Below the pieces are notes generated by a model. That model ran no database searches and was not told the DNA's origin. It saw only the letters and a list, made by a program, of their open reading frames with translations. A DNA stretch of 64,000 nt. Origin: Selaginella moellendorffii (lineage: Eukaryota > Plantae > Lycopodiophyta). Every line of letters starts with the position of its first letter. Position 1 is the stretch's first letter. A program made the position numbers and the translations under genes. Positions 1 through 64,000 of this stretch are shown one piece after another. The DNA is taken from assembly GCF_000143415.4 (NCBI RefSeq), contig NW_003314281.1, forward strand, positions 1 through 64,000. The letters are read 5' to 3'.

Positions 1-414
1 TGTGCTTAGGATTGGCCCTTGACCCACCATTTATGTCTGTTAAGAAAGAACACCCCCGAGGTGATATGGGTGTTCTACTTGCATCCACACTCACTCGGCA
101 ATTCCCGATATCTGTTCCAGTTTTCACTGATTCAGAGATATCAAAGAACCCTTTATTATTTGTAAATGTTGAATCACTGTCTCCTAGACAAACCAGATTT
201 ACCCTGGCACCTAAAAGATTTAACAAGATTAAAAAGAATTCAAAAGATGGGATGAATTTCTGTTACCCAAGATGCCAGTCTGAGAAAGTGAACCACAATT
301 AGTACAATAAACATAACCTTCCACTTTGATACTTGTAGTGGCATCACAAAAGTTCTCATTTTTCAGAATGACTACAAGCAATAAAATTAAGTAGAGAAAT
401 GATTTGTTTTCCAT
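1..414 (-). CDS. Pollen Ole e 1-domain / proline-rich cell-wall protein, copy 1 (runs off the window start)
   Basis: ATG at 414, exon 1 414-267 (signal-like MENKSFLYLILLLVVIL..., VEGYVYCTNC), GT-AG intron 266-211, exon 2 GARVNLVC.... Near-identical inverted copy of the gene at 22596. Two 1-nt deletions within the first ~20 nt relative to that copy (frameshift or edge error). Confidence 0.75.
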
Positions 415-1249
415 ACTTAGTACTTGGTAATATGAGTGTAAGAAAACAACCTTATATAATAAATCTCCTGCACATTTAGTCAAAAAATATAAGGTAAAAC
501 TAATAAGTTGATAAACTGATAACACTTTTTTCAAACCCAGAGTGATCTTCTAAATTTATTTTTTATTTTCTATATTTGTGTGTTGTTGGAAGAGGCATTT
601 CTTTTCCAACTTTAACCAATAATTTCGGCAGTACTTTTTGTTACTTTGAAACAGAAAATTAAAACTTTACATATGAAACAAATTGATAAGTTTTATTTAC
701 TATAGATTAGACCTTTCAAAAAATAAGTAGAGCTATTTAAACAGTATATACACACTCCATGGTAGAAGCACACCTGCATAGTTGCATTCACAAGTTGCCC
801 AGAGGAAGTCTAATTAGTGTTATCCAGGTGCTTATTCTGGTGTAGTACATAATGCCAAACATCTTTTTAGTGTTGAAAGTTTCTAACCTATGTAATTCTG
901 TTGATAACTAGATTCAGTTCTAGTTTCATAGTTAAAATGCAAGAAAACTTGGCTACTTACTTATAACCTTGATCTCTTATTATATGCTTTGAGAGAATCA
1001 TATCTAAACACATATATGCAAATAAAAAACCATAATCATCTAGTTTTCATGTATCTCTCACAAAATCCATATGGTTAGAATAAAAAAAAACCATACATTA
1101 AATGAAAACCATACTTTTAGGCTAGATGTGATCAGTACACTTTCAACGATTTCTATAGTGAATTGTTGATGTGATCCAAAAGAGTTGTTTGTACAAGAAT
1201 AGTAGAGAAAACCAATTACATGGGTGCATTGGACAACTTAAAATCTCAC
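1..1249. repeat. Left arm of a ~1.2-kb inverted segmental duplication (partner 21832-23011)
   Basis: Reverse complement matches 21832-23011 nearly base for base, covering promoter and gene 5' end, apart from one ~70-bp indel near 1066-1145. Confidence 0.9.
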
Positions 1250-1779
1250 TCTAACTCAACCAATATTCAAAGATGTTTAAGACACTTTCCAGTTTTCCCA
1301 CCTCTCTATCAATGTATATTCATTTTTGCATAGGCCTGTTAGCAAGCTTCCATCCACATATAATAACATCTTTGAACTACCACCTCTTGTCAACTTAAAA
1401 CAAAAGGGGATAAAAACCAAATAGAACATCTATAACTAATGCAAGATGAAGATCACAAATTTCCAACATTTCAAAGGCATAATATCCATGGTTCATTGTA
1501 GTGGATATTTGGATTATGTGAATGAAGTATGTAATCAAGAGTGTGGTAAAAATTCCATATTTTTTTAAGGATTTACAATCAATCCTTCCATCTATGACAC
1601 CATTGGAGTTAAATTCAAGTGTTGATTTTGAAGAATGCTCCATTGTGTGGTTCCATCTATGGGGCCAAGATATACTACTTTCTTCCATGGGATGGAAATG
1701 TTGGTAGAGTTATAATACATATTGGCATGTGCACACATCCAATGCAAAAAGAGATACAAAGGACCATTTCAAAGATGCA

Positions 1780-4241
1780 ATGCAAATAGTTGCAACTCCG
1801 AAGCATGTTTAAGAGATAGTGCTGAAAGATTTTATCACAAGCACCCTACTCGATCTGGGCTGCAAGAAGACTCAACTAGATGAGGCTAACTTGCGGGAGT
1901 TATTACAATATGTGCAAGCCTTAGGGAAAATAATATTACATATTTTTCAATAATTTCTTTCTTATATTTTGTTTTATTTAGGATAAAATTTTGGATGTGT
2001 GAATATTGAGAGGGGAAACTCTAGTTATATATCAATTCTATTCTTGAACTAAAACAAACTTATCCTTACGAGTTTATCTATCAGAGTTTATTCCTAGATC
2101 AAGTTGTTAGTGAGTAGGAGTGCCCTTTCATCTTCAAAATCTTTATTATAGGCCCCGTCTATAGTATAGATTTTGTCTCTCGAATGGATATGTCTAGGTC
2201 GAATGATTTTACTAATGCATGGATACATTTTGACTATATGGAGAGGGTACAGGTTGGACAACCATGGGAACTAATGTGTATGATCCAAAACAATTATGTT
2301 TTTTCATTGCCTTAAAATGGTTGTAAGTATTGCCCTTTTCATAGGTTACACCTTAACATCCTTAAGATGCTTGAAAACATGAGGAACACTTTTCCCTAAT
2401 ATCCCTTCTTTGATCCCCACTAAATCCTTTTTTGTCTATGGTTATCCTAATAACTTAACAATTGCAATAACAAAGTTTCAAATATAAAACTAGATGGCTT
2501 AGGAAATATTTTGGACGTCCATTTTTAACATTGTATTGAAGTGGACTAGTAAGCCTGCCAACTTTTGCAATTTCATGGAAAATGGGGCTAAGGCTAATTG
2601 GAATAGCATCCAGCCAATTTTTGGGAATGGTCAATCTGGAAAGTTGTGAAAGGACTTGTGAGTTTTATTGGGCTTAGAGCCTAAACTAGCACAACCACTT
2701 TATCAAGCCAGTTTTCCAATTAGCATTTAAAGAATTGTGCAAACAATGCTAGGTTGTACATTCTGAAGAAGAGCATGAGACAAAATCAAATAAGATTCAA
2801 ATGTGATGGTGTGAAGATGGCCATACAGACATAAATTATTTACCACAACTTGAGTCATAATTGGGGTGGTGAAAAGTTAAAATGTTCCAATGGGGGCATC
2901 ACTCTTTTTAGGTTGGTTTTTTTTTTTATTTCTCTTTTTATTGTTTTTTAATATCAATTTTTTCAAGGACCAACCATTTAAGGATTTTGCATACACCCGA
3001 ACTGTGAATCTCTCAAAGAGTAAGCATTGGAGCTAGTGTTCTTTTGAGACATGAAAAGGGAAGAAAAGTCTATACGAAGCATGTCTATTGGATTTGATAC
3101 ATACTATAGAGAAGTATTCAAAAACCTTGGCATTTGAGAAAGGAAGATACATGGGAGCAGGACCTTCAGTTAAAATGTTACACGATCAAATGAAGAAGAA
3201 AGTGACTCTACCAGTATGAACAGTGGCAACTACAATGGAGGAAGTGGTCTACAACACATCTATGGAATACACTCCTCGGGTTTCTATTGGTGACATGAAT
3301 ACTATCCATTTAAAATGTTGTTTTTCTTTTGTTGATGAAAAAATTGGTACAAACATTGGAGCAAAAAGCTCTTACAGGCCTAATATTGAGTACCATTCTA
3401 CTTGAAAACACCACTTCCAGACCAAGCCACCTCAAATGGTTAATGAAGAGAGTGTATCACAACAAATTAAAATCACTTACTATAGTGTGGAATTGAAGCA
3501 ATGGGCAATTCGTCATATGCTAGCAAAATCCAATGTAAAATGTGTGGGAATACTTCTGAGGGGTAAGTGTTAGGCTTGGATCCGTGATGACAAGTCTACT
3601 TTTATTCCAGCCCTATGTTTCTATGAGGAACAAAAGCAAGCAAGATTTTCGAGATAGTGCTGGCTATATTGTTACAACACCAATGCTAACTATACAAAGC
3701 AGCTTGAAGACACTATAGTGACTAAACCTGATGTAGTACCTAAAGAATGGTTGCTAATGGGGTTGTACTCATCTCAGATAAAATTGAAAACCATGAGAAA
3801 TCTTGTTTCAATCTTGAGAGGAGAATTGAAGATATAAGAGACCGAACCAAGACTATTCCCACAGAGATGTATAAAAGGCTAGCAAGAAAAGGTAAGGCAA
3901 TTAAATTTATTAATACCATCTCCAAGCAAAAGCAGGGTAAAATAAGTTTACCTCAAATGCTTGAGTGTGAGATTCTCTACACAAAGTACATCATTATAAT
4001 TTCAAAGGAATACATAATCAAAATAGAAGGTAGAGAATACATAATTGCTATTCAAGACTTTCCTTCTTGCAAATGTCTAAACTTTATGAAACGTGAGGAA
4101 CATGGGAAAGTATATACTCTTTACAAGCATATGTATTATATCTTTATCAACATCTTACACCAAAATCCTAAAGTGAATATTTATATGCACCAAGCAAGTT
4201 TTACCATTACTAAGTTGCAGAAGACTTTTGGAGTTAACTAG
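1780..4241 (+). pseudogene. Highly degenerate SWIM-zinc-finger transposase-like (Mutator-like) remnant
   Basis: ORF 3747-4241 has Y-x-I-x-I-xx-FPSCKCLNF...LYKHMYYIF, a decayed SWIM CxC...CxH motif. Upstream DNA looks like coding sequence broken by stops. Boundaries are approximate. Confidence 0.4.
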
Positions 4242-4961
4242 ATTTTCCAAGACTATTGATGTTTATTCTCTATCAATAATATAAACTTTTTAGACTTTAT
4301 ATAGTTAATAAAATACATTTTTTCATTTCATATACTTGCAAATATTCTTTTTGCAATACTCATGTGTCTCCATTTTTGTTTTTACCATCTCAAAAAATAT
4401 TTCATGGTAGTCTTTTGGGTGTGTGATATTGTAGTGTATCGCATGAATATATATACCATTATATTGACCATCGCCATTGTTTCCACCAGAAACCAAAAAA
4501 CATATAGGGCATTTCTTGAAAGTCATGGAATTGCACTTTTTTAAAACAAATAGGACAGAATTCTTTTTCACCTAATTTGTTGCACCCTTTGTCATTGCAT
4601 TTATCTCCAACTCATAATCACTATCTCCATTATCCTTTCTTTTTTTCTCTTGTATTGAAATAAAACAAGAGTTAAAATTACTAATATTAGAATTCACATA
4701 TGTTTATGTATATTCCCCTCTTTTCGAATAAAAGTGTGATGTAAACTCTTGAATTTGGACTTCCTGAAAGGTTACCCAACCTAGTATTATTTAAACCCAA
4801 GGACACTTAATCCCATATATCCTAAGACCATTAACCAATTGAAAAAGGGGATGTACTTTTATTTATAAGTTCTTTCCCCCTATATTTAAACTTTATGAAT
4901 CATTTCTCAAATTGTTCTCTTTGATTACTTATAATCTACCATATTTTCACTGAGTGAAAAT

Positions 4962-5037
4962 ATATATAAACTAGGGTTTTTGGGCTAATTGATATGCACA
5001 TTTTCTGTATTCCCTTTCCATATTCCAAGCACTCACA
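4962..5037 (+). repeat. Family A 5' LTR (3' half only)
   Basis: Matches the 3' part of the LTR at 21557-21731 and ends in CA immediately before the PBS. Confidence 0.85.
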
Positions 5038-5038
5038 T

Positions 5039-5058
5039 TGGTGGAGATGAGGGGCATC
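5039..5058 (+). promoter_or_regulatory. Primer-binding site of family A, tRNA-Ala-like
   Basis: TGGTGGAGATGAGGGGCATC lies 1 nt after the LTR. Its complement ends ...CATCTCCACCA, typical of tRNA-Ala 3' ends. Identical PBS at 29313-29332 (-). Confidence 0.75.
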
Positions 5059-5271
5059 TTTGATTGTCCATGAGGAGTGCTTAGATTTGGGATTTTGGTT
5101 TATATCTAGCTTTTTGCATTGTCTAGATCTAGCTTTTTCCATTTCCTTTCTTTTGTTCTTTCCTTTTAGGATTTTGGTTTAGATCTAGCTTTTTGCATTG
5201 TCTAAATCTACCATTTCCTTCTAGCTTTTTGTCATTTATCTTCTTTTGCTCTTTCTTTTTCATTTGTCTTC

Positions 5272-7431
5272 ATGGCAGATTAGCAATCTCCTCCTTTGAC
5301 TCTGGAGCAACAGTTGGTACAATTGCTTGATGCTATATGCTTTCAATTGAACAACCAAACTCAGTTGATGGCAGCATTCATAGCACGTGGTACAACTCCT
5401 CCTACTCTTGGTGCCAATCCTCACGTTCGGCTAAAGTTCTTTTGCAAGAATCCTAGGGATGATGTGTACCATTGGTTCGATCACTTCACAGTGATTGCCA
5501 CATATCATTCTTGGGATGATGCTTGATGTTTGTATGAGTTTCCCACGTGTCTCCAAGGGACGGCATTGCAGTGGTAGAATGGTTTGAGTACAGCCACTCG
5601 TGGGGATTGGAGTGTTCTCTTGGATGTCTTCAAACGCGCCTTCGGACACGCCGATGACTGTGATGATGCCTTCCAACAATTGCATCATCTTCACCAAGGG
5701 CCATTTGAGTCGGTGATGCAATTTGGCGTTCGTTTCTGAAGTCTTTTACTTCGTGCGGAGCCAAATATGTCGGAGCAAGATCAAGCTAGGAATGTTGTAG
5801 CCAACACTTCATCAAGATCTTGTCGGACTTGTGCATGCACTTGCTCCCCCCACCCTTGACAATGCTCTTCGCTTGGCATAACGTTATGAGATGTCGCCTC
5901 TTCCACTTCTCGCTACACGTCCTTCAGCTCCACTTCTTATAGGTGATGGTCCTGTTCCAATGGAGGTTGATGCTGCTGCTACTCATGTCCAAGGACAAGG
6001 GCAAGGACGTGGTCGTGGCTGTGATATGTTGTCCGTGTGATGAAATTAGTCATACTTATTGGCGTTGTCGGCATTTTCTAGATTGGCAACCTCCATTTTT
6101 TGGGTGGAGACCTTGGCATTAACAACATCCCGTTGGTGCTACTGTAGTGGAAGGTTTGGACACCGAGATGCATCCGGGAAATGAGGAGTCGCGCGAGTAA
6201 CGGAGTGACCTTGTGTGAATAAGTTAGTGACCCTTCCATCTTTGTTTCGGGAGTATAATTAAGGGGTTCACTCGGCACCAGTTCATCCAGTGTTTACTTT
6301 GCAAGCTCATTTTTATAACAAGAGGTCTCCTATTATTCTCTCTGTGTTGGTTGATACAAATTCGAGTTTATCTTCTATTACTCGACCTGTTGCCACACGT
6401 TGCCGTCTACACTTGTGTCGTGCGGCATAACCAGTTTTCATTCTTTATAGCAATGACACATATGCATGTGCACAGGACAAGGCGGACCTAGTTGTGCGTG
6501 TGGGTGATCTCGAGCTTGAGTTGCAGTCATTGCGGGTGGTGCCGAGTCAAGCTTTTGAACTCATTCTTGGTATAGATTGGTTGTAGCGCAATCATGCCAA
6601 CTGTGATTTTGAGGCTTCTCCCCCTTGTTTCATACTTCCTTATATTTCATTCATTCCTCTCACTTCTGTACCTCTTCATCCATCTACTTCTACCTCTACT
6701 TCCATTACTTTTGTTCCTTCACTATTTCCTCTGTTTCCGTCTTGTTCTACTCTTCCCTTTTCCAATCCCTCCAACAATCTTTGTGTTGCAGCGGTTAACC
6801 GGCTTATGAAGGAGTATTCTGATCTCTTTGAATTTGACCTATCATCTGGGGCCAAGATTGCCATACGTCATCTGATTCCAACTGGGGATGCTCGTCCAAT
6901 CAAGGTTCCTATTCGTCATCGGTCACCCAAGGAGATCAAGACTTTACATGCGAACGTAAAGGAGATGTTGGAGAAGGGTGTTATTTGGAAGTTGCGGAGT
7001 CCTTGGGCATGTGAGCCTCATCTTGTGATGAAGCCTAATGGGAGTATTTGTTTCTGCATCAACTATTGTCTGTTAAACAAAGTGACGATCCCGAATGTGT
7101 ACCCTCTTCCTCACACTATTGATCTCTTGGATTGTCTGGGGCGAAATCGTTGGTTCACCAAGCTGGATGTTGCTTCTGAGTACTAGTAAGTACTAATGGC
7201 CAAAGAAGATATTCCTAAGACTGCTTTTGGTACACCATTTGGTTTGTATGAGTTCTTGATAATGCTGTTTGGTTTGAACAATGCTCTAGCAACCTTCTAG
7301 TGGATGATGGACGAAGTTCTTTGTGATATGCCAGAGGTGACTGCTGACTTCATTGATGATGTTTTGATCCACTTGGAGGGGACGTGGGAGGAGCACGTTC
7401 GTGATGTTTGTAAAGTGTTGGATCGGCTACA
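5272..7431 (+). pseudogene. Family A gag-protease-RT (N-terminal part), with stops and frameshifts
   Basis: Gag fragment (FFCKNPRDDVYHWFDHF), GDGPVPMEVDA motif, degenerate protease LVDTNS, RT fragments (SPWACEPHLVMKPNGSICFCINY, FIDDVL). Confidence 0.88.
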
Positions 7432-8587
7432 TGTAAGGAACTGACTCCCCGAGATGTCGTAGGCTAAAGGATCCCCGAAAGCATGACCAAAATGACAAAG
7501 AGTTCATCGGATGGGACCGAGTCGAAGATCAAGTCCAAGACCGACTCTGAGACCGAGTTCGAGATAGAGTTCGGGATCGAGCCGAGGCCGAATCGGAGAC
7601 CGAGATCAAGACCGAGTTTGAGACTGAGTTCGAGACGGAGTCCGAGATCCAAATCGGGTCCGAGACCGAGTCCGAGGTCAGGTCTGAAGTCGAGTCCGAG
7701 ATTGGGTCCGAGATCGAGTCCGAGATCGAGTCCGAGACCGAATCCGAAGTCGGGTCCGAGATCGAGTCTGAGATCGAATCTGAGACTAAGTCCAAATACT
7801 ATTACGGGTCAAGGGGTGAAAGCCCAAAGCATGCGTCTCCCAGGGGGGGGGGCTGCAAGGGGTTCCAAATGTATAGTAGGGATAGTGAGGTCCAGGAACC
7901 AGTGTTGAAGGAACTCTCCAGTGGTGCTTCCAAACTGACTTGAGGTTGAGACTGGGGCCGAGGGGCCTTGGGTGGGGGTGAGCATGGGCTTGGGTGGTGC
8001 CGGAGGGGCCACCCAGGGAAGTGCTCAAGAGCAGCTCCCACTCTTGAAAGGGAAACCGACTGCGGTGCTCCCGGCTCATGTGAAGTGGTGCCCCACTTGA
8101 GTACTTTGTGGCTCATTGGTCCTTGCCCTTCCTAGGGGCTTGGGCCTTCCCTTTGGGATGGAAGTGGGGGGGTAGAGGTACCCATACTGGGCCGTTAGGC
8201 CAAAGTGTTTTGCCCCGATGTCCTGAAGCAAGTGTTGCACCTAAGGCTTGGGATTTAGAGGGTCCCATGATCAAGTCTTGTTGTACCAAGGAGTGTTAGG
8301 AACCTAGAGGCTTGGTGTGCTTGGCTGCTTGTGCCTGCGGGGAGTGTAGCTGAACCTTAAGTCCAATCTAACTCGGGGAGGGGGATTGGGAGAGATTTGG
8401 GAATCCGTGGATGGATGGCTAACGCTACGTTGCTCGTGCAGTGAGTAGCTGAAACCAAGTAGGACCAAGTAGGAGCTGGTACAATAGGTGGGAACTTTGG
8501 CGAGGGAACTTAGCACAAGCCAAGGCAGTGTTGGTCGAATAGACGAGGTAAGTTGGCAAATTGGAAAGGAAAAATTTGTGGCTTACA
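7432..8587 (+). repeat. Family B 5' LTR (1156 bp)
   Basis: TG...CA ends with TGTAAG/CTTACA inverted termini. Internal 12-bp tandem repeats (CCGAGATCGAGT-like). Matches 18140-19293. Confidence 0.95.
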
Positions 8588-8613
8588 ATTTGGTATCGGA
8601 GCCTCTTCCTCAG
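8548..8613 (+). other. Candidate 66-nt U2 intron spanning the U5 end and PBS of family B
   Basis: GAG|GTAAGT donor, CTTAC branch-like motif 8582-8586, CCTCTTCCTCAG acceptor. Ends 33 nt before the gag ATG (8647). The donor is also present in the other two LTR copies. Confidence 0.6.
8591..8602 (+). promoter_or_regulatory. Primer-binding site of family B (tRNA-iMet type)
   Basis: TGGTATCGGAGC, 3 nt after the LTR. One change from the canonical plant TGGTATCAGAGC. Confidence 0.85.
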
Positions 8614-8646
8614 TTCTAGCGAAGGATAGAGGCGGATTGCTGGGAG

Positions 8647-9200
8647 ATGGCAAAGGCAGGGCGTAAGCGAACCCAGGCAGAGACAGAACCTCCGCCAGAG
8701 TTGGAGCCTCCGGTTGAACAAAAGGCTATGGATGAGCAATCCTTGCATGAGGAGGACTCTAGTGAGGAAACTTCTAAAAAAGAGTCTGGTGGCGAGGTTC
8801 AGTCGTCCAAGGCTCGATTGGACGTTCTAGAAGGACAATTGGTGCAGACCAATGCCTTGCTAGAGACTCTTGTATGCAAGATAAAGCGTGACGAGAAGCG
8901 GAAGAAAAAGAGAAAGACTGCAGATGCAAAACTGAGGTATGTGATCCAGTCCCTAGCTCAAAGTTATTCATTAGACGAGCAACTTTGGTAGAGATTTGTT
9001 CGCGACATTTACTAGCCCTCCGAGGGAAGCTCGGAGGCAGCTTTGTTAAGATCCTTATTGACACGGGTGCTTCGGATAATTTTGTAGCTGCAGAAATAGT
9101 CCGGCAAGCTAGACTAACGGTGCAGCGGCTAGGCAAACCAAGGACTATAGAGTTTGTTCAAGGTAGCCAAAACACCGATGAGGTACTTCGACAAGCGAGA
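8647..9200 (+). pseudogene. Family B gag N-terminus plus aspartic protease (no capsid visible), truncated by insertion B'
   Basis: ORF 8647 is acidic with a coiled-coil and basic stretch. ORF 8985 contains ILIDTGASDNFV. Confidence 0.8.
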
Positions 9201-9893
9201 TGTAAGCCACAAATTTTTTATTTCTAATTTACCAGCTTACCTCGTCTATCTGACCAACACTGCCTTGGCTTGTGCTAAGTTCTCTCGCCAAGGTTCTCGT
9301 CTATTGTACCAGCTCCTTGGTCCTACTTGGTTTCAGCTACTCACTACACGAGAAATGGAGTGTTAGCCTTCCATCCATGGATTCCCAAATCTCTCCCAAT
9401 CCCCCTCCTCGGGTTAGACTGGACTTAAGGTTCGGCTACACTCCCCACAGGCACAAGCAGCTAAGCACACCAAGCCTCTAGGTTCCTAACACCCCTTGGT
9501 ACAACAAAACTTGATCATGGGACCCTCTAAATCCCAAGCCTTGGGTGCAACACTTGCTTCGGGACATCGAGGCGAAACACCATGGCCTAATGGCCCGGTA
9601 TGGGTACCTCTACCCCCCCCCCCCCCCCGACTTTCATCCCGAAGGGAAGGCCCAAGCCCCTAGGAAGGGCAAGGACCATGGACCCGCAAAGTACTCAAGT
9701 GGGGCACCACTCCACATGAGCCGAGAGCACGGCAGTCGGTTTCCCTTTCGGGAGTGGGAGCTGCTCTTGAGCACTTCCACTGGGTGGCCCCTCCGGCACC
9801 ACCCAAGCCCATGCTCACCCCCACCCAAGGCCCCTCGGCCCCAATCTCAACCTCAAATCAGTTTGGAAGCACCACTGGAGAGTTCCTTCAACC

Positions 9894-9945
9894 CTGCTTA
9901 AGGAACTCAAGATCAATTCATTTACAGGAATACATGCATTTTTAC
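9894..9945 (-). other. 52-nt GT-AG intron just before the GPY/F motif of B'
   Basis: GTAAAAATG...TTCCTTAAGCAG, identical to 17304-17355. Confidence 0.82.
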
Positions 9946-10363
9946 CTTTGGGTCAACTTCCGGCTGATCCCACTTGGTAGCCTGAGGTTCTTGGTGTTCA
10001 GCCACACCTTCTCCCTAGCTTGGAACTCTACATCCCGGTGCTTTTGGTTCGCGTACTTGGTTTGCCTTTGTTGAGCCCGTTCCAAGGAATCCCTCACTAG
10101 ATTCCAAATGTTAAGTCTTTCCGCCGTGAATGCCTCCACTGTGGGTAGCTCTCTATGATACTCGGCCACGCCGAGTTCCACAGGACCTTCAATAGCTCAC
10201 CCATTGATGACTTCCCATGGACTCACCCCGATACTCGAATGTGGTGAGTTGTTATAACATATTTCCGCAAGTCCCAAATGACTTACCCAATCGATCTGGT
10301 CTCCCGAGACATAGCATCGCAAATAATCCTCCAACTGCCTATTCACCCTTTCCGTTTGTCCGT

Positions 10364-10410
10364 CTGTCAAGAAGTGTTAGTGCCACAAAACTTAACTTAA
10401 TACCCCATAC
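10364..10410 (-). other. 47-nt GT-AG intron in the integrase core of B'
   Basis: GTATGG...CACTAACACTTCTTGACAG with a CTAAC branch point. Removal restores AYHPQTD|GQTERVN. Unspliced, it gives a stop and a frameshift. Confidence 0.85.
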
Positions 10411-12158
10411 CTGTCTGTGGGTGATAGGCTGTGCTGAATTTCAACTTGGTACGATACTGTTCCAGAAGAGTCCTCCAGAACCTACTCGTGAAGATCTTAT
10501 CTCGATCTGAGATGATCTCTTCCGACCTTCCCCGCACTCGAACCACTTGTTCGAAGAACAGCTTCGCCACACCTTCCGCATCCACTTCTGTTGTGGTGGG
10601 TATGAAATGTGCCATTTTTGAAAATCGGTCCACCACCACGAATATCGCATCAAACCCCTCGCTTGGGGGGAGTCCTGTGATGAAGTCCATTGTAAGACAT
10701 TTCCACGGGCAATCTGGAATTGGGATGCTTTGCAACAAGCCCCCACTAGCCTTAGTCACGGCTTTGACATGCTGACATGTTGGACATGTCTTTACATAGT
10801 CTTGGACATCCTTAGCCATATCTGGCCAATGGTACTTCCTCTTGAGTAAGCCCATCGTCTTGGGCACTCTGCCGTGTCCCGCAAGAGGTCCATCATGACA
10901 CTCTTCTAAGGCTACCTTCCTTAGTTCCCCTTCTGGAACATACACCCTCGTTTGCTTGTAATAGATGAGTCCGTTGCGTTCCGCATAGACCATTTTCTCT
11001 TCCATTGGCAGCTCACCTCTCTGGTGAGCTTCCCGTGCCTCTAGATTCCTCAGCAACACTTCTTGTGCTAGACCATCGTTTTCATATGTTGTCCGCACAT
11101 TATCCCAAAAGGTTGCTGTCACACTGGATATTGCCAACCTCAAGCTCGCTTTTCGACTTAGCGCATCTGCCACAATGTTGCTCTTCCCAGGCTTGTACAG
11201 AATCTCGCAATCAAACTCGGCCAAGGCATTGGCCCACCGACCCTGTTTCCCTCTCAGGTCGGGCTGTGACAAGAAGTGTTTCGTTGCCACATTGTCCGTG
11301 TAAACCTCGAAGTGTCTCCCAAGGTAGTGCCGCCACTCCTTGAGCATATTGACCACCGCAAACAATTCCTTCTCATGGGCAGGCCACTTCCTTTGAGCCT
11401 TGTCCAACTTCTTTGAGAAGAACGCTAATGGATGGTTGTCTTGCTTCAAAACTGCGCCCAACGCAAAGTCCGAAGCATCTGTTTCTACCTCAAAGTCCTT
11501 ACCAAAGTCTGGTAATGCCAACACGGGAGCCTTCCTCAACTTCCCTTTGAGGTGGACGAATGCCGCCTCACATTCCGCTGTCCATACCATCTTCCCTTTT
11601 CCTGTTTGGTCCGTTAAAGGTAGGGCTACTCTCGAATAGTGTCTGATAAACTTTCGGTAGTAGTTGCATAGCCCCAAGAATGCCCTCAACTCATGTACAT
11701 TTGATGGTCACTCCCATTCCTGGATCACTTGGACCTTCTCCGGGTCCACCTTGAGCCCGTCCTGGCCCACCACATGCCCGAGAAACTTTACCTCTTATTG
11801 AGCAAAGTCACATTTGCTCTCTTTAGCATACAGTTTGTGTTCCCTTAGTTTCTCAAACACCTTCGCCAAGTGTTCGGCATGCTCCTCTAGCGTCTCTCTA
11901 TAGATAAGGATGTCATCGATATAGACAACCACATCCAGATAGGGTACAAAGATGTGGTTCATCAGCGCCGAAAACGTTGCCGGCGCATTACATACCCCGA
12001 AGGGCATCACCAGAAACTCAAAGCTCCCATACCTCGTTCGACAGGTTGTCTTCTCGACATCTTCCTCGGCTACCCTGATCCTGAAAATGGGGGAAAATGT
12101 CGCTAGCGAGATCATCGGATTGAAGATCGTTTCTGATTGCATCCATCAAGGAGGAGTC

Positions 12159-14357
12159 CTAAGGGGCTAGGGAAATTGCCATAACTTGAAGCCGATCAGG
12201 ACCGAGGATAACTTGATCTTGTTGATCAAAGGCAGGATTACCAGGCCTGAGACTGAGATAGGAGCGCCTTGAAAGAGCATCAGAAAGGCCTTGAAACTTT
12301 CCAGGTCTGTACTTGATAACAAAGTCAAACCGACTTAGGAATTGTGCCCACCTTGCTTGACGACGGCTTAAAACTCGGGAAGTGGCAAAGTACTTGAGAT
12401 TTTTGTGATCCGTCCAGACTGTTGTTTGATGGCTCGCCCCCTTCAAGAAACGGCGCCACTCTCCAAAGGAATCCACGATGGCAAGGAGCTCCTTGTCGTG
12501 GATTTCGTAATTGATCTCCGCAGGCTGGAATTTCCGAGAATGGAAAGCGACCGGATGAAATTCGTGATCCGCTCCGAGTTGAGACAGCACAGCACCAATG
12601 GCAAAGTCGGAGGCATCAGCCTCGATGAAGAAAGGTTGTGAGGAATAAGCATGGATCAAGACAGGAGCAGAACTGAAGGCCGCCTTGAGTGTGTCGAAGG
12701 CCTGCTGGGCAGCAGCAGACCAAGAGAAGGGAACATCCTTGCGAGTGAGATGCGTGAGAGGAAGGACAATGTCAGAGTAGTGAGCAATGAATTTGCGGTA
12801 GAAGTTGGCGAAGCCAAGGAAAACCTGAACGTCCGACATTGATTGTGGAGGCTCCCATTCAAGAATAGTCTTGACTTTGGCAGGATCCATCGTGATACCC
12901 TCAGGAGTGACAATGTACCCAAGGAACTCCACAGACTGCTGATCAAAGGAACATTTCTCAAGCTTCGCGTATAGGCCGTATTCTCGCAGCTTCGCTAGCA
13001 CCTTGCGTACATGTTCGTCATGCTCCTCCTGAGTTTTTGAGTAGATGAGGATGTCATCAAGGTAGACGATCACCATCTGATCAAGAAACTCCCGAAAGAC
13101 GTTGTTCGCCATATGTTGGAAAACTGCTGGAGCATTTGTCAAGCCAAATGGCATGACAGTGTACTCGAAGTGGCCATAGCGGGTTCGGAACGCAGTCTTC
13201 CATTCATCACCAGGCCGGATCCGGATCAGGTTGTATGCTCCACGGAGGTCGATCTTGGTGAAGAAGCGGGCACCGCCGAGACGTTCCAACAGGTCCGAGA
13301 TCAGGGGCAGCGGATAACGGTTCCGAACAGTCACCTTGTTCAAACCTCGGTAGTCGATGACTAGCCGCAAGCTCCCATCCTTCTTCTTGACAAAGAAGAC
13401 AAGCGCTCCAGCTGGGGACTGCAAATGCTGAATGTAGCCCGAGGCAAGGTTCTCATCCACGTACTCTTTGAGGGCCTTAAGCTTGGATGGGGATAACCCG
13501 TAGATAGGCCCCCATGGAGGTGACACTCCTTCCTGTAAATCAATGGGACAATCATAAGGCCGATGAACAGGCAGTACACTAGCTTTTTTCTTGTCAAACA
13601 CATCCCCAAAATCATGATACTTCTCAGGAAGACTGACAGGAAAAACATGCAAAGCAAAAAGAAAAAGAGGTTCTTCATGAAGGAGTTCTTTCATAGTGAT
13701 TGTGGAGATAGGAGGAGGCATACGACTAAATGGAATGATGAGACGAGGATACGGTCCAGTGTAAGATGGAAGAGAGGAAAAAGAAGAGGGTGAAAACTTT
13801 ATAGAGTCAGGAATAGAACCCCGATTTGAGTTTAGGGAACTTTTCCTGATTCGGACTCGATGAACAGTAGGGGAAGCCGTGGGAGAGATGAGCTGTAATT
13901 CCTTCCAATAGATTTGAGGCTGATGGAGTTGGAACCAAGGAAGACCGAGCACCACAGAGGAGGACTTGCTGTTGATGATGTTGAAGGTGATATCGGTGAT
14001 GGTGGACCTGATGTGTACTCGAACGGGCAACGTTTCCCTAAGTCCAGAAGATGGAGACACAAAATGCCCGCCGATGCCTTCAACCCTCAAATCCCGTATG
14101 GTAGGAGAAAGAGGAACGTGATGTCGGGCAGCAAAGTCCGTGTCCATGAAGCAGGAAGTTGCACCCGAGTCTAGTAACGCCAGAGCCTTGAGACCAGATT
14201 GTCCGGTGAAAGAAAGGAGACATGGGACGCGGAAGTTGCGGGAATTGGTGGTGGCTTTGATGAAAGGTGGTGAGGAGCTTGATAAAGAAGAAAAGTGATT
14301 TTTATTCGGGGAGTCCAAACAGACAGCTCCTACTCTGTTTGGACAGGGTCGTTTCCC
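12159..14357 (-). CDS. Family C pol (protease-RT-RNase H), open frame ending at a premature TAG
   Basis: 754-aa ORF with all PR/RT/RH motifs. The frame continues past TAG 12159-12161 to the junction at ~12082. Confidence 0.88.
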   Translation of the reverse strand, partial: GKRPCPNRVGAVCLDSPNKNHFSSLSSSSPPFIKATTNSRNFRVPCLLSFTGQSGLKALALLDSGATSCFMDTDFAARHHVPLSPTIRDLRVEGIGGHFVSPSSGLRETLPVRVHIRSTITDITFNIINSKSSSVVLGLPWFQLHQPQIYWKELQLISPTASPTVHRVRIRKSSLNSNRGSIPDSIKFSPSSFSSLPSYTGPYPRLIIPFSRMPPPISTITMKELLHEEPLFLFALHVFPVSLPEKYHDFGDVFDKKKASVLPVHRPYDCPIDLQEGVSPPWGPIYGLSPSKLKALKEYVDENLASGYIQHLQSPAGALVFFVKKKDGSLRLVIDYRGLNKVTVRNRYPLPLISDLLERLGGARFFTKIDLRGAYNLIRIRPGDEWKTAFRTRYGHFEYTVMPFGLTNAPAVFQHMANNVFREFLDQMVIVYLDDILIYSKTQEEHDEHVRKVLAKLREYGLYAKLEKCSFDQQSVEFLGYIVTPEGITMDPAKVKTILEWEPPQSMSDVQVFLGFANFYRKFIAHYSDIVLPLTHLTRKDVPFSWSAAAQQAFDTLKAAFSSAPVLIHAYSSQPFFIEADASDFAIGAVLSQLGADHEFHPVAFHSRKFQPAEINYEIHDKELLAIVDSFGEWRRFLKGASHQTTVWTDHKNLKYFATSRVLSRRQARWAQFLSRFDFVIKYRPGKFQGLSDALSRRSYLSLRPGNPAFDQQDQVILGPDRLQVMAISLAP
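14313..14357 (-). promoter_or_regulatory. -1 programmed ribosomal frameshift signal (G GGA AAC plus stem/pseudoknot)
   Basis: Heptamer 14357-14351 is in the gag frame (S-G-N). A 6-nt spacer precedes a perfect 11-bp stem GTCCAAACAGA/TCTGTTTGGAC, and pol is in the -1 frame. Confidence 0.8.
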
Positions 14358-15296
14358 GACTGCAATAGAGGTGGACTTTGAGGCAGAGTGAACTCGAGCA
14401 GTCGAGGAGGCTTCTTGGGACATACAGCTGCTTTGTGATTAGGATTAGCACAATAGAGGCAAAGATTATGAGATATTCGACGTTGCTTCTCAGCAGGACT
14501 CAACTTCCCTCTAATGAGTCGGGGAGTACCAGAAATATCCATCGGAACTGGAGCAGTAGGTTCAGGAGTATGCCCCGAAGACTCAAGCTGGGATTCCTGA
14601 GTCTGGGACGGAAAAACAGTGGTGTGGCGACTTTCCTAACAACGTTGAAAGAGACGATTGTCACATCGAACAGCTTTGTTGATGGCATCCGACAAGTCCT
14701 TGGGATCCTCCATGGTGAGCAACAAATCCTTGACACCGTTGTTGAGGCCGAAACAAAATTGGTCAATCAGGGCCCGCTCATCCCACTGAGTGTCCAAAGC
14801 AAGGAGTTGGAACTCTGCAGCGTAGATCGAGGCAAGACCCCTGAGAGAGACGTCTCATCTTTGTGGTAGCAGCCCGAACCCGATCCGTCTCACCAAAACA
14901 TGCTTCGAGCTTCTCTTTGAACAATTGAAGATCCATCAGTTCTGGAACCACGACCCCTTTCATGCTCTTCTCCAAAAGAGGAGAAAACCATGACAAAGCT
15001 GCACCTTCGAGCAACGTCCCAATCGCGCCGATTTGAGACTTGGGAGTAGGGTACCGCCGATGTTGAAGTGCGAAGATCAACTCCATCTGGTTCAGGAATC
15101 CGCGAAGCTCCGAACGCTTGCTTGAAAATTTCGCCGGGAAGCTCACCTTCGGTTCAGGAACTTTGCTGGATCCTTGAGCCGAAAGTGAAGCAAGCTCCTG
15201 CTGCATGTGAAGAAGGGTCGCCTTCAGCTCGGTATTCTCAGACTAGATTTTTGCAAGGACTTCAGCAAAGAAATCAGGATGGCTTGGAGACTCCAT
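14330..15296 (-). pseudogene. Family C gag (with stop and frameshifts)
   Basis: PEPKVSFPAKFSSKRSELRGFLNQ...LLEGAALSWF capsid-like segment, PVPMDI motif and zinc knuckle. Confidence 0.85.
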
Positions 15297-15393
15297 TGGC
15301 AAGAAGAAAGAAAAAAAGGGGGAAAAAAGCCAAAGGTAATCAAACAATCAAAGCGAGCTAAAAGAAAAGCAAAAACCACAATCTGAATCAAAC

Positions 15394-15780
15394 TGTCAAG
15401 ACCCCCAACAAGATCAAGACTGGAAAATGCTAAAGACAAAGAGAAAAAGCTAGTGAAAACAAAGAAGAGACCTTAGACTGGTGTTGATTCAGATTGTGGA
15501 GAAATGGAACAAGGCTAACCTATATATACTATAGGTTGATGAAGCTCCACCACTCTTGAATCGAGGACGGCCTAAATATAGCTGAGGTCGAGGAGGCGCC
15601 ACATCATCATCAGGAATGTGGCTCGAGACTCAGGAATCAGGAAGTGTCTCGAGAGTCAGGAATAGGGAAGTGTCTCGAGAGTTAGGAATAGGGAAGTGTC
15701 TCGAGAGTCAGGAATGTGGTTTGTAGGTCAGGAATCCGGCGAGAGTCAAGAATGTGGCAAGAATTGGGGGATTCCTGACA
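15394..15780 (-). repeat. Family C 5' LTR (387 bp) with ~26-bp tandem repeats
   Basis: TG...CA ends, TATATATA at 15521-15528, about four copies of TGTCTCGAGAGTCAGGAATAGGGAAG at 15615-15720. Confidence 0.85.
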
Positions 15781-16855
15781 GAAACGGATGCTTCGGACTT
15801 TGGGTTAGGCGTAGTTTTGAAGCAAGACAACCATCCATTAGCGTTCTTCTCAAAGAAGTTGGACAAGGCTCAAAGGAAGTGGCCTGCCCATGAGAAGGAA
15901 TTGTTTGCGGTGGTCAATATGCTCAAGGAGTGGCGGCACTACCTTGGGAGACACTTCGAGGTTTACACGGACAATGTGGCAACGAAACACTTCTTGTCAC
16001 AGCCCGACCTAAGAGGGAAACAGGGTCGGTGGGCCAATGCCTTGGCCGAGTTTGATTGCGAGATTCTGTACAAGCCTGGGAAGAGCAACATTGTGGCGGA
16101 TGCGCTAAGTCGAAAAGCGAGCTTGAGGTTGGCAATATCCAGTGCGACAGCAACCTTTTGGGACAATGTGCGGACAACATATGAGAACAATGGTCTAGCA
16201 CAAGAAGTGTTGCTGAGGAATCTAGAGGCACGGGAAGCTCACCAGAGAGGTGAGCTGCCAACGGAAGAGAAAACGGGTTATGCGGAACGCAACAGACTCA
16301 TCTATTACAAGCAAACGAGGGTGTATGTTCCAGAAGGGGAACTAAGGAAGGTAGCCTTAGAAGAGTGTCATGATGGACCTCTTGCGGGACATGGCGAAGT
16401 GCCCAAGACGATGGGCTTACTCAAGAGGAAGTATCACTGGCTAGATATGGCTAAGGACATCCAAGACTATGTAAAGACATGTCCAACATGTCAGCAGGTC
16501 AAAGCTGTGACTAAGGTTAGTGGGGGCTTGTTGCAAAGCATCCCAATTCCAGATCATCCGTGGAAATGTCTTACGATGGACTTTATCATGGGACTCCCCC
16601 CAAGCGAGGGGTTTGATGCGATATTTGTGGTGGTGGACCGATTTTCAAAAATGGCACATTTCATACTCACCACAACGGAAGTGGATGCGGAAGGTGTGGC
16701 GAAGTTCTTCTTCGAACAAGTGGTTCAAGTGCGGGGAAGGCCGGAAGAGATTATCTCAGATCGAGATAAGATCTTCACTAGTAGGTTCTGGAGAACTCTC
16801 CTGGAATAGTATTGCACCAAGTTGAAATTTAGCACAGCCTATCACCCACAGACAG

Positions 16856-16902
16856 GTATTGGGTATTAAGTCAAGTTTGATGGCACTAACACTTCTTGAC
16901 AA
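16856..16902 (+). other. 47-nt integrase intron of element B (acceptor mutated AG>AA in this copy)
   Basis: Same position and length as 10364-10410. GTATTG donor and CTAAC branch point retained. Confidence 0.8.
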
Positions 16903-17303
16903 ACGGACAAACGGAAAGGGTGAATAGATAGCTGGAGGATTATTTGCGATGCTATGTCTCGGGAGACCAGATCGATTGGGTAAGTCATTTGGGACTTGTG
17001 GAAATGTGTTATGAGTATCGGGGTGAGTCCATGGGAAGTCATCAATGGGCGAGCTATTGAAGGTCCTGTGGAACTCGGTGTGGCCGAGTATCATGGAGAG
17101 CTACCCGCAGTGGAGGCATTCATGGCGGAAAGACTCAACATTTGGAATCTAGTGAGGGATTCCTTGGAACGGGCTCAACAAAGGCAAACCAAGTACGCGA
17201 ACCAAAAGCGCCGGGATGTAGAGTTCCAAGCTGGGGAGAAGGTGTGGCTGAACACCAAGAACCTCAGGCTACCAAGTGGGATTAGTCGGAAGTTGACCCA
17301 AAG

Positions 17304-17355
17304 GTAAAAATGCATGTATTCCTGTAAATGAATTGATCTTGAGTTCCTTAAGCAG
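17304..17355 (+). other. 52-nt GT-AG intron before the GPY/F motif of element B
   Basis: CAA AG|gtaaaa...ttaagcag|G TTC GCG GGG CTT TAC restores KLTQRFAGLYEIEARIGKVAYRL. Confidence 0.85.
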
Positions 17356-18139
17356 GTTCGCGGGGCTTTACGAGATTGAGGCACGAATTGGTAAAGTGGC
17401 TTACCGTCTCTGACTTCCTCGAGAGATGGGGAAGATGCACCCAGTGTTCCACGTGAACTTACTCAAGCTGTACTTTGAGGATCCGCTTCGCAAGAACCAA
17501 GTAAGACCTTTACCTGAGGTTATCCAAGGGGAAGAGGAATACGAAGTCAAGGCCATCCTCAATGCGCGCAAAAGCAAGTGACAAGGACGCAAGGTGAGAA
17601 AGTTCTATGTGAAGTGGAAAGGATTTCCACATTGTGAGGCAACATGGGAACCGGAGGAGAACCTAGCGAATGCGCGAGATCTAGTGGAGGAATTTCTGCA
17701 AGGCAAAACTCTATATACTTATGCAAAGTTCAATTAAAATATCAATTTGCAAAGTTGAGCAAGTCGCATATGTTGGGACCCGAAGGCGCGCCGAAGGTAA
17801 GCTAATTAGCACGGGTTTGCTAGGTCAACCAGGTGTAGGGCACTAACCCCAACTCCCCGCGGGGATGTCGAATCTGTAGATGTATTCTACGGAGGTTGGG
17901 TTTAAGTCCCAACCCCCTAGTAAAGCAAGGCTGGGTTCAAGTCCCAACCCCATACTAGGGCGTGGTGAGGTGAGGGGTATAGGGACACCTATATTCCATT
18001 GTCATGGGCTCTTGGCCGAGGAGGCTAACTTAGGCACACCGCTAAGTGGGGGGATGCCCCCGGAGACATGGTCAACAAGTCGTAGCATAAAAAGAGACGT
18101 TCGATGTGGGCATCGAACTTCTTCTATGGGTGGTGGAGT

Positions 18140-19293
18140 TGTAAGGAACCGACTCCCCGAAATGTCGTAAGCTAAAGGATCCCTGAAAGCATGACCAAAA
18201 TGACAAAGAGTTCATCGGATGGGACCGAGTCAGAGATCGAGTCCAAGACCGACTCTGAGACCAAGTTCGAGATAGAGTCCGGGATCGAGCCGAGGCCAAA
18301 TCGGAGACTGAGATCGAGACTGAGTTCGAGACGGAGTCCGAGATCCAAATCGGGTCCGAGACCGAGTCCGAGGTCAAGTCCGAAGTTGAGTCCGAGATTG
18401 GGTCCGAGATCGAGTCCGAGATCAAGTCCGAGACCGAATCCGAAGTCGGGTCCGAGATCGAGTCCGAGATCGAATCTGAGACTAAGTCCAAATACTAATA
18501 CGGGTCAAGGGGTGAAAGCCCAAAGCGTGCGTCTCCCAAGGGGGGGGGAGGGGGAGGGGGCTGCAGGGCGTTCCAAAAGTATAGTAGGGATAATGAGGTC
18601 CAGGAACCAGTCTTGAAGGAACTTTCCAGAGGTGCTTCCAAACTGACTTGAGGTTGGACTGGGGCCGAGGGGCCTTAGGTGGGAGTGAGCATGGGCTTGG
18701 GTGGTGCTGGAGGGGCCACCTAGGTAAGTGCTCAAGAGTAGCTCCCACTCCCAAAAGTGAAACCGACTGCGGTGCTCCCGGCTCATGTGGAGTGGTGCCC
18801 CACTTGAGTACCTTGTGGCTCATTGGTCCTCGCCCTTCCTAGGGGCTTGGGCCTTCCCTTCGGGATGGAAGTGGGGGGGTAGAGGTACCCATACCGGGCC
18901 ATTAGGCCACGTGTTTCGCCCTGATGTCCCAAAGCAAGTGTTGCACCCAAGGCTTGGGATTTAGAGGGTCCCATGATCAAGTCTTATTGTACCAAGGGGT
19001 GTTAGGAACCTGGAGGCTTGGTGTGCTTGGCTGCTTGTGCCTACGGGGAGTGTAGCCAAACCTTAAGTCCAGTCTAACACGGGGAGGGGGATTAGGAGAG
19101 ATTTGGGAATCCGTGGATGGATGGCTAACGCTCTGTTGCTCGTATAGTGAGTAGCTGAAACCAAGTAGGACCAAGTAGGAGCTGGTACAATAGGTGGGAA
19201 CCTTGGTGAGGGAACTTAGCACAAGCCAAGGCAGTGTTGGTTGGATAGACGAGGTAAGTTGGTAAATTGGAAAGGAAAAATTTGTGGCTTACA
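18140..19293 (+). repeat. Family B 3' LTR (1154 bp)
   Basis: Direct repeat of 7432-8587, preceded by G-rich GGGTGGTGGAG (PPT-like). Confidence 0.95.
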
Positions 19294-21524
19294 CTACGCG
19301 ACATTGGTTTAAAGCTGAAGTGGTTGAAGTGCGTGTTTGGGTTTAAGGACACAACTTATCTCTGGTACTGTATTTCTCGTGAGGGTTTGCAAGTTGATCC
19401 TAACAAACTTGTGGCTATTCTAAAATTCCCTACTCTAAAGTGTATGAATGATGTGCAGCACTTTTTGGGCAAAGTGTAGTATCTCGGTCGTTTTGTGAAT
19501 CATCTTTCTGATCGCACTACACTGTTGCGAGCATTGTTGAAGTCATCAAAGTCATCTTCATTTGGTCTTTGGATTGTGAGTGGGCGTTCATGGATCTCAA
19601 AGAGCTATTGACAACTCCTCCGATTTTGGCATATCTTGACTACACTTAACCTTTTATTTTGTGTGTAGATGCTTCTAATATTGGTCTTGGGGTTGTGTTG
19701 ATGCAAGAGAGCTCGAGTGTGCTTGGTCAGCATCATCCTATTGCATATATCAACCGTACATTACAACCAGTGGAGATGAACTACTCCACGATAGAGAAAG
19801 AGTGTTTAGCAGCAGTCTGGGGTTTCGAGAAACTTCATGCATATCTACATGCTTCTCGGACGTTACTTGAAGGTGACTATGCTGTTATTACTTCATTATT
19901 GAAGCGGAAGAACCTAGTTGGTCATACTACTCGATGGGCTTTGAAGCTTCAGATATATGATTTTGATGTTGTTCATCACCCAAGGAGTTCTATGGATAAT
20001 GCTGATGCCCTTTCTTGAGCTCCTCTTCCTTCTCCACTCTCTTTTCATGTTTCTGATGAGCGTGTTACTCCTGCATCTGTGGATTTTCTAGACAAGGATT
20101 CTGTGCCCTCAGCAGTTGCTGTACTTGATGTTTAGTGTCCACAAGGCATAGAGCAAGATCTACCTTCTCTTGATGAGGTTCGCGAGGCTCAAAAGATTAA
20201 GCCGTGGATTCGAAGGCTTCGAGATGGGTTTGAGAATCCTGCATCACTTGCTGATGACTTACCTTTCCGGCATTTACATTCTTAATATCGCCTTGACGAC
20301 AGCCTTCTTTATTTTGTAGGGATGGATCTTGATGATCATTTACGGCTAGTGGTGCTTTCTGTCTTTATTCCACGGTTTCTCCATGCCTACCATGATTCTC
20401 CTGTTCTAGGTGGGCATATGGGACATCGTCATATAATCAAGAAGCTACGCAGGTCTTTGTATTGGCCGGAGATGCGACGTGATATTATTCGGTATGTGCG
20501 TAGCTGCATTTGGTGCCAAGCTCATAATACTCCCCCTCGGGTTGCGGAAGGACAGTTGTCGTCAATTGCAGTTTCCCGTCCATTTGAGTTGGTGGCATTT
20601 GATCTTATGGGATCTTTTCCACGGTTGACTGCTGGCAATGAGTATGTTATTATTGCTTCTGACTACTTGACTCGTTGGGTGGAAGTTGGTGCTCTTTCTA
20701 GTGCCTCTGCAACTGCTATTGGATACTTCCTCCTCAATCGAGTGGTATTCCAGCATTCTTATCTAGAGCGGATTCTTTCGGATAATGGTCCCGCATTTAT
20801 GGTTGAGGCATTTCATATTTTGACATCTTGGTTGGGGATTTGCCACACTTTCACAAGTGCTTATCGTCCACAATCAGACGGTCTGGTGGAACGGCTCATT
20901 TGGACGTTCAAGGGGATGATTGCGAAGTATGTGAACTTTCAGCATTCTGATTGGGATAGTTATTTGCCGTCTCTTCAGTATGCATATATCACTAGGGTGC
21001 AGAGTTCTGTTGGTGCTTCACCATATAAACTCCTATATGGTCATGATCCAATATTACCAACGGAGCTGGGTTTACCTTCGCGATTGCCACGAGTTGTGGA
21101 TGCTAGGTCATGGGATCAATATTTGACAAGCATTCTTCCACTTGTCCGAGCCAAGTCTGTCAAACACTTAGGCCGCGTACAAGTGGGACAACAACGGCGT
21201 TACAACTCCCATCATCGTCCACCTGCAAAGTACAAAGTGGATGATTTGGTGTTAGTCCATTTTCCCCATCTTACGGTATGTGGTTTATCTAAGAGGCTCC
21301 TTGCACAGTGGAAAGGACCGTATCGAGTGTTGCGGCAAGTTAGACCACAAGTTTATGAGGTTCGGCATGATGTCCAGCAGGCCAATCCTCTAGAGATTGT
21401 GCATGTGCAGCAGTTGAAACACTTTATAAAAAGGGATCAGGAGAAGTTAATCCCATTTACAGATCTGTTGATGCCTCCTCTTGATGTTCCTTCAGATCCC
21501 GGCCTATCTACAAGAGAACCCTGA
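19294..21524 (+). pseudogene. Family A RT C-terminus, RNase H and integrase
   Basis: CVDASNIGLG (RH), NYSTIEKECLA, 400-aa ORF with HHCC, FDLMG, SDNG, QSDGLVER and WKGPY. Confidence 0.9.
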
Positions 21525-21556
21525 TGGTCTTCCATTATTCCGAGAGGAGGGGATGA

Positions 21557-21731
21557 TGTGAGGGCCAAGTGTATGGCTATGATGCCGTATACTAATATTA
21601 GCATAGTGGGATTTTGGTAGCCGTCGGATTGGTTTCAATCCGGACCACTCGCTCCTGTATATAAGCTAGGGTTTTTGGGCTAATTGATATGCACATTTCT
21701 GTATTCCCTTTCTATATTCCATGCACTCACA
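21557..21731 (+). repeat. Family A 3' LTR (175 bp)
   Basis: TGTGAG...CTCACA following the polypurine tract. Confidence 0.92.
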
Positions 21732-21831
21732 ATGTGAGGCAATCAATAATTCTAGGTAATGAAAATGATTTGGAGTGATATTCACTTCTCCTTGTACATA
21801 CTACAAGATGCAGTTCAAAAGAAAAAGAAAG

Positions 21832-23011
21832 GTGAGATTTTAAGTTGTCCAATGCACCCATGTAATTGGTTTTCTCTACTATTCTTGTACAAACAACTCT
21901 TCTGGATCACATCAAAATTTCACTCTAGAAATCGCTAATGTATTTTGTGAGAGATACATGAAAACTAGATGATTATGGTTTTTTATTTGCATATATGTGT
22001 TTAGATATGATTCTTTCAAAGCATATAATAAGAGATCAAGGTGATAAGTAAGTAGCCAAGTTTTCTTGCATTTTAACTATGAAACTAGAACTAAATCTAG
22101 TTATCAACAGAATTACATAGGTTAGAAACTTTCAACACTAAAAAGATGTTTGGCATTATGTACTGCACCCAGAATAAGCACCTGGATAACACTAATTAGA
22201 CTTCCTCTGGGCAACTTGTGAATGCAACTATGCAGGTGTGCTTCTACCATGGAGTGTGTATATACTGTTTAAATAGCTCTACTTATTTTTTGAAAGGTCT
22301 AATCAATAGTAAATAAAACTTATCAATTTGTTTCATATGTAAAGTTTTAATTTTCTGTTTCAAAGTAACAAAAAGTACTGCCAAAATTATTGGTTAAAGT
22401 TAGAAAAGAAATGCCTCTTCCAACAACACACAAATATAGAAAATAAAAAAATAAATTTAGAAGTTCACTCTAGGTTTGAAAAAAGTGTTATCAGTTTATC
22501 AAATTATTAGTTTTACCTTATATTTTTTGACTAAATGTGCAGGAGATTTATTATATAAGGTTGTTTTCTTACACTCATATTACCAAGTACTAAGTATGGA
22601 AAACAAATCATTTCTCTACTTAATTTTATTGCTTGTAGTCATTCTGAAAAATGAGAACTTTTGTAATGCCACTACAAGTATCAAAGTGGAAGGTTATGTT
22701 TATTGTACTAATTGTGGTTCACTTTCTCAAACTGGCATTTTGGGTAACAGAAATTCATCCCATCTTTTGAATTCTTTTTAATCTTGTTAAATCTTTTAGG
22801 TGCCAGGGTAAATCTGGTTTGTCTAGGAGACAGTGATTCAACATTTACAAATAATAAAGGGTTCTTTGATATCTCTGAATCAGTGAAAACTGGAACAGAT
22901 ATTGGGAATTGCCGAGTGAGTGTGGATGTAAGTAGAACACCCATATCACCCCGGGGGTGTTCTTTCTTAACAGACATAAATGGTGGGTCAAGTGGCCAAT
23001 CCTTAAGCACA
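21832..23011. repeat. Right arm of the inverted duplication (partner 1-1249)
   Basis: Reverse-complement identity with the window start. Confidence 0.9.
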
Positions 23012-23218
23012 TGCATCAATAATGGAAACAACAAATTCACTTGTGGACCATATTATTTTACTCCAAATGTTTGTCCCCCTCCACCACCACCAAAAACACC
23101 TCCACCTCCACCACCTAAAACACCGCCCCCACCACCACCAAGAACACCTCCTTCTCCACCACCTGATGCGATCTTGCTAGAGGCAAGGAGGCAAAAGAAG
23201 GATTGGAATCACTACTAG
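22596..23218 (+). CDS. Pollen Ole e 1-domain / proline-rich protein, copy 2 (short Pro tail)
   Basis: Exons 22596-22743 and 22800-23218, 56-nt GT-AG intron. Signal peptide, Cys pattern VEGYVYC..C...GARVNLVC...TNNKGFF...C.V....C...GPYYF, then PPPPKT repeats. Confidence 0.8.
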
Positions 23219-24939
23219 GATTGGGCTCAGCAATACGAGACGTTGCTCGAAGACGATGTCTTTGCAACAGTGATACAAGTAAGTATCACAAACAACAGTG
23301 ACACAAACTCTCAGCTAAAGTTGTCTTTTTTGGTTTCCTCTCCCTAGGCATTGCATTACAAGCTTCACAACGATCCATGGCGAGCAAAGCTCCCGAAAAG
23401 AGAGTGGGGAATCCCACCAAGTTGCGGTATCAATCACGCATGACAAACTTTTTTTGTTCTCTCAGAGAAGACCCAAAGAAGGAATTTTTACATGACACGT
23501 TTTTAGGGCTTCTATGTTCTTCGATCTTAATGTTTATGGTGATGGCAGGCAGCTGGGATACACCGGCGTCGAAATTCCTCACATTGTCAAGGCCGTGATG
23601 CGCGAGGAGTGCCGACTCGCAGCATTGCCTGAGTCTCCAACAAGATCCCATTCTGGCAGTACTCGAGAATCAGAGTCGTGGTCGTGGATCAAGTGTGAGC
23701 TGGCAGCTCTCAATCCTTCCAATCCCGTGATTCAATTTTATGATGTGGTTGCTGTCCAGCTGATGAACCAGCAAGCGTTTGCTCAAGCTTGCACAACCAT
23801 GGAGGTAAGAACGAGAATTTTCGATCTCTCTTCTATTGCTTTCTCTCTTGGTTGATGTGATAAGCTTGAAGAAGTTGTCTTTGAGGATCAAATCTTCTCC
23901 CTTGACATATAGCCTTTCTTAGTCAATCTATACCTGGAATATTCAATTATACTCTAATTCGTTTGTAATCAAGGTTTAATGCTATGTATCACAGATAAAA
24001 ACAATCTACAATGACTTAAGATCCACTCAATTGCAGTAACAAATTCCTTGAATCCAAGAAAATTTTGCCACTTAGAATCAACCCAGTCTTGAGAAGAGGA
24101 ATTATGCCCTCTTGAGAAGAAGAACAGATAGGAATTATGACCAAAATCATTCCATACCTGCTTGAGATCTGTCTGGGGACACCAAGAATTTCACTACATC
24201 GGTGCTGGTGATACACACATCCCCATCTGTGGCGAGAATATATTGCTAGCAAAGCAAACACTATTGCCACCACCACTATTCCTAGCATTACCGCCACCAC
24301 CACCGCCAACAGCACCATTGCCTCCTCACCAGCATCAACATCAACTTTGTGCAATGCTTTCTCAAATTCGCCCCACTCCAGGCTAGGTATTAGGGGATGA
24401 TATTCTTTATTGGCATGCTCGTGAACAAGAGGGCTGAGAGTTGCGTAGTTAGGGATTTTTATGAGGAGGAGCTCGGGAACTGCCACCAAAGAGAACTATC
24501 AGTGAAGTACTTTTTGATTTTATTGGATTCTGGTCAAGGCACCAAAATGCTTTGGAAAATCAGTCATCTAATATCTAAAACTTTAGAACAGTATCACAAA
24601 ATCTCTAAACTCCACATTGCATGGCATTCTCTAGCCCCTAAACAACTGATCGCTAGCTTGACAAGATCATGAGGTGGTGCTCTTGCAAAAAATGTAGCTC
24701 CTCCTCATAACCCCTAGAGCAACCCATTCATGGTTTGGAGGCCTGGGTGCCAACTCACACATATCACTATCCTCTTGTCCACACAAAGCTAGTAATTACA
24801 CTGTAAAATCTAGTTGGTGAGGAGCACTCTAGCAAGTTTTGATCTGAAAAGAGCTGGCAAAGAGTTGAGGTGTATCTTGCTTTTGATTTTAAAATACATT
24901 TATCTTAATATTACTCAAACCCAAAAAAGTTTAATGCCA

Positions 24940-27900
24940 GGAAAGGGAATACAGAAAATATGCATATCAATTAACCTAAAAACCCTAGCTTATATATAAG
25001 AGCAAGTGGCCTGGATTGAAACCAATCTGACAACTACCAAAATCCCACTATGATAATATTAATATACGGCATCGTAGCCGTACACTTGGCCCTCACATCA
25101 TCCCCTCTTGGAATAATGGAAGACCATTAGGGTTCTCTTGTAGATGGGCCGGGATTTGGAGGAATGTCAGGAGGATGCATCGGGGCATTAATTGCTCCTG
25201 ATCCCTTTGTATGAAGCGTTTCAACCATTGCACATGCACAATCTTTGGAGGATTAGCCTGCTGGACGTCATGCCAAACCTCATAAACTGGTGGTCCAACT
25301 TGTTGCAACACCCGATACGGTCCTTTCCACTGCGCAAGGAGCCCCTTATATAAACTACGTACCGTAAGATGGGGAAAACGGACCAACACCAAATCATCCA
25401 CTTTGTACTCCATAGGTGGACGATGATGGGAGTTGTAGCACCGTTGTTATCCCACTTGTACGCGGCCTAAGTGTTCGGCAGACTCAGCTCGGACAAGTGG
25501 AAGAATGCTCGTCAAATACTAATCTCACGACCTAACATTGGCAGCTCATGGCAATTGCAATGGTAAACCTAGCTCTGTTGGTAATATTAGATCATGACCA
25601 TATAGGAGTTTATATGGTGAAGCACCAATAGAACTTTGCACCACTGTGACATATGTATACCGAAGAAATGGCAAATAACCATCCCAATCCGAATGCTGAA
25701 AGTTCACATACTTCGCAATCATCCCCTTGAACGTCCAAACGAGCCGTTCCACCAGACCGTCTGATTGTGAATGATAAGCACTTGTGAAAGTGTGGCGAAT
25801 CCCCAACCAAGATGTCAAAATATGAAATGCCTCAGCCATAAATGCGGGACCATTATGCGAAAGAATCCGCTCTAGACAAGAATGCTGGAACACCACTCGA
25901 TTGAGAAGGAAGTATCCAATAGCAGTTGCAGAGGCACTAGAAAGAGCACCAACTTCCACCCAACGAGTCAAGTAGTCAAAAGCAATAATAACATACTCAT
26001 TGCCAGCAGTCGACCGTGGAAAAGGTCCCATAAGATCGAATGCCACTAACTCAAACGGACGGGAAACTACAATTAACTCCAACCGTCCTTCCGTAGCCCA
26101 AGGGGGAGTATTACGAGCTTGGCACCAAATGCAGCTACGCACATACCGAATAATATCACGTCACATCTCCGGCCAATACAAAGACCTGCGTAGCTTCTCG
26201 ATTACACGACGATGTCCCATATGCCCACCTAGAACAGGAGAATCATGGTAGGTATGGAAAAACCGTTGAATAAAGACAGAAAGCACCACTAGCCGTAAAT
26301 GATCATCAAGATCCATCCCTACAAAATAAAGAAGGCTGTCGTCAAGGCGATATTAAGAATGTAAATGCCGGAAAGGTAAGTCATCAGCAAGTGATGCAGG
26401 ATTCTCAAACCCATCTCGAAGCCTTCGAATCCACGGCTCAATCTTTTGAGCCTCGCGAACCTCATCAAGAGAAGGTAGATCTTGCTCTATGCCTTGTGGA
26501 CACTAAACATCAAGTACAACAACTGCTGAGGGCACAGAATCCTTGTCTAGAAAATCCACATATGCAAGAGTAACAGGCTCATCAGAAACATGAGAAGAGA
26601 GTGGAGAAGGAAGAGGAGCTCGAGAAAGGGCATCAACATTATCCATAGAACTCGTTGGATGATGAACAACATCAAAATCATATATTTGAAGCTTCAAAGC
26701 CCATCGAGCAATACGACCAACTAGGTTCTTCCGCTTCAATAATGAAGTAATAACAGCATAGTCACCTTCAAGTAATGTCCGAGAAGCATGTAGATATGCA
26801 TGAAGTTTCTCAAAACCCCAGACTGCTGCTAAACACTCTTTCTCTGTCGTGGAGTAGTTCATCTCCGCTGGTTGTAATGTACGGCTGATATATGCAATAG
26901 GATGATGCTGACCAAGCACACTCAAGCTCTCTTGCATCAACACACCCCCAAGACCAATATTAGAAGCATCCACACACAAAATAAAAGGTTAAGTGTAGTC
27001 AAGATATGCCAAAACCGAAGGAGTCGTCAATAGCTCTTTGAGATCCATGAACGCCCACTCACAATCCAGAGACCAAATGAAGATGACTTTGATGACTTCA
27101 GCAATGCTTGCAACAGTGTAGTGCGATCAGAAAGATGATCCACAAAACGACCAAGATACTACACCTTGCCCAAGAAGTGCTACACATCATTCATACACTT
27201 CGGAGTGGATCAAAACATCATCAATGAAGTCAGCAGCCACCTCTGGCATATTGCAAAGAACTTCGTCCATCATCCACTAGAAGATTGCTAGAGCATTGTT
27301 CAAACTAAACAGCATCACTAAGAACTCATACAAACCAAATAGTGTACGAAAAGCAGTCTTAGGAATATCTTCTTTGGCCATTAGTACTTACTAGTACTCA
27401 GAAGCAACATCCAGCTTGGTGAAATCTTGATCTCCTTGGGTGACCGACGACGAATAAGAACCTTGATTGGACGAGCATCCCCAGTTGGAATTGGATGACA
27501 TGTGGCAATCTTGGCCCCAAATGATAGGTCAAATTCAAAGAGATCAGAATACTCCTTCATAAGTCGGTCAACTACTGCAACACAAAGATTGTCAGAGGGA
27601 TCGGAAAAGGGAAGAGCAGAACAAGATAGAAACACAGGAGGAAATAGTGGGGAAACAAAAGTAATGGAAGCAGAAGTAGAAGTAGAGGGATAAAGAGGTA
27701 TGGAAGTGAGAGGAATGGATAAAACGTAAGGAAGTATGAGACAAGGGGGAGAAGCCTCAAAGTCACACTTAGCATGATTGCGCTGCAACCAATCCATACC
27801 AAAAATGAGGTCAAAAGCTTGACTCGACACCGCAATGAGTACAACTCAAGCTCGAAATCACCCATACGCACAACCAGGTCTGCCTCATCTCATGCACATG

Positions 27901-29499
27901 TATGTGTATGGCCATTGCCATAAAGAATGAAAACTGGTTTTGCCGCACGACGCAAGTGTAGACGACAATATGTGGCAACAGGTCGAGCAATAGAAGATAA
28001 ACTCAAATTTGTATCAACCAACATGGAGAGAATAATAGGAGACCTCTTGTTATAAGAATGAGCTTGCAAAGTAAACACTGGATGAACTGGTGCCGAATGA
28101 ACCCCTTAATTATACTCCCGAAACAAAGATGGAAGGGTCATTAACTTATTCGCGCAAGGTCACTCTGTTACTCGCGCGACTCCTTGTTTCCCGGATGCAT
28201 CTCGGTGTCCAAACCTTCCACTACAGCAGCACATCCGGGATGTTGTTAATGCCAAGGTCTTCACCCAGAAAATGGAGGTTGCCAATCTAGAAAATGCCGA
28301 CAACACCGATAAGTATGACCAACTTCATCACATGCCTAACAGCGAACATCACGGCCATGACTACATCCTCGCCCTTGACCTTGGACTCGAGCAGCAACAG
28401 CATCAACCTCTATTGGAACAGGACCATCACCCATAGGAAGTGGAGCTGAAGGACGTGCAGTGAGAAGTGGAAGAGGCGACGTCTCATAACGTTGTGCCAA
28501 GTGAAGAGCATTGTCAAGGGTGGCAGGAGCAAGTGCATGCACAAGTCTGACAAGATCTTGACGAAGTGCTGGCTACAACATTCCTAGCTTGATCCGCTTC
28601 GATATATTTGGCTCCGCACGAAGCAAAAGACATCAGAAATGAACACCAAATTGCATCACTAACTCAGATGGCCCTTGGCAAAGACGATGCAATTGTTGGA
28701 AAGCATCATCACAGTCATCGGCATGTTCGAAGGCGCGTTTGAAGACATCCGGAAGAACACTCCAATCCCTGCGAGTGGCTGCTCCCAAACTGTTGTACCA
28801 CTACAACGCCATCCCTTGGAGACACGTGGGAAACTCACGCAAACGTCAAGCATCATCCCAAGAATGATATGTGGCAATCATTGTAAAGTGATCGAACCAA
28901 TGGTACACATTTTCCCCAGGATTCCCGCGAAAGAACTCCGGCCGAACGCGAGGATTGGCACCAAGAGCAGGAGGAGTTGTACCATGTGCCGTGAATGCCA
29001 CCATCAACTGAGTTTGGTTGTTCAATTGCAATCGCATAGCATCAAGCAATTGTACCAACTACTGCTCCAGAGTCAAAGGAGGAGATTGCTGATCTGCCAT
29101 AAAGATGAATGAAAAGGAAAGAGCAAAATAAGAGAAATGACAAAATGCTAGAAGGAAATGGTAGATCTAGACAATGCAAAAAGCTAGATCTAAACCAAAA
29201 TTCTGAAAGGAAGGAACAAAAGAAAGGAAATGGAAAAAACTAGATATAGACAATGCAAAAATTAGATCTAAACTGAAATCCCAAATCCAAGCACTCCCCA
29301 GAGACAATCAAAGATGCCCCTCATCTCCACCAATGTGAGTGCATGGAGTATGGAAAGGGAATACAAAAATGTGCATATCAATTAGCCTAGCTTATATATA
29401 GGAGCGAGTGGTCCAGATTGAAACCAATTCGACAGCTACCAAAATCCCACTATGCTAATATTAGTATACGGCATCGTAGTTATACACTTGGCCCTCACA
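24940..29499 (-). mobile_element. Second copy (A') of family A, inverted, with internal RT deletions
   Basis: 5' LTR 29334-29499, PBS 29313-29332, gag/PR/RH/INT fragments homologous to A, 3' LTR ~24940-25097 lacking its last ~18 bp. RT deletions near 27205 and 27420. Confidence 0.92.
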
Positions 29500-29795
29500 A
29501 CATATATATAAAAAGAAAATTAAAATTTAATCAGGATTTTAGTTAAACACAAAGATTAACCAATCAAGCTAAGATATTCACTAGTTGAAGGTAGCTTTCA
29601 AAGTAAAATAAAAGTAGAATTTAAAATCTAATGTGGCCTTCTAACAACTCAAAAATAAAACAAAATATTTAGAAGATCACTCTGGGTTTGAAAAAAGTGT
29701 TATTAGTCTAGCAACTTATTAGTTTTACCTACAAAATATAGTGTAGGATATTTATTATATAAGGGTGTTCTTTTACCTTATATTAATATGTGAGT

Positions 29796-31236
29796 ATGGA
29801 AAACAAAAAAATTCTATATTTAATTCTATTACTTGCAGTCATTCTAAATAATGAGAATTTTTGTGATGCCACTACACTGATTCAAGTGGAAGGCTATACT
29901 TATTGTACTAGTTGTGGTTTAGTTTCTCAGAATGGGATCTTGGGTAAGAAAAATTCATCTCATCTTCTAAATTCTTCTAATCTTGTTAAATTTTGTAGGT
30001 GCCAAGGTAAATCTAGTTTGTCCAGGAGACAGTGGTTTATCATTTACAAATCTTAGAGGGTATTTTGATATCCTTAAATTAATCAAGACTGGAACAAATA
30101 TTGGGAGTTGCAAAGTGAGTGTGGATGGGAGTAGAGCACCCCTACTCCCCTGGGGCTGTACATTTTTAACAAACATAAATGGGGGTTCAATTGGTCAATC
30201 TTTAAGCACATGTATCAACAATGGAAACAACAAATTCACTTGTGGGCCTTATTATTTTACTCCAAATGCTTGTCTGCCTCCACCACCACTACTACCACCC
30301 CTTAGAACACCACCACCACCACCACAAAGAACACCTCCTCCAACACCAACACCACTATCACCTCCAATTTCACCAGCACTACCACCTAGAACACCACCAC
30401 CATCACCACCACCACCACCTTTATCACCTCCAATTTCACCAGCACTGCCACCTACACCACCACCACCACCACCTTTATCACCTCCAATTTCACCAGCACT
30501 GCCACCTAGAACACCACCACCACCAAAAACACCTCCTCCACCAATTACACCAGCACCATTATCACCTCCAATTTCACCAGCACTACCACCTAGAACACCA
30601 CCACCACCACCGCCACCTTTATCACCTCCAATTTCACCAGCACTGCCACCTAGAACACCACCACCACCACCACCTTTATCACCTCCAATTTCACCAGCAC
30701 TACCACCTAGAACACCACCACCACCATCACCACCACCTTTATCACCTCCAATTTCACCAGCACTGCCACCTAGAACACCACCACCACCACCTTTATCACC
30801 TCCAATTTCACCAGCACTGCCACCTAAAACACCACCACCACCAAAAACACCTCCTCCACCAATTACACCAGCACCATTATCACCTCCAATTTCACCAGCA
30901 CTACCACCTAGAACACCACCACCACCACCACCTTTATCACCTCTTATTTCACCAGCACTACCCCCTAAAACACCACCACCACCNNNNNNNNNNNNNNNNN
31001 NNNNNNNNNNNNNNNNNNNNNNNNNNNNNNNNNNNNNNNNNNNNNNNNNNNNNNNNNNNNNNNNNNNNNNNNNNNNNNNNNNNTTACTCTGCGTTGTACT
31101 GGGGAAATTGCCAATTACACTAACACCACCACTTAAAACACCACTACCACCACTGCCAAGAAGAACACCTCCACCAACTACGCTAGCACTGGCACCACTA
31201 TCACCTCCAATTCAGCCACCAGCGGACCAATTTTAG
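29796..31236 (+). CDS. Pollen Ole e 1-domain / extensin-like protein, copy 3 (long PPPPLSPPISPALPPRT repeats, spans an assembly gap)
   Basis: Exon 29796-29943, intron 29944-29998, exon 2 from 29999. The frame after the N gap is unverifiable. Confidence 0.8.
30984..31083. other. Assembly gap (100 N)
   Basis: Run of N inside the Pro-repeat region. Confidence 1.
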
Positions 31237-31331
31237 CACCACCAGGCCCAGATCCCTTCTTTGATCCTTATTGCTCTCACACCATCATCATCCACTCAAG
31301 TAATCAGTTTTAACATAATAAAGACATGTAT

Positions 31332-31942
31332 GATTTATAAGCGCTTGCCCAAGCTATGGCTTTTGCGGAGCTGTTTTCCAGGAAAATGGCTTGCCCCAGC
31401 GTTGTTTCCTGGACTGCCCTCGTGCTCGGCCATGTGGACAATGTCGAAGAAGAGCTGGCCTTGAAAATTTTTTTCCAGGAGGCAAGCCTCAAGCGTCACT
31501 GCAGATGCTCTGAGCTTTGCGCAAGTCAAGACCAGATCTCTCGGCCTGGCAGTGGATTTCTGCGACTTTGTCGAGCAGGAACTTGCTACTACCAGCAGAG
31601 TGTTTCCTCGTCAATCCCAGGCAGGCCACTGGCGTATTTCCACGTTGGGAGCTCGTTGATCAATCTGTATGCCAAACTTGGAAGCCTTATAAATGCTCAG
31701 AGGCTCTTCGAGAGGACCAAGACGCAGAGAGATCCAGCGATCTGGACGGCCATGGTCCTCAGCTACGTTGAAAGCAGAGAGCCCGAGCTCGCTGTGAAAC
31801 TGTTCGAATGAATGCTAGCTGCCAAAGACGTCACCTGTGCACCAAATCACTTTGACTTGCATCACTGCTCTCAAAGGCTGTGCTGACCTTGCATCTATGG
31901 AAGTAGTCAAGACGAAGCAGCAGCTAGAAGGAACCCGTGAAC
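31332..31942 (+). pseudogene. PPR pseudogene, a deleted and rearranged duplicate of the gene at 33244
   Basis: Shares the 5' context TTTTAACATAATAAAGA...AAGCGCTTG and blocks such as VVSWTALVLGH and RDPAIWTAMVLSY. Has large deletions, a small inverted piece (~31530-31630) and stops. Confidence 0.85.
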
Positions 31943-32385
31943 ACCGCCACCACTAGCATCAGCACAATTACCAACATCAGCACCAGGCCCAGCACCTCAT
32001 AAGTTCATAACCAATCTAACAAAATAAAAAAAGATTATCGACTTGTAAAGTATTCTAAGAATATTCTACCAGTAAAACACAAAGGTTAAAGGTTAAAGGT
32101 TTGAGTGATCAGTTCTGTTTATTATAATATTAACACTGAAATAGCAAACTACAAATTATAGGCATGATGGAAGTAAAATAAAAATAACAAAAGTAAATTT
32201 TTTATGTTGGAAATAAATTAGGACAATATATAAAAAATGAAACAAAATATTTAGAAGATCACTGGGTTTTAAAAAAAATGTTATTCATCTAGAAACTTTT
32301 TAGTTTTACCTTAATGTTTGACTAAATGCAGTGCAAGATATTTATTATATAAGGACAATCTTTTACCTCATATTATCATGTAAGT

Positions 32386-33219
32386 ATGAAAATTTTCTAC
32401 TTAATTCTATTCAGAAGTTTTGTGATACCACTACACTGTGTACCTGTTGTTTCCATTGTTGGAGTGGCCACTGAACCCTCATTCATGTTTGTTAAGAAGG
32501 TACAGTCCCAGAGTAATAGGGCCTTCTACTCCCATCCACACTCATTCTGCATCTTTATTAATTCCAAGATATCAAAGAACCTTCTACTATTTGTAAATGA
32601 TGAATCACTGTCTTCTGGACAAACAAGATTTAGCTTAGGATGAGATAATTTTTTCTTACCCAAAAAGACCTAAAAGGTGAGATAATTTTTTCTTACCCAA
32701 AAAGACCCATTATGAGAGAGTGAACCACAACTGGTACAATAAACATAGCTTTCCACTTTGATCTTCTGAACATTATTATTTTACTCCAAAAAGTGATCAC
32801 CACCACCAACACACCACCAAGAACACTGCCATCACCTCTACCAAAAACTCATCCACCACCACTAGCACCACTACTTGAAGCGCCACCACAATTGGCACCT
32901 TCACTTTCACCTATACCACCACCAAAAACACCACTGCCACCACCCCACCAGTTACACCAGCACCAGCACCACTATCACCTTCACTTTCACCCACACCACC
33001 ACCACCACTATTTGCACCTTCACTTTCACCGACACACCGCCACCACCTCCAAAAACACTTCGTCCACCAGTTACACCACTATCACCTTCACTTTCACCAC
33101 CACCACCACTAGACACTTTTACCAACACAACCACACCACTAGCACCAATGCCACCAGCACCACCAATAGCAGCACCAGGCCCAGTTCCTTTCATTGATTT
33201 ACCATTGCCATTGCTATAA
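32386..33219 (+). pseudogene. Ole e 1/proline-rich gene copy 4, disrupted by an internal inversion
   Basis: The promoter and ATG context match the other copies. ~32440-32763 is the reverse complement of exon 1 end/intron/exon 2. The Pro-rich tail is frameshifted. Confidence 0.8.
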
Positions 33220-33243
33220 GGTTTTAACATAATAAAGATATGA

Positions 33244-35814
33244 ATGACTTGTAAGCGCTTGTCCAAGCTACAGACGCGGGCTGAGTGGGTCTTCCACGGC
33301 AATCCCAAGTTCTTCGCCAAGCACCCAAAGAAGGTACGCATTTCCTTAGTGGTCGCCGCACTTCAAGCATGCGGTCTCTTGGGCGATCTCCAAACCGGCA
33401 CGAAGATCCACGACGACGCCTCACGAGAAGCCGGGGATGATTCCACCAACAAGTATGTAGCCAACACGCTCGTGAGCATGTATGCCAAATCCGGGAGCTT
33501 GGAAGAAGCTCGAGCAGTGTTTGGCCGGATGATCTTCCGGACTGCTGCGTCCTGGACGTCTCTCATCCTCGGCTATGTCGACCGAGGCGATGGAGAGCTC
33601 GGCCTCAAGCTCTTCGAGTGCCTGCTAGCGCAAGGAGACGCAGCTCCTTGCCTGGATGCCCGAGTCTTCGTCGCTGCTCTCAAAGCCTGTGCCTGTCTGG
33701 CCGAGAAGGAGCACAGTCGCCTTGTCGATGGAAGATTGGTGAAGCTCCAGTCTCTCGGCAAAGGCATGGATGTCCACTCTCGAGCTGCCAAGCTCGGCTT
33801 CGTCTCGGACAAGTTCGTCGCCAATACTCTGGTGGACATGTACTCCAAGTGTGGAAGCTTGGAGAATGCCCGAGCTGTTTTCCAGGAAATGGCTTGTCCC
33901 GACGTTGTTTCCTGGACTGCCCTCGTGCTCGGACATGCGGACAATGGCGAAGAAGAGCTGGCCTTGAAAATCTTTTCCAGGATGCAAGCCTCCGGCGTCA
34001 CTGCAGATGCTCTGAGCTTTGCGGCCGCTCTCAAGGCCTGCCTGGGATTGACGAGGAAACACTCCGCCGGTAGTAGCAAGTTCCTGTTCGACAAAGTTGT
34101 AGAAATCCACTGGCAAGCCGAGAGATGTGGCCTTGACTTGCATGTCCACGTTGCGAGCTCGTTGATCGATCTGTATGCCAAACTTGGAAGCGTTGTAGAT
34201 GCTCGGAGGCTCTTCGAGAGGACCAAGACGAGGAGAGATCCGACGATCTGGACGGCCATGGTCCTCAGCTACGCTGAAAGCAGAGAGCCCGAGCTCGCTG
34301 TGAAACTGTTCCAACGGATGCTAGCTGCCGAAGACGTCACCTGTGCACCAAATCAACTGACTTACGTCGCCGCTCTCAAAGCCTGTGCTGACCTTGCATC
34401 TATGGAAGTAGTCGAGACGAAGCAGCAGCAGCAGCTAGAAGGCAAACCTGTGAAGACGACGACTCTCCAGAGAGGTATGCTCATTCACGCACACGCCGCA
34501 AAGACTGGCTTTGATTCAGACCCCTTCGTCGCTAACACGCTGGTGGACGTGTACTTCAAATGTGGGAGCCTGGCTGATGCTTCGATGGTCTTCTTTCACA
34601 GGATGCCAGTCCGAACTGTAGTCTCCTGGAACGCTGTGATTCTCGGATACGCTGAGAATGACGAGGAGGCGCTGGCTTTGGACCTGTTTCGAGTCATGGA
34701 AGCCGAGGGCTGTCAAAAACCGGATGCTCTGACTTACGCTGCTGCTTTGAAGGCATGTAGCAACTTGGCCGAAAAGGAAGCTGCTGTCAAAGGAGTCGAT
34801 GGACAAGTCCTCAAGCCCGTGGCTCTTAGCCGAGGTGTCGAAGTTCACTCGAGAGCTGTTGCCGCGGGCTGTGATACGGAGAAGTTCGTCGCCAGCAGCT
34901 TGGTAAACATGTACTCCAAATGTGGGAGCCTGATGGAGGCCTGGAAAGTCTTCGAGCCGATTTCTTACAATGAAGAAGTTGACGTGATATCCCTGACCTC
35001 CCTGATGCTGGCATGTGCTGAAAACAACCGGCCAGAGCTGGCTTTGCAACTTCTCGTTCGAATTCAAGCACCCGATCCCCGAGCCTTTGCGGCTGCACTC
35101 AAGGCCTGTGCGATCCTGGCGCCTGTAGAGACTGTCCGAGAAATCCATGCTTGCATCTCGAGATCTGGATTCGAGGGCGACCTGTTCCTGGTTAACTGCC
35201 TGGTTGAAGTCTACGGACGGTGTGGCAGCATAACCAACGCCCACCTCGTCTTTGATTCTCTCCCGGACACCAGTCTGGTAACTTGGCACTCTCTCATGGC
35301 CGGCTATAGTCGACTTGGCGACACCAACCAGGAACTCCATCTCTTTGACAGACTCCAGGAAGAAGGATTACGCCCAAACGGCGTGACCTTCGTCTATCTC
35401 ATTTCAGCCTGTAGCCACGCCGGGAAGGTTGATGAAGGCTCGAGACTCTTCCAGTTGATGGTATCCAAGTATGGTGTCACCCCCAGAATGGAACACTACG
35501 TTTGCATGGTGGACCTCTTTGGACGGGCTAACCAACTGGAAGCTGCCGTAGACGTTGCGAGAACAATGCCTTTCAAGGCCGATAGTTTGACATGGCTGAC
35601 GATTCTCGGTGCCTGTCAAAAGTGGAAGAATGTGAGAATAGGCAAAGAAGCGTTTGAGAACCTGTTGAAGCTGAATGAGGAGCAGGACTCCGTGTACGCG
35701 CTGATGGCAAATATCTACGGGAGCGTCGGCCTGTGGGAGGAGCAGTCCAAAGTAGAAGCCATGAGAAAGAAAAGACTACAGAACAAGTCAACTTCGTTGA
35801 TGTCTGGTGGTTAA
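33244..35814 (+). CDS. PLS-class pentatricopeptide repeat protein, E-type (856 aa, intronless)
   Basis: Repeated VANTLVDMYSKCGSL..A..VF / VVSWTALVLG motifs, C-terminal EHYVCMVDLFGRA...W.TILGAC and E domain, no DYW. Confidence 0.93.
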   Translation: MTCKRLSKLQTRAEWVFHGNPKFFAKHPKKVRISLVVAALQACGLLGDLQTGTKIHDDASREAGDDSTNKYVANTLVSMYAKSGSLEEARAVFGRMIFRTAASWTSLILGYVDRGDGELGLKLFECLLAQGDAAPCLDARVFVAALKACACLAEKEHSRLVDGRLVKLQSLGKGMDVHSRAAKLGFVSDKFVANTLVDMYSKCGSLENARAVFQEMACPDVVSWTALVLGHADNGEEELALKIFSRMQASGVTADALSFAAALKACLGLTRKHSAGSSKFLFDKVVEIHWQAERCGLDLHVHVASSLIDLYAKLGSVVDARRLFERTKTRRDPTIWTAMVLSYAESREPELAVKLFQRMLAAEDVTCAPNQLTYVAALKACADLASMEVVETKQQQQLEGKPVKTTTLQRGMLIHAHAAKTGFDSDPFVANTLVDVYFKCGSLADASMVFFHRMPVRTVVSWNAVILGYAENDEEALALDLFRVMEAEGCQKPDALTYAAALKACSNLAEKEAAVKGVDGQVLKPVALSRGVEVHSRAVAAGCDTEKFVASSLVNMYSKCGSLMEAWKVFEPISYNEEVDVISLTSLMLACAENNRPELALQLLVRIQAPDPRAFAAALKACAILAPVETVREIHACISRSGFEGDLFLVNCLVEVYGRCGSITNAHLVFDSLPDTSLVTWHSLMAGYSRLGDTNQELHLFDRLQEEGLRPNGVTFVYLISACSHAGKVDEGSRLFQLMVSKYGVTPRMEHYVCMVDLFGRANQLEAAVDVARTMPFKADSLTWLTILGACQKWKNVRIGKEAFENLLKLNEEQDSVYALMANIYGSVGLWEEQSKVEAMRKKRLQNKSTSLMSGG

Positions 35815-35855
35815 TCCATCTCAAAACAGATGAATAAGAATGCGCCCATACGGGC

Positions 35856-36863
35856 TTACAACGGGTACGTTGTGTCCTCAGACTGTAGAGTCTTGCGCAC
35901 TTCGCAAGAAAGTTTGGCGAGTTCGTCATCCAGAGCACCTGTGCACGAAAGATGCCCGATTTGACAAAATGTTTCTGATTTGATATTTGCTCACCTATTT
36001 CCAGCAGAGCTTCTTCCAACCTGAAAATGTACTCGTAGTTAGGACCAGACGGACCGACGCAAGTCGCTATTTGCCTGCCACAAAAATCACAGAGATCAAT
36101 CAGGTCGAGACAAGAAAATCGCAAAACGTACAATGCCATGTCCTTCATGTCAGCGGGGCCCAAATAATTCGGATTCTTTTTCTTGTCCGGAGATGCGATG
36201 TATCTGTTGCAACCAAGGCTCGTTGTCAAGTACCACGTCAATTGGAAACGAGAGCTTACACAAGAACATCAGTGATCGCGGGCTCAGAAGAGGATTCCTA
36301 CAAAAGAAAAGATGAAAACCAAAGCCCGGTGGAAACAAAGTCTAGCTTACCGTGTAAAGATCAACAAAAACCTTCCGGTCGTACTGCTTCTCACGCAAAT
36401 CCAAGTACTGAGATAGTTTCCAATCACTACTGAGAACAGAGCGCCAAAAACAAAGGAAGAAAAAAGAAACCACTCACGGAGAGCACTAGCTGCTCGTTGT
36501 CGTGACCGGAAACACGATAAGCAGCACCCCACTGATCAAACAACACACAATGCATAAGATTGTTTATCAAAGAACCAAAGATAAAACGAATAAAAGGAGG
36601 ATCCAATCTTACACAAATCCCTCCATCGTGCGCTTCCAGAGTGGCCGTCCTTCCAGGATTCTCCGGCGTCCCCCGATGATCCGTGCTCCCTGCAATGCTA
36701 GTGGTTAGCGGCATTGTCGGGAATTTGCGCATTCTCGCGCAATGCAAAGCTCGCCTTGATGGAACACGCGCCTGTACCCCTTGATGAATCCCACGACTCG
36801 CTCGTCATAGTTGAATCCGGCCTTCCAGATGAGAGATCCGTAGCCAAATATCCACAACACCAT
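35856..36863 (-). CDS. GGCT2: ChaC-family gamma-glutamylcyclotransferase (GGCT2-like), 8 exons
   Basis: Spliced product [17 protein letters not shown]...RRVFHQG|[17 protein letters not shown]...|WGAAYRV...|[10 protein letters not shown]...|YIASPD...NPNYLGPA...|[23 protein letters not shown]. The first intron is GC-AG. Confidence 0.92.
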
Positions 36864-37225
36864 GGCTGCGAGGGGAAAGAAATGGGGAAGAACCCTAAGA
36901 CGAAGAAGAAGCAATACAGTACCTCTGCCTCCTCGCCTTCTCCACCATCAAGAGATGCCGATTCCCAGCACGAGGAGGATCGCAGTAGCAGCACGATCCC
37001 ATGCCGCTCTCGACACTTTCGCAATCACACGCGGGACAACGACATTGCTTCACTGCCAGGAGACCATTAGGGTTCTTCCTTGTGTGAAGATGGTATATTC
37101 CCGCTACCATTCAAATTAGATTCGTCGATGAATAGCTGCAAGAAAATACAAACTTACACGTAAGTAGCATATCTCGTGTGTCCTTCGCGTGATCTTCGCA
37201 AGTTCTTCGTGAGAGCTTCTTTCGA

Positions 37226-38302
37226 TCAATCGTCTTTCTTTTCGGCTGCTGCTGCCTTGAGCTTGGCTTGGGCTTCTCCCGCGTACTCCTCGGCACTGAA
37301 AGCGTACTGCTGGATCGCCGCGAAGGCCACCATTTCCAAGCAAACCAAGAGATTTTGGTACGCTTCCTCGATCTGGTTGACGTTGAGTTTCTTTTGCCTC
37401 TGGATCACGCCTGCGGATGCGAGAATTTGCATGACAATGCCCTGAGAGAAAGAACGAAACAAGTAAGATCAGCTCTGCGGGAGTGAGAGAGAAGAAATGG
37501 ATTACCTGCCAGAAGGAGAAAAAGACCACTCCCTTGATGCACAGGAACTTCGCGAGAGGCTTGTGAGAAGCCAACTCCTTGGCGAAGAGATGGTAGAATT
37601 GGATCAGCGAATACATTGCCAGTGTGACCGAGGAGTTGAGGACGAGCGAGATGATCCAAGTGATCGGCCCCTCGTACATGCCGAGAAGTTGGAGCGAGAT
37701 CATGAGGATGGATAGCACCGGACGAATGATCACGAATTGCCATGTCCAGGATTTGAGAAGCTTAAGAGTGTGTTGGTTGAGCGGAACTTCGTGAGGCTAA
37801 GGAAGGAAAGAAAAGAAATACTATCAAGAGTCTCCAAAGCACCAGAGAAGGCGAACATACCAAGAACAGCGTCATTGGAAAAGAATTGTGAATTTTCCGG
37901 CCCTTGATCTCGTCGGGAATCACATTGTTGCTCATCGAGATCCCCATGTAGCTATACATGAGGCTCAAGAATTTCGCGATCACCTGGACAGAGGATTCTT
38001 TAGATCTTTCTTGGATCGATCCATCAGGAAGTACTTACCAGTGCCTCGTAGCACTCCTTGATCGCATCCAAGAACGTGAAGAGCGCCTCGCTGCCTGTGA
38101 TCTGGACAAGGCCGAAGAAAGAATCGATGGCATAGAGCGGCGCCATGAGGACGATGATGAGGATCGCCTTCTGCTCCTTAGGGTTCTTCCAGTAGAAGAG
38201 ATGCTCCGACACAAGCTTGAATGTGAAATGCATCGCCAGCATCGCGCATCCCCCCGCCATCAGCAGCGACAGCGTCCTGGCATCCATTTGCGTGAGATCC
38301 AT
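37226..38302 (-). CDS. TMEM184 / organic solute transporter alpha (DUF300, LAZ1-like) membrane protein, multi-exon
   Basis: HLFYWKNPKEQKAILIIVLMAPLYAIDS, KECYEAL, AKFLSLMYSY, KPLAKFLCIKGVVFFSFWQ and QNLLVCLEMV in successive exons. Confidence 0.92.
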
Positions 38303-38523
38303 GGCGATCGAATCGCCTTCTAGCTAGATCTAAGCCCTGGCTATGGCGCTCCAAGCTCGATCAACGAAAACCCTGGAATTGATAATATCCCACGTGTTCA
38401 TCGTTGCCGCGCAAATCCGACGGTCCACGCTGGCCCCGAAATTAGGGCAAGCGGGCAAAAGTGCCAGGGTTTTAGTTTTTAGGGTTCTTCAGGAGCGCGG
38501 CGGCGCTCGATCGATCGGGCGCG

Positions 38524-40545
38524 ATGGTGCACTACAATCTCAAGCGCATCACCGTGGTGCCGACAGGCAAGGATTTCGTCGACATTGTCCTCTCCCGGAC
38601 GCAGCGCCAGACGCCGACGGTGATCCACAAGAGCTATGCGATCAATCGCATCCGCCAGTTCTACATGCGCAAGGTAAAGTACACGCAGGCCACATTCGAT
38701 GAGAAGCTGGGCACGATCATCGACGAGTTCCCGCAGCTGGACGACATCCATCCCTTCTACGGGGATTTGATGAATGTGCTCTACGACAGGGATCACTACA
38801 AGCTCGCGCTTGGGCAATTGCGCACTGCGAAGCGACTGGTAGAGAAGATCTGCAAGGACTACGTGAAGCTCCTCAAGTATGGCGATTCGCTCTATCGTTG
38901 CAAGCAGCTCAAGAAGGCCGCGCTGGGAAGAATGTGTACGCTCATGAAGAGGGTCGGGCCGAGTCTAGCGTACTTGGAACAGGTCAGGCAGCATATGGCG
39001 AGGCTTCCATCGATCGATCCAAACACGAGAACCATCCTCATCTGCGGCTATCCAAACGTTGGTAAGAGCTCCTTCATCAACAAGATCACTCGAGCCGACG
39101 TTGATGTCCAGCCTTACGCCTTCACCACAAAGTCACTCTTTGTTGGTCACACGGACTACAAGTACCTCCGCTGGCAAGTGATTGACACTCCGGGGATCTT
39201 GGATCACCCGCTCGAGGACAGGAACACGATTGAGATGCTGAGTATCACTGCTCTGGCTCACATCCGAGCTGCGGTGCTGTTCTTCGTCGACGTCTCGGGT
39301 TCTTGCGGCTACTCCATCGCCCAGCAGGCAGCGCTCTTCAACAGCATCCGGCCTTTGTTTGACAACAAGCCGCTGCTCGTTGTGTGCAGCAAGATCGATC
39401 TCCAGTCGCTGGAGTCGCTGCCGGAGGAGGATCGCCAGCTGATCATGGAGATGAAGAAGGAGGCGTCCAAGTGCTCGGGGGGAATTGCTAGCGAGATGAT
39501 GGTGGAGGACGACGACTGCCTTCTCACGATGAGCACCCTCACGGAGGAAGGCGTGATCAACGTGAAGAACACTGCGTGCGAGAAGCTGCTCCAGCACCGT
39601 GTGGAGGGGAAGATGAAGTCGAAGAAGCTCGAGGACGTGAGGAACAGGATCCACGTCGCGATGCCTCGTCCCAGGGACACCAGAGAGAGACCGCCGGTGA
39701 TTCCAGCTGGGGTGTTGGAAGCTCGAGCAGCAGCGCCGCCGAGGGCCCCGAGACGACTCGAGAAGGATCTGGAGAACGAGAACGGTGGCGCTGGAGTTTA
39801 CTCCGCCAACTTGAGAAGGCGCTACATTCTCGCGGACGAGAGCTGGAAGGAGGACGTGGTACCGGAGATAGCAGACGGTCACAACATCGCGGACTTCATC
39901 GACACGGACATTCTCAAGAGGTTGGACGAGCTGGATCGCGAGGAGCACCAGCGGCAGGAGGGAGAGAGCGAGGAAGAGGACATGGACGACGACGAGTTCC
40001 GCAAGCTCAGTCCGGAGGAACAGGAGGCGCTAGCGGCGATTCGCCTCGCGAGAAGGAACATCCGGGAGGAGCACAGGCTGAAGAAGACCACTGCCGATAG
40101 CCGTCCAATGGTTCCCAGGAAGCACGACAAGGACAAGAGATTCACGGTTTCCAGGATGGAGCGCCACCTATCAAACCTGGGGATCGATCCATCGGCAGCA
40201 GCGGCGAGAGCTCGAAGCAAGTCTCGCGGAAGAAAGCGGGATCGATCACTCGGGTATGACGAGGAGGACGGGGCGGATGCTATGGACGTGGATCAGCCAA
40301 AGAGCAAGAAGTTGAGGATGAAGTCCAGGACGAGATCGCAGTCTCGCGCGTCGATGGAAGTCGTTCCAGGCGAGGGATTCAAGGACTCGGCACAGAAGCA
40401 GCAGGCATTGGCGCTGGGCAAGAAGGCGATGAAGAAGAGGAACAAGTTCGCGAGGAAGGGAGAAGCCGATCGAACCATCGTCAATCTCCGGCCTAAGCAT
40501 TTGTTTGCTGGGAAGAGATCTACAGGAAAGACGGACAGGCGCTAG
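38524..40545 (+). CDS. NOG1: Nucleolar GTP-binding protein 1 (60S biogenesis GTPase), intronless
   Basis: MVHYNLKRITVVP, GYPNVGKSS, VQPYAFTTKSL, DTPGILD, C-terminal PKHLFAGKRSTGKTDRR. Confidence 0.97.
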   Translation: MVHYNLKRITVVPTGKDFVDIVLSRTQRQTPTVIHKSYAINRIRQFYMRKVKYTQATFDEKLGTIIDEFPQLDDIHPFYGDLMNVLYDRDHYKLALGQLRTAKRLVEKICKDYVKLLKYGDSLYRCKQLKKAALGRMCTLMKRVGPSLAYLEQVRQHMARLPSIDPNTRTILICGYPNVGKSSFINKITRADVDVQPYAFTTKSLFVGHTDYKYLRWQVIDTPGILDHPLEDRNTIEMLSITALAHIRAAVLFFVDVSGSCGYSIAQQAALFNSIRPLFDNKPLLVVCSKIDLQSLESLPEEDRQLIMEMKKEASKCSGGIASEMMVEDDDCLLTMSTLTEEGVINVKNTACEKLLQHRVEGKMKSKKLEDVRNRIHVAMPRPRDTRERPPVIPAGVLEARAAAPPRAPRRLEKDLENENGGAGVYSANLRRRYILADESWKEDVVPEIADGHNIADFIDTDILKRLDELDREEHQRQEGESEEEDMDDDEFRKLSPEEQEALAAIRLARRNIREEHRLKKTTADSRPMVPRKHDKDKRFTVSRMERHLSNLGIDPSAAAARARSKSRGRKRDRSLGYDEEDGADAMDVDQPKSKKLRMKSRTRSQSRASMEVVPGEGFKDSAQKQQALALGKKAMKKRNKFARKGEADRTIVNLRPKHLFAGKRSTGKTDRR

Positions 40546-40660
40546 AGAGGACGATGATCCGCTAGAGAGGACGATGATCTTCTATGTATTCCCGCGAAAG
40601 TTTGAAAGTTTGAATTTAAATTTGGTTTTAAAAATTTAGGGTTCTTCCTTCTCTAAAAAT

Positions 40661-42619
40661 TTAGGGGTCTTCGTCTTCCTCTGCGAAGCACATCCCGGAC
40701 AAGGACACATAGATCGCGGCTTTCTCCGGCTCTAGCTCAAACACCCGGATCGCCGCGGCCTCGGCTCGATCGCGATCAGAATGCAGCCGGCAAGATCCCA
40801 AGAAATTCGACCACGCTCTGGCATCCGGCTCAAACGGCATCTGATCCACTAGGTCCTGCGCCAGATCCAGATGCCCGCCTCGCCCAAGGAGATCGATCAA
40901 GCACCCATAGTGCTCCACTCGCGGAGCAAGCCCATGATCTTGGATCATCGCAAGAAAATGCCCCAATCCCTGCTCCATCGTCCCGGAGTGGCTACACCCG
41001 TGGAGGATGCTGATAAACACGATCTCGCTGGGTTTGCCGCCCTCCAATCGCATCTCTCGGAAGAGCTCCAGCGCTTCGTCGATCGATCCGTGCCTGGCGA
41101 GTGCCGAGATCATGTTCATCCAAGAAACATCGTTGGCGCTCTGGAACGATCCGCGAGACGCCCTCATGGAGGAGAAAATCTCTCGCGCGCGATCGAGGCG
41201 GCCACACTTGGCATACATGTTGAAGATCGCGGTGGAGATCATGGTGGAGTGGACGATCCCACTGTCGACGATGTGCTGGTGGATCTTGATCCCCTCGTCG
41301 GCGAAGGAGCACGCCTCAAGAACACTGATGAACGTCGCCTCGTTGGGCCTCGCGCTGGAGCTCCAGATCATCCGGCGATAGAAATGGAGAGCGCTGCTCG
41401 ATTCTCCGTTCTGGGCAAGAGCTGCGATCACAGCACTCCACGCCACACCGTCCTTGATCTCCATTCTCTCGAACGTCGCCATGGATTCCTCGACGCTGCC
41501 ACAGCGCCCATACATGCTCACAGCTGCAGAGGCGAGCACTAGATGAGATCCCAGCCCGCGAGCTATGGCGTCGCGATGGATCGATCGCCCAGCCGCCAGA
41601 TCTTCCTGGCTATAGCAAGCGCCAAGAACATTCACGAATGTCACTGGATCGAGCTTCACGGATCCATCGCCGCGCATTCTCTTGTAGAGATCGATCGCAT
41701 CTCCTGGGTGCCCATTGTGAGCATACGCTGCGATCATAGAGTTCCACGAAACAGAGCTCCTCCTGGGCATTCTCTGGAAGATCCTCTCGGCATCGCGCAA
41801 TCTCTTGCAGTTCCCATAGAGATTGATCAGCGAATTCGCGACCTCGATCCAGGATTCCAGCCCAGCGGCAGTGATCCTTGCGTGGATCGCGATGCCCACG
41901 TCCAGCCGCCCCAGCTCCGCGCACGCATCGATCACGATCGTGAAGGTGTACTGATTTGGAGCCACACCATCCGGATCCATCGAGCTGTAGAGATCCAGCG
42001 CCTCTTCGCAATGCCCGTTCTGGGTGTAGGCAGTGATGAGCGCTGTCCATGCCACGACATCCCTGCGCTTCAATTGATCAAACACACGCTTGGCATCAGC
42101 GAGGCTCCTGGATTTCCCATACATGGTGACGATCGCTGTGCCCACAGCTGGATCGCTCTCCAACCCCACGGTAATTGCGAGCTCGTGGATCTTCCTCCCC
42201 TCCGCGAGGTTCTTGAGCTTCTCTAGCGCATGGAGGAATGTGATCCTGGTGGGGATGATGCCCGGCTCCTCGCGGATCATCCGCCAGAAGAGCGCCACAG
42301 AGCGCTCCGGATGCCCGTTCTGGGCAAATGCTGCGATGATCATGTTCCAGGAGAAAACGTTGCGAGCTTGGATCGAGGAGAAGACGATCCATGCGTCGTC
42401 GACGCTGCCACACTTGCCATACATTTGGACGATCATGTTGGAGACGTAGGTGCTGGATCCGTGGCCGCGCTCTCGGATCCAGCAGTGGAGACGCTTTGCC
42501 TCGCCGAGATCTCGGCATTGGCGCAGGAGATTGGCGTACTGGCCTTCGATGCTCTTGGGCGCGCCGGCGCTGGCAAGAGCTTCCCTGAATGCTTGTAGCA
42601 GCCATCGCCCAGCGATCAT
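40661..42619 (-). CDS. PLS-class PPR protein (E-type)
   Basis: First ATG at 42619. PPR motifs and EHYGCLIDLLGRGG...MPFEPDARAW..FLGSC. Confidence 0.92.
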   Translation of the reverse strand: MIAGRWLLQAFREALASAGAPKSIEGQYANLLRQCRDLGEAKRLHCWIRERGHGSSTYVSNMIVQMYGKCGSVDDAWIVFSSIQARNVFSWNMIIAAFAQNGHPERSVALFWRMIREEPGIIPTRITFLHALEKLKNLAEGRKIHELAITVGLESDPAVGTAIVTMYGKSRSLADAKRVFDQLKRRDVVAWTALITAYTQNGHCEEALDLYSSMDPDGVAPNQYTFTIVIDACAELGRLDVGIAIHARITAAGLESWIEVANSLINLYGNCKRLRDAERIFQRMPRRSSVSWNSMIAAYAHNGHPGDAIDLYKRMRGDGSVKLDPVTFVNVLGACYSQEDLAAGRSIHRDAIARGLGSHLVLASAAVSMYGRCGSVEESMATFERMEIKDGVAWSAVIAALAQNGESSSALHFYRRMIWSSSARPNEATFISVLEACSFADEGIKIHQHIVDSGIVHSTMISTAIFNMYAKCGRLDRAREIFSSMRASRGSFQSANDVSWMNMISALARHGSIDEALELFREMRLEGGKPSEIVFISILHGCSHSGTMEQGLGHFLAMIQDHGLAPRVEHYGCLIDLLGRGGHLDLAQDLVDQMPFEPDARAWSNFLGSCRLHSDRDRAEAAAIRVFELEPEKAAIYVSLSGMCFAEEDEDP

Positions 42620-42682
42620 AGAGCAAGCATTGCGCGCTGGAACTTGGATCGACCAAGAACACGCACACACACAATGGTTTTC

Positions 42683-45055
42683 TCAAATGCTTGTCAAGAT
42701 ATTGGAAAGAATCACGTAGTGTGACGAGCTCGTGTGATCGCCAGGAAGCGCCCTATACGCTCGCTCCAGATCGTGGTGAGTGTGGCAAGCAGCGAGCAAG
42801 CTTCCCAGCGCGACATTGTCGGATCCAAGGAGTGGCACCGAGTTTATGAGCTCCTCCGCGAATCCAAGCTGCCCGGATCGACAGAGGACGTCCACCATGG
42901 AGCAACAGTGTTCTTTGTCGGCGATCAATCCATAGTCCTGCGCGAGAGACACAAAGAAACTCCGGCTAATCTCCAGAGATCCGATGTGTGTGCACGCGGC
43001 CAAGACGTGCGTGAAGGAGATCCCATCCGGCAGCGATGATCCATCCAGGCAGAGCTCGCGCAGCATCTCGATCGCGAGTTCGCCCTGCCCGTTTCGCGCG
43101 CAGGCATCCAGGAGCGCGTTCCAGGAGACGATGTTCTTGTTTGGGACCCTGGCGAAGAACTGCTTGGATCGGTCGAGGACGCCATGATGGGCGCAGCCCA
43201 GCAGCAGCGAGTTCCACGATCCGGCGTTGTGCTGCGGCATTCTCTCGAGGAACTGGAGGGATTCATCGATTTGCCCACTCAGGGCAAATGCTGCAACGAT
43301 GGAGTTTTGCGAGACGATATCTCTCTCCGGCATAAATTGGAAGATCTCTTTCGCTGGATCGATGGCGCTAGCAGATGCATAGATCCCGAGCATCACATTC
43401 CAGGTGATCAAGCTTCGCTGGGGCGCCAGATCGAAAGCCCTCTTTGCTTCCGCGAGGAGAGATTGCTGGGCAAATGCCGCGAGGAGGATCGTCCACGACA
43501 CAACATCTCTAGCGGGCATTCGATCGAAGAAAATCTCTCTCGTTCCCTCGCAGTAGCAATCGCCCTGTTCCTCTTCCACGCTTGCGATCTGGAGCATCGC
43601 GTTCCAGGAATGCAGGCTCCTCTCGGGCAATCCATCGAAGATCTCTTTCGCCCTGTCGAAATTCCCACACTGGCTGTGAGCTCCGATCATCACATTCAAG
43701 CACACAACGTCCCAGGCGGGCATTCTCTCAAGGATATCCTCGGCGCCACCGATGCCGTCCGCCACGCGACAGGTGGCGACGATCAGAGACGTCCACGTCA
43801 CAACGTTTCTCTCTTTGGCGCCGTCGAATATTCCCCTCGCGGCGGCAATATCCTTCGCGATGAGCGCGTTCCAAGAACAAAGGTCGTGCTGCGGCATCCG
43901 CCGGTATGCCGCTAGGGCTTCCTCGATCGACGATTCGTCCTCCGCGAGCGCCGCCACGATCGATCCCCAGCTCGTCGCGTCGCGGCTCGCCATGGAATCG
44001 AAGATCGCCTTGGCGTCGGCGAGGTGCCCGTTCACCGCAAGGCCGGCGATCATCGTGTTCCAGGTGATCACATCCTTCTCCGGCATTTCGGCAAGAATCC
44101 CCATGGCGGCCCCGACCTCGCGATTCTGGAGGTAGCAGGCGAGCATCGCATTCCAGGAGAAGAGATTTCTCGGCACGGCATCGAAGATCTTCTTGGCGTC
44201 GGCAAGAACCCCCCTCTGCGTGTGTGCCGCAAGGATCGTCGTGCAGGAGACGGGGTCCCAGAGGGGCATCTTTTCCATGGCCTCCCTAGCGCTGTCAAGG
44301 AGGCCGAATCGAGCACACACCCGGAGCAGCGTGTTCCAAGCGATGATATCCCTCTCCAGCGCCTGATCGAAGATGTTCTTGGCAGCACCGGCATCAATCC
44401 GTCCGTAAGCAGCGATCATCGCATTCCAGGAGAGGATCTCTCGCATTGGCATCCTCGAGAAGACGCCGCTGGCCTTCTCGATTTCTCCGGACGCCAAAAG
44501 CGCCACCAGCATTGTGTTCCAGGACAGCCGATCTCTCTCCAACGCCGGGTGATGGAAGAGATCCCAAGACTCTTGAAACTGCCCCCTCTGGGCATATGTG
44601 GAAATCATCGAGTTCCACGCGACAACGCTGTGCTGTGGCACGAGATCCATCGCATGCTCGGCCTCCTGGATCATATATTCTTCCACGAACACCTGGATGG
44701 TAATGTTCCAGGACACCAAATCCTTGCGGGGCATCTCCCGGAAGAGCTCAAGCGCTCGGTGTGGTTGCCGGTTCCTGGCAAATGCCGTCATCAGCGAGTT
44801 CCAGGACACAACATCGGGGATTTTGAGGCAGTTGAAGACGTCGATCGCCTCTTGCAAGCTCCCACACTTGGCATACATTCCAATCAGCTGGTTCGCGAGG
44901 AGGAGGCTCTCGCGATGCTGGTGGCTTGCAATGATCCAGTCGTGGACGAGCCGCCCTCGATCGAGATTGCGGTCCTCGATGCAAGATCTTAGGAGCCGGA
45001 CGAAGCCATCGAGAGTTCTTGGGGGCGATAGTTTCATCCATCCATGGACGATCAT
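42683..45055 (-). CDS. PLS-class PPR protein rich in short S-type repeats
   Basis: Many 31-aa repeats of the form MP.RD.VSWN.M... and a C-terminal EHCCSMVDVLCRSG. Confidence 0.9.
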   Translation of the reverse strand: MIVHGWMKLSPPRTLDGFVRLLRSCIEDRNLDRGRLVHDWIIASHQHRESLLLANQLIGMYAKCGSLQEAIDVFNCLKIPDVVSWNSLMTAFARNRQPHRALELFREMPRKDLVSWNITIQVFVEEYMIQEAEHAMDLVPQHSVVAWNSMISTYAQRGQFQESWDLFHHPALERDRLSWNTMLVALLASGEIEKASGVFSRMPMREILSWNAMIAAYGRIDAGAAKNIFDQALERDIIAWNTLLRVCARFGLLDSAREAMEKMPLWDPVSCTTILAAHTQRGVLADAKKIFDAVPRNLFSWNAMLACYLQNREVGAAMGILAEMPEKDVITWNTMIAGLAVNGHLADAKAIFDSMASRDATSWGSIVAALAEDESSIEEALAAYRRMPQHDLCSWNALIAKDIAAARGIFDGAKERNVVTWTSLIVATCRVADGIGGAEDILERMPAWDVVCLNVMIGAHSQCGNFDRAKEIFDGLPERSLHSWNAMLQIASVEEEQGDCYCEGTREIFFDRMPARDVVSWTILLAAFAQQSLLAEAKRAFDLAPQRSLITWNVMLGIYASASAIDPAKEIFQFMPERDIVSQNSIVAAFALSGQIDESLQFLERMPQHNAGSWNSLLLGCAHHGVLDRSKQFFARVPNKNIVSWNALLDACARNGQGELAIEMLRELCLDGSSLPDGISFTHVLAACTHIGSLEISRSFFVSLAQDYGLIADKEHCCSMVDVLCRSGQLGFAEELINSVPLLGSDNVALGSLLAACHTHHDLERAYRALPGDHTSSSHYVILSNILTSI

Positions 45056-45275
45056 TCACGACACAACACAGCTTCTTCTTCCATGGGGGAGTTGACTTCC
45101 AGTGGCCGTTGACGCTTGACTGGGCTTTGACTGGAGATTGTGTCCTAAGTTGGGAATGTGACAACTCCGAGTAGACCATCGCGAGCTGCATGACAAGTAC
45201 GTTGGCAATCCTCAAGACTATAAATTCTTCTTTTGTGCTTGTTTGGATCGCAGTTCTTCGCTGATCCATCGCTCA

Positions 45276-47110
45276 ATGGCTACTTGGTGGATGATCTTGC
45301 TGGTTCTCCAGCTATGGTGGTGCTCATGGCTGGAAGCTCGCCCCATCAAGAACATTGTGCTGCAGTATCCATCGCCACCGCCTCCTGTTACTTACGTCTA
45401 CTCGTCCCCGCCACCGGATGGTTACTCGTCTCCATCGCCACCGCAAACTTCTTGCCCGCCGCCTCCGTCGCCACCAGCGTCGCCAGTTTATCCACCACCA
45501 GCGTCACCACCACCGGATGGTTACTCGTCTCCATCGCCACCGTCTTCTTGCCCGCCGCCTCCATCACCGCCAGTTTATCCACCACCAGCGTCACCACCAC
45601 CAGATGGTTACTCGTCTCCATCGCCACCGTCTTCTTACCCGCCGCCTCCATCGCCGCCAGTTTACCCACCACCATCGGATGGTTACTCGTCTCCATCGCC
45701 ACCGCCATCGCCACCAGTTTACTCGTCTCCATCGCCACCGTCTTCTTACCCGCCGCCTCCATCGCCGCCAGTTTACCCACCACCAGCGTCACCACCATCG
45801 GATGGTTACTCGTCTCCATCGCCACCGTCTTCTTGCCCGCCACCTCCATCGCCACCAGCGTCACCACCACCAACGTCAACACCGTCGCCAGTTTATCCAC
45901 CACCAACGTCACCAGTTTGTCCACCACCACCGTCGCCAGCTTATCCACCGCCATCGCCACCACCTTGCGATAGTAAGCCCCCACCAATGCAGGAGTATCC
46001 ACCTCCGCCTTGCGAGGATCACCATGCGCCAACAGCACCGGAGTATCCTCCACCTCCTTGCGAGTGTCACACGCCAACACCACCGGAGTATCCTCCTCCT
46101 CCTCCTCCCAAGGATTGTCATACGCCACCACCGCCGGCGCCATCTCCTTGCAACGAGAGCGCCGAGTATCCGCCACCATCTTGCGACGATTGCAGCTCGC
46201 CACCAACAGAGCCGCCTCCATGCGAGAAATGCGAGTATCCTCCTTGTGACGACTGCGGTAAGCTACCAGCAAGCACGAAGGTGACAGACGCGAGGATACT
46301 TGCTGAGATTCTCAGCGCCGAGTTGCTCTTGTCCGATCAGTACTCTCGAGCTGCACGCTTCAAGGATCCGTCCGTGAAGATGTTGACGTCGGAGTTCCAA
46401 TCGCAGCTTAAGTCGCACATCAGGTAGGCTCTGTGCTTCCGACTTCTCCAATCTTTTTTCGTTCTGTTCTTCTTGATCATTTCTCTGGCTTGTTTTTGGC
46501 AGCGTCTTGCAAGGATTGCTCAAGGACGCCGCTGGAAAGCCTCAAATTGACGCTGGCAAGGGAGTCTTCACCAAGATCATGAACGCTGCTTTCGGAAAGG
46601 ACCTCGACCCGGCATTCGATGCTTACAACACCAGCACGAACTTCCTGCTCGCTGCATCTGTTACAGCACCCCTGGCATCCAGCCTCTCGGTCGCCGGCCT
46701 CTCACAGTTGCAAGGAGCCGACGCTAAAAAGGTGACAAAACTTGCAGACTTTCCACTTCCTTGCTAATGAAACGATCATCCTACAGGCAGTAGCGGGCAT
46801 CTCCAGCACCTTGGCCGGCCAAAGCTCCGTCCTCGGAGTCCTCCTCAAGCTCCGCAAGCTCGAGAAGGTCCAGCCATACGGTCTCACGGTGGGGGAGTTC
46901 TCGAGCCAGCTCCAGGAACTCCAGAAGAAGCTGGAGCTCCTCCATCACGGCCAAGTTGCCGAAGCAGCATCGTCATCGCGGAACTCTACGAATGTCTCGA
47001 GTTCCAAAGCAAAAGTCTCTCCTTCCACCGCCCGGGATCCAAAGCAACATCCGGAGGAGATTGCCGCGATACTGATGGAGCTCGGTTTTTACGCGCCTGG
47101 ACAGCAGTGA
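45276..47110 (+). CDS. Secreted extensin-like Pro-rich protein fused to a desiccation-related PCC13-62 / ferritin-like domain
   Basis: Exons 45276-46423, 46503-46731 and 46787-47110 (GT-AG). Signal peptide, SPPP/YPPP repeats, then KPQID...FTKIMNAAFGKDLDPAFDAY...NFLLA...LQG...KKAVAG...GQ...EKVQPYGLTVGEFS, recognised as the PCC13-62 family pattern. Confidence 0.8.
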
Positions 47111-47133
47111 CGATCACACCAAGTTAGAACCTC

Positions 47134-48186
47134 TCACGAGAGAAATAACAATTCATTCATTGACATGAACATGAATAAGATCACAAAGCTGGAGAAACTT
47201 ACCAGGATTTTCGCCCAGAGGTTGTCTTGCTCGATCGAGATCCCAGCTCGGAACACCCTTGCCTCTGCTGGGCGATGGTTCTTCCGCAAGAGATAGACGA
47301 TGGAAGTGTAGTGGAGGCGAACTGGTTGGATGCCATGATCCATGATCATCCACGAGAAGATAAGATGGCCATAGTCGAGAAAGCTCGATCCTACCAAGAG
47401 CGTCACGAACGTAAGCTCGTCCGGCTCCACGCCCTCCAGCACCATCAATCGATAGTGGCGCAGCGCATTCCTCCACTCGCCCTTCCGGAAGAGAACCGCG
47501 AGGATCAAATTCCACGCTAGAACTTCCCGCCATGGCATTTGGGAGAAGACTAGCAATACGTCGTGCAAATGCCCGTTCTGGGCAAATGCTGCGACCATCG
47601 CGTTCCACGAGAAGGAATCTCTCATCGGCATTCTTTCGAAGATCTGCGCTACCTCGTCCAAATCGCCGCTGTGCGCGGCGGCGGCGACGGTCGAGCGCCA
47701 CGAAATCTCGTCCCGGCAAGGCATCGCGTGGAAGAAATTCTTCGCGAGGGAGAAATCCCCGCCCTGGGAGATCGCAGCGAGCTTTGTGTTCCAAGAAATC
47801 TGCCCTCCAGCCGCCCTGTGCTCGCTAACGAATCTCTTGCCGTGATCTAAAGCAATGCCCTTGCAACTCCCACAGCATCGATCGAGAGAGATCGCGGCGA
47901 GAACAAGAATCCACGAGTAGCAGCTCTTGACGACCATGGCATCGAAAACGAGGAGGGCATCCTTGATCCCTGCGCGGCGGCCAAACGCTCGGAGGAGGAG
48001 ATTCGAGAGATAGACGCTCATCGGCAAATTCGTAGCTTGGATCTTCTTGACGTGTGCCCATACGCTGCGCAGCTGCGATCGGCTGGCCGCGCCATCGATC
48101 AGGGCATTCCATTCCTCGTCGCGAAGGTGATTCCTCAAATCTCCACTGGGCAATTTCTCCTTGCCCACATAGACAGGGGGATACAT
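47134..48186 (-). CDS. Short divergent PPR-like protein (possibly decaying)
   Basis: MPMRDSFSWNAMVAAFAQNGH, GVEPDELTFVTLL, truncated C-terminus. Confidence 0.65.
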   Translation of the reverse strand: MYPPVYVGKEKLPSGDLRNHLRDEEWNALIDGAASRSQLRSVWAHVKKIQATNLPMSVYLSNLLLRAFGRRAGIKDALLVFDAMVVKSCYSWILVLAAISLDRCCGSCKGIALDHGKRFVSEHRAAGGQISWNTKLAAISQGGDFSLAKNFFHAMPCRDEISWRSTVAAAAHSGDLDEVAQIFERMPMRDSFSWNAMVAAFAQNGHLHDVLLVFSQMPWREVLAWNLILAVLFRKGEWRNALRHYRLMVLEGVEPDELTFVTLLVGSSFLDYGHLIFSWMIMDHGIQPVRLHYTSIVYLLRKNHRPAEARVFRAGISIEQDNLWAKILVSFSSFVILFMFMSMNELLFLS

Positions 48187-48223
48187 TTCTTCTCTTCCTT
48201 TTTAGGGTTCTTGAGCTAGGGCG

Positions 48224-49410
48224 ATGGCGATGGCGCTCGATTTCAGCGGTTTGGAGCCAGCTTCTCTGCGCCAGCACTCCTACTCGGATCCAGCAGCGCA
48301 TTGGGAGCCACAGTGCTCCTTTCCTCTCCCGAAGGTCGCCGATGTAAGTCGCTCCTCGAGTATTTCCTGTGATGATCTTAGTCTGGGGATTTTGTTTGCG
48401 CAGCTGGATGGATTCCAGAAAGCTGCCGTGGATTTGCTGAAGCCAGCGCACGGAACCACGACGCTGGCGTTTGAGTTCCAGGGAGGGATTATCGTCGCTG
48501 CCGACTCTCGAGCTAGCATGGGACAATATATCTGTAAGTGTTTCTTCGTGTTTGTCTCTACTTGTGATCGAGTGATCTCTCGCAGCATCCCAGTCGGTGA
48601 AGAAAATTCTGGAAATCAATCCATATCTCCTGGGAACCATGGCTGGGGGTGCGGCCGATTGTCAGTTCTGGCAGAGAAATCTCGGAACGCGGGTAAGTTT
48701 GTCTTCGCTCCTTCTTCCTCCACGATTTTGACACTCTGTTCGTTTGAATCACAGTGCCGGCTTCACGAGCTTGCGAACAAGAGGAGGATTTCTGTTGCCG
48801 GTGCTTCCAAGCTCTTGGCAAACACCCTCTACTCCTACCGTGGCATGGGTCTGTCCATGGGAACCATGATCGCTGGCTGGGACGAAACGGTATGGGCTGT
48901 TATCTTTTCTTGTTTCCATCTCGCCATTCCCAAGTTTTCTTCTCACGTCTCGTGATTTGATCCAGGGCCCCGCGCTCTTTTACGTTGATAGCGAAGGTGG
49001 AAGAACGAAAGGAACTCTTTTCTCCGTTGGCTCTGGGTCTACTTACGCTTACGGCATTCTCGACAGCGGGTAAGAATCCTTCTTCCGAGTTCTTCGGGTT
49101 TCACTGTGTTCCAATCTCAGGTATAAGTTCGAGATGAGCGTCGAGGAAGCCGTGGAGCTGGGAAGACGAGCGATCTATCACGCGACGTTTAGAGATGGAG
49201 CCAGCGGAGGAGTTGCGAGCGGTAAGCTTTTTTTCTTTCGCTTTTCATCGCTCTGAGCCTGCTTTGCTTCCAGTTTATCACATTGGTCCCCAAGGCTGGA
49301 AGAAGATCTCCGGTGACGATGTGAGTGAGCTACACTATCAGTACTACCCCCCGGAATCACAAGCGTCCGCCCCGGACGTCGTGGAAGAACAGCCAATGCA
49401 ACAAGGCTAG
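48224..49410 (+). CDS. PBE1: 20S proteasome subunit beta 5, multi-exon
   Basis: Propeptide followed by HG|[88 protein letters not shown]. Confidence 0.95.
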
Positions 49411-49712
49411 ATCGGGGATATTCCGTTCTGGATTTTGTTTCAGTTGAATATTCAGTTACCTCTGCCGAACTTTTTAAGCATATACCATCAGACGTTTAGG
49501 GTTTGCAATTTTTATCATACAATTTTTTAAAATTTTGTTGACCAAGGTACTTTAAACTGTTGCTTCAAGTGGTAATACTGCATCACGTAGATCACTATAT
49601 AAACCAAACTAGGCTTCTCTAGAAAACAAGATGTTGTACTTACCACCTTCTTTCCAATCAATTGCTACTTCTCCAATCTCTCGCCATGACAAGCCTGGCT
49701 TCCAGAGAGCTT

Positions 49713-51047
49713 TCAAGTCTGAAAGTCAGTGTCCACCAATATCAATACGAACATGTTAATAGAAAAACACTCACCTGAGAATTCGTGTTCCACAGGATGA
49801 CCCACATAGCACACCTTTCGAAACCGGCTGGCACAAGCTGACTTCAAGTCCAAGCTAGGCACATTGAGATTAGGCACAGCTGCCAAGTTGGGTTCCAAAA
49901 GGAGCAGTTTCTCCATAACTCTTTCCAAGTGCTGCCCCTTCTCAACCCATTCCCATGTCAAGTTTTGAGAATCGAATCTCACAATCCCTTTCTCCGCAAC
50001 GCAGAAGGTATCCTTCCCATGCGTCTGGCATTCAGAAGTCTGGATTATGCCTGGTCCCGTTTCAAAGTCTTCTTCAGGTGAGGTCGACACTGTTTTCCAT
50101 GTCCACTCTGAATCTCCATCATCGTTCTGCTGCCTATCCAGCACCATAACCGTTGTATACTCCATCCACTCCATCTTTTGTGTAAATATACCAATCTCAC
50201 CAGGTCCAACTTCCAGCATGTACACATCTTCGTATGTCCCCTCAAGTTCGGATAAGTCCCATGCATACGCCCATTTCGAGCGGCTAATGTCTGCAAAATC
50301 AACTTCCAGCAGCACAAGTGCGGCATATTGATGAAGTCGTGCAAGAGCATAATGCACCCCTTTGATGCATACGCTGTTGTACGAGCACATTTCGAAGACC
50401 CCGGCACGAGGAACTGTCCATATGCCGACTTTAGAGTCAAACGAATATGGCTCAAGCCAAATCCTGAACGAAGAAACGAAATGAGTCGATTAGCCATGTC
50501 GGAAACTGGTAATGACAACGCTTTTGTACCTGAAGAACATTTGACCCTCATCGAAATATGTAGTCAGCATTCGCTTGCTATAATACAGAGGAACTTCAAC
50601 TCCGGGAATCTTTACCCATTCTTGTGTCAGCGGGTTCCCAACTAGAAAATGGGACTCCCTGTTGGTGCTGTCGACAAGTCCGCTTGAACCCGACACCTTT
50701 GGAAACCAGCACAAAATGAGGCCCCCTCCAGCCAAGAGAGGCTCTGAACCATCTGGTGCAAACCAAGACCGTAATGAAGGAGGTACCTGTTGCAAGCAAA
50801 CCCTGTCTTCTGATGAATCATATTTGCAGTAGCGAAATTGCACTTCTAGGCTGTCCCTCGCGTGACGTTTTACATGTAACAAGAAATAACTTGTGCCGTT
50901 CTGTCGTTCCCATAGCGCTCTAAATGTTGGGTCATGGAGAAGGCGACCCCAATCCTTGCACACAAGTTGCAACCTCGCTACATCCTCAGCTGGGACCCAA
51001 GATAGTACGCGCAACTCAAGTTCTAGTGGTAGTGGTAATTTTCCCAT
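49713..51047 (-). pseudogene. F-box protein with one premature stop
   Basis: LPLELELRVLSWVP...LQLVCKDW F-box, GGLILC...VGNPLTQEWVKIP. ORFs 50490-51113 and 49713-50390 share a frame and are separated only by TAA at 50490-50492. Confidence 0.8.
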
Positions 51048-51330
51048 TTGAACCCACACTTGAAAGTTTGGACACAGGCTACCCGCAAGGACTCGACCCT
51101 TACTCCACCCCAACCTTGTTTTCTTCAGGACATTCTAGGAAAGCCAGGAAAACATTGTTAGATTCTATAAATTTCCTGCAAAAAAAGTGGGAGAGTGCCT
51201 TGCCCCTCGAACTCATATCTCGCCTTACCCCTTGAAGCGCCTTGTGTGGAAATGGATCAATGTAGGTAGGATATCAAACAAATAGTTAAGCTGATAATGA
51301 CACGTACATAGCAAGTGTGCCAGTAACACA

Positions 51331-53611
51331 TTGCCAGGGAGGCCTTTGACCGACGCAGATTTCAGTGATCTTAAGAATAGATTAAGAAAAATCTTAAAGT
51401 TTCCTTTGGGTTCTCCCTACCCTAACCTAAAAACTGAAATCGAGGAAGTGGAACACAAATTGGAGAGCGAGCAAGATCCTGATCAGAAGAAGTATCTGCA
51501 GAGGAAAGAGGAGCAGCTGTGGGAAGAAAAGCTTTCTCCTGCTCAGACAAATTGGTAAATCATTTTTTTTTTCTTCTCTGTGTCGGCCTGATTTGCTTCT
51601 TGGTTGATCCTGCTTCTGCTGCAGTTTTCAGTCTTCATGCTACACCTATAACTACGGGTCTGGTGGAAGATATTTTGTCTACATTCTGGACCAGGGTGAT
51701 GGAGAAACGAGCTGAGATGCCTACTCAAGATGATTTCAAGGAGAAATATGCTCTCACCAAATTCCCTATTTGTTGTCTTCCCCATCTTGGTCACAGGCAG
51801 CCCAGTCTTCTGTGGGAAGGGCTAGACCAGCTGTTCAGTGCGTCACAAGATTCTTGAGACTATCTGGAAAGCTGCACTGGACGTTGTGATTGTTTGTGAT
51901 GTGTCTGTACGAGATTGCAGTGCAGCAGCCCCGTGTGTTTCTCACGGGGGTGGCGGATGAAGCTACTGGTGCTGAAGGCTGGTGAGGTCTTCATCCATGA
52001 CAAGTCTGGAACCGATAACTTGACGTTCCTCTTCAACCAAGTGGTGCATCAGCATCTCAGGTACCCTGAACATGACCCGTGGTCGTATTTAACAGGGAGA
52101 ATCCTGGAGTTGGCAACCACGGTTGCAGAGCTAGAAGCGCTGAATGTGAGCATGGGGACTGCTACACATGGAGTGGTCCTCTCATATTGGACGATGAAGT
52201 ACCTAACTGACCGATTTACATCAGGAAGTGGACTCAACCAATCGATGCTGGACAAGTTCGCTGCTTCGGTAACACTGTATACTTTGCTGGGAGGGGAAGG
52301 TCACTTCTTCGTGTGGCCACTCACTTGGCCAAGGTAAACTTTGAGCTTCCTATCTCCCTGGTCGGTTGATAGTTTTGTTCTGTTAACATCACTAATCTGG
52401 GAGGATTTCGGGATTCTCAGGCGTTGCAGCAGTTTGCTGCTCGTGTACTGGACGATTGTAGCATCCTGGACTTCCAGAGGCTGCAGCTCTTGTTTCGAGG
52501 GAGGCATCGGACATTTGCTACTGCTTTGGAGAATTGTATCATGGCGAATCCATTGGCATCAGAGTTGACACGGAGTTAGGCACAAAGAGGGGTGTAGTGG
52601 CCTCGAGTGTGGTGGATCGGCGACGCATTCTGTTCAGCATAAACAGGACAGTCTTGGATGATATATACAGCTTCTTTGCAGGAGTCCCCAGCAGCGAGGC
52701 AGAGGCAGCAAAAGCTTTAGTACAAAGTGCGGTGATGAACATGTTTTTCGGGCGCGGGAAGATGGTTGTGATCAACCCCACTTTGTCACTTATAGAATTT
52801 GGATTGGCCAGGGTGGGAGAATATGGGAAACGAGTCCAATGGATTCAGGATGGGGAGGACGGTATTGTTGTTGATGGAGACAAGTCATGGAAGGTGGAGA
52901 TCTGGGAACCACTTGTTTTAATGGCGCTGTGGCAATTTTATAAGGAACAATCTTCCTGCAATAAGAGTAGGGGGATGAAGTCTCGGTTCCAGAAATGATC
53001 ACTCAACGACTCGATGGCATTTGCCTTTCACACTTCTTCTCTTTGTGGAACACGGCAGTCCCGAAGATCTATGAAAAGAAAACTCATCTAATTAGGCCCG
53101 CCTTGGATTTAAAGACGCCTCTAGAATCTGAAGACTTCAGGCTTCTAGACTGGATTGAGAGCGTGCAGAATCGACATGGTTTCTCCTAGACCTTCTTCTC
53201 CACAGCTGACAATGCAAATGCTGGACCAGATATATGGTTCTTCCTCAACTTGGTGGATGATAAAGACGGGGATGAGGAGCTGGTTATTTGTGCGGCACAA
53301 ATGAAAACATCTGACAGGACCTTTAGAGAGGCAAACGATATGTTGGATTTTGAGAAGCTATTTCGTCATGGCACGAAGACAATCAAGAATCCGAAAGACG
53401 CTAAGGCTGCCAAGCTAATCCAAGATTTTCCCCACCATCTTAAGTTAGTGGTGACTAGTGCCTACGTGAACTTGGAAAAGGTGAAACCAGATATTCCTCT
53501 TCATCCGACAAAGAGGAGGAAGGCATGCTAGGTCTTGTGGATGATTCAAATGTTCATTTGTTTGTGGAGTCTTGGCTGCTTAATACTGTACGAGAATGTG
53601 AAGAAGAGTAA
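51331..53611 (+). pseudogene. Crinkler-like (coiled-coil, NTPase-like, PD-(D/E)xK nuclease) gene remnant
   Basis: Coiled-coil KKYLQRKEEQLWEEK, then fragments LIEFGLARV, WEPLVL, NAGPDIWFFL and ICAAQMK. Multiple stops and frameshifts. Family assignment is from motif memory. Confidence 0.5.
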
Positions 53612-54607
53612 TCTACATAACAATCTTTGTAAAGTATTTTAAAAGTTAATTGAAGTTGATAAAGGAACAATGCTTCACCCCGAGACTTGAGTCATAGTTT
53701 CTCAGCTCTCATTAGAATTCTAAGTTAAACATTATATGGAAATGACTGGTTTGATCACTCAGAAATCACTTACAAGGGCAGATCGACAATCAGAAGTATG
53801 CTACCAATCCAATCATTAGTGGAAATTCTCAAGACTTGTGATCTGCCAGAGAGGTTCTGGCCGATGGGAGGGGAGATTGAGGGGGATTACTTTGGAGCGG
53901 ACAGGCGGCGCGAGGATACCCAATGACGTCTTGCGCGGGCATCTTTCAGTTAAGGCGGAAGATCATGGAGTTAAAGACTGCATAGCTAGTATATAAGTCT
54001 GTACTTTCGGTTCTCACTTCGTGTTTAAAAGTGTGTTCTTTAGTGATTACTAGGCTCTTCGATACCACTCTCTCTTTCCTTGATTCTCTACCTCTACCTG
54101 TGTGACTTGGCTTGCAACCAACGCCAGGAATGTCTCCCTTCTGGTTGATTTGATACTAAAGACATGAGCATCTCTGAAGGCCTTGATAGCTTGCAGCTAT
54201 TTGGCCTAGAACTTGTGTCCCAAGTGTGGGATTTCTTGTATGACTCTGAGTCGAGGAAGTTTGTGATAGCATGAGAGTCTTGCGAGAGTTCTGAGAGTGT
54301 GCAAGGATTTCCCATTCGGAGCTACAGACCATATAAGCAATGCTCGTATCAGGCAAGATCTCTGGGTTAAGTATTTCACGATCTAACTTTGTTTGTCGCA
54401 GCTTCCTCCCCATCGAGAGCTTTTGCACAGCTTTGGACTCGACTTGAAGTTCTTTTTTCGGGGTTAAGGATATTCCGTTAATTGAAAAGATGCCATAATA
54501 AACCGTCAAATGTCTAGGGTTCATGGTCTTGATTCATTCTCGCTTGATTCCCCCGGCGATGGTCGCTTGCCACATTTGCGAGAGCTTCCGGATGCTCTAC
54601 TGGAAGA

Positions 54608-57600
54608 ATGCGCGAGCTTCCGGGGCCTGCTTCCATTTCTGAGAATTCTGTTCCGCTTATCAGCGATGGAGCAGGGAATGCGGGGAAGAACAGGCTACTG
54701 GCGGCATTGAAAGCGTGTAGCCGATCCAGGGATTTGAAGGCCGGGAAGGCGCTCCATTTGGAAGCGATCCGAGAGAGGCACGACTCCGACACCTATGTTC
54801 TAAACAGCCTGGTAAATATGTATGCAAAGTGTGGAAGCATGGGGGATGCCAGGAGAGTTTTTGACAGGATGAGCAGCGGTCGGCGAACGGTGGTGTCGTG
54901 GAATTCCTTGCTTCTCGGCTATGCCGAGAATGGGGAGGAGGAGCTCTGCTTGGAGATGATAGCGGAGATGGTGTCTCAAGGCTGGAGGCCGGATGCTCTC
55001 ACTTTCGTCGCTGCTATCAAGGCTTGCACGAAGATGGCGATGAAAGAACTAGGCCGGGAGAGAAAGATGGTTTTGCTGGAGAGAGGCAGGGATTTTCACG
55101 CTGGAGCTGCCAAGTTTGGATTCGACAGGGATGCTTTTGTTTCGAGTAGCCTGGTGAATTTCTACGCGAGGTGTGGGAGCATGGAAGATGCTCGCAAAGT
55201 TTTTGACGAGAGAGGTGGTGCTCGAGGAAACAAAAACGTCGTGTCGTGGAACTCTTTGCTCCTGGGGTACGTCGACAACGACGAACCGGAGAGTGCTCTC
55301 GAGCTCTTTTCTGTCATGCAGCAGCAAGGCTTGGCGGATTCTCTGAGCTTTGTGGCGGCTCTCAAGGCTTGCTCTTGCCTGGCGGTGAGAGAACAAGGCA
55401 GACAGGTTGACGGGAGGCTTGTGAAAGTCCGGGCCTTGGAAAGAGGCAAGTTTCTCCATCTGCAAGCCAGGAAAAGTGGTTGCGAGCTCGAGAACTTTGT
55501 CTCAAACTCGCTGATCGACATGTATGCCAAGTGCTGGAGCATGGCCGAAGCGAGAGAAGTGTTTGAGAGGATGCCGGATCGCAGTGTTGTTTCGTGGAAC
55601 GCGTTGCTGCTTGGATATGTCGAGAATGGTGAAGGAGATGTGGCTTTGGAGCTCTTTGCTTTGATGCGGCCTCCGCGAGCCTGTCAGCCAAATGGCCTCA
55701 CGTACGTTGCGGCACTCATGGCTTGTTCCACTCTTGCCAGAAGCTCTCCAAAAGAGAATGGCGTGGTGCTGGAAAAAATCACGGCTCTTCGTTCTCGAGC
55801 TGCAAAGGCCGGGTTTGCGGACGATAACTTTGTAGCAAACACGCTGGTGGACGTTTACGCGAAGTGCGGGAGCTTGGCTGATGCGAAGATGGTGTTCGAC
55901 AAGATGCCGTGCCCGGATGTTGTGTCCTGGAATGCGATGATTCTCGGCTACGCGGAGAATGGCAAGGAAAATCTGGCCTTGGAGATGTTTGGTTTGATGC
56001 GCCGGGAGTGTCCAGCGAGCTCTCTCAGCTTTGTGGCTGCTCTCAAGGCCTGCACGAGTCTAGCTTTGAGAGAAAACCAAGAACAAGAGGAAGAAGGAAG
56101 AGCTTTCAGCGAGAGCAAAGCTTTCAAGGCGGAAGCTCTGGAGAAAGGAAAGGCACTCCACTTTGATGCTGTGATGTCGGGGCTCGATTCCGATGGTTAT
56201 GTCGCAAGCTCGCTGTTAAACATGTATTGCAAGTGTGGAAGCATTGCCGAGGCTCGGAAGGTGTTCCACAGCATCAGAGACCGCCGGAGTCTTGTTTCGT
56301 GGAACATACTGCTGCTGGGACTCACGGACAATGGTGAGGCTTCTGCGGCTCTGGAGCTTTTCTCTCGCATGCTCCACGATGGTTTGCTGCCAAATCCTTT
56401 ATCTTTTGCTGCGGTACTAAAGGCCTGTGTCTTCTGTGCAGTGAGAAGTGAGGAGGACGAGCGTGTGAGAGATCGTTTCCTGAAGAAAGGGAGGAACATC
56501 CATTTCCAAGTATTGGAGGCTGGTTATGACTCGGATATATGTCTGGCTAACACGCTTGTGGACTTCTATGCCAAGTGTGGAAGCCTGGAGGAGGCGAGAA
56601 AGGTATTCGATACTCTTGCCTGCCGCAGCTTGGTTTCATGGACCTCGCTAATACTGGGATATGTCGATGCAGGTCGAGGAGACGAGGCCTTGGAACTTTT
56701 CGCCAGGATGCAAACCGAAGGCTGCGAAGGTGATGCCTTGACGCTTGTTGCGGCGCTCAAAGCTTGTGCTATCCAACGAAAACTCTCGACTGGGAAGGCT
56801 CTACACTCCCACGCTGCGAAGCACGAGTATGATTCCAAGGACGTTTACGTTGCGAGCGCTCTGATCAGCATGTACTCCAACTGCGGCAGCATGGCGGACG
56901 CTCAACGAGTCTTCGACAAAGCAGCTCGCAGGGATGCCGTGGTGTGGAACTCTTTGCTGCTGGGATACGCAGAGAATGGAGATCCAGAGTCAGCACTGGC
57001 TTTGTTCACGAGCATGCAAGAGCTGCAGATATCACCAAACGCTCAGACTTATGGAGCGGCAATCAAGGCCTGTTCTAGACTGGAAAGCTTGCGAGGTGTC
57101 CATGCTTCGATTTGCAGAAGTGGTCTGGAAGACAACGTGCACCTTGCAACCGGTTTAGTCGATGCTTATGGGAAATCAGGAAGCTTGGTTAGCTGTCGAC
57201 TGTTCTTCGAGACACTCGGAAGTTCTTCCCGGGATCTGGTAACTTGGAACTCAGTTATAGCAGGACACAGCCGCTTGGGAGAAGCAGCCGCGGTGGAAGA
57301 TCTGTTTCATATGATGCTCGAGCAGGATGGTCTCCGGGCCGACGGTGTAACTTTCGTGAGTTTGCTCAGCGCTTGCAACCATGCCGGCCTGGTTGCCAAA
57401 GGCAAGAGTTACTTTAAGGCGATGAGCTCCAAGTATGGAGTTACTCCAGGTATCGAGCACTACCATTGCATGATTGATATTCTCGGTCGTGCTAACGAGC
57501 TGGAAGATGCAGTGGCGATGGTGGAAGCGATGGCTTACGAGCCGGATGCCGTGACTTGGATGACACTCTTGAGTGCGTGCAGCAAGTGGAGGAATTTAGA

Positions 57601-57709
57601 GGTGGGAAAGCTTGCGTTTGAGAGGATGGCGAGCTTGAGTGTGGATTTATCCTCGGCTTATGTGTTGATGGCAGGAATCTACGAGACGTCGACGAACAAA
57701 GAAGTGTGA
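54608..57709 (+). CDS. PLS-class PPR protein (1033 aa, E-type, intronless), paralog of 33244
   Basis: PPR motifs with the same inserted loops (VDGRLVK...L..G) and C-terminal EHYHCMIDILGRANEL. Confidence 0.93.
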   Translation: MRELPGPASISENSVPLISDGAGNAGKNRLLAALKACSRSRDLKAGKALHLEAIRERHDSDTYVLNSLVNMYAKCGSMGDARRVFDRMSSGRRTVVSWNSLLLGYAENGEEELCLEMIAEMVSQGWRPDALTFVAAIKACTKMAMKELGRERKMVLLERGRDFHAGAAKFGFDRDAFVSSSLVNFYARCGSMEDARKVFDERGGARGNKNVVSWNSLLLGYVDNDEPESALELFSVMQQQGLADSLSFVAALKACSCLAVREQGRQVDGRLVKVRALERGKFLHLQARKSGCELENFVSNSLIDMYAKCWSMAEAREVFERMPDRSVVSWNALLLGYVENGEGDVALELFALMRPPRACQPNGLTYVAALMACSTLARSSPKENGVVLEKITALRSRAAKAGFADDNFVANTLVDVYAKCGSLADAKMVFDKMPCPDVVSWNAMILGYAENGKENLALEMFGLMRRECPASSLSFVAALKACTSLALRENQEQEEEGRAFSESKAFKAEALEKGKALHFDAVMSGLDSDGYVASSLLNMYCKCGSIAEARKVFHSIRDRRSLVSWNILLLGLTDNGEASAALELFSRMLHDGLLPNPLSFAAVLKACVFCAVRSEEDERVRDRFLKKGRNIHFQVLEAGYDSDICLANTLVDFYAKCGSLEEARKVFDTLACRSLVSWTSLILGYVDAGRGDEALELFARMQTEGCEGDALTLVAALKACAIQRKLSTGKALHSHAAKHEYDSKDVYVASALISMYSNCGSMADAQRVFDKAARRDAVVWNSLLLGYAENGDPESALALFTSMQELQISPNAQTYGAAIKACSRLESLRGVHASICRSGLEDNVHLATGLVDAYGKSGSLVSCRLFFETLGSSSRDLVTWNSVIAGHSRLGEAAAVEDLFHMMLEQDGLRADGVTFVSLLSACNHAGLVAKGKSYFKAMSSKYGVTPGIEHYHCMIDILGRANELEDAVAMVEAMAYEPDAVTWMTLLSACSKWRNLEVGKLAFERMASLSVDLSSAYVLMAGIYETSTNKEV

Positions 57710-58157
57710 GATCATAGGCCGAGGTATCAAAAGAACTGTGAGTATGATCATTGCAGGCAATATTCTGGATTGGATTGGATCACTCGATTTTAAAACTTCT
57801 AAGGTTCACTCTCCAGGATTTCGATGATCCCCGTGCAAGTGGGAGAGATTTAAAGTTCTCTGGTGTGGATTTATCATCGGCTAAGCCAGGAACAAAAGTA
57901 TAAGCTACTATATTTCCATGGTTTTGATTTTTTGGATATCTTATCTCCAGCCCAGGCACACGCAAGAGCCAACGTATCACACCCATCGCTACAGTCCATT
58001 CAAGAAATGTGCCAAAGACGTATACGATATGATAGCTACAAAAATTTAACACTACGAATCATGGAAATGCGAATATCTCTGCGCCGGCATATGCCTCGCC
58101 GCCGACTTGGCGCCTCGTCATTGCTCCTGATCTGCGCAGCCTAGCCACAACGATCGT

Positions 58158-58200
58158 GACACGTGGCCAGAATGTGAAAAAGGTCACTAGCGTATATAAA
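58158..58200 (+). promoter_or_regulatory. G-box/ABRE and TATA box upstream of the WD40-like gene
   Basis: GACACGTGGC at 58158-58167 and TATATAAA at 58193-58200, ~70 nt before ATG 58270. Confidence 0.55.
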
Positions 58201-58269
58201 GCAAAGGAAGGGGGGAACGAGCACGAAGGAAGAAAAGGAAGAAAGCTCTCTTTCTTGAAGGAAGGAAGA

Positions 58270-59571
58270 ATGGTAGTGATGGAATTTTGCTCCGCTCAGG
58301 AGCTATGGATGATCGTGGTGGAGCGCGTGGGAAGGTGGGCTTGGATTGTGGCCGCCGCGGCGATGGTTCTCGTGCACAAGCGCCTGAGGAGGATCTCGCT
58401 AGGGCTTTCTCGCAGCAGCGATGGCGCTCTCAGCGTGGAGCTCAAGGCTCCACCGCCCTCGTCGGCGTGTTGCGAGAGCAAGGAGGATTTGGATGCTGCG
58501 ATTCCGGATTCATTCGCGGCGGGGAGAGATTTTGCGGAAGATGTTCCAGTGGCTGCTCGCCCGGTGAGGGAATGGAGCCCGCTGGAGAGATTGGGGGAGG
58601 GGAATTTCGTGTGCAAGGGCGTGGAGCTCGATCGCGCAGCAGAGTGGCCATGGGAGGAAGGAGAGGAAGAGGGGGCTTCCTGGAGCTTCAAGGTTCCGGA
58701 ATGGGCGAATTCTCTGCTCCAGCCGCTAATGCCAAGCGAAGAGGATTGGTACCGGCAATCGGGCAAGGAATGGGATGCTCTTCGCGGCGAGCTAGATCCA
58801 GAATGGAAGCGCGCAGTGAAATCTATGCTGGGTGATCATCGCGGCAAGGCGAGGACAATCGTGGCCAAAGGGCCGCATTACCTCGCCAAGGCCAAGAACG
58901 AGGTGGTGAAGCTATGGGGGAGCTCCAAGCAAAAGATCTTGGAGAACTGGTACCTCCCGGAGGAGCAAGGATTCGTGACGGCGCTGGGCGTGAGCGATGG
59001 CCACTTCTTGGACGCGGTGGCCGCGGGATCCAGCGATGGCTACTTGAGCATCTGGGATGTGGCCACGGGCGAATGCGCGAGGAGCTTCTCCGCGTCCAAG
59101 CTCTCGATCCAGGGCGTGGCGATGGGCGCTGGAATCGGCGGTGGATTGGGCGGGATCTACTGTTCCCCTGCCGCGGTTGCGTTCTGGGACGCGCGATCGA
59201 TGAAGAAGGGGGTGGATTGCTTCGATTCTTTTGCCGTGGATTCTTTCTCCGCGGCGCACGATCACGCGCGCTTCGCCGGAATTCAATCCATCGGCGCGCA
59301 CGAGTTTGTCGTGCGAGGCGTGCGTGGCGAGGAGGCGGCGTTTGACGTGAGAATGGCGGCGCGGTCGTCGCGCGGATTGCCACTCCCGGCTGCCGAGCGC
59401 GAGGAGGAGGAGGAGGAGGAGGAGGTGTGGTGGGACGCGATCCAAGATCAAGAGGGACTAGAGGAGGAAGAGGAGGATAGCGATGGCGATGAAGAAATTG
59501 AGGCCCACATTTCTTCCTCGTCTGGCAAAGGATTCTTCTCAAAGTGCGTCGCACTTTTCACCCCTGTATAA
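58270..59571 (+). CDS. Intronless protein with an N-terminal hydrophobic segment, WD40-like repeats and an acidic tail
   Basis: WAWIVAAAAMVLV, VAAGSSDGYLSIWDVATGEC..SF, VAFWDAR, AAFDVR, poly-Glu. GC-rich coding composition. Confidence 0.7.
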   Translation: MVVMEFCSAQELWMIVVERVGRWAWIVAAAAMVLVHKRLRRISLGLSRSSDGALSVELKAPPPSSACCESKEDLDAAIPDSFAAGRDFAEDVPVAARPVREWSPLERLGEGNFVCKGVELDRAAEWPWEEGEEEGASWSFKVPEWANSLLQPLMPSEEDWYRQSGKEWDALRGELDPEWKRAVKSMLGDHRGKARTIVAKGPHYLAKAKNEVVKLWGSSKQKILENWYLPEEQGFVTALGVSDGHFLDAVAAGSSDGYLSIWDVATGECARSFSASKLSIQGVAMGAGIGGGLGGIYCSPAAVAFWDARSMKKGVDCFDSFAVDSFSAAHDHARFAGIQSIGAHEFVVRGVRGEEAAFDVRMAARSSRGLPLPAAEREEEEEEEEVWWDAIQDQEGLEEEEEDSDGDEEIEAHISSSSGKGFFSKCVALFTPV

Positions 59572-59685
59572 ACAATTTACCACTTCTAGGAGCCCTAGAA
59601 GAATATTCCAACTTTACCCTGTTTCAGTAGCCCTAGTTTTGACGCTCTCGAATATTCGCCTTTGTAAGTATATTCGCGACTGAAT

Positions 59686-60928
59686 GGGCTAAGGTTAGTG
59701 ACAGGTCGAGCCCTAACCAAGTGCTGATGTGGCAATTGGGCGAGCAAGGGTTCTTAGTTGGAGAGGGAGGATGGGAAGAGAAAAGTGATAGGCACTAGAT
59801 GTGAGTGTTTTGTAGTGATTTCTAGTGGTTCAAAGATGGATCTCTCTTGGGTCTTTTGCTTGTGTCCATGAATGGAGAGTTGGTCCCTGTTTTGGTGGAG
59901 ATGAGGGGCAGCTTGTTGAATGCTTTCATGAGTAGTGTGTGGCTATCCATTCTTGGACCATTTGTGGAAAACTGATGATTGCTAAATTGAGTATCATAAG
60001 TAACTGCTAATTTGAGCAATGTAAACAGAGCTTGTTTTGTGTGGCATCGAAGACTTTTAATGAAAATGCTAAGGGCATTGCTGGAAAGTGATGTAGCAAA
60101 TCGAGGCAAAACGACTGATTTTTTAGGCATAGCAAGTCAGCTAATTTGAACACTGATTTTTTAGGCATGGCAAGTGAGCCAAATACAAAAGCTATTTGAA
60201 CACCTGATGTGTGCGTGTGAGAGGAAGTTTATTGTGGCTAGTGTGGCTAATGTTGTAGCATGCTAGCATTTCTTTTTTGAGAGAATGACAAGTAAATGCT
60301 GCTCAGTTGTAAAAAAAAATGAGGGAGAGAAAATCCCAAATGTTGTATTTACTAAGTAAATTGTCAAAGGGCTAGGGTGGGCAGGCTGTAGTGGCTTTGA
60401 AATCAACAAGCTATAGTATCAAAATTCTTTCAAGTTTATATAGAAGATTGCAAAGAGTTGCTTTTGATTCTGGTGGCTGATTATCTTGGCAAAATAAAAA
60501 TGAGTGTGAGTGATGTATTATAAGTGGATGTTAGCTTGGCTTGGAGTATGGAGGTTGAGGTTTGATCTGTAGATATGACACAAATGTGAAAATGTAAGAA
60601 GAGAAAATGGGTCTATACATCTTAATTTAAGAGGAAAGCATGTATAATATTTGTCTCCAGGTAGAGCATAGTACAGATTTGGTATTCTGTCTTGTGTGAG
60701 GACACACAAATTTTAACAGGGGAAAGACCGCTACAACCACTACCTGTAACAGGCTAAGGTGACACTAGTGACAATGGTGTTTAGTTTAGTCAAGCCCTAA
60801 CCAAATGCTGACGTGGCAAGTGGGCAGAAGATGGGAGGAGAAAAGCGATGGGCACTAGATGTGAGCATGAAGGGTTCTATTTTAGAGGTTGATATCTCTT
60901 GATTTCTCTGGTTTCTTTGCTTGTGTCC
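59686..60928. repeat. Diverged direct repeats (~59686-59868 and ~60752-60928) with AT-rich internal DNA, possibly a non-autonomous element
   Basis: Shared blocks GGCTAAGGT, AGCCCTAACCAA.TGCTGA.GTGGCAA.TGGGC, GAGAAAAG.GAT.GGCACTAGATGTGAG and TTTGCTTGTGTCC. Internal ~40-bp tandem duplication at 60114-60207. Confidence 0.6.
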
Positions 60929-61399
60929 TATTTGGTCACTATAGTGTGAATCGAAGAAGAATATTTTAGAATATTCGTCATAAAGCTTGAAGTATATTCT
61001 AGAATATGCGCCTATGCATATGCTCGAATATGCTCCTGTGTGGCTGACAAGTATATTCTCGAATATGCGTGTGAAATTAGTCCTCGGCGTTTAGGTCATG
61101 GGCTTGGCGCTAGTCCGTTAGACTGCGGCGAAGAGAAGAAGAATGGCGATGGCGGCGGCGGCATTTCGCGCTTGATCTCCTTCTCCTCCACCTCTCTCTC
61201 TCGCTCGCATTCTGCGCTCTTAGATTAGAAGAAATTTCTATTCCTTGGCGGCGGTGTTGACCGCGTCTAGGGTGTGATTTCTTGGCCCGGGATCTAGATT
61301 CCAGCGCCCAGATCTGCCCGCGCGGCAATGCAATCGGCTCGGATTTGGCGGTGAGGCTGGGAATTTCCGCGCAATTCGGGATCAGATCGGTCCGCCAAG

Positions 61400-63139
61400 A
61401 TGATGAATGTCAAGAGCTTGAATCACCGGCGGCACGAGGAGGACGCTCCATCGCCGCCCGAGGACTACTCGGCCAAGCCGTCCAAGCCATGGCCGCGGCC
61501 CGTGGATTACCTCATCCGCGAGCAGCGCCTCATGTTCGTGCTCCTGGGCATGGCGCTGGCCACCGCCTTCTTCATCGTGCAGCCGGGCTACTTCGGCAAT
61601 TCCGATCGTCCCTCCAGCGCGGCGCGCTTCTTCGATCGCGAGGCCGAGACTCGCATCGTGGTGAGGCCCCAGGTGTCCACTGTTCCGGCGGTGTTTAGCA
61701 CGGGCGCCAAGATCCCGTTGGGTCTCAGGAGGAAGCCATTGCGGGTGGTGGTGACCGGCGGGGCTGGATTCGTGGGCAGCCATCTGGTGGACAGGCTCAT
61801 GGCTCGCGGCGACAGTGTGATCGTGGTGGACAATTTCTTCACCGGGAGGAAGGAGAATGTGATCCACCACGTTGGAAATCCCAGGTTTGAGCTCATCCGG
61901 CACGACGTTGTGGAGCCACTGCTGCTGGAGGTGGACCAGATCTATCACCTTGCGTGCCCGGCTTCTCCAGTCCACTACAAGTATAACCCCGTGAAGACGA
62001 TCATATCCTTTCTTGGCAAGCTTTTCTTTTGCTTCTTGCTCTTGTTTGCTCTCTTTTGCTGCTTGCCCATGGTTTTTGTTTTTGGTGGTGTTGCTCGTCC
62101 TGCAAGTCGCTTGGTTTGTCCTTGACTTAGGCATTTACAAGACCAACGTGATGGGAACGCTTAACATGCTCGGGTTGGCCAAGCGTGTTGGTGCTCGTTT
62201 TCTCCTCACAAGTACCAGTGAAGTCTACGGAGATCCGATCGAGCACCCGCAGAAGGAGGACTATTGGGGTCACGTAAATCCCATTGGTAAGATCGATGTT
62301 TCGGTTCTGCGTTTTTCACTTGTTCTTCGTAAGTAGTGACTTCTAACTTGGTTTTGGTACTTGCGTTATTGATGTAGGTGTTCGGAGTTGCTATGATGAA
62401 GGCAAGCGTGTTGCTGAGACGCTGACCATGGATTATCACAGGGGTGATAGTGTCCATGTAAGATATAACTAAGCATGATCTTTTTTGTTTGTGGTGAGAT
62501 TACAACTTGCGCAATCACTGATGATCAGGTGAGGATTGCCCGGATTTTCAATACTTATGGTCCACGAATGTGCATTGATGACGGCCGCGTAGTGAGTAAT
62601 TTTGTTGCACAGGTAAGAAGGCTCTTTATGCTCGTACCTTGTAATTCACAACAGCTGTTGGACTTAGGCTCTACGTAAGGAGGCCATGACTGTTTACGGG
62701 GATGGAAAGCAAACTCGGAGCTTTCAATATGTGTCAGATCTGGTACCTTGCGTTGTTTTCCTTCGACCGAAGCTTACACGTTTACCATGCAGGTTGAAGG
62801 GCTTATCAGGCTAATGGAAGGCGAGCACATCGGACCCTTCAACCTTGGCAATCCCGGAGAGTTCACCATGTTGGAACTCGCACAGGTACGTCCAAATTCC
62901 CACGCCGTCGTTTGCAATCGAAAGCCATGCCACAGGTGGTACGAGAGACGATTGATCCGGAGGCAAAGATAGAGTTCCGGAACAACACGGAGGACGATCC
63001 ACACAAGAGGAAGCCGGACATCACCAAAGCCAAGAAACTCCTTGGCTGGAAGCCCAAGATCTCCCTGAGGGAAGGGCTGCCTCTCATGGTGGAGGACTTT
63101 AGGCGGCGAGTGTTTGACAATGGTGAGAACTCGAGGTAA
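61400..63139 (+). CDS. UXS: UDP-glucuronic acid decarboxylase (UDP-xylose synthase), membrane-anchored type, 7 exons
   Basis: Exons 61400-62002, 62139-62286, 62378-62457, 62529-62612, 62668-62742, 62793-62885 and 62936-63139. TM anchor, [48 protein letters not shown]. Confidence 0.96.
62003..62138 (+). other. U12-type AT-AC intron
   Basis: ATATCCTTT 5' site, TCCTTGAC branch site 62119-62126, TTTAC 3' end. Removal gives PVKTI|KTNVMGT. Confidence 0.93.
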
Positions 63140-64000
63140 AAGAGGCCACGGTTTTTGGAACAGGAGAGGAGAGGAGATGAGGTCCAGATAGAACAAGGCA
63201 GGCTTGCACAGTCGTATTGGCTGTCCTGTACACCTATCGAGCCACAGGAGAGAAAAAACTAGAAAAGAAAGAGGCAACGCGGAATGGCGGTGAAAGTTTC
63301 CAGCTTCTCGGCAGCTTGTTTTCATGGTGATATTTTCAATCTAGGAGAGAATAAAGTTTGTTGTTATGATTCTTAGCCAGTAACAGCGATGGTGGTGGTG
63401 GTTGTGGTGTTTCACTAGGAATTTGCCGGAAGAACAGCGAGCTTCCTGTGGTTTTGGAGGTACTCTATGATTTTGTCTATGATCTTTGGACTGACAGCCA
63501 TGACCTACAGTGGAAGTTTGACGCTCTCTTTTCGTACAGTCGGTATCAAAGTGCGTTAAAAATGTTTGTCTTTCATGTGTGCGTGCGTGCACGATGTGAT
63601 TGTTTTGTCTCTTATTTTTTTCGTTTTGCTTTTGGGGTTCTTCCGATGACTAGAGACAAGGTAGTGTCTGCGTTGTTTTGTAATTTTTTTACTTTGGATC
63701 TAGCATCAGCGTCGTGTGTGCAAGATTTTGACACCCAGCGAGGAGCGACCCATTCATAAATTCTAGATTGTGATTTAAAAGGTCGAGAAGATGTATATGG
63801 TAAAGGAAAATTTTCAGAGGTGAAATCGAGTGGAATTTTTTCAGCTGTGACATCCTTCTACTCGGACACCGGTTGCATCAGGAGCGAGAGCAATTAAATC
63901 GTTGTTCCTTCAGAATTTCAGAGCCGACTCCAATCGTTAAATTCTTTGCAATGAGCTTTGTTGGTGCTCGTCGTAAAAAGCAAAAGGTCTAAAGCTCGCT

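Follow-up and report, generated by a model that had tools for sequence, protein, structure and literature searches.

The classic way to prove retrotransposition is to observe that introns have been lost. In foamy viruses a spliced RNA gives rise to Pol and the genome is the unspliced RNA; the splice is a large subgenomic one that takes out gag, Pol itself being uninterrupted. Among plant LTR retrotransposons, Ogre elements (of the Tat group, in Pisum and Medicago) possess one genomic intron, on average 274 bp long, which lies between the GAG-PR and the RT-RH-INT ORFs and which is spliced from a subset of the transcripts to allow synthesis of the whole polyprotein (excerpted text of PMC6317226, PMC12786077 and PMC3735527). 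For BARE1 and EVADE, which are Ty1/copia elements, excerpts of PMC3735527 and PMC5580714 describe spliced RNAs that occur together with unspliced ones, and BARE1 is described as packaging an unspliced, non-polyadenylated RNA pool (PMC3735527). Introns also occur in other classes of elements: the excerpted sources report one to four of them within the gypsy-like integrase of Ginger1 DNA transposons (PMC2836005), whose relative GingerRoot is present in Selaginella lepidophylla (PMC6839031), and report their retention through retrotransposition in Penelope-like elements (PMC8557442). In its excerpted text, a 2025 review (PMC12786077) gives just two notable examples of plant LTR elements whose introns are functional, Ogre and EVADE.

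Here a 64,000-nucleotide stretch of DNA from Selaginella moellendorffii (termed here the window) is found to contain a Ty3/gypsy chromovirus whose integrase is interrupted by two inserts that are confirmed to be real spliceosomal introns. As in foamy viruses, a Pol product is predicted to come from spliced RNA, but here the Pol coding sequence is itself interrupted. As in Ogre, going by its excerpted descriptions, Pol domains become available only upon the splicing of an intron that genomic copies keep; unlike Ogre, this element is a chromovirus, has two introns of 47-52 nt inside the integrase, and needs no splicing for RT and RH. Relative to BARE1 and EVADE as there described, where the spliced species is a short Gag RNA and the unspliced one encodes complete Pol, the arrangement is reversed for integrase. 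Ginger1 shares the presence of introns in a gypsy-type integrase, but it has terminal inverted repeats and no RT, and its introns cost nothing; Penelope-like elements differ in having, according to the same partial source, neither LTRs nor a DDE integrase. A search of the literature yielded no report of the present introns; annotations of them could exist in REXdb additional files 1 and 3, in Repbase and in journals behind a subscription. What is seemingly new--that is, not found described--is the location of the introns within integrase, the presence of two of them of host size, and the chromovirus host; the Ogre logic is already known.

A high-copy chromovirus that carries two gene-like introns in its integrase constitutes a natural reporter of which RNA pool gets packaged: each genomic copy records whether its template was spliced or unspliced, so that the question of translation versus packaging becomes countable in an existing genome. 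More practically, transposable element pipelines may misscore intron-bearing families in short-intron genomes as frameshifted relics.

Results

Architecture and identity of the element

The intron-bearing element (copy B; Table 1) has direct TG...CA LTRs, a primer-binding site (PBS; presumably of the tRNA-Met type), an imperfect purine tract and a target-site duplication (TSD) in which 4 of 5 positions match. A preliminary description of the locus, based on its sequence, had reported paired LTRs together with a 5-bp TSD; the former are present, and the latter is imperfect (flanks CTACA and CTACG). Pfam matches within the element run in the order protease, RT, RNase H, H2C2 finger, rve core, SH3_Tf2-1 and Chromo, the chromodomain thus being C-terminal to the integrase (Pfam Chromo E 6.5e-13 in exon 3). 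The two LTRs are 94.2% identical (1076 matches and 66 mismatches, 56 of them transitions; K2P 0.061), which at a substitution rate of 1.3e-8 per site per year would place the insertion about 2 million years ago, probably an overestimate. Both LTRs carry a degenerate 12-nt tandem array (7576-7841 and 18284-18537).

Table 1. Coordinates of the element, its introns and the insertions nested within it
Feature	Position	Strand	Description
Element B, whole	7432-19293	+	between LTRs of 1156 and 1154 nt
5' LTR of B	7432-8587	+	1156 nt, TG...CA, poly-G tract, left flank CTACA
Primer-binding site of B	8591-8603	+	13 nt
Gag remnant and protease start of B	8620-9200	+	internally deleted; Pfam aspartyl protease matches 9018-9155
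Copy B'	9201-12158	-	inverted, inside the protease of B; carries part of RT, then RH, INT exon 1, intron 1, exon 2 and intron 2
Intron 2 in inverted copy B'	9894-9945	-	GT...AG, same sequence as that of B
Intron 1 in inverted copy B'	10364-10410	-	GT...AG
Family C gypsy element	12159-15779	-	gag, PR-RT-RH, truncated before integrase; unrelated, outside the intron finding
B exon 1, 3' part	15780-16855	+	RNase H, integrase H2C2 finger, both catalytic Asp
Intron 1 in copy B	16856-16902	+	47 nt, phase 1, acceptor AA here, AG in family
B exon 2	16903-17303	+	catalytic Glu and rest of integrase
Intron 2 in copy B	17304-17355	+	52 nt, phase 2, GT...AG
B exon 3	17356-17737	+	GPY/F-SH3 region and chromodomain; Pfam SH3_Tf2-1 and Chromo
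Purine-rich tract	18128-18139	+	imperfect, precedes 3' LTR
3' LTR of B	18140-19293	+	1154 nt, right flank CTACG

Copy B sits, with a near-TSD, inside the RT of an older gypsy element (family A). The copy of family A that it splits occupies 4983-7431 and 19294-21712, and no chromodomain was detected in this family; a second, inverted copy lies nearby at 24941-29387. Within B, in turn, lies the inverted copy B', in which RT through integrase exon 1 forms one frame, so that there is no further intron in that part. Beyond intron 2, a deletion takes B' straight to a partial 3' LTR whose end falls exactly at 9201; at the deletion junction (9894-9899) the end of intron 2 is joined to mid-LTR sequence with a short similarity there, and the coincidence of the deletion with the intron 2 acceptor may reflect either chance or a splicing-related event. 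Both window copies are dead: they carry stops, exon 2 of B has lost 17 nt after 17012 in a deletion private to this copy, and B' is truncated right after intron 2. The 759-residue PR-RT-RH frame of family C is fused to the RT of B', and our reading is that family C probably inserted into the RNase H of B and that a later deletion joined it to the RT of B'.

The family is very likely SM1-Galahad of S. moellendorffii (Novikov et al. 2012, PMC3350952), to which it was matched by description rather than by sequence. In its excerpted text, that source reports hundreds of copies at ~95% identity and no intact copy; a consensus with three ORFs, the main one ending in integrase and the extra ones being 316 and 309 bp long, with the chromodomain in the last; LTRs of 1076/1146 bp; poly-G tracts of 11-25; and a 13-bp Met PBS. 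The window element has the same host, LTRs longer than 1 kb (1156/1154 nt), poly-G tracts of 9-16, a 13-nt Met PBS and short ORFs of 318 and 309 nt, with the chromodomain likewise in the last; the 309 nt are those of exon 3 of B, counted from the first ATG to the last sense codon. That the host is S. moellendorffii agrees with the NOG1 protein encoded in the window, which has a database match at 100% identity, the match in another lycophyte being at 74%. The two introns account for the description of SM1-Galahad as lacking an intact copy; the main text of PMC3350952 never mentions introns or splicing. Its sister family SM2-Galahad is there described as intact, abundant and young, with a single 4731-bp ORF and LTRs 99.7% identical.

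Two other assignments were tried and rejected. Membership in Ogre/Tat does not agree with introns that lie within integrase or with the presence of a chromodomain, although the element works like Ogre. Nor is it a Ginger1 transposon: RT, RH, PR and direct LTRs are present, and no end-joining inverted repeat occurs among the 25 pairs listed of 42.

Two spliceosomal introns in the integrase gene

The preliminary description had called attention to inserts of 47 and 52 nt that are not multiples of three, contain in-frame stops and split integrase motifs, and all of this is borne out. Intron 1 splits, in phase 1, the codon for D in HPQTDGQTERVN (HPQT-D-GQTERVN), and intron 2 splits, in phase 2, the codon for R in KLTQRFAG (KLTQ-R-FAGLYEI); the unspliced reading frame stops four codons into intron 1, and the first full codon of intron 2 is a stop codon. 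When seven intact homologues are used in tblastn searches, the alignments break at both inserts; splicing both of them out restores collinearity with uninterrupted homologues (these seven, the related genomic loci described below and the proteins of the sister clade). The GC content is 0.33-0.38 in the introns versus 0.47-0.51 in the exons. As claimed, they come close in size to host introns: 11 of these, identified by eye in two window genes, span 50-136 nt with a median of 55.

The GT...AG ends originally ascribed to both inserts hold, as U2-type ends, for intron 2 in both copies and for intron 1 in B' and in ~98% of the DNA depth described below; intron 1 of B itself ends in AA. The CTAAC motif reported in intron 1 is indeed found, at 16886-16890, where it is a candidate branch point at the level of the motif. 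The coordinates in B' likewise agree with the claim that the same inserts occupy matching sites there, and the 52-mer is identical in the two copies (0/52 differences), the 47-mer differing at 5/47 positions. Extra conservation of the introns between B and B' is nonetheless unsupported, since five differences in 99 nt is about the average rate, and the identity of the 52-mer, which by our own arithmetic is expected about 10% of the time at 4.3% internal divergence, is unremarkable on its own. A role for the introns as structured RNAs or cis-elements was considered and dropped: compared with shuffled sequences they show no special fold (z -0.44 and +0.13), and an Rfam search of the introns gave no match.

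Retention of the introns in genomic DNA

DNA run X1 provides 15,544 family contigs that align to a region of 1.4 kb, the depth of which is not copy number. Summed over these contigs, depth is 0.85-0.98 million in the intron bins versus 0.73-1.33 million in bins 16400-17574, and a G occurs at position 16902 in 722,382 of 736,454 (~98%), which yields an AG acceptor. None of the 15 joints listed (depth 122-292), out of 23, skips an intron. In nine contigs the interior of intron 2 differs at 5 of 30 letters, and intron 2 is therefore present in a diverged subfamily as well. The bulk of the family keeps both introns and the AG acceptor in its DNA; rare intronless copies are possible.

Splicing in transcript data

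Transcript evidence comes from four contig sets (X15-X18), whose RNA status is guessed ('probable-RNA') and whose unspliced contigs may be DNA, and from raw reads of X22-X24, the only sets with RNA on record. Removal occurs at exactly the joints that the preliminary description had predicted, both in contigs and, for intron 1, in one RNA-seq read. Contigs of X15, X16 and X18 skip intron 1 exactly (joint 16855-16903, 47 nt). Intron 2 is skipped exactly (52 nt, GT..AG) in X15 and X16--that is, in two of the four probable-RNA sets, both from one study (P2)--and each of these two sets includes a single contig, of 1083 and 2500 nt, respectively, that skips both introns; the intron-2 joint is absent from X17 and X18. 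The spliced contigs of X15 and X16 correspond to one common haplotype. X17 keeps intron 1 together with the same non-B alleles that the spliced contigs carry, and thus on nearly the same haplotype, and X18 contains one spliced and one unspliced contig at intron 1 and an unspliced contig (depth 2) at intron 2.

Raw RNA-seq contains hardly any reads of the family: 4, 3 and 0 were recovered from ~12% of X22, X23 and X24, the zero for X24 amounting to no test. One 150-nt read of X22 covers 13+33+14+47+43 nt of five consecutive bins; it covers 16830 and 16928 but not 16902, and hence skips intron 1, as determined by bin arithmetic rather than from a listed joint. This read has 6 mismatches to B, which is fewer than the X15/X16 haplotype would give, so that a second haplotype is spliced. 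Counted by study, splicing of intron 1 is seen in three (P2, P4 and P6) and splicing of intron 2 in one (P2). A separate observation concerns up to three raw RNA reads (one from X22 and two from X23) that, again by bin arithmetic, seem to cease fitting at ~17328, inside intron 2; the break follows an AAA and the remainders of the reads are unlike the window, which could be due to intronic polyadenylation or to a rearranged copy.

Reading frames and selection

The catalytic Glu follows the second Asp by 35 residues, and intron 1 sits between the two, thereby cutting the D-D pair from the Glu; because the DDE triad is split in this way, unspliced RNA cannot give an active integrase. The coding potential of each RNA follows from the reading frames, with the single gag-to-integrase frame being taken from the excerpted text of PMC3350952 because both copies in the window have gag deleted. 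Unspliced RNA encodes Gag-PR-RT-RH and an integrase stub that lacks the catalytic Glu; RNA in which intron 2 alone remains specifies a complete core that lacks GPY/F and the chromodomain; and, as had been proposed, the full integrase with its chromodomain needs both introns to be out.

Of the 18 alleles that belong to the expressed haplotype and occur neither in B or B' nor in the DNA-majority rows, 16 lie at third codon positions of the spliced frame (14 of the 17 scored are synonymous), compared with 30 of 61 changes private to a copy (Fisher p=0.003); the corresponding counts downstream of intron 1 are 9/11 and 12/31 (p=0.03). These counts derive from 40 of 84 and 40 of 216 rows, with author-sorted alleles and few haplotypes; they suggest, in a suggestive rather than final way, that selection acts on the spliced protein. 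Between the two intron sites there are 139 residues, as compared with a mode of 140 in the sister clade, to which exons 2 and 3 are identical at a median of 35% and 37% of positions.

Relatives and origin of the introns

As controls, 83 related loci at 43-54% identity were used, from metagenome and viral contigs. At site 1, 81 of the 83 have no comparable insert (71 with exact spacing) and the other two do not reach the site. At site 2, a 52-nt insert is seen in 0 of the 50 loci with an exon-3 match (22 with exact spacing), the remaining 33 being uninformative there for want of an exon-2 or exon-3 match. Two gaps of 35-37 nt at site 2 were rejected as inserts: they were extrapolated from short exon-2 matches, and the translations cross the motif. 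The proteins of the sister clade align residue for residue across both sites. In a FastTree analysis of 61 out of 63 rows picked from match lists, with midpoint rooting and a long end branch, the element is sister to a 23-member, mostly angiosperm chromovirus clade (SH-like support 99). The tree contains no labelled reference; the Galadriel clade name for the element comes from PMC3350952. Protein searches returned neither a close relative (best identities ~50-56%) nor a spliced product.

Because the relatives lack the inserts and the sister clade is in register, this lineage has most likely gained the introns. Short direct repeats, of 5 and 4 nt, flank the two introns, which, speculatively, possibly arose as short insertions with duplicated flanks at a staggered break; neither the rest of the window nor the 83 loci contained a match that would point to an intron source.

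Discussion

The interpretation favored here, to which we assign a probability of roughly three in four, is that the full integrase is made from doubly spliced mRNA only, whereas the unspliced RNA is the packaged, reverse-transcribed genome. From this perspective: the unspliced RNA would yield Gag-PR-RT-RH and a dead integrase stub while also serving as the genome; the doubly spliced RNA would yield the chromo-integrase; and partial splicing would ration integrase relative to Gag and RT. Because the introns are retained in DNA, spliced RNA is presumably excluded from particles, and, because spliced RNA also encodes Gag, such an exclusion needs a mechanism. The simplest would be separate RNA pools for translation and for replication, by analogy with what the excerpted source describes for BARE1.

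A more elaborate proposal, which is tentative and rather doubtful, regards the two introns as a splicing switch among three products--a dead integrase, a catalytic one without GPY/F and chromodomain, and the full chromo-integrase--with the replicating RNA fully shielded from the spliceosome. Retention of intron 2 would then lead to a clean stop at its first codon and hence to a catalytic, chromodomain-less integrase, and the shielding would have kept both introns in place through hundreds of retrotranspositions. If true, splicing would govern integration in its dose as well as in its preference for targets.

Of the explanations that compete with production of integrase from doubly spliced mRNA, the one that survives best, itself improbable, is that the introns, though real, arrived in a defective lineage, non-autonomous for integrase, which an intronless relative (SM2-Galahad, for example) mobilized in trans; splicing would then be incidental and the spliced protein dispensable. 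Such a helper may be available, inasmuch as the excerpted text of PMC3350952 describes no intact SM1 copy and an SM2-Galahad that is intact, single-ORF, young and abundant, and dependence on it would fit with two window copies that are both dead and with very low expression. Against it, however, are the precise, in-register removal of each of two separate inserts, the preservation of length and motifs in exons 2 and 3, and the mostly third-position (9/11) lineage variants downstream of intron 1.

It is very unlikely that the family instead spread at the DNA level after the introns had been gained, either by Ginger-like transposition acting on the TG...CA ends or by segmental duplication. Precedents exist in the introns of Ginger1 integrases (PMC2836005) and in the GingerRoot of a Selaginella (PMC6839031), both known here from excerpted text, and the location of B' inside B and the identity of their intron-2 sequences would be accommodated. 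B nevertheless has direct LTRs, a PBS, protease, RT and RNase H, and its insertion, marked by a near-TSD, splits the RT of an older element. Moreover, the distance K is smaller between the two LTRs of B (0.067) than between the B' LTR and either of them (0.075 and 0.085), and there is no 3'-to-3' affinity: the B' LTR agrees with the 5' LTR of B at 24 sites and with the 3' LTR at 17, matching neither at 28. This pattern, like the precise LTR end that B' has of its own, fits separate retrotranspositions of B and B' rather than a later DNA copy of the 3' half of B, though a very early duplication would be expected to give the same one.

Least likely of all, the intron-free contigs might derive from one transcribed intronless genomic copy (or from DNA) instead of from ongoing splicing, as the guessed RNA status of X15-X18, the listing of 15 of the 23 DNA joints and the single haplotype of X15/X16 would allow; but intron 1 is still present in X17, whose haplotype is nearly the same, the read of recorded RNA that skips intron 1 represents another haplotype, and a copy lacking the introns exactly would have to stem from earlier splicing, which would leave the inserts introns all the same.

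Other features of the window

Several features of the window lie outside the nested elements. A U12-type AT...AC intron with an ATATCCTT donor occurs at 62003-62138 as the first intron of its gene, which, judging from the translation, we take to encode a UDP-glucuronate decarboxylase-like protein. A proline-rich, extensin-like gene region forms an inverted duplication that is 98% identical (1-1070 and 21938-23011), and a further 80% paralogue of this region is present at 29652-30348. Finally, translations read by eye reveal a cluster of long, mostly single-exon PPR-like genes at 31341-35814, 40661-45055, 47134-48201 and 54548-57709.
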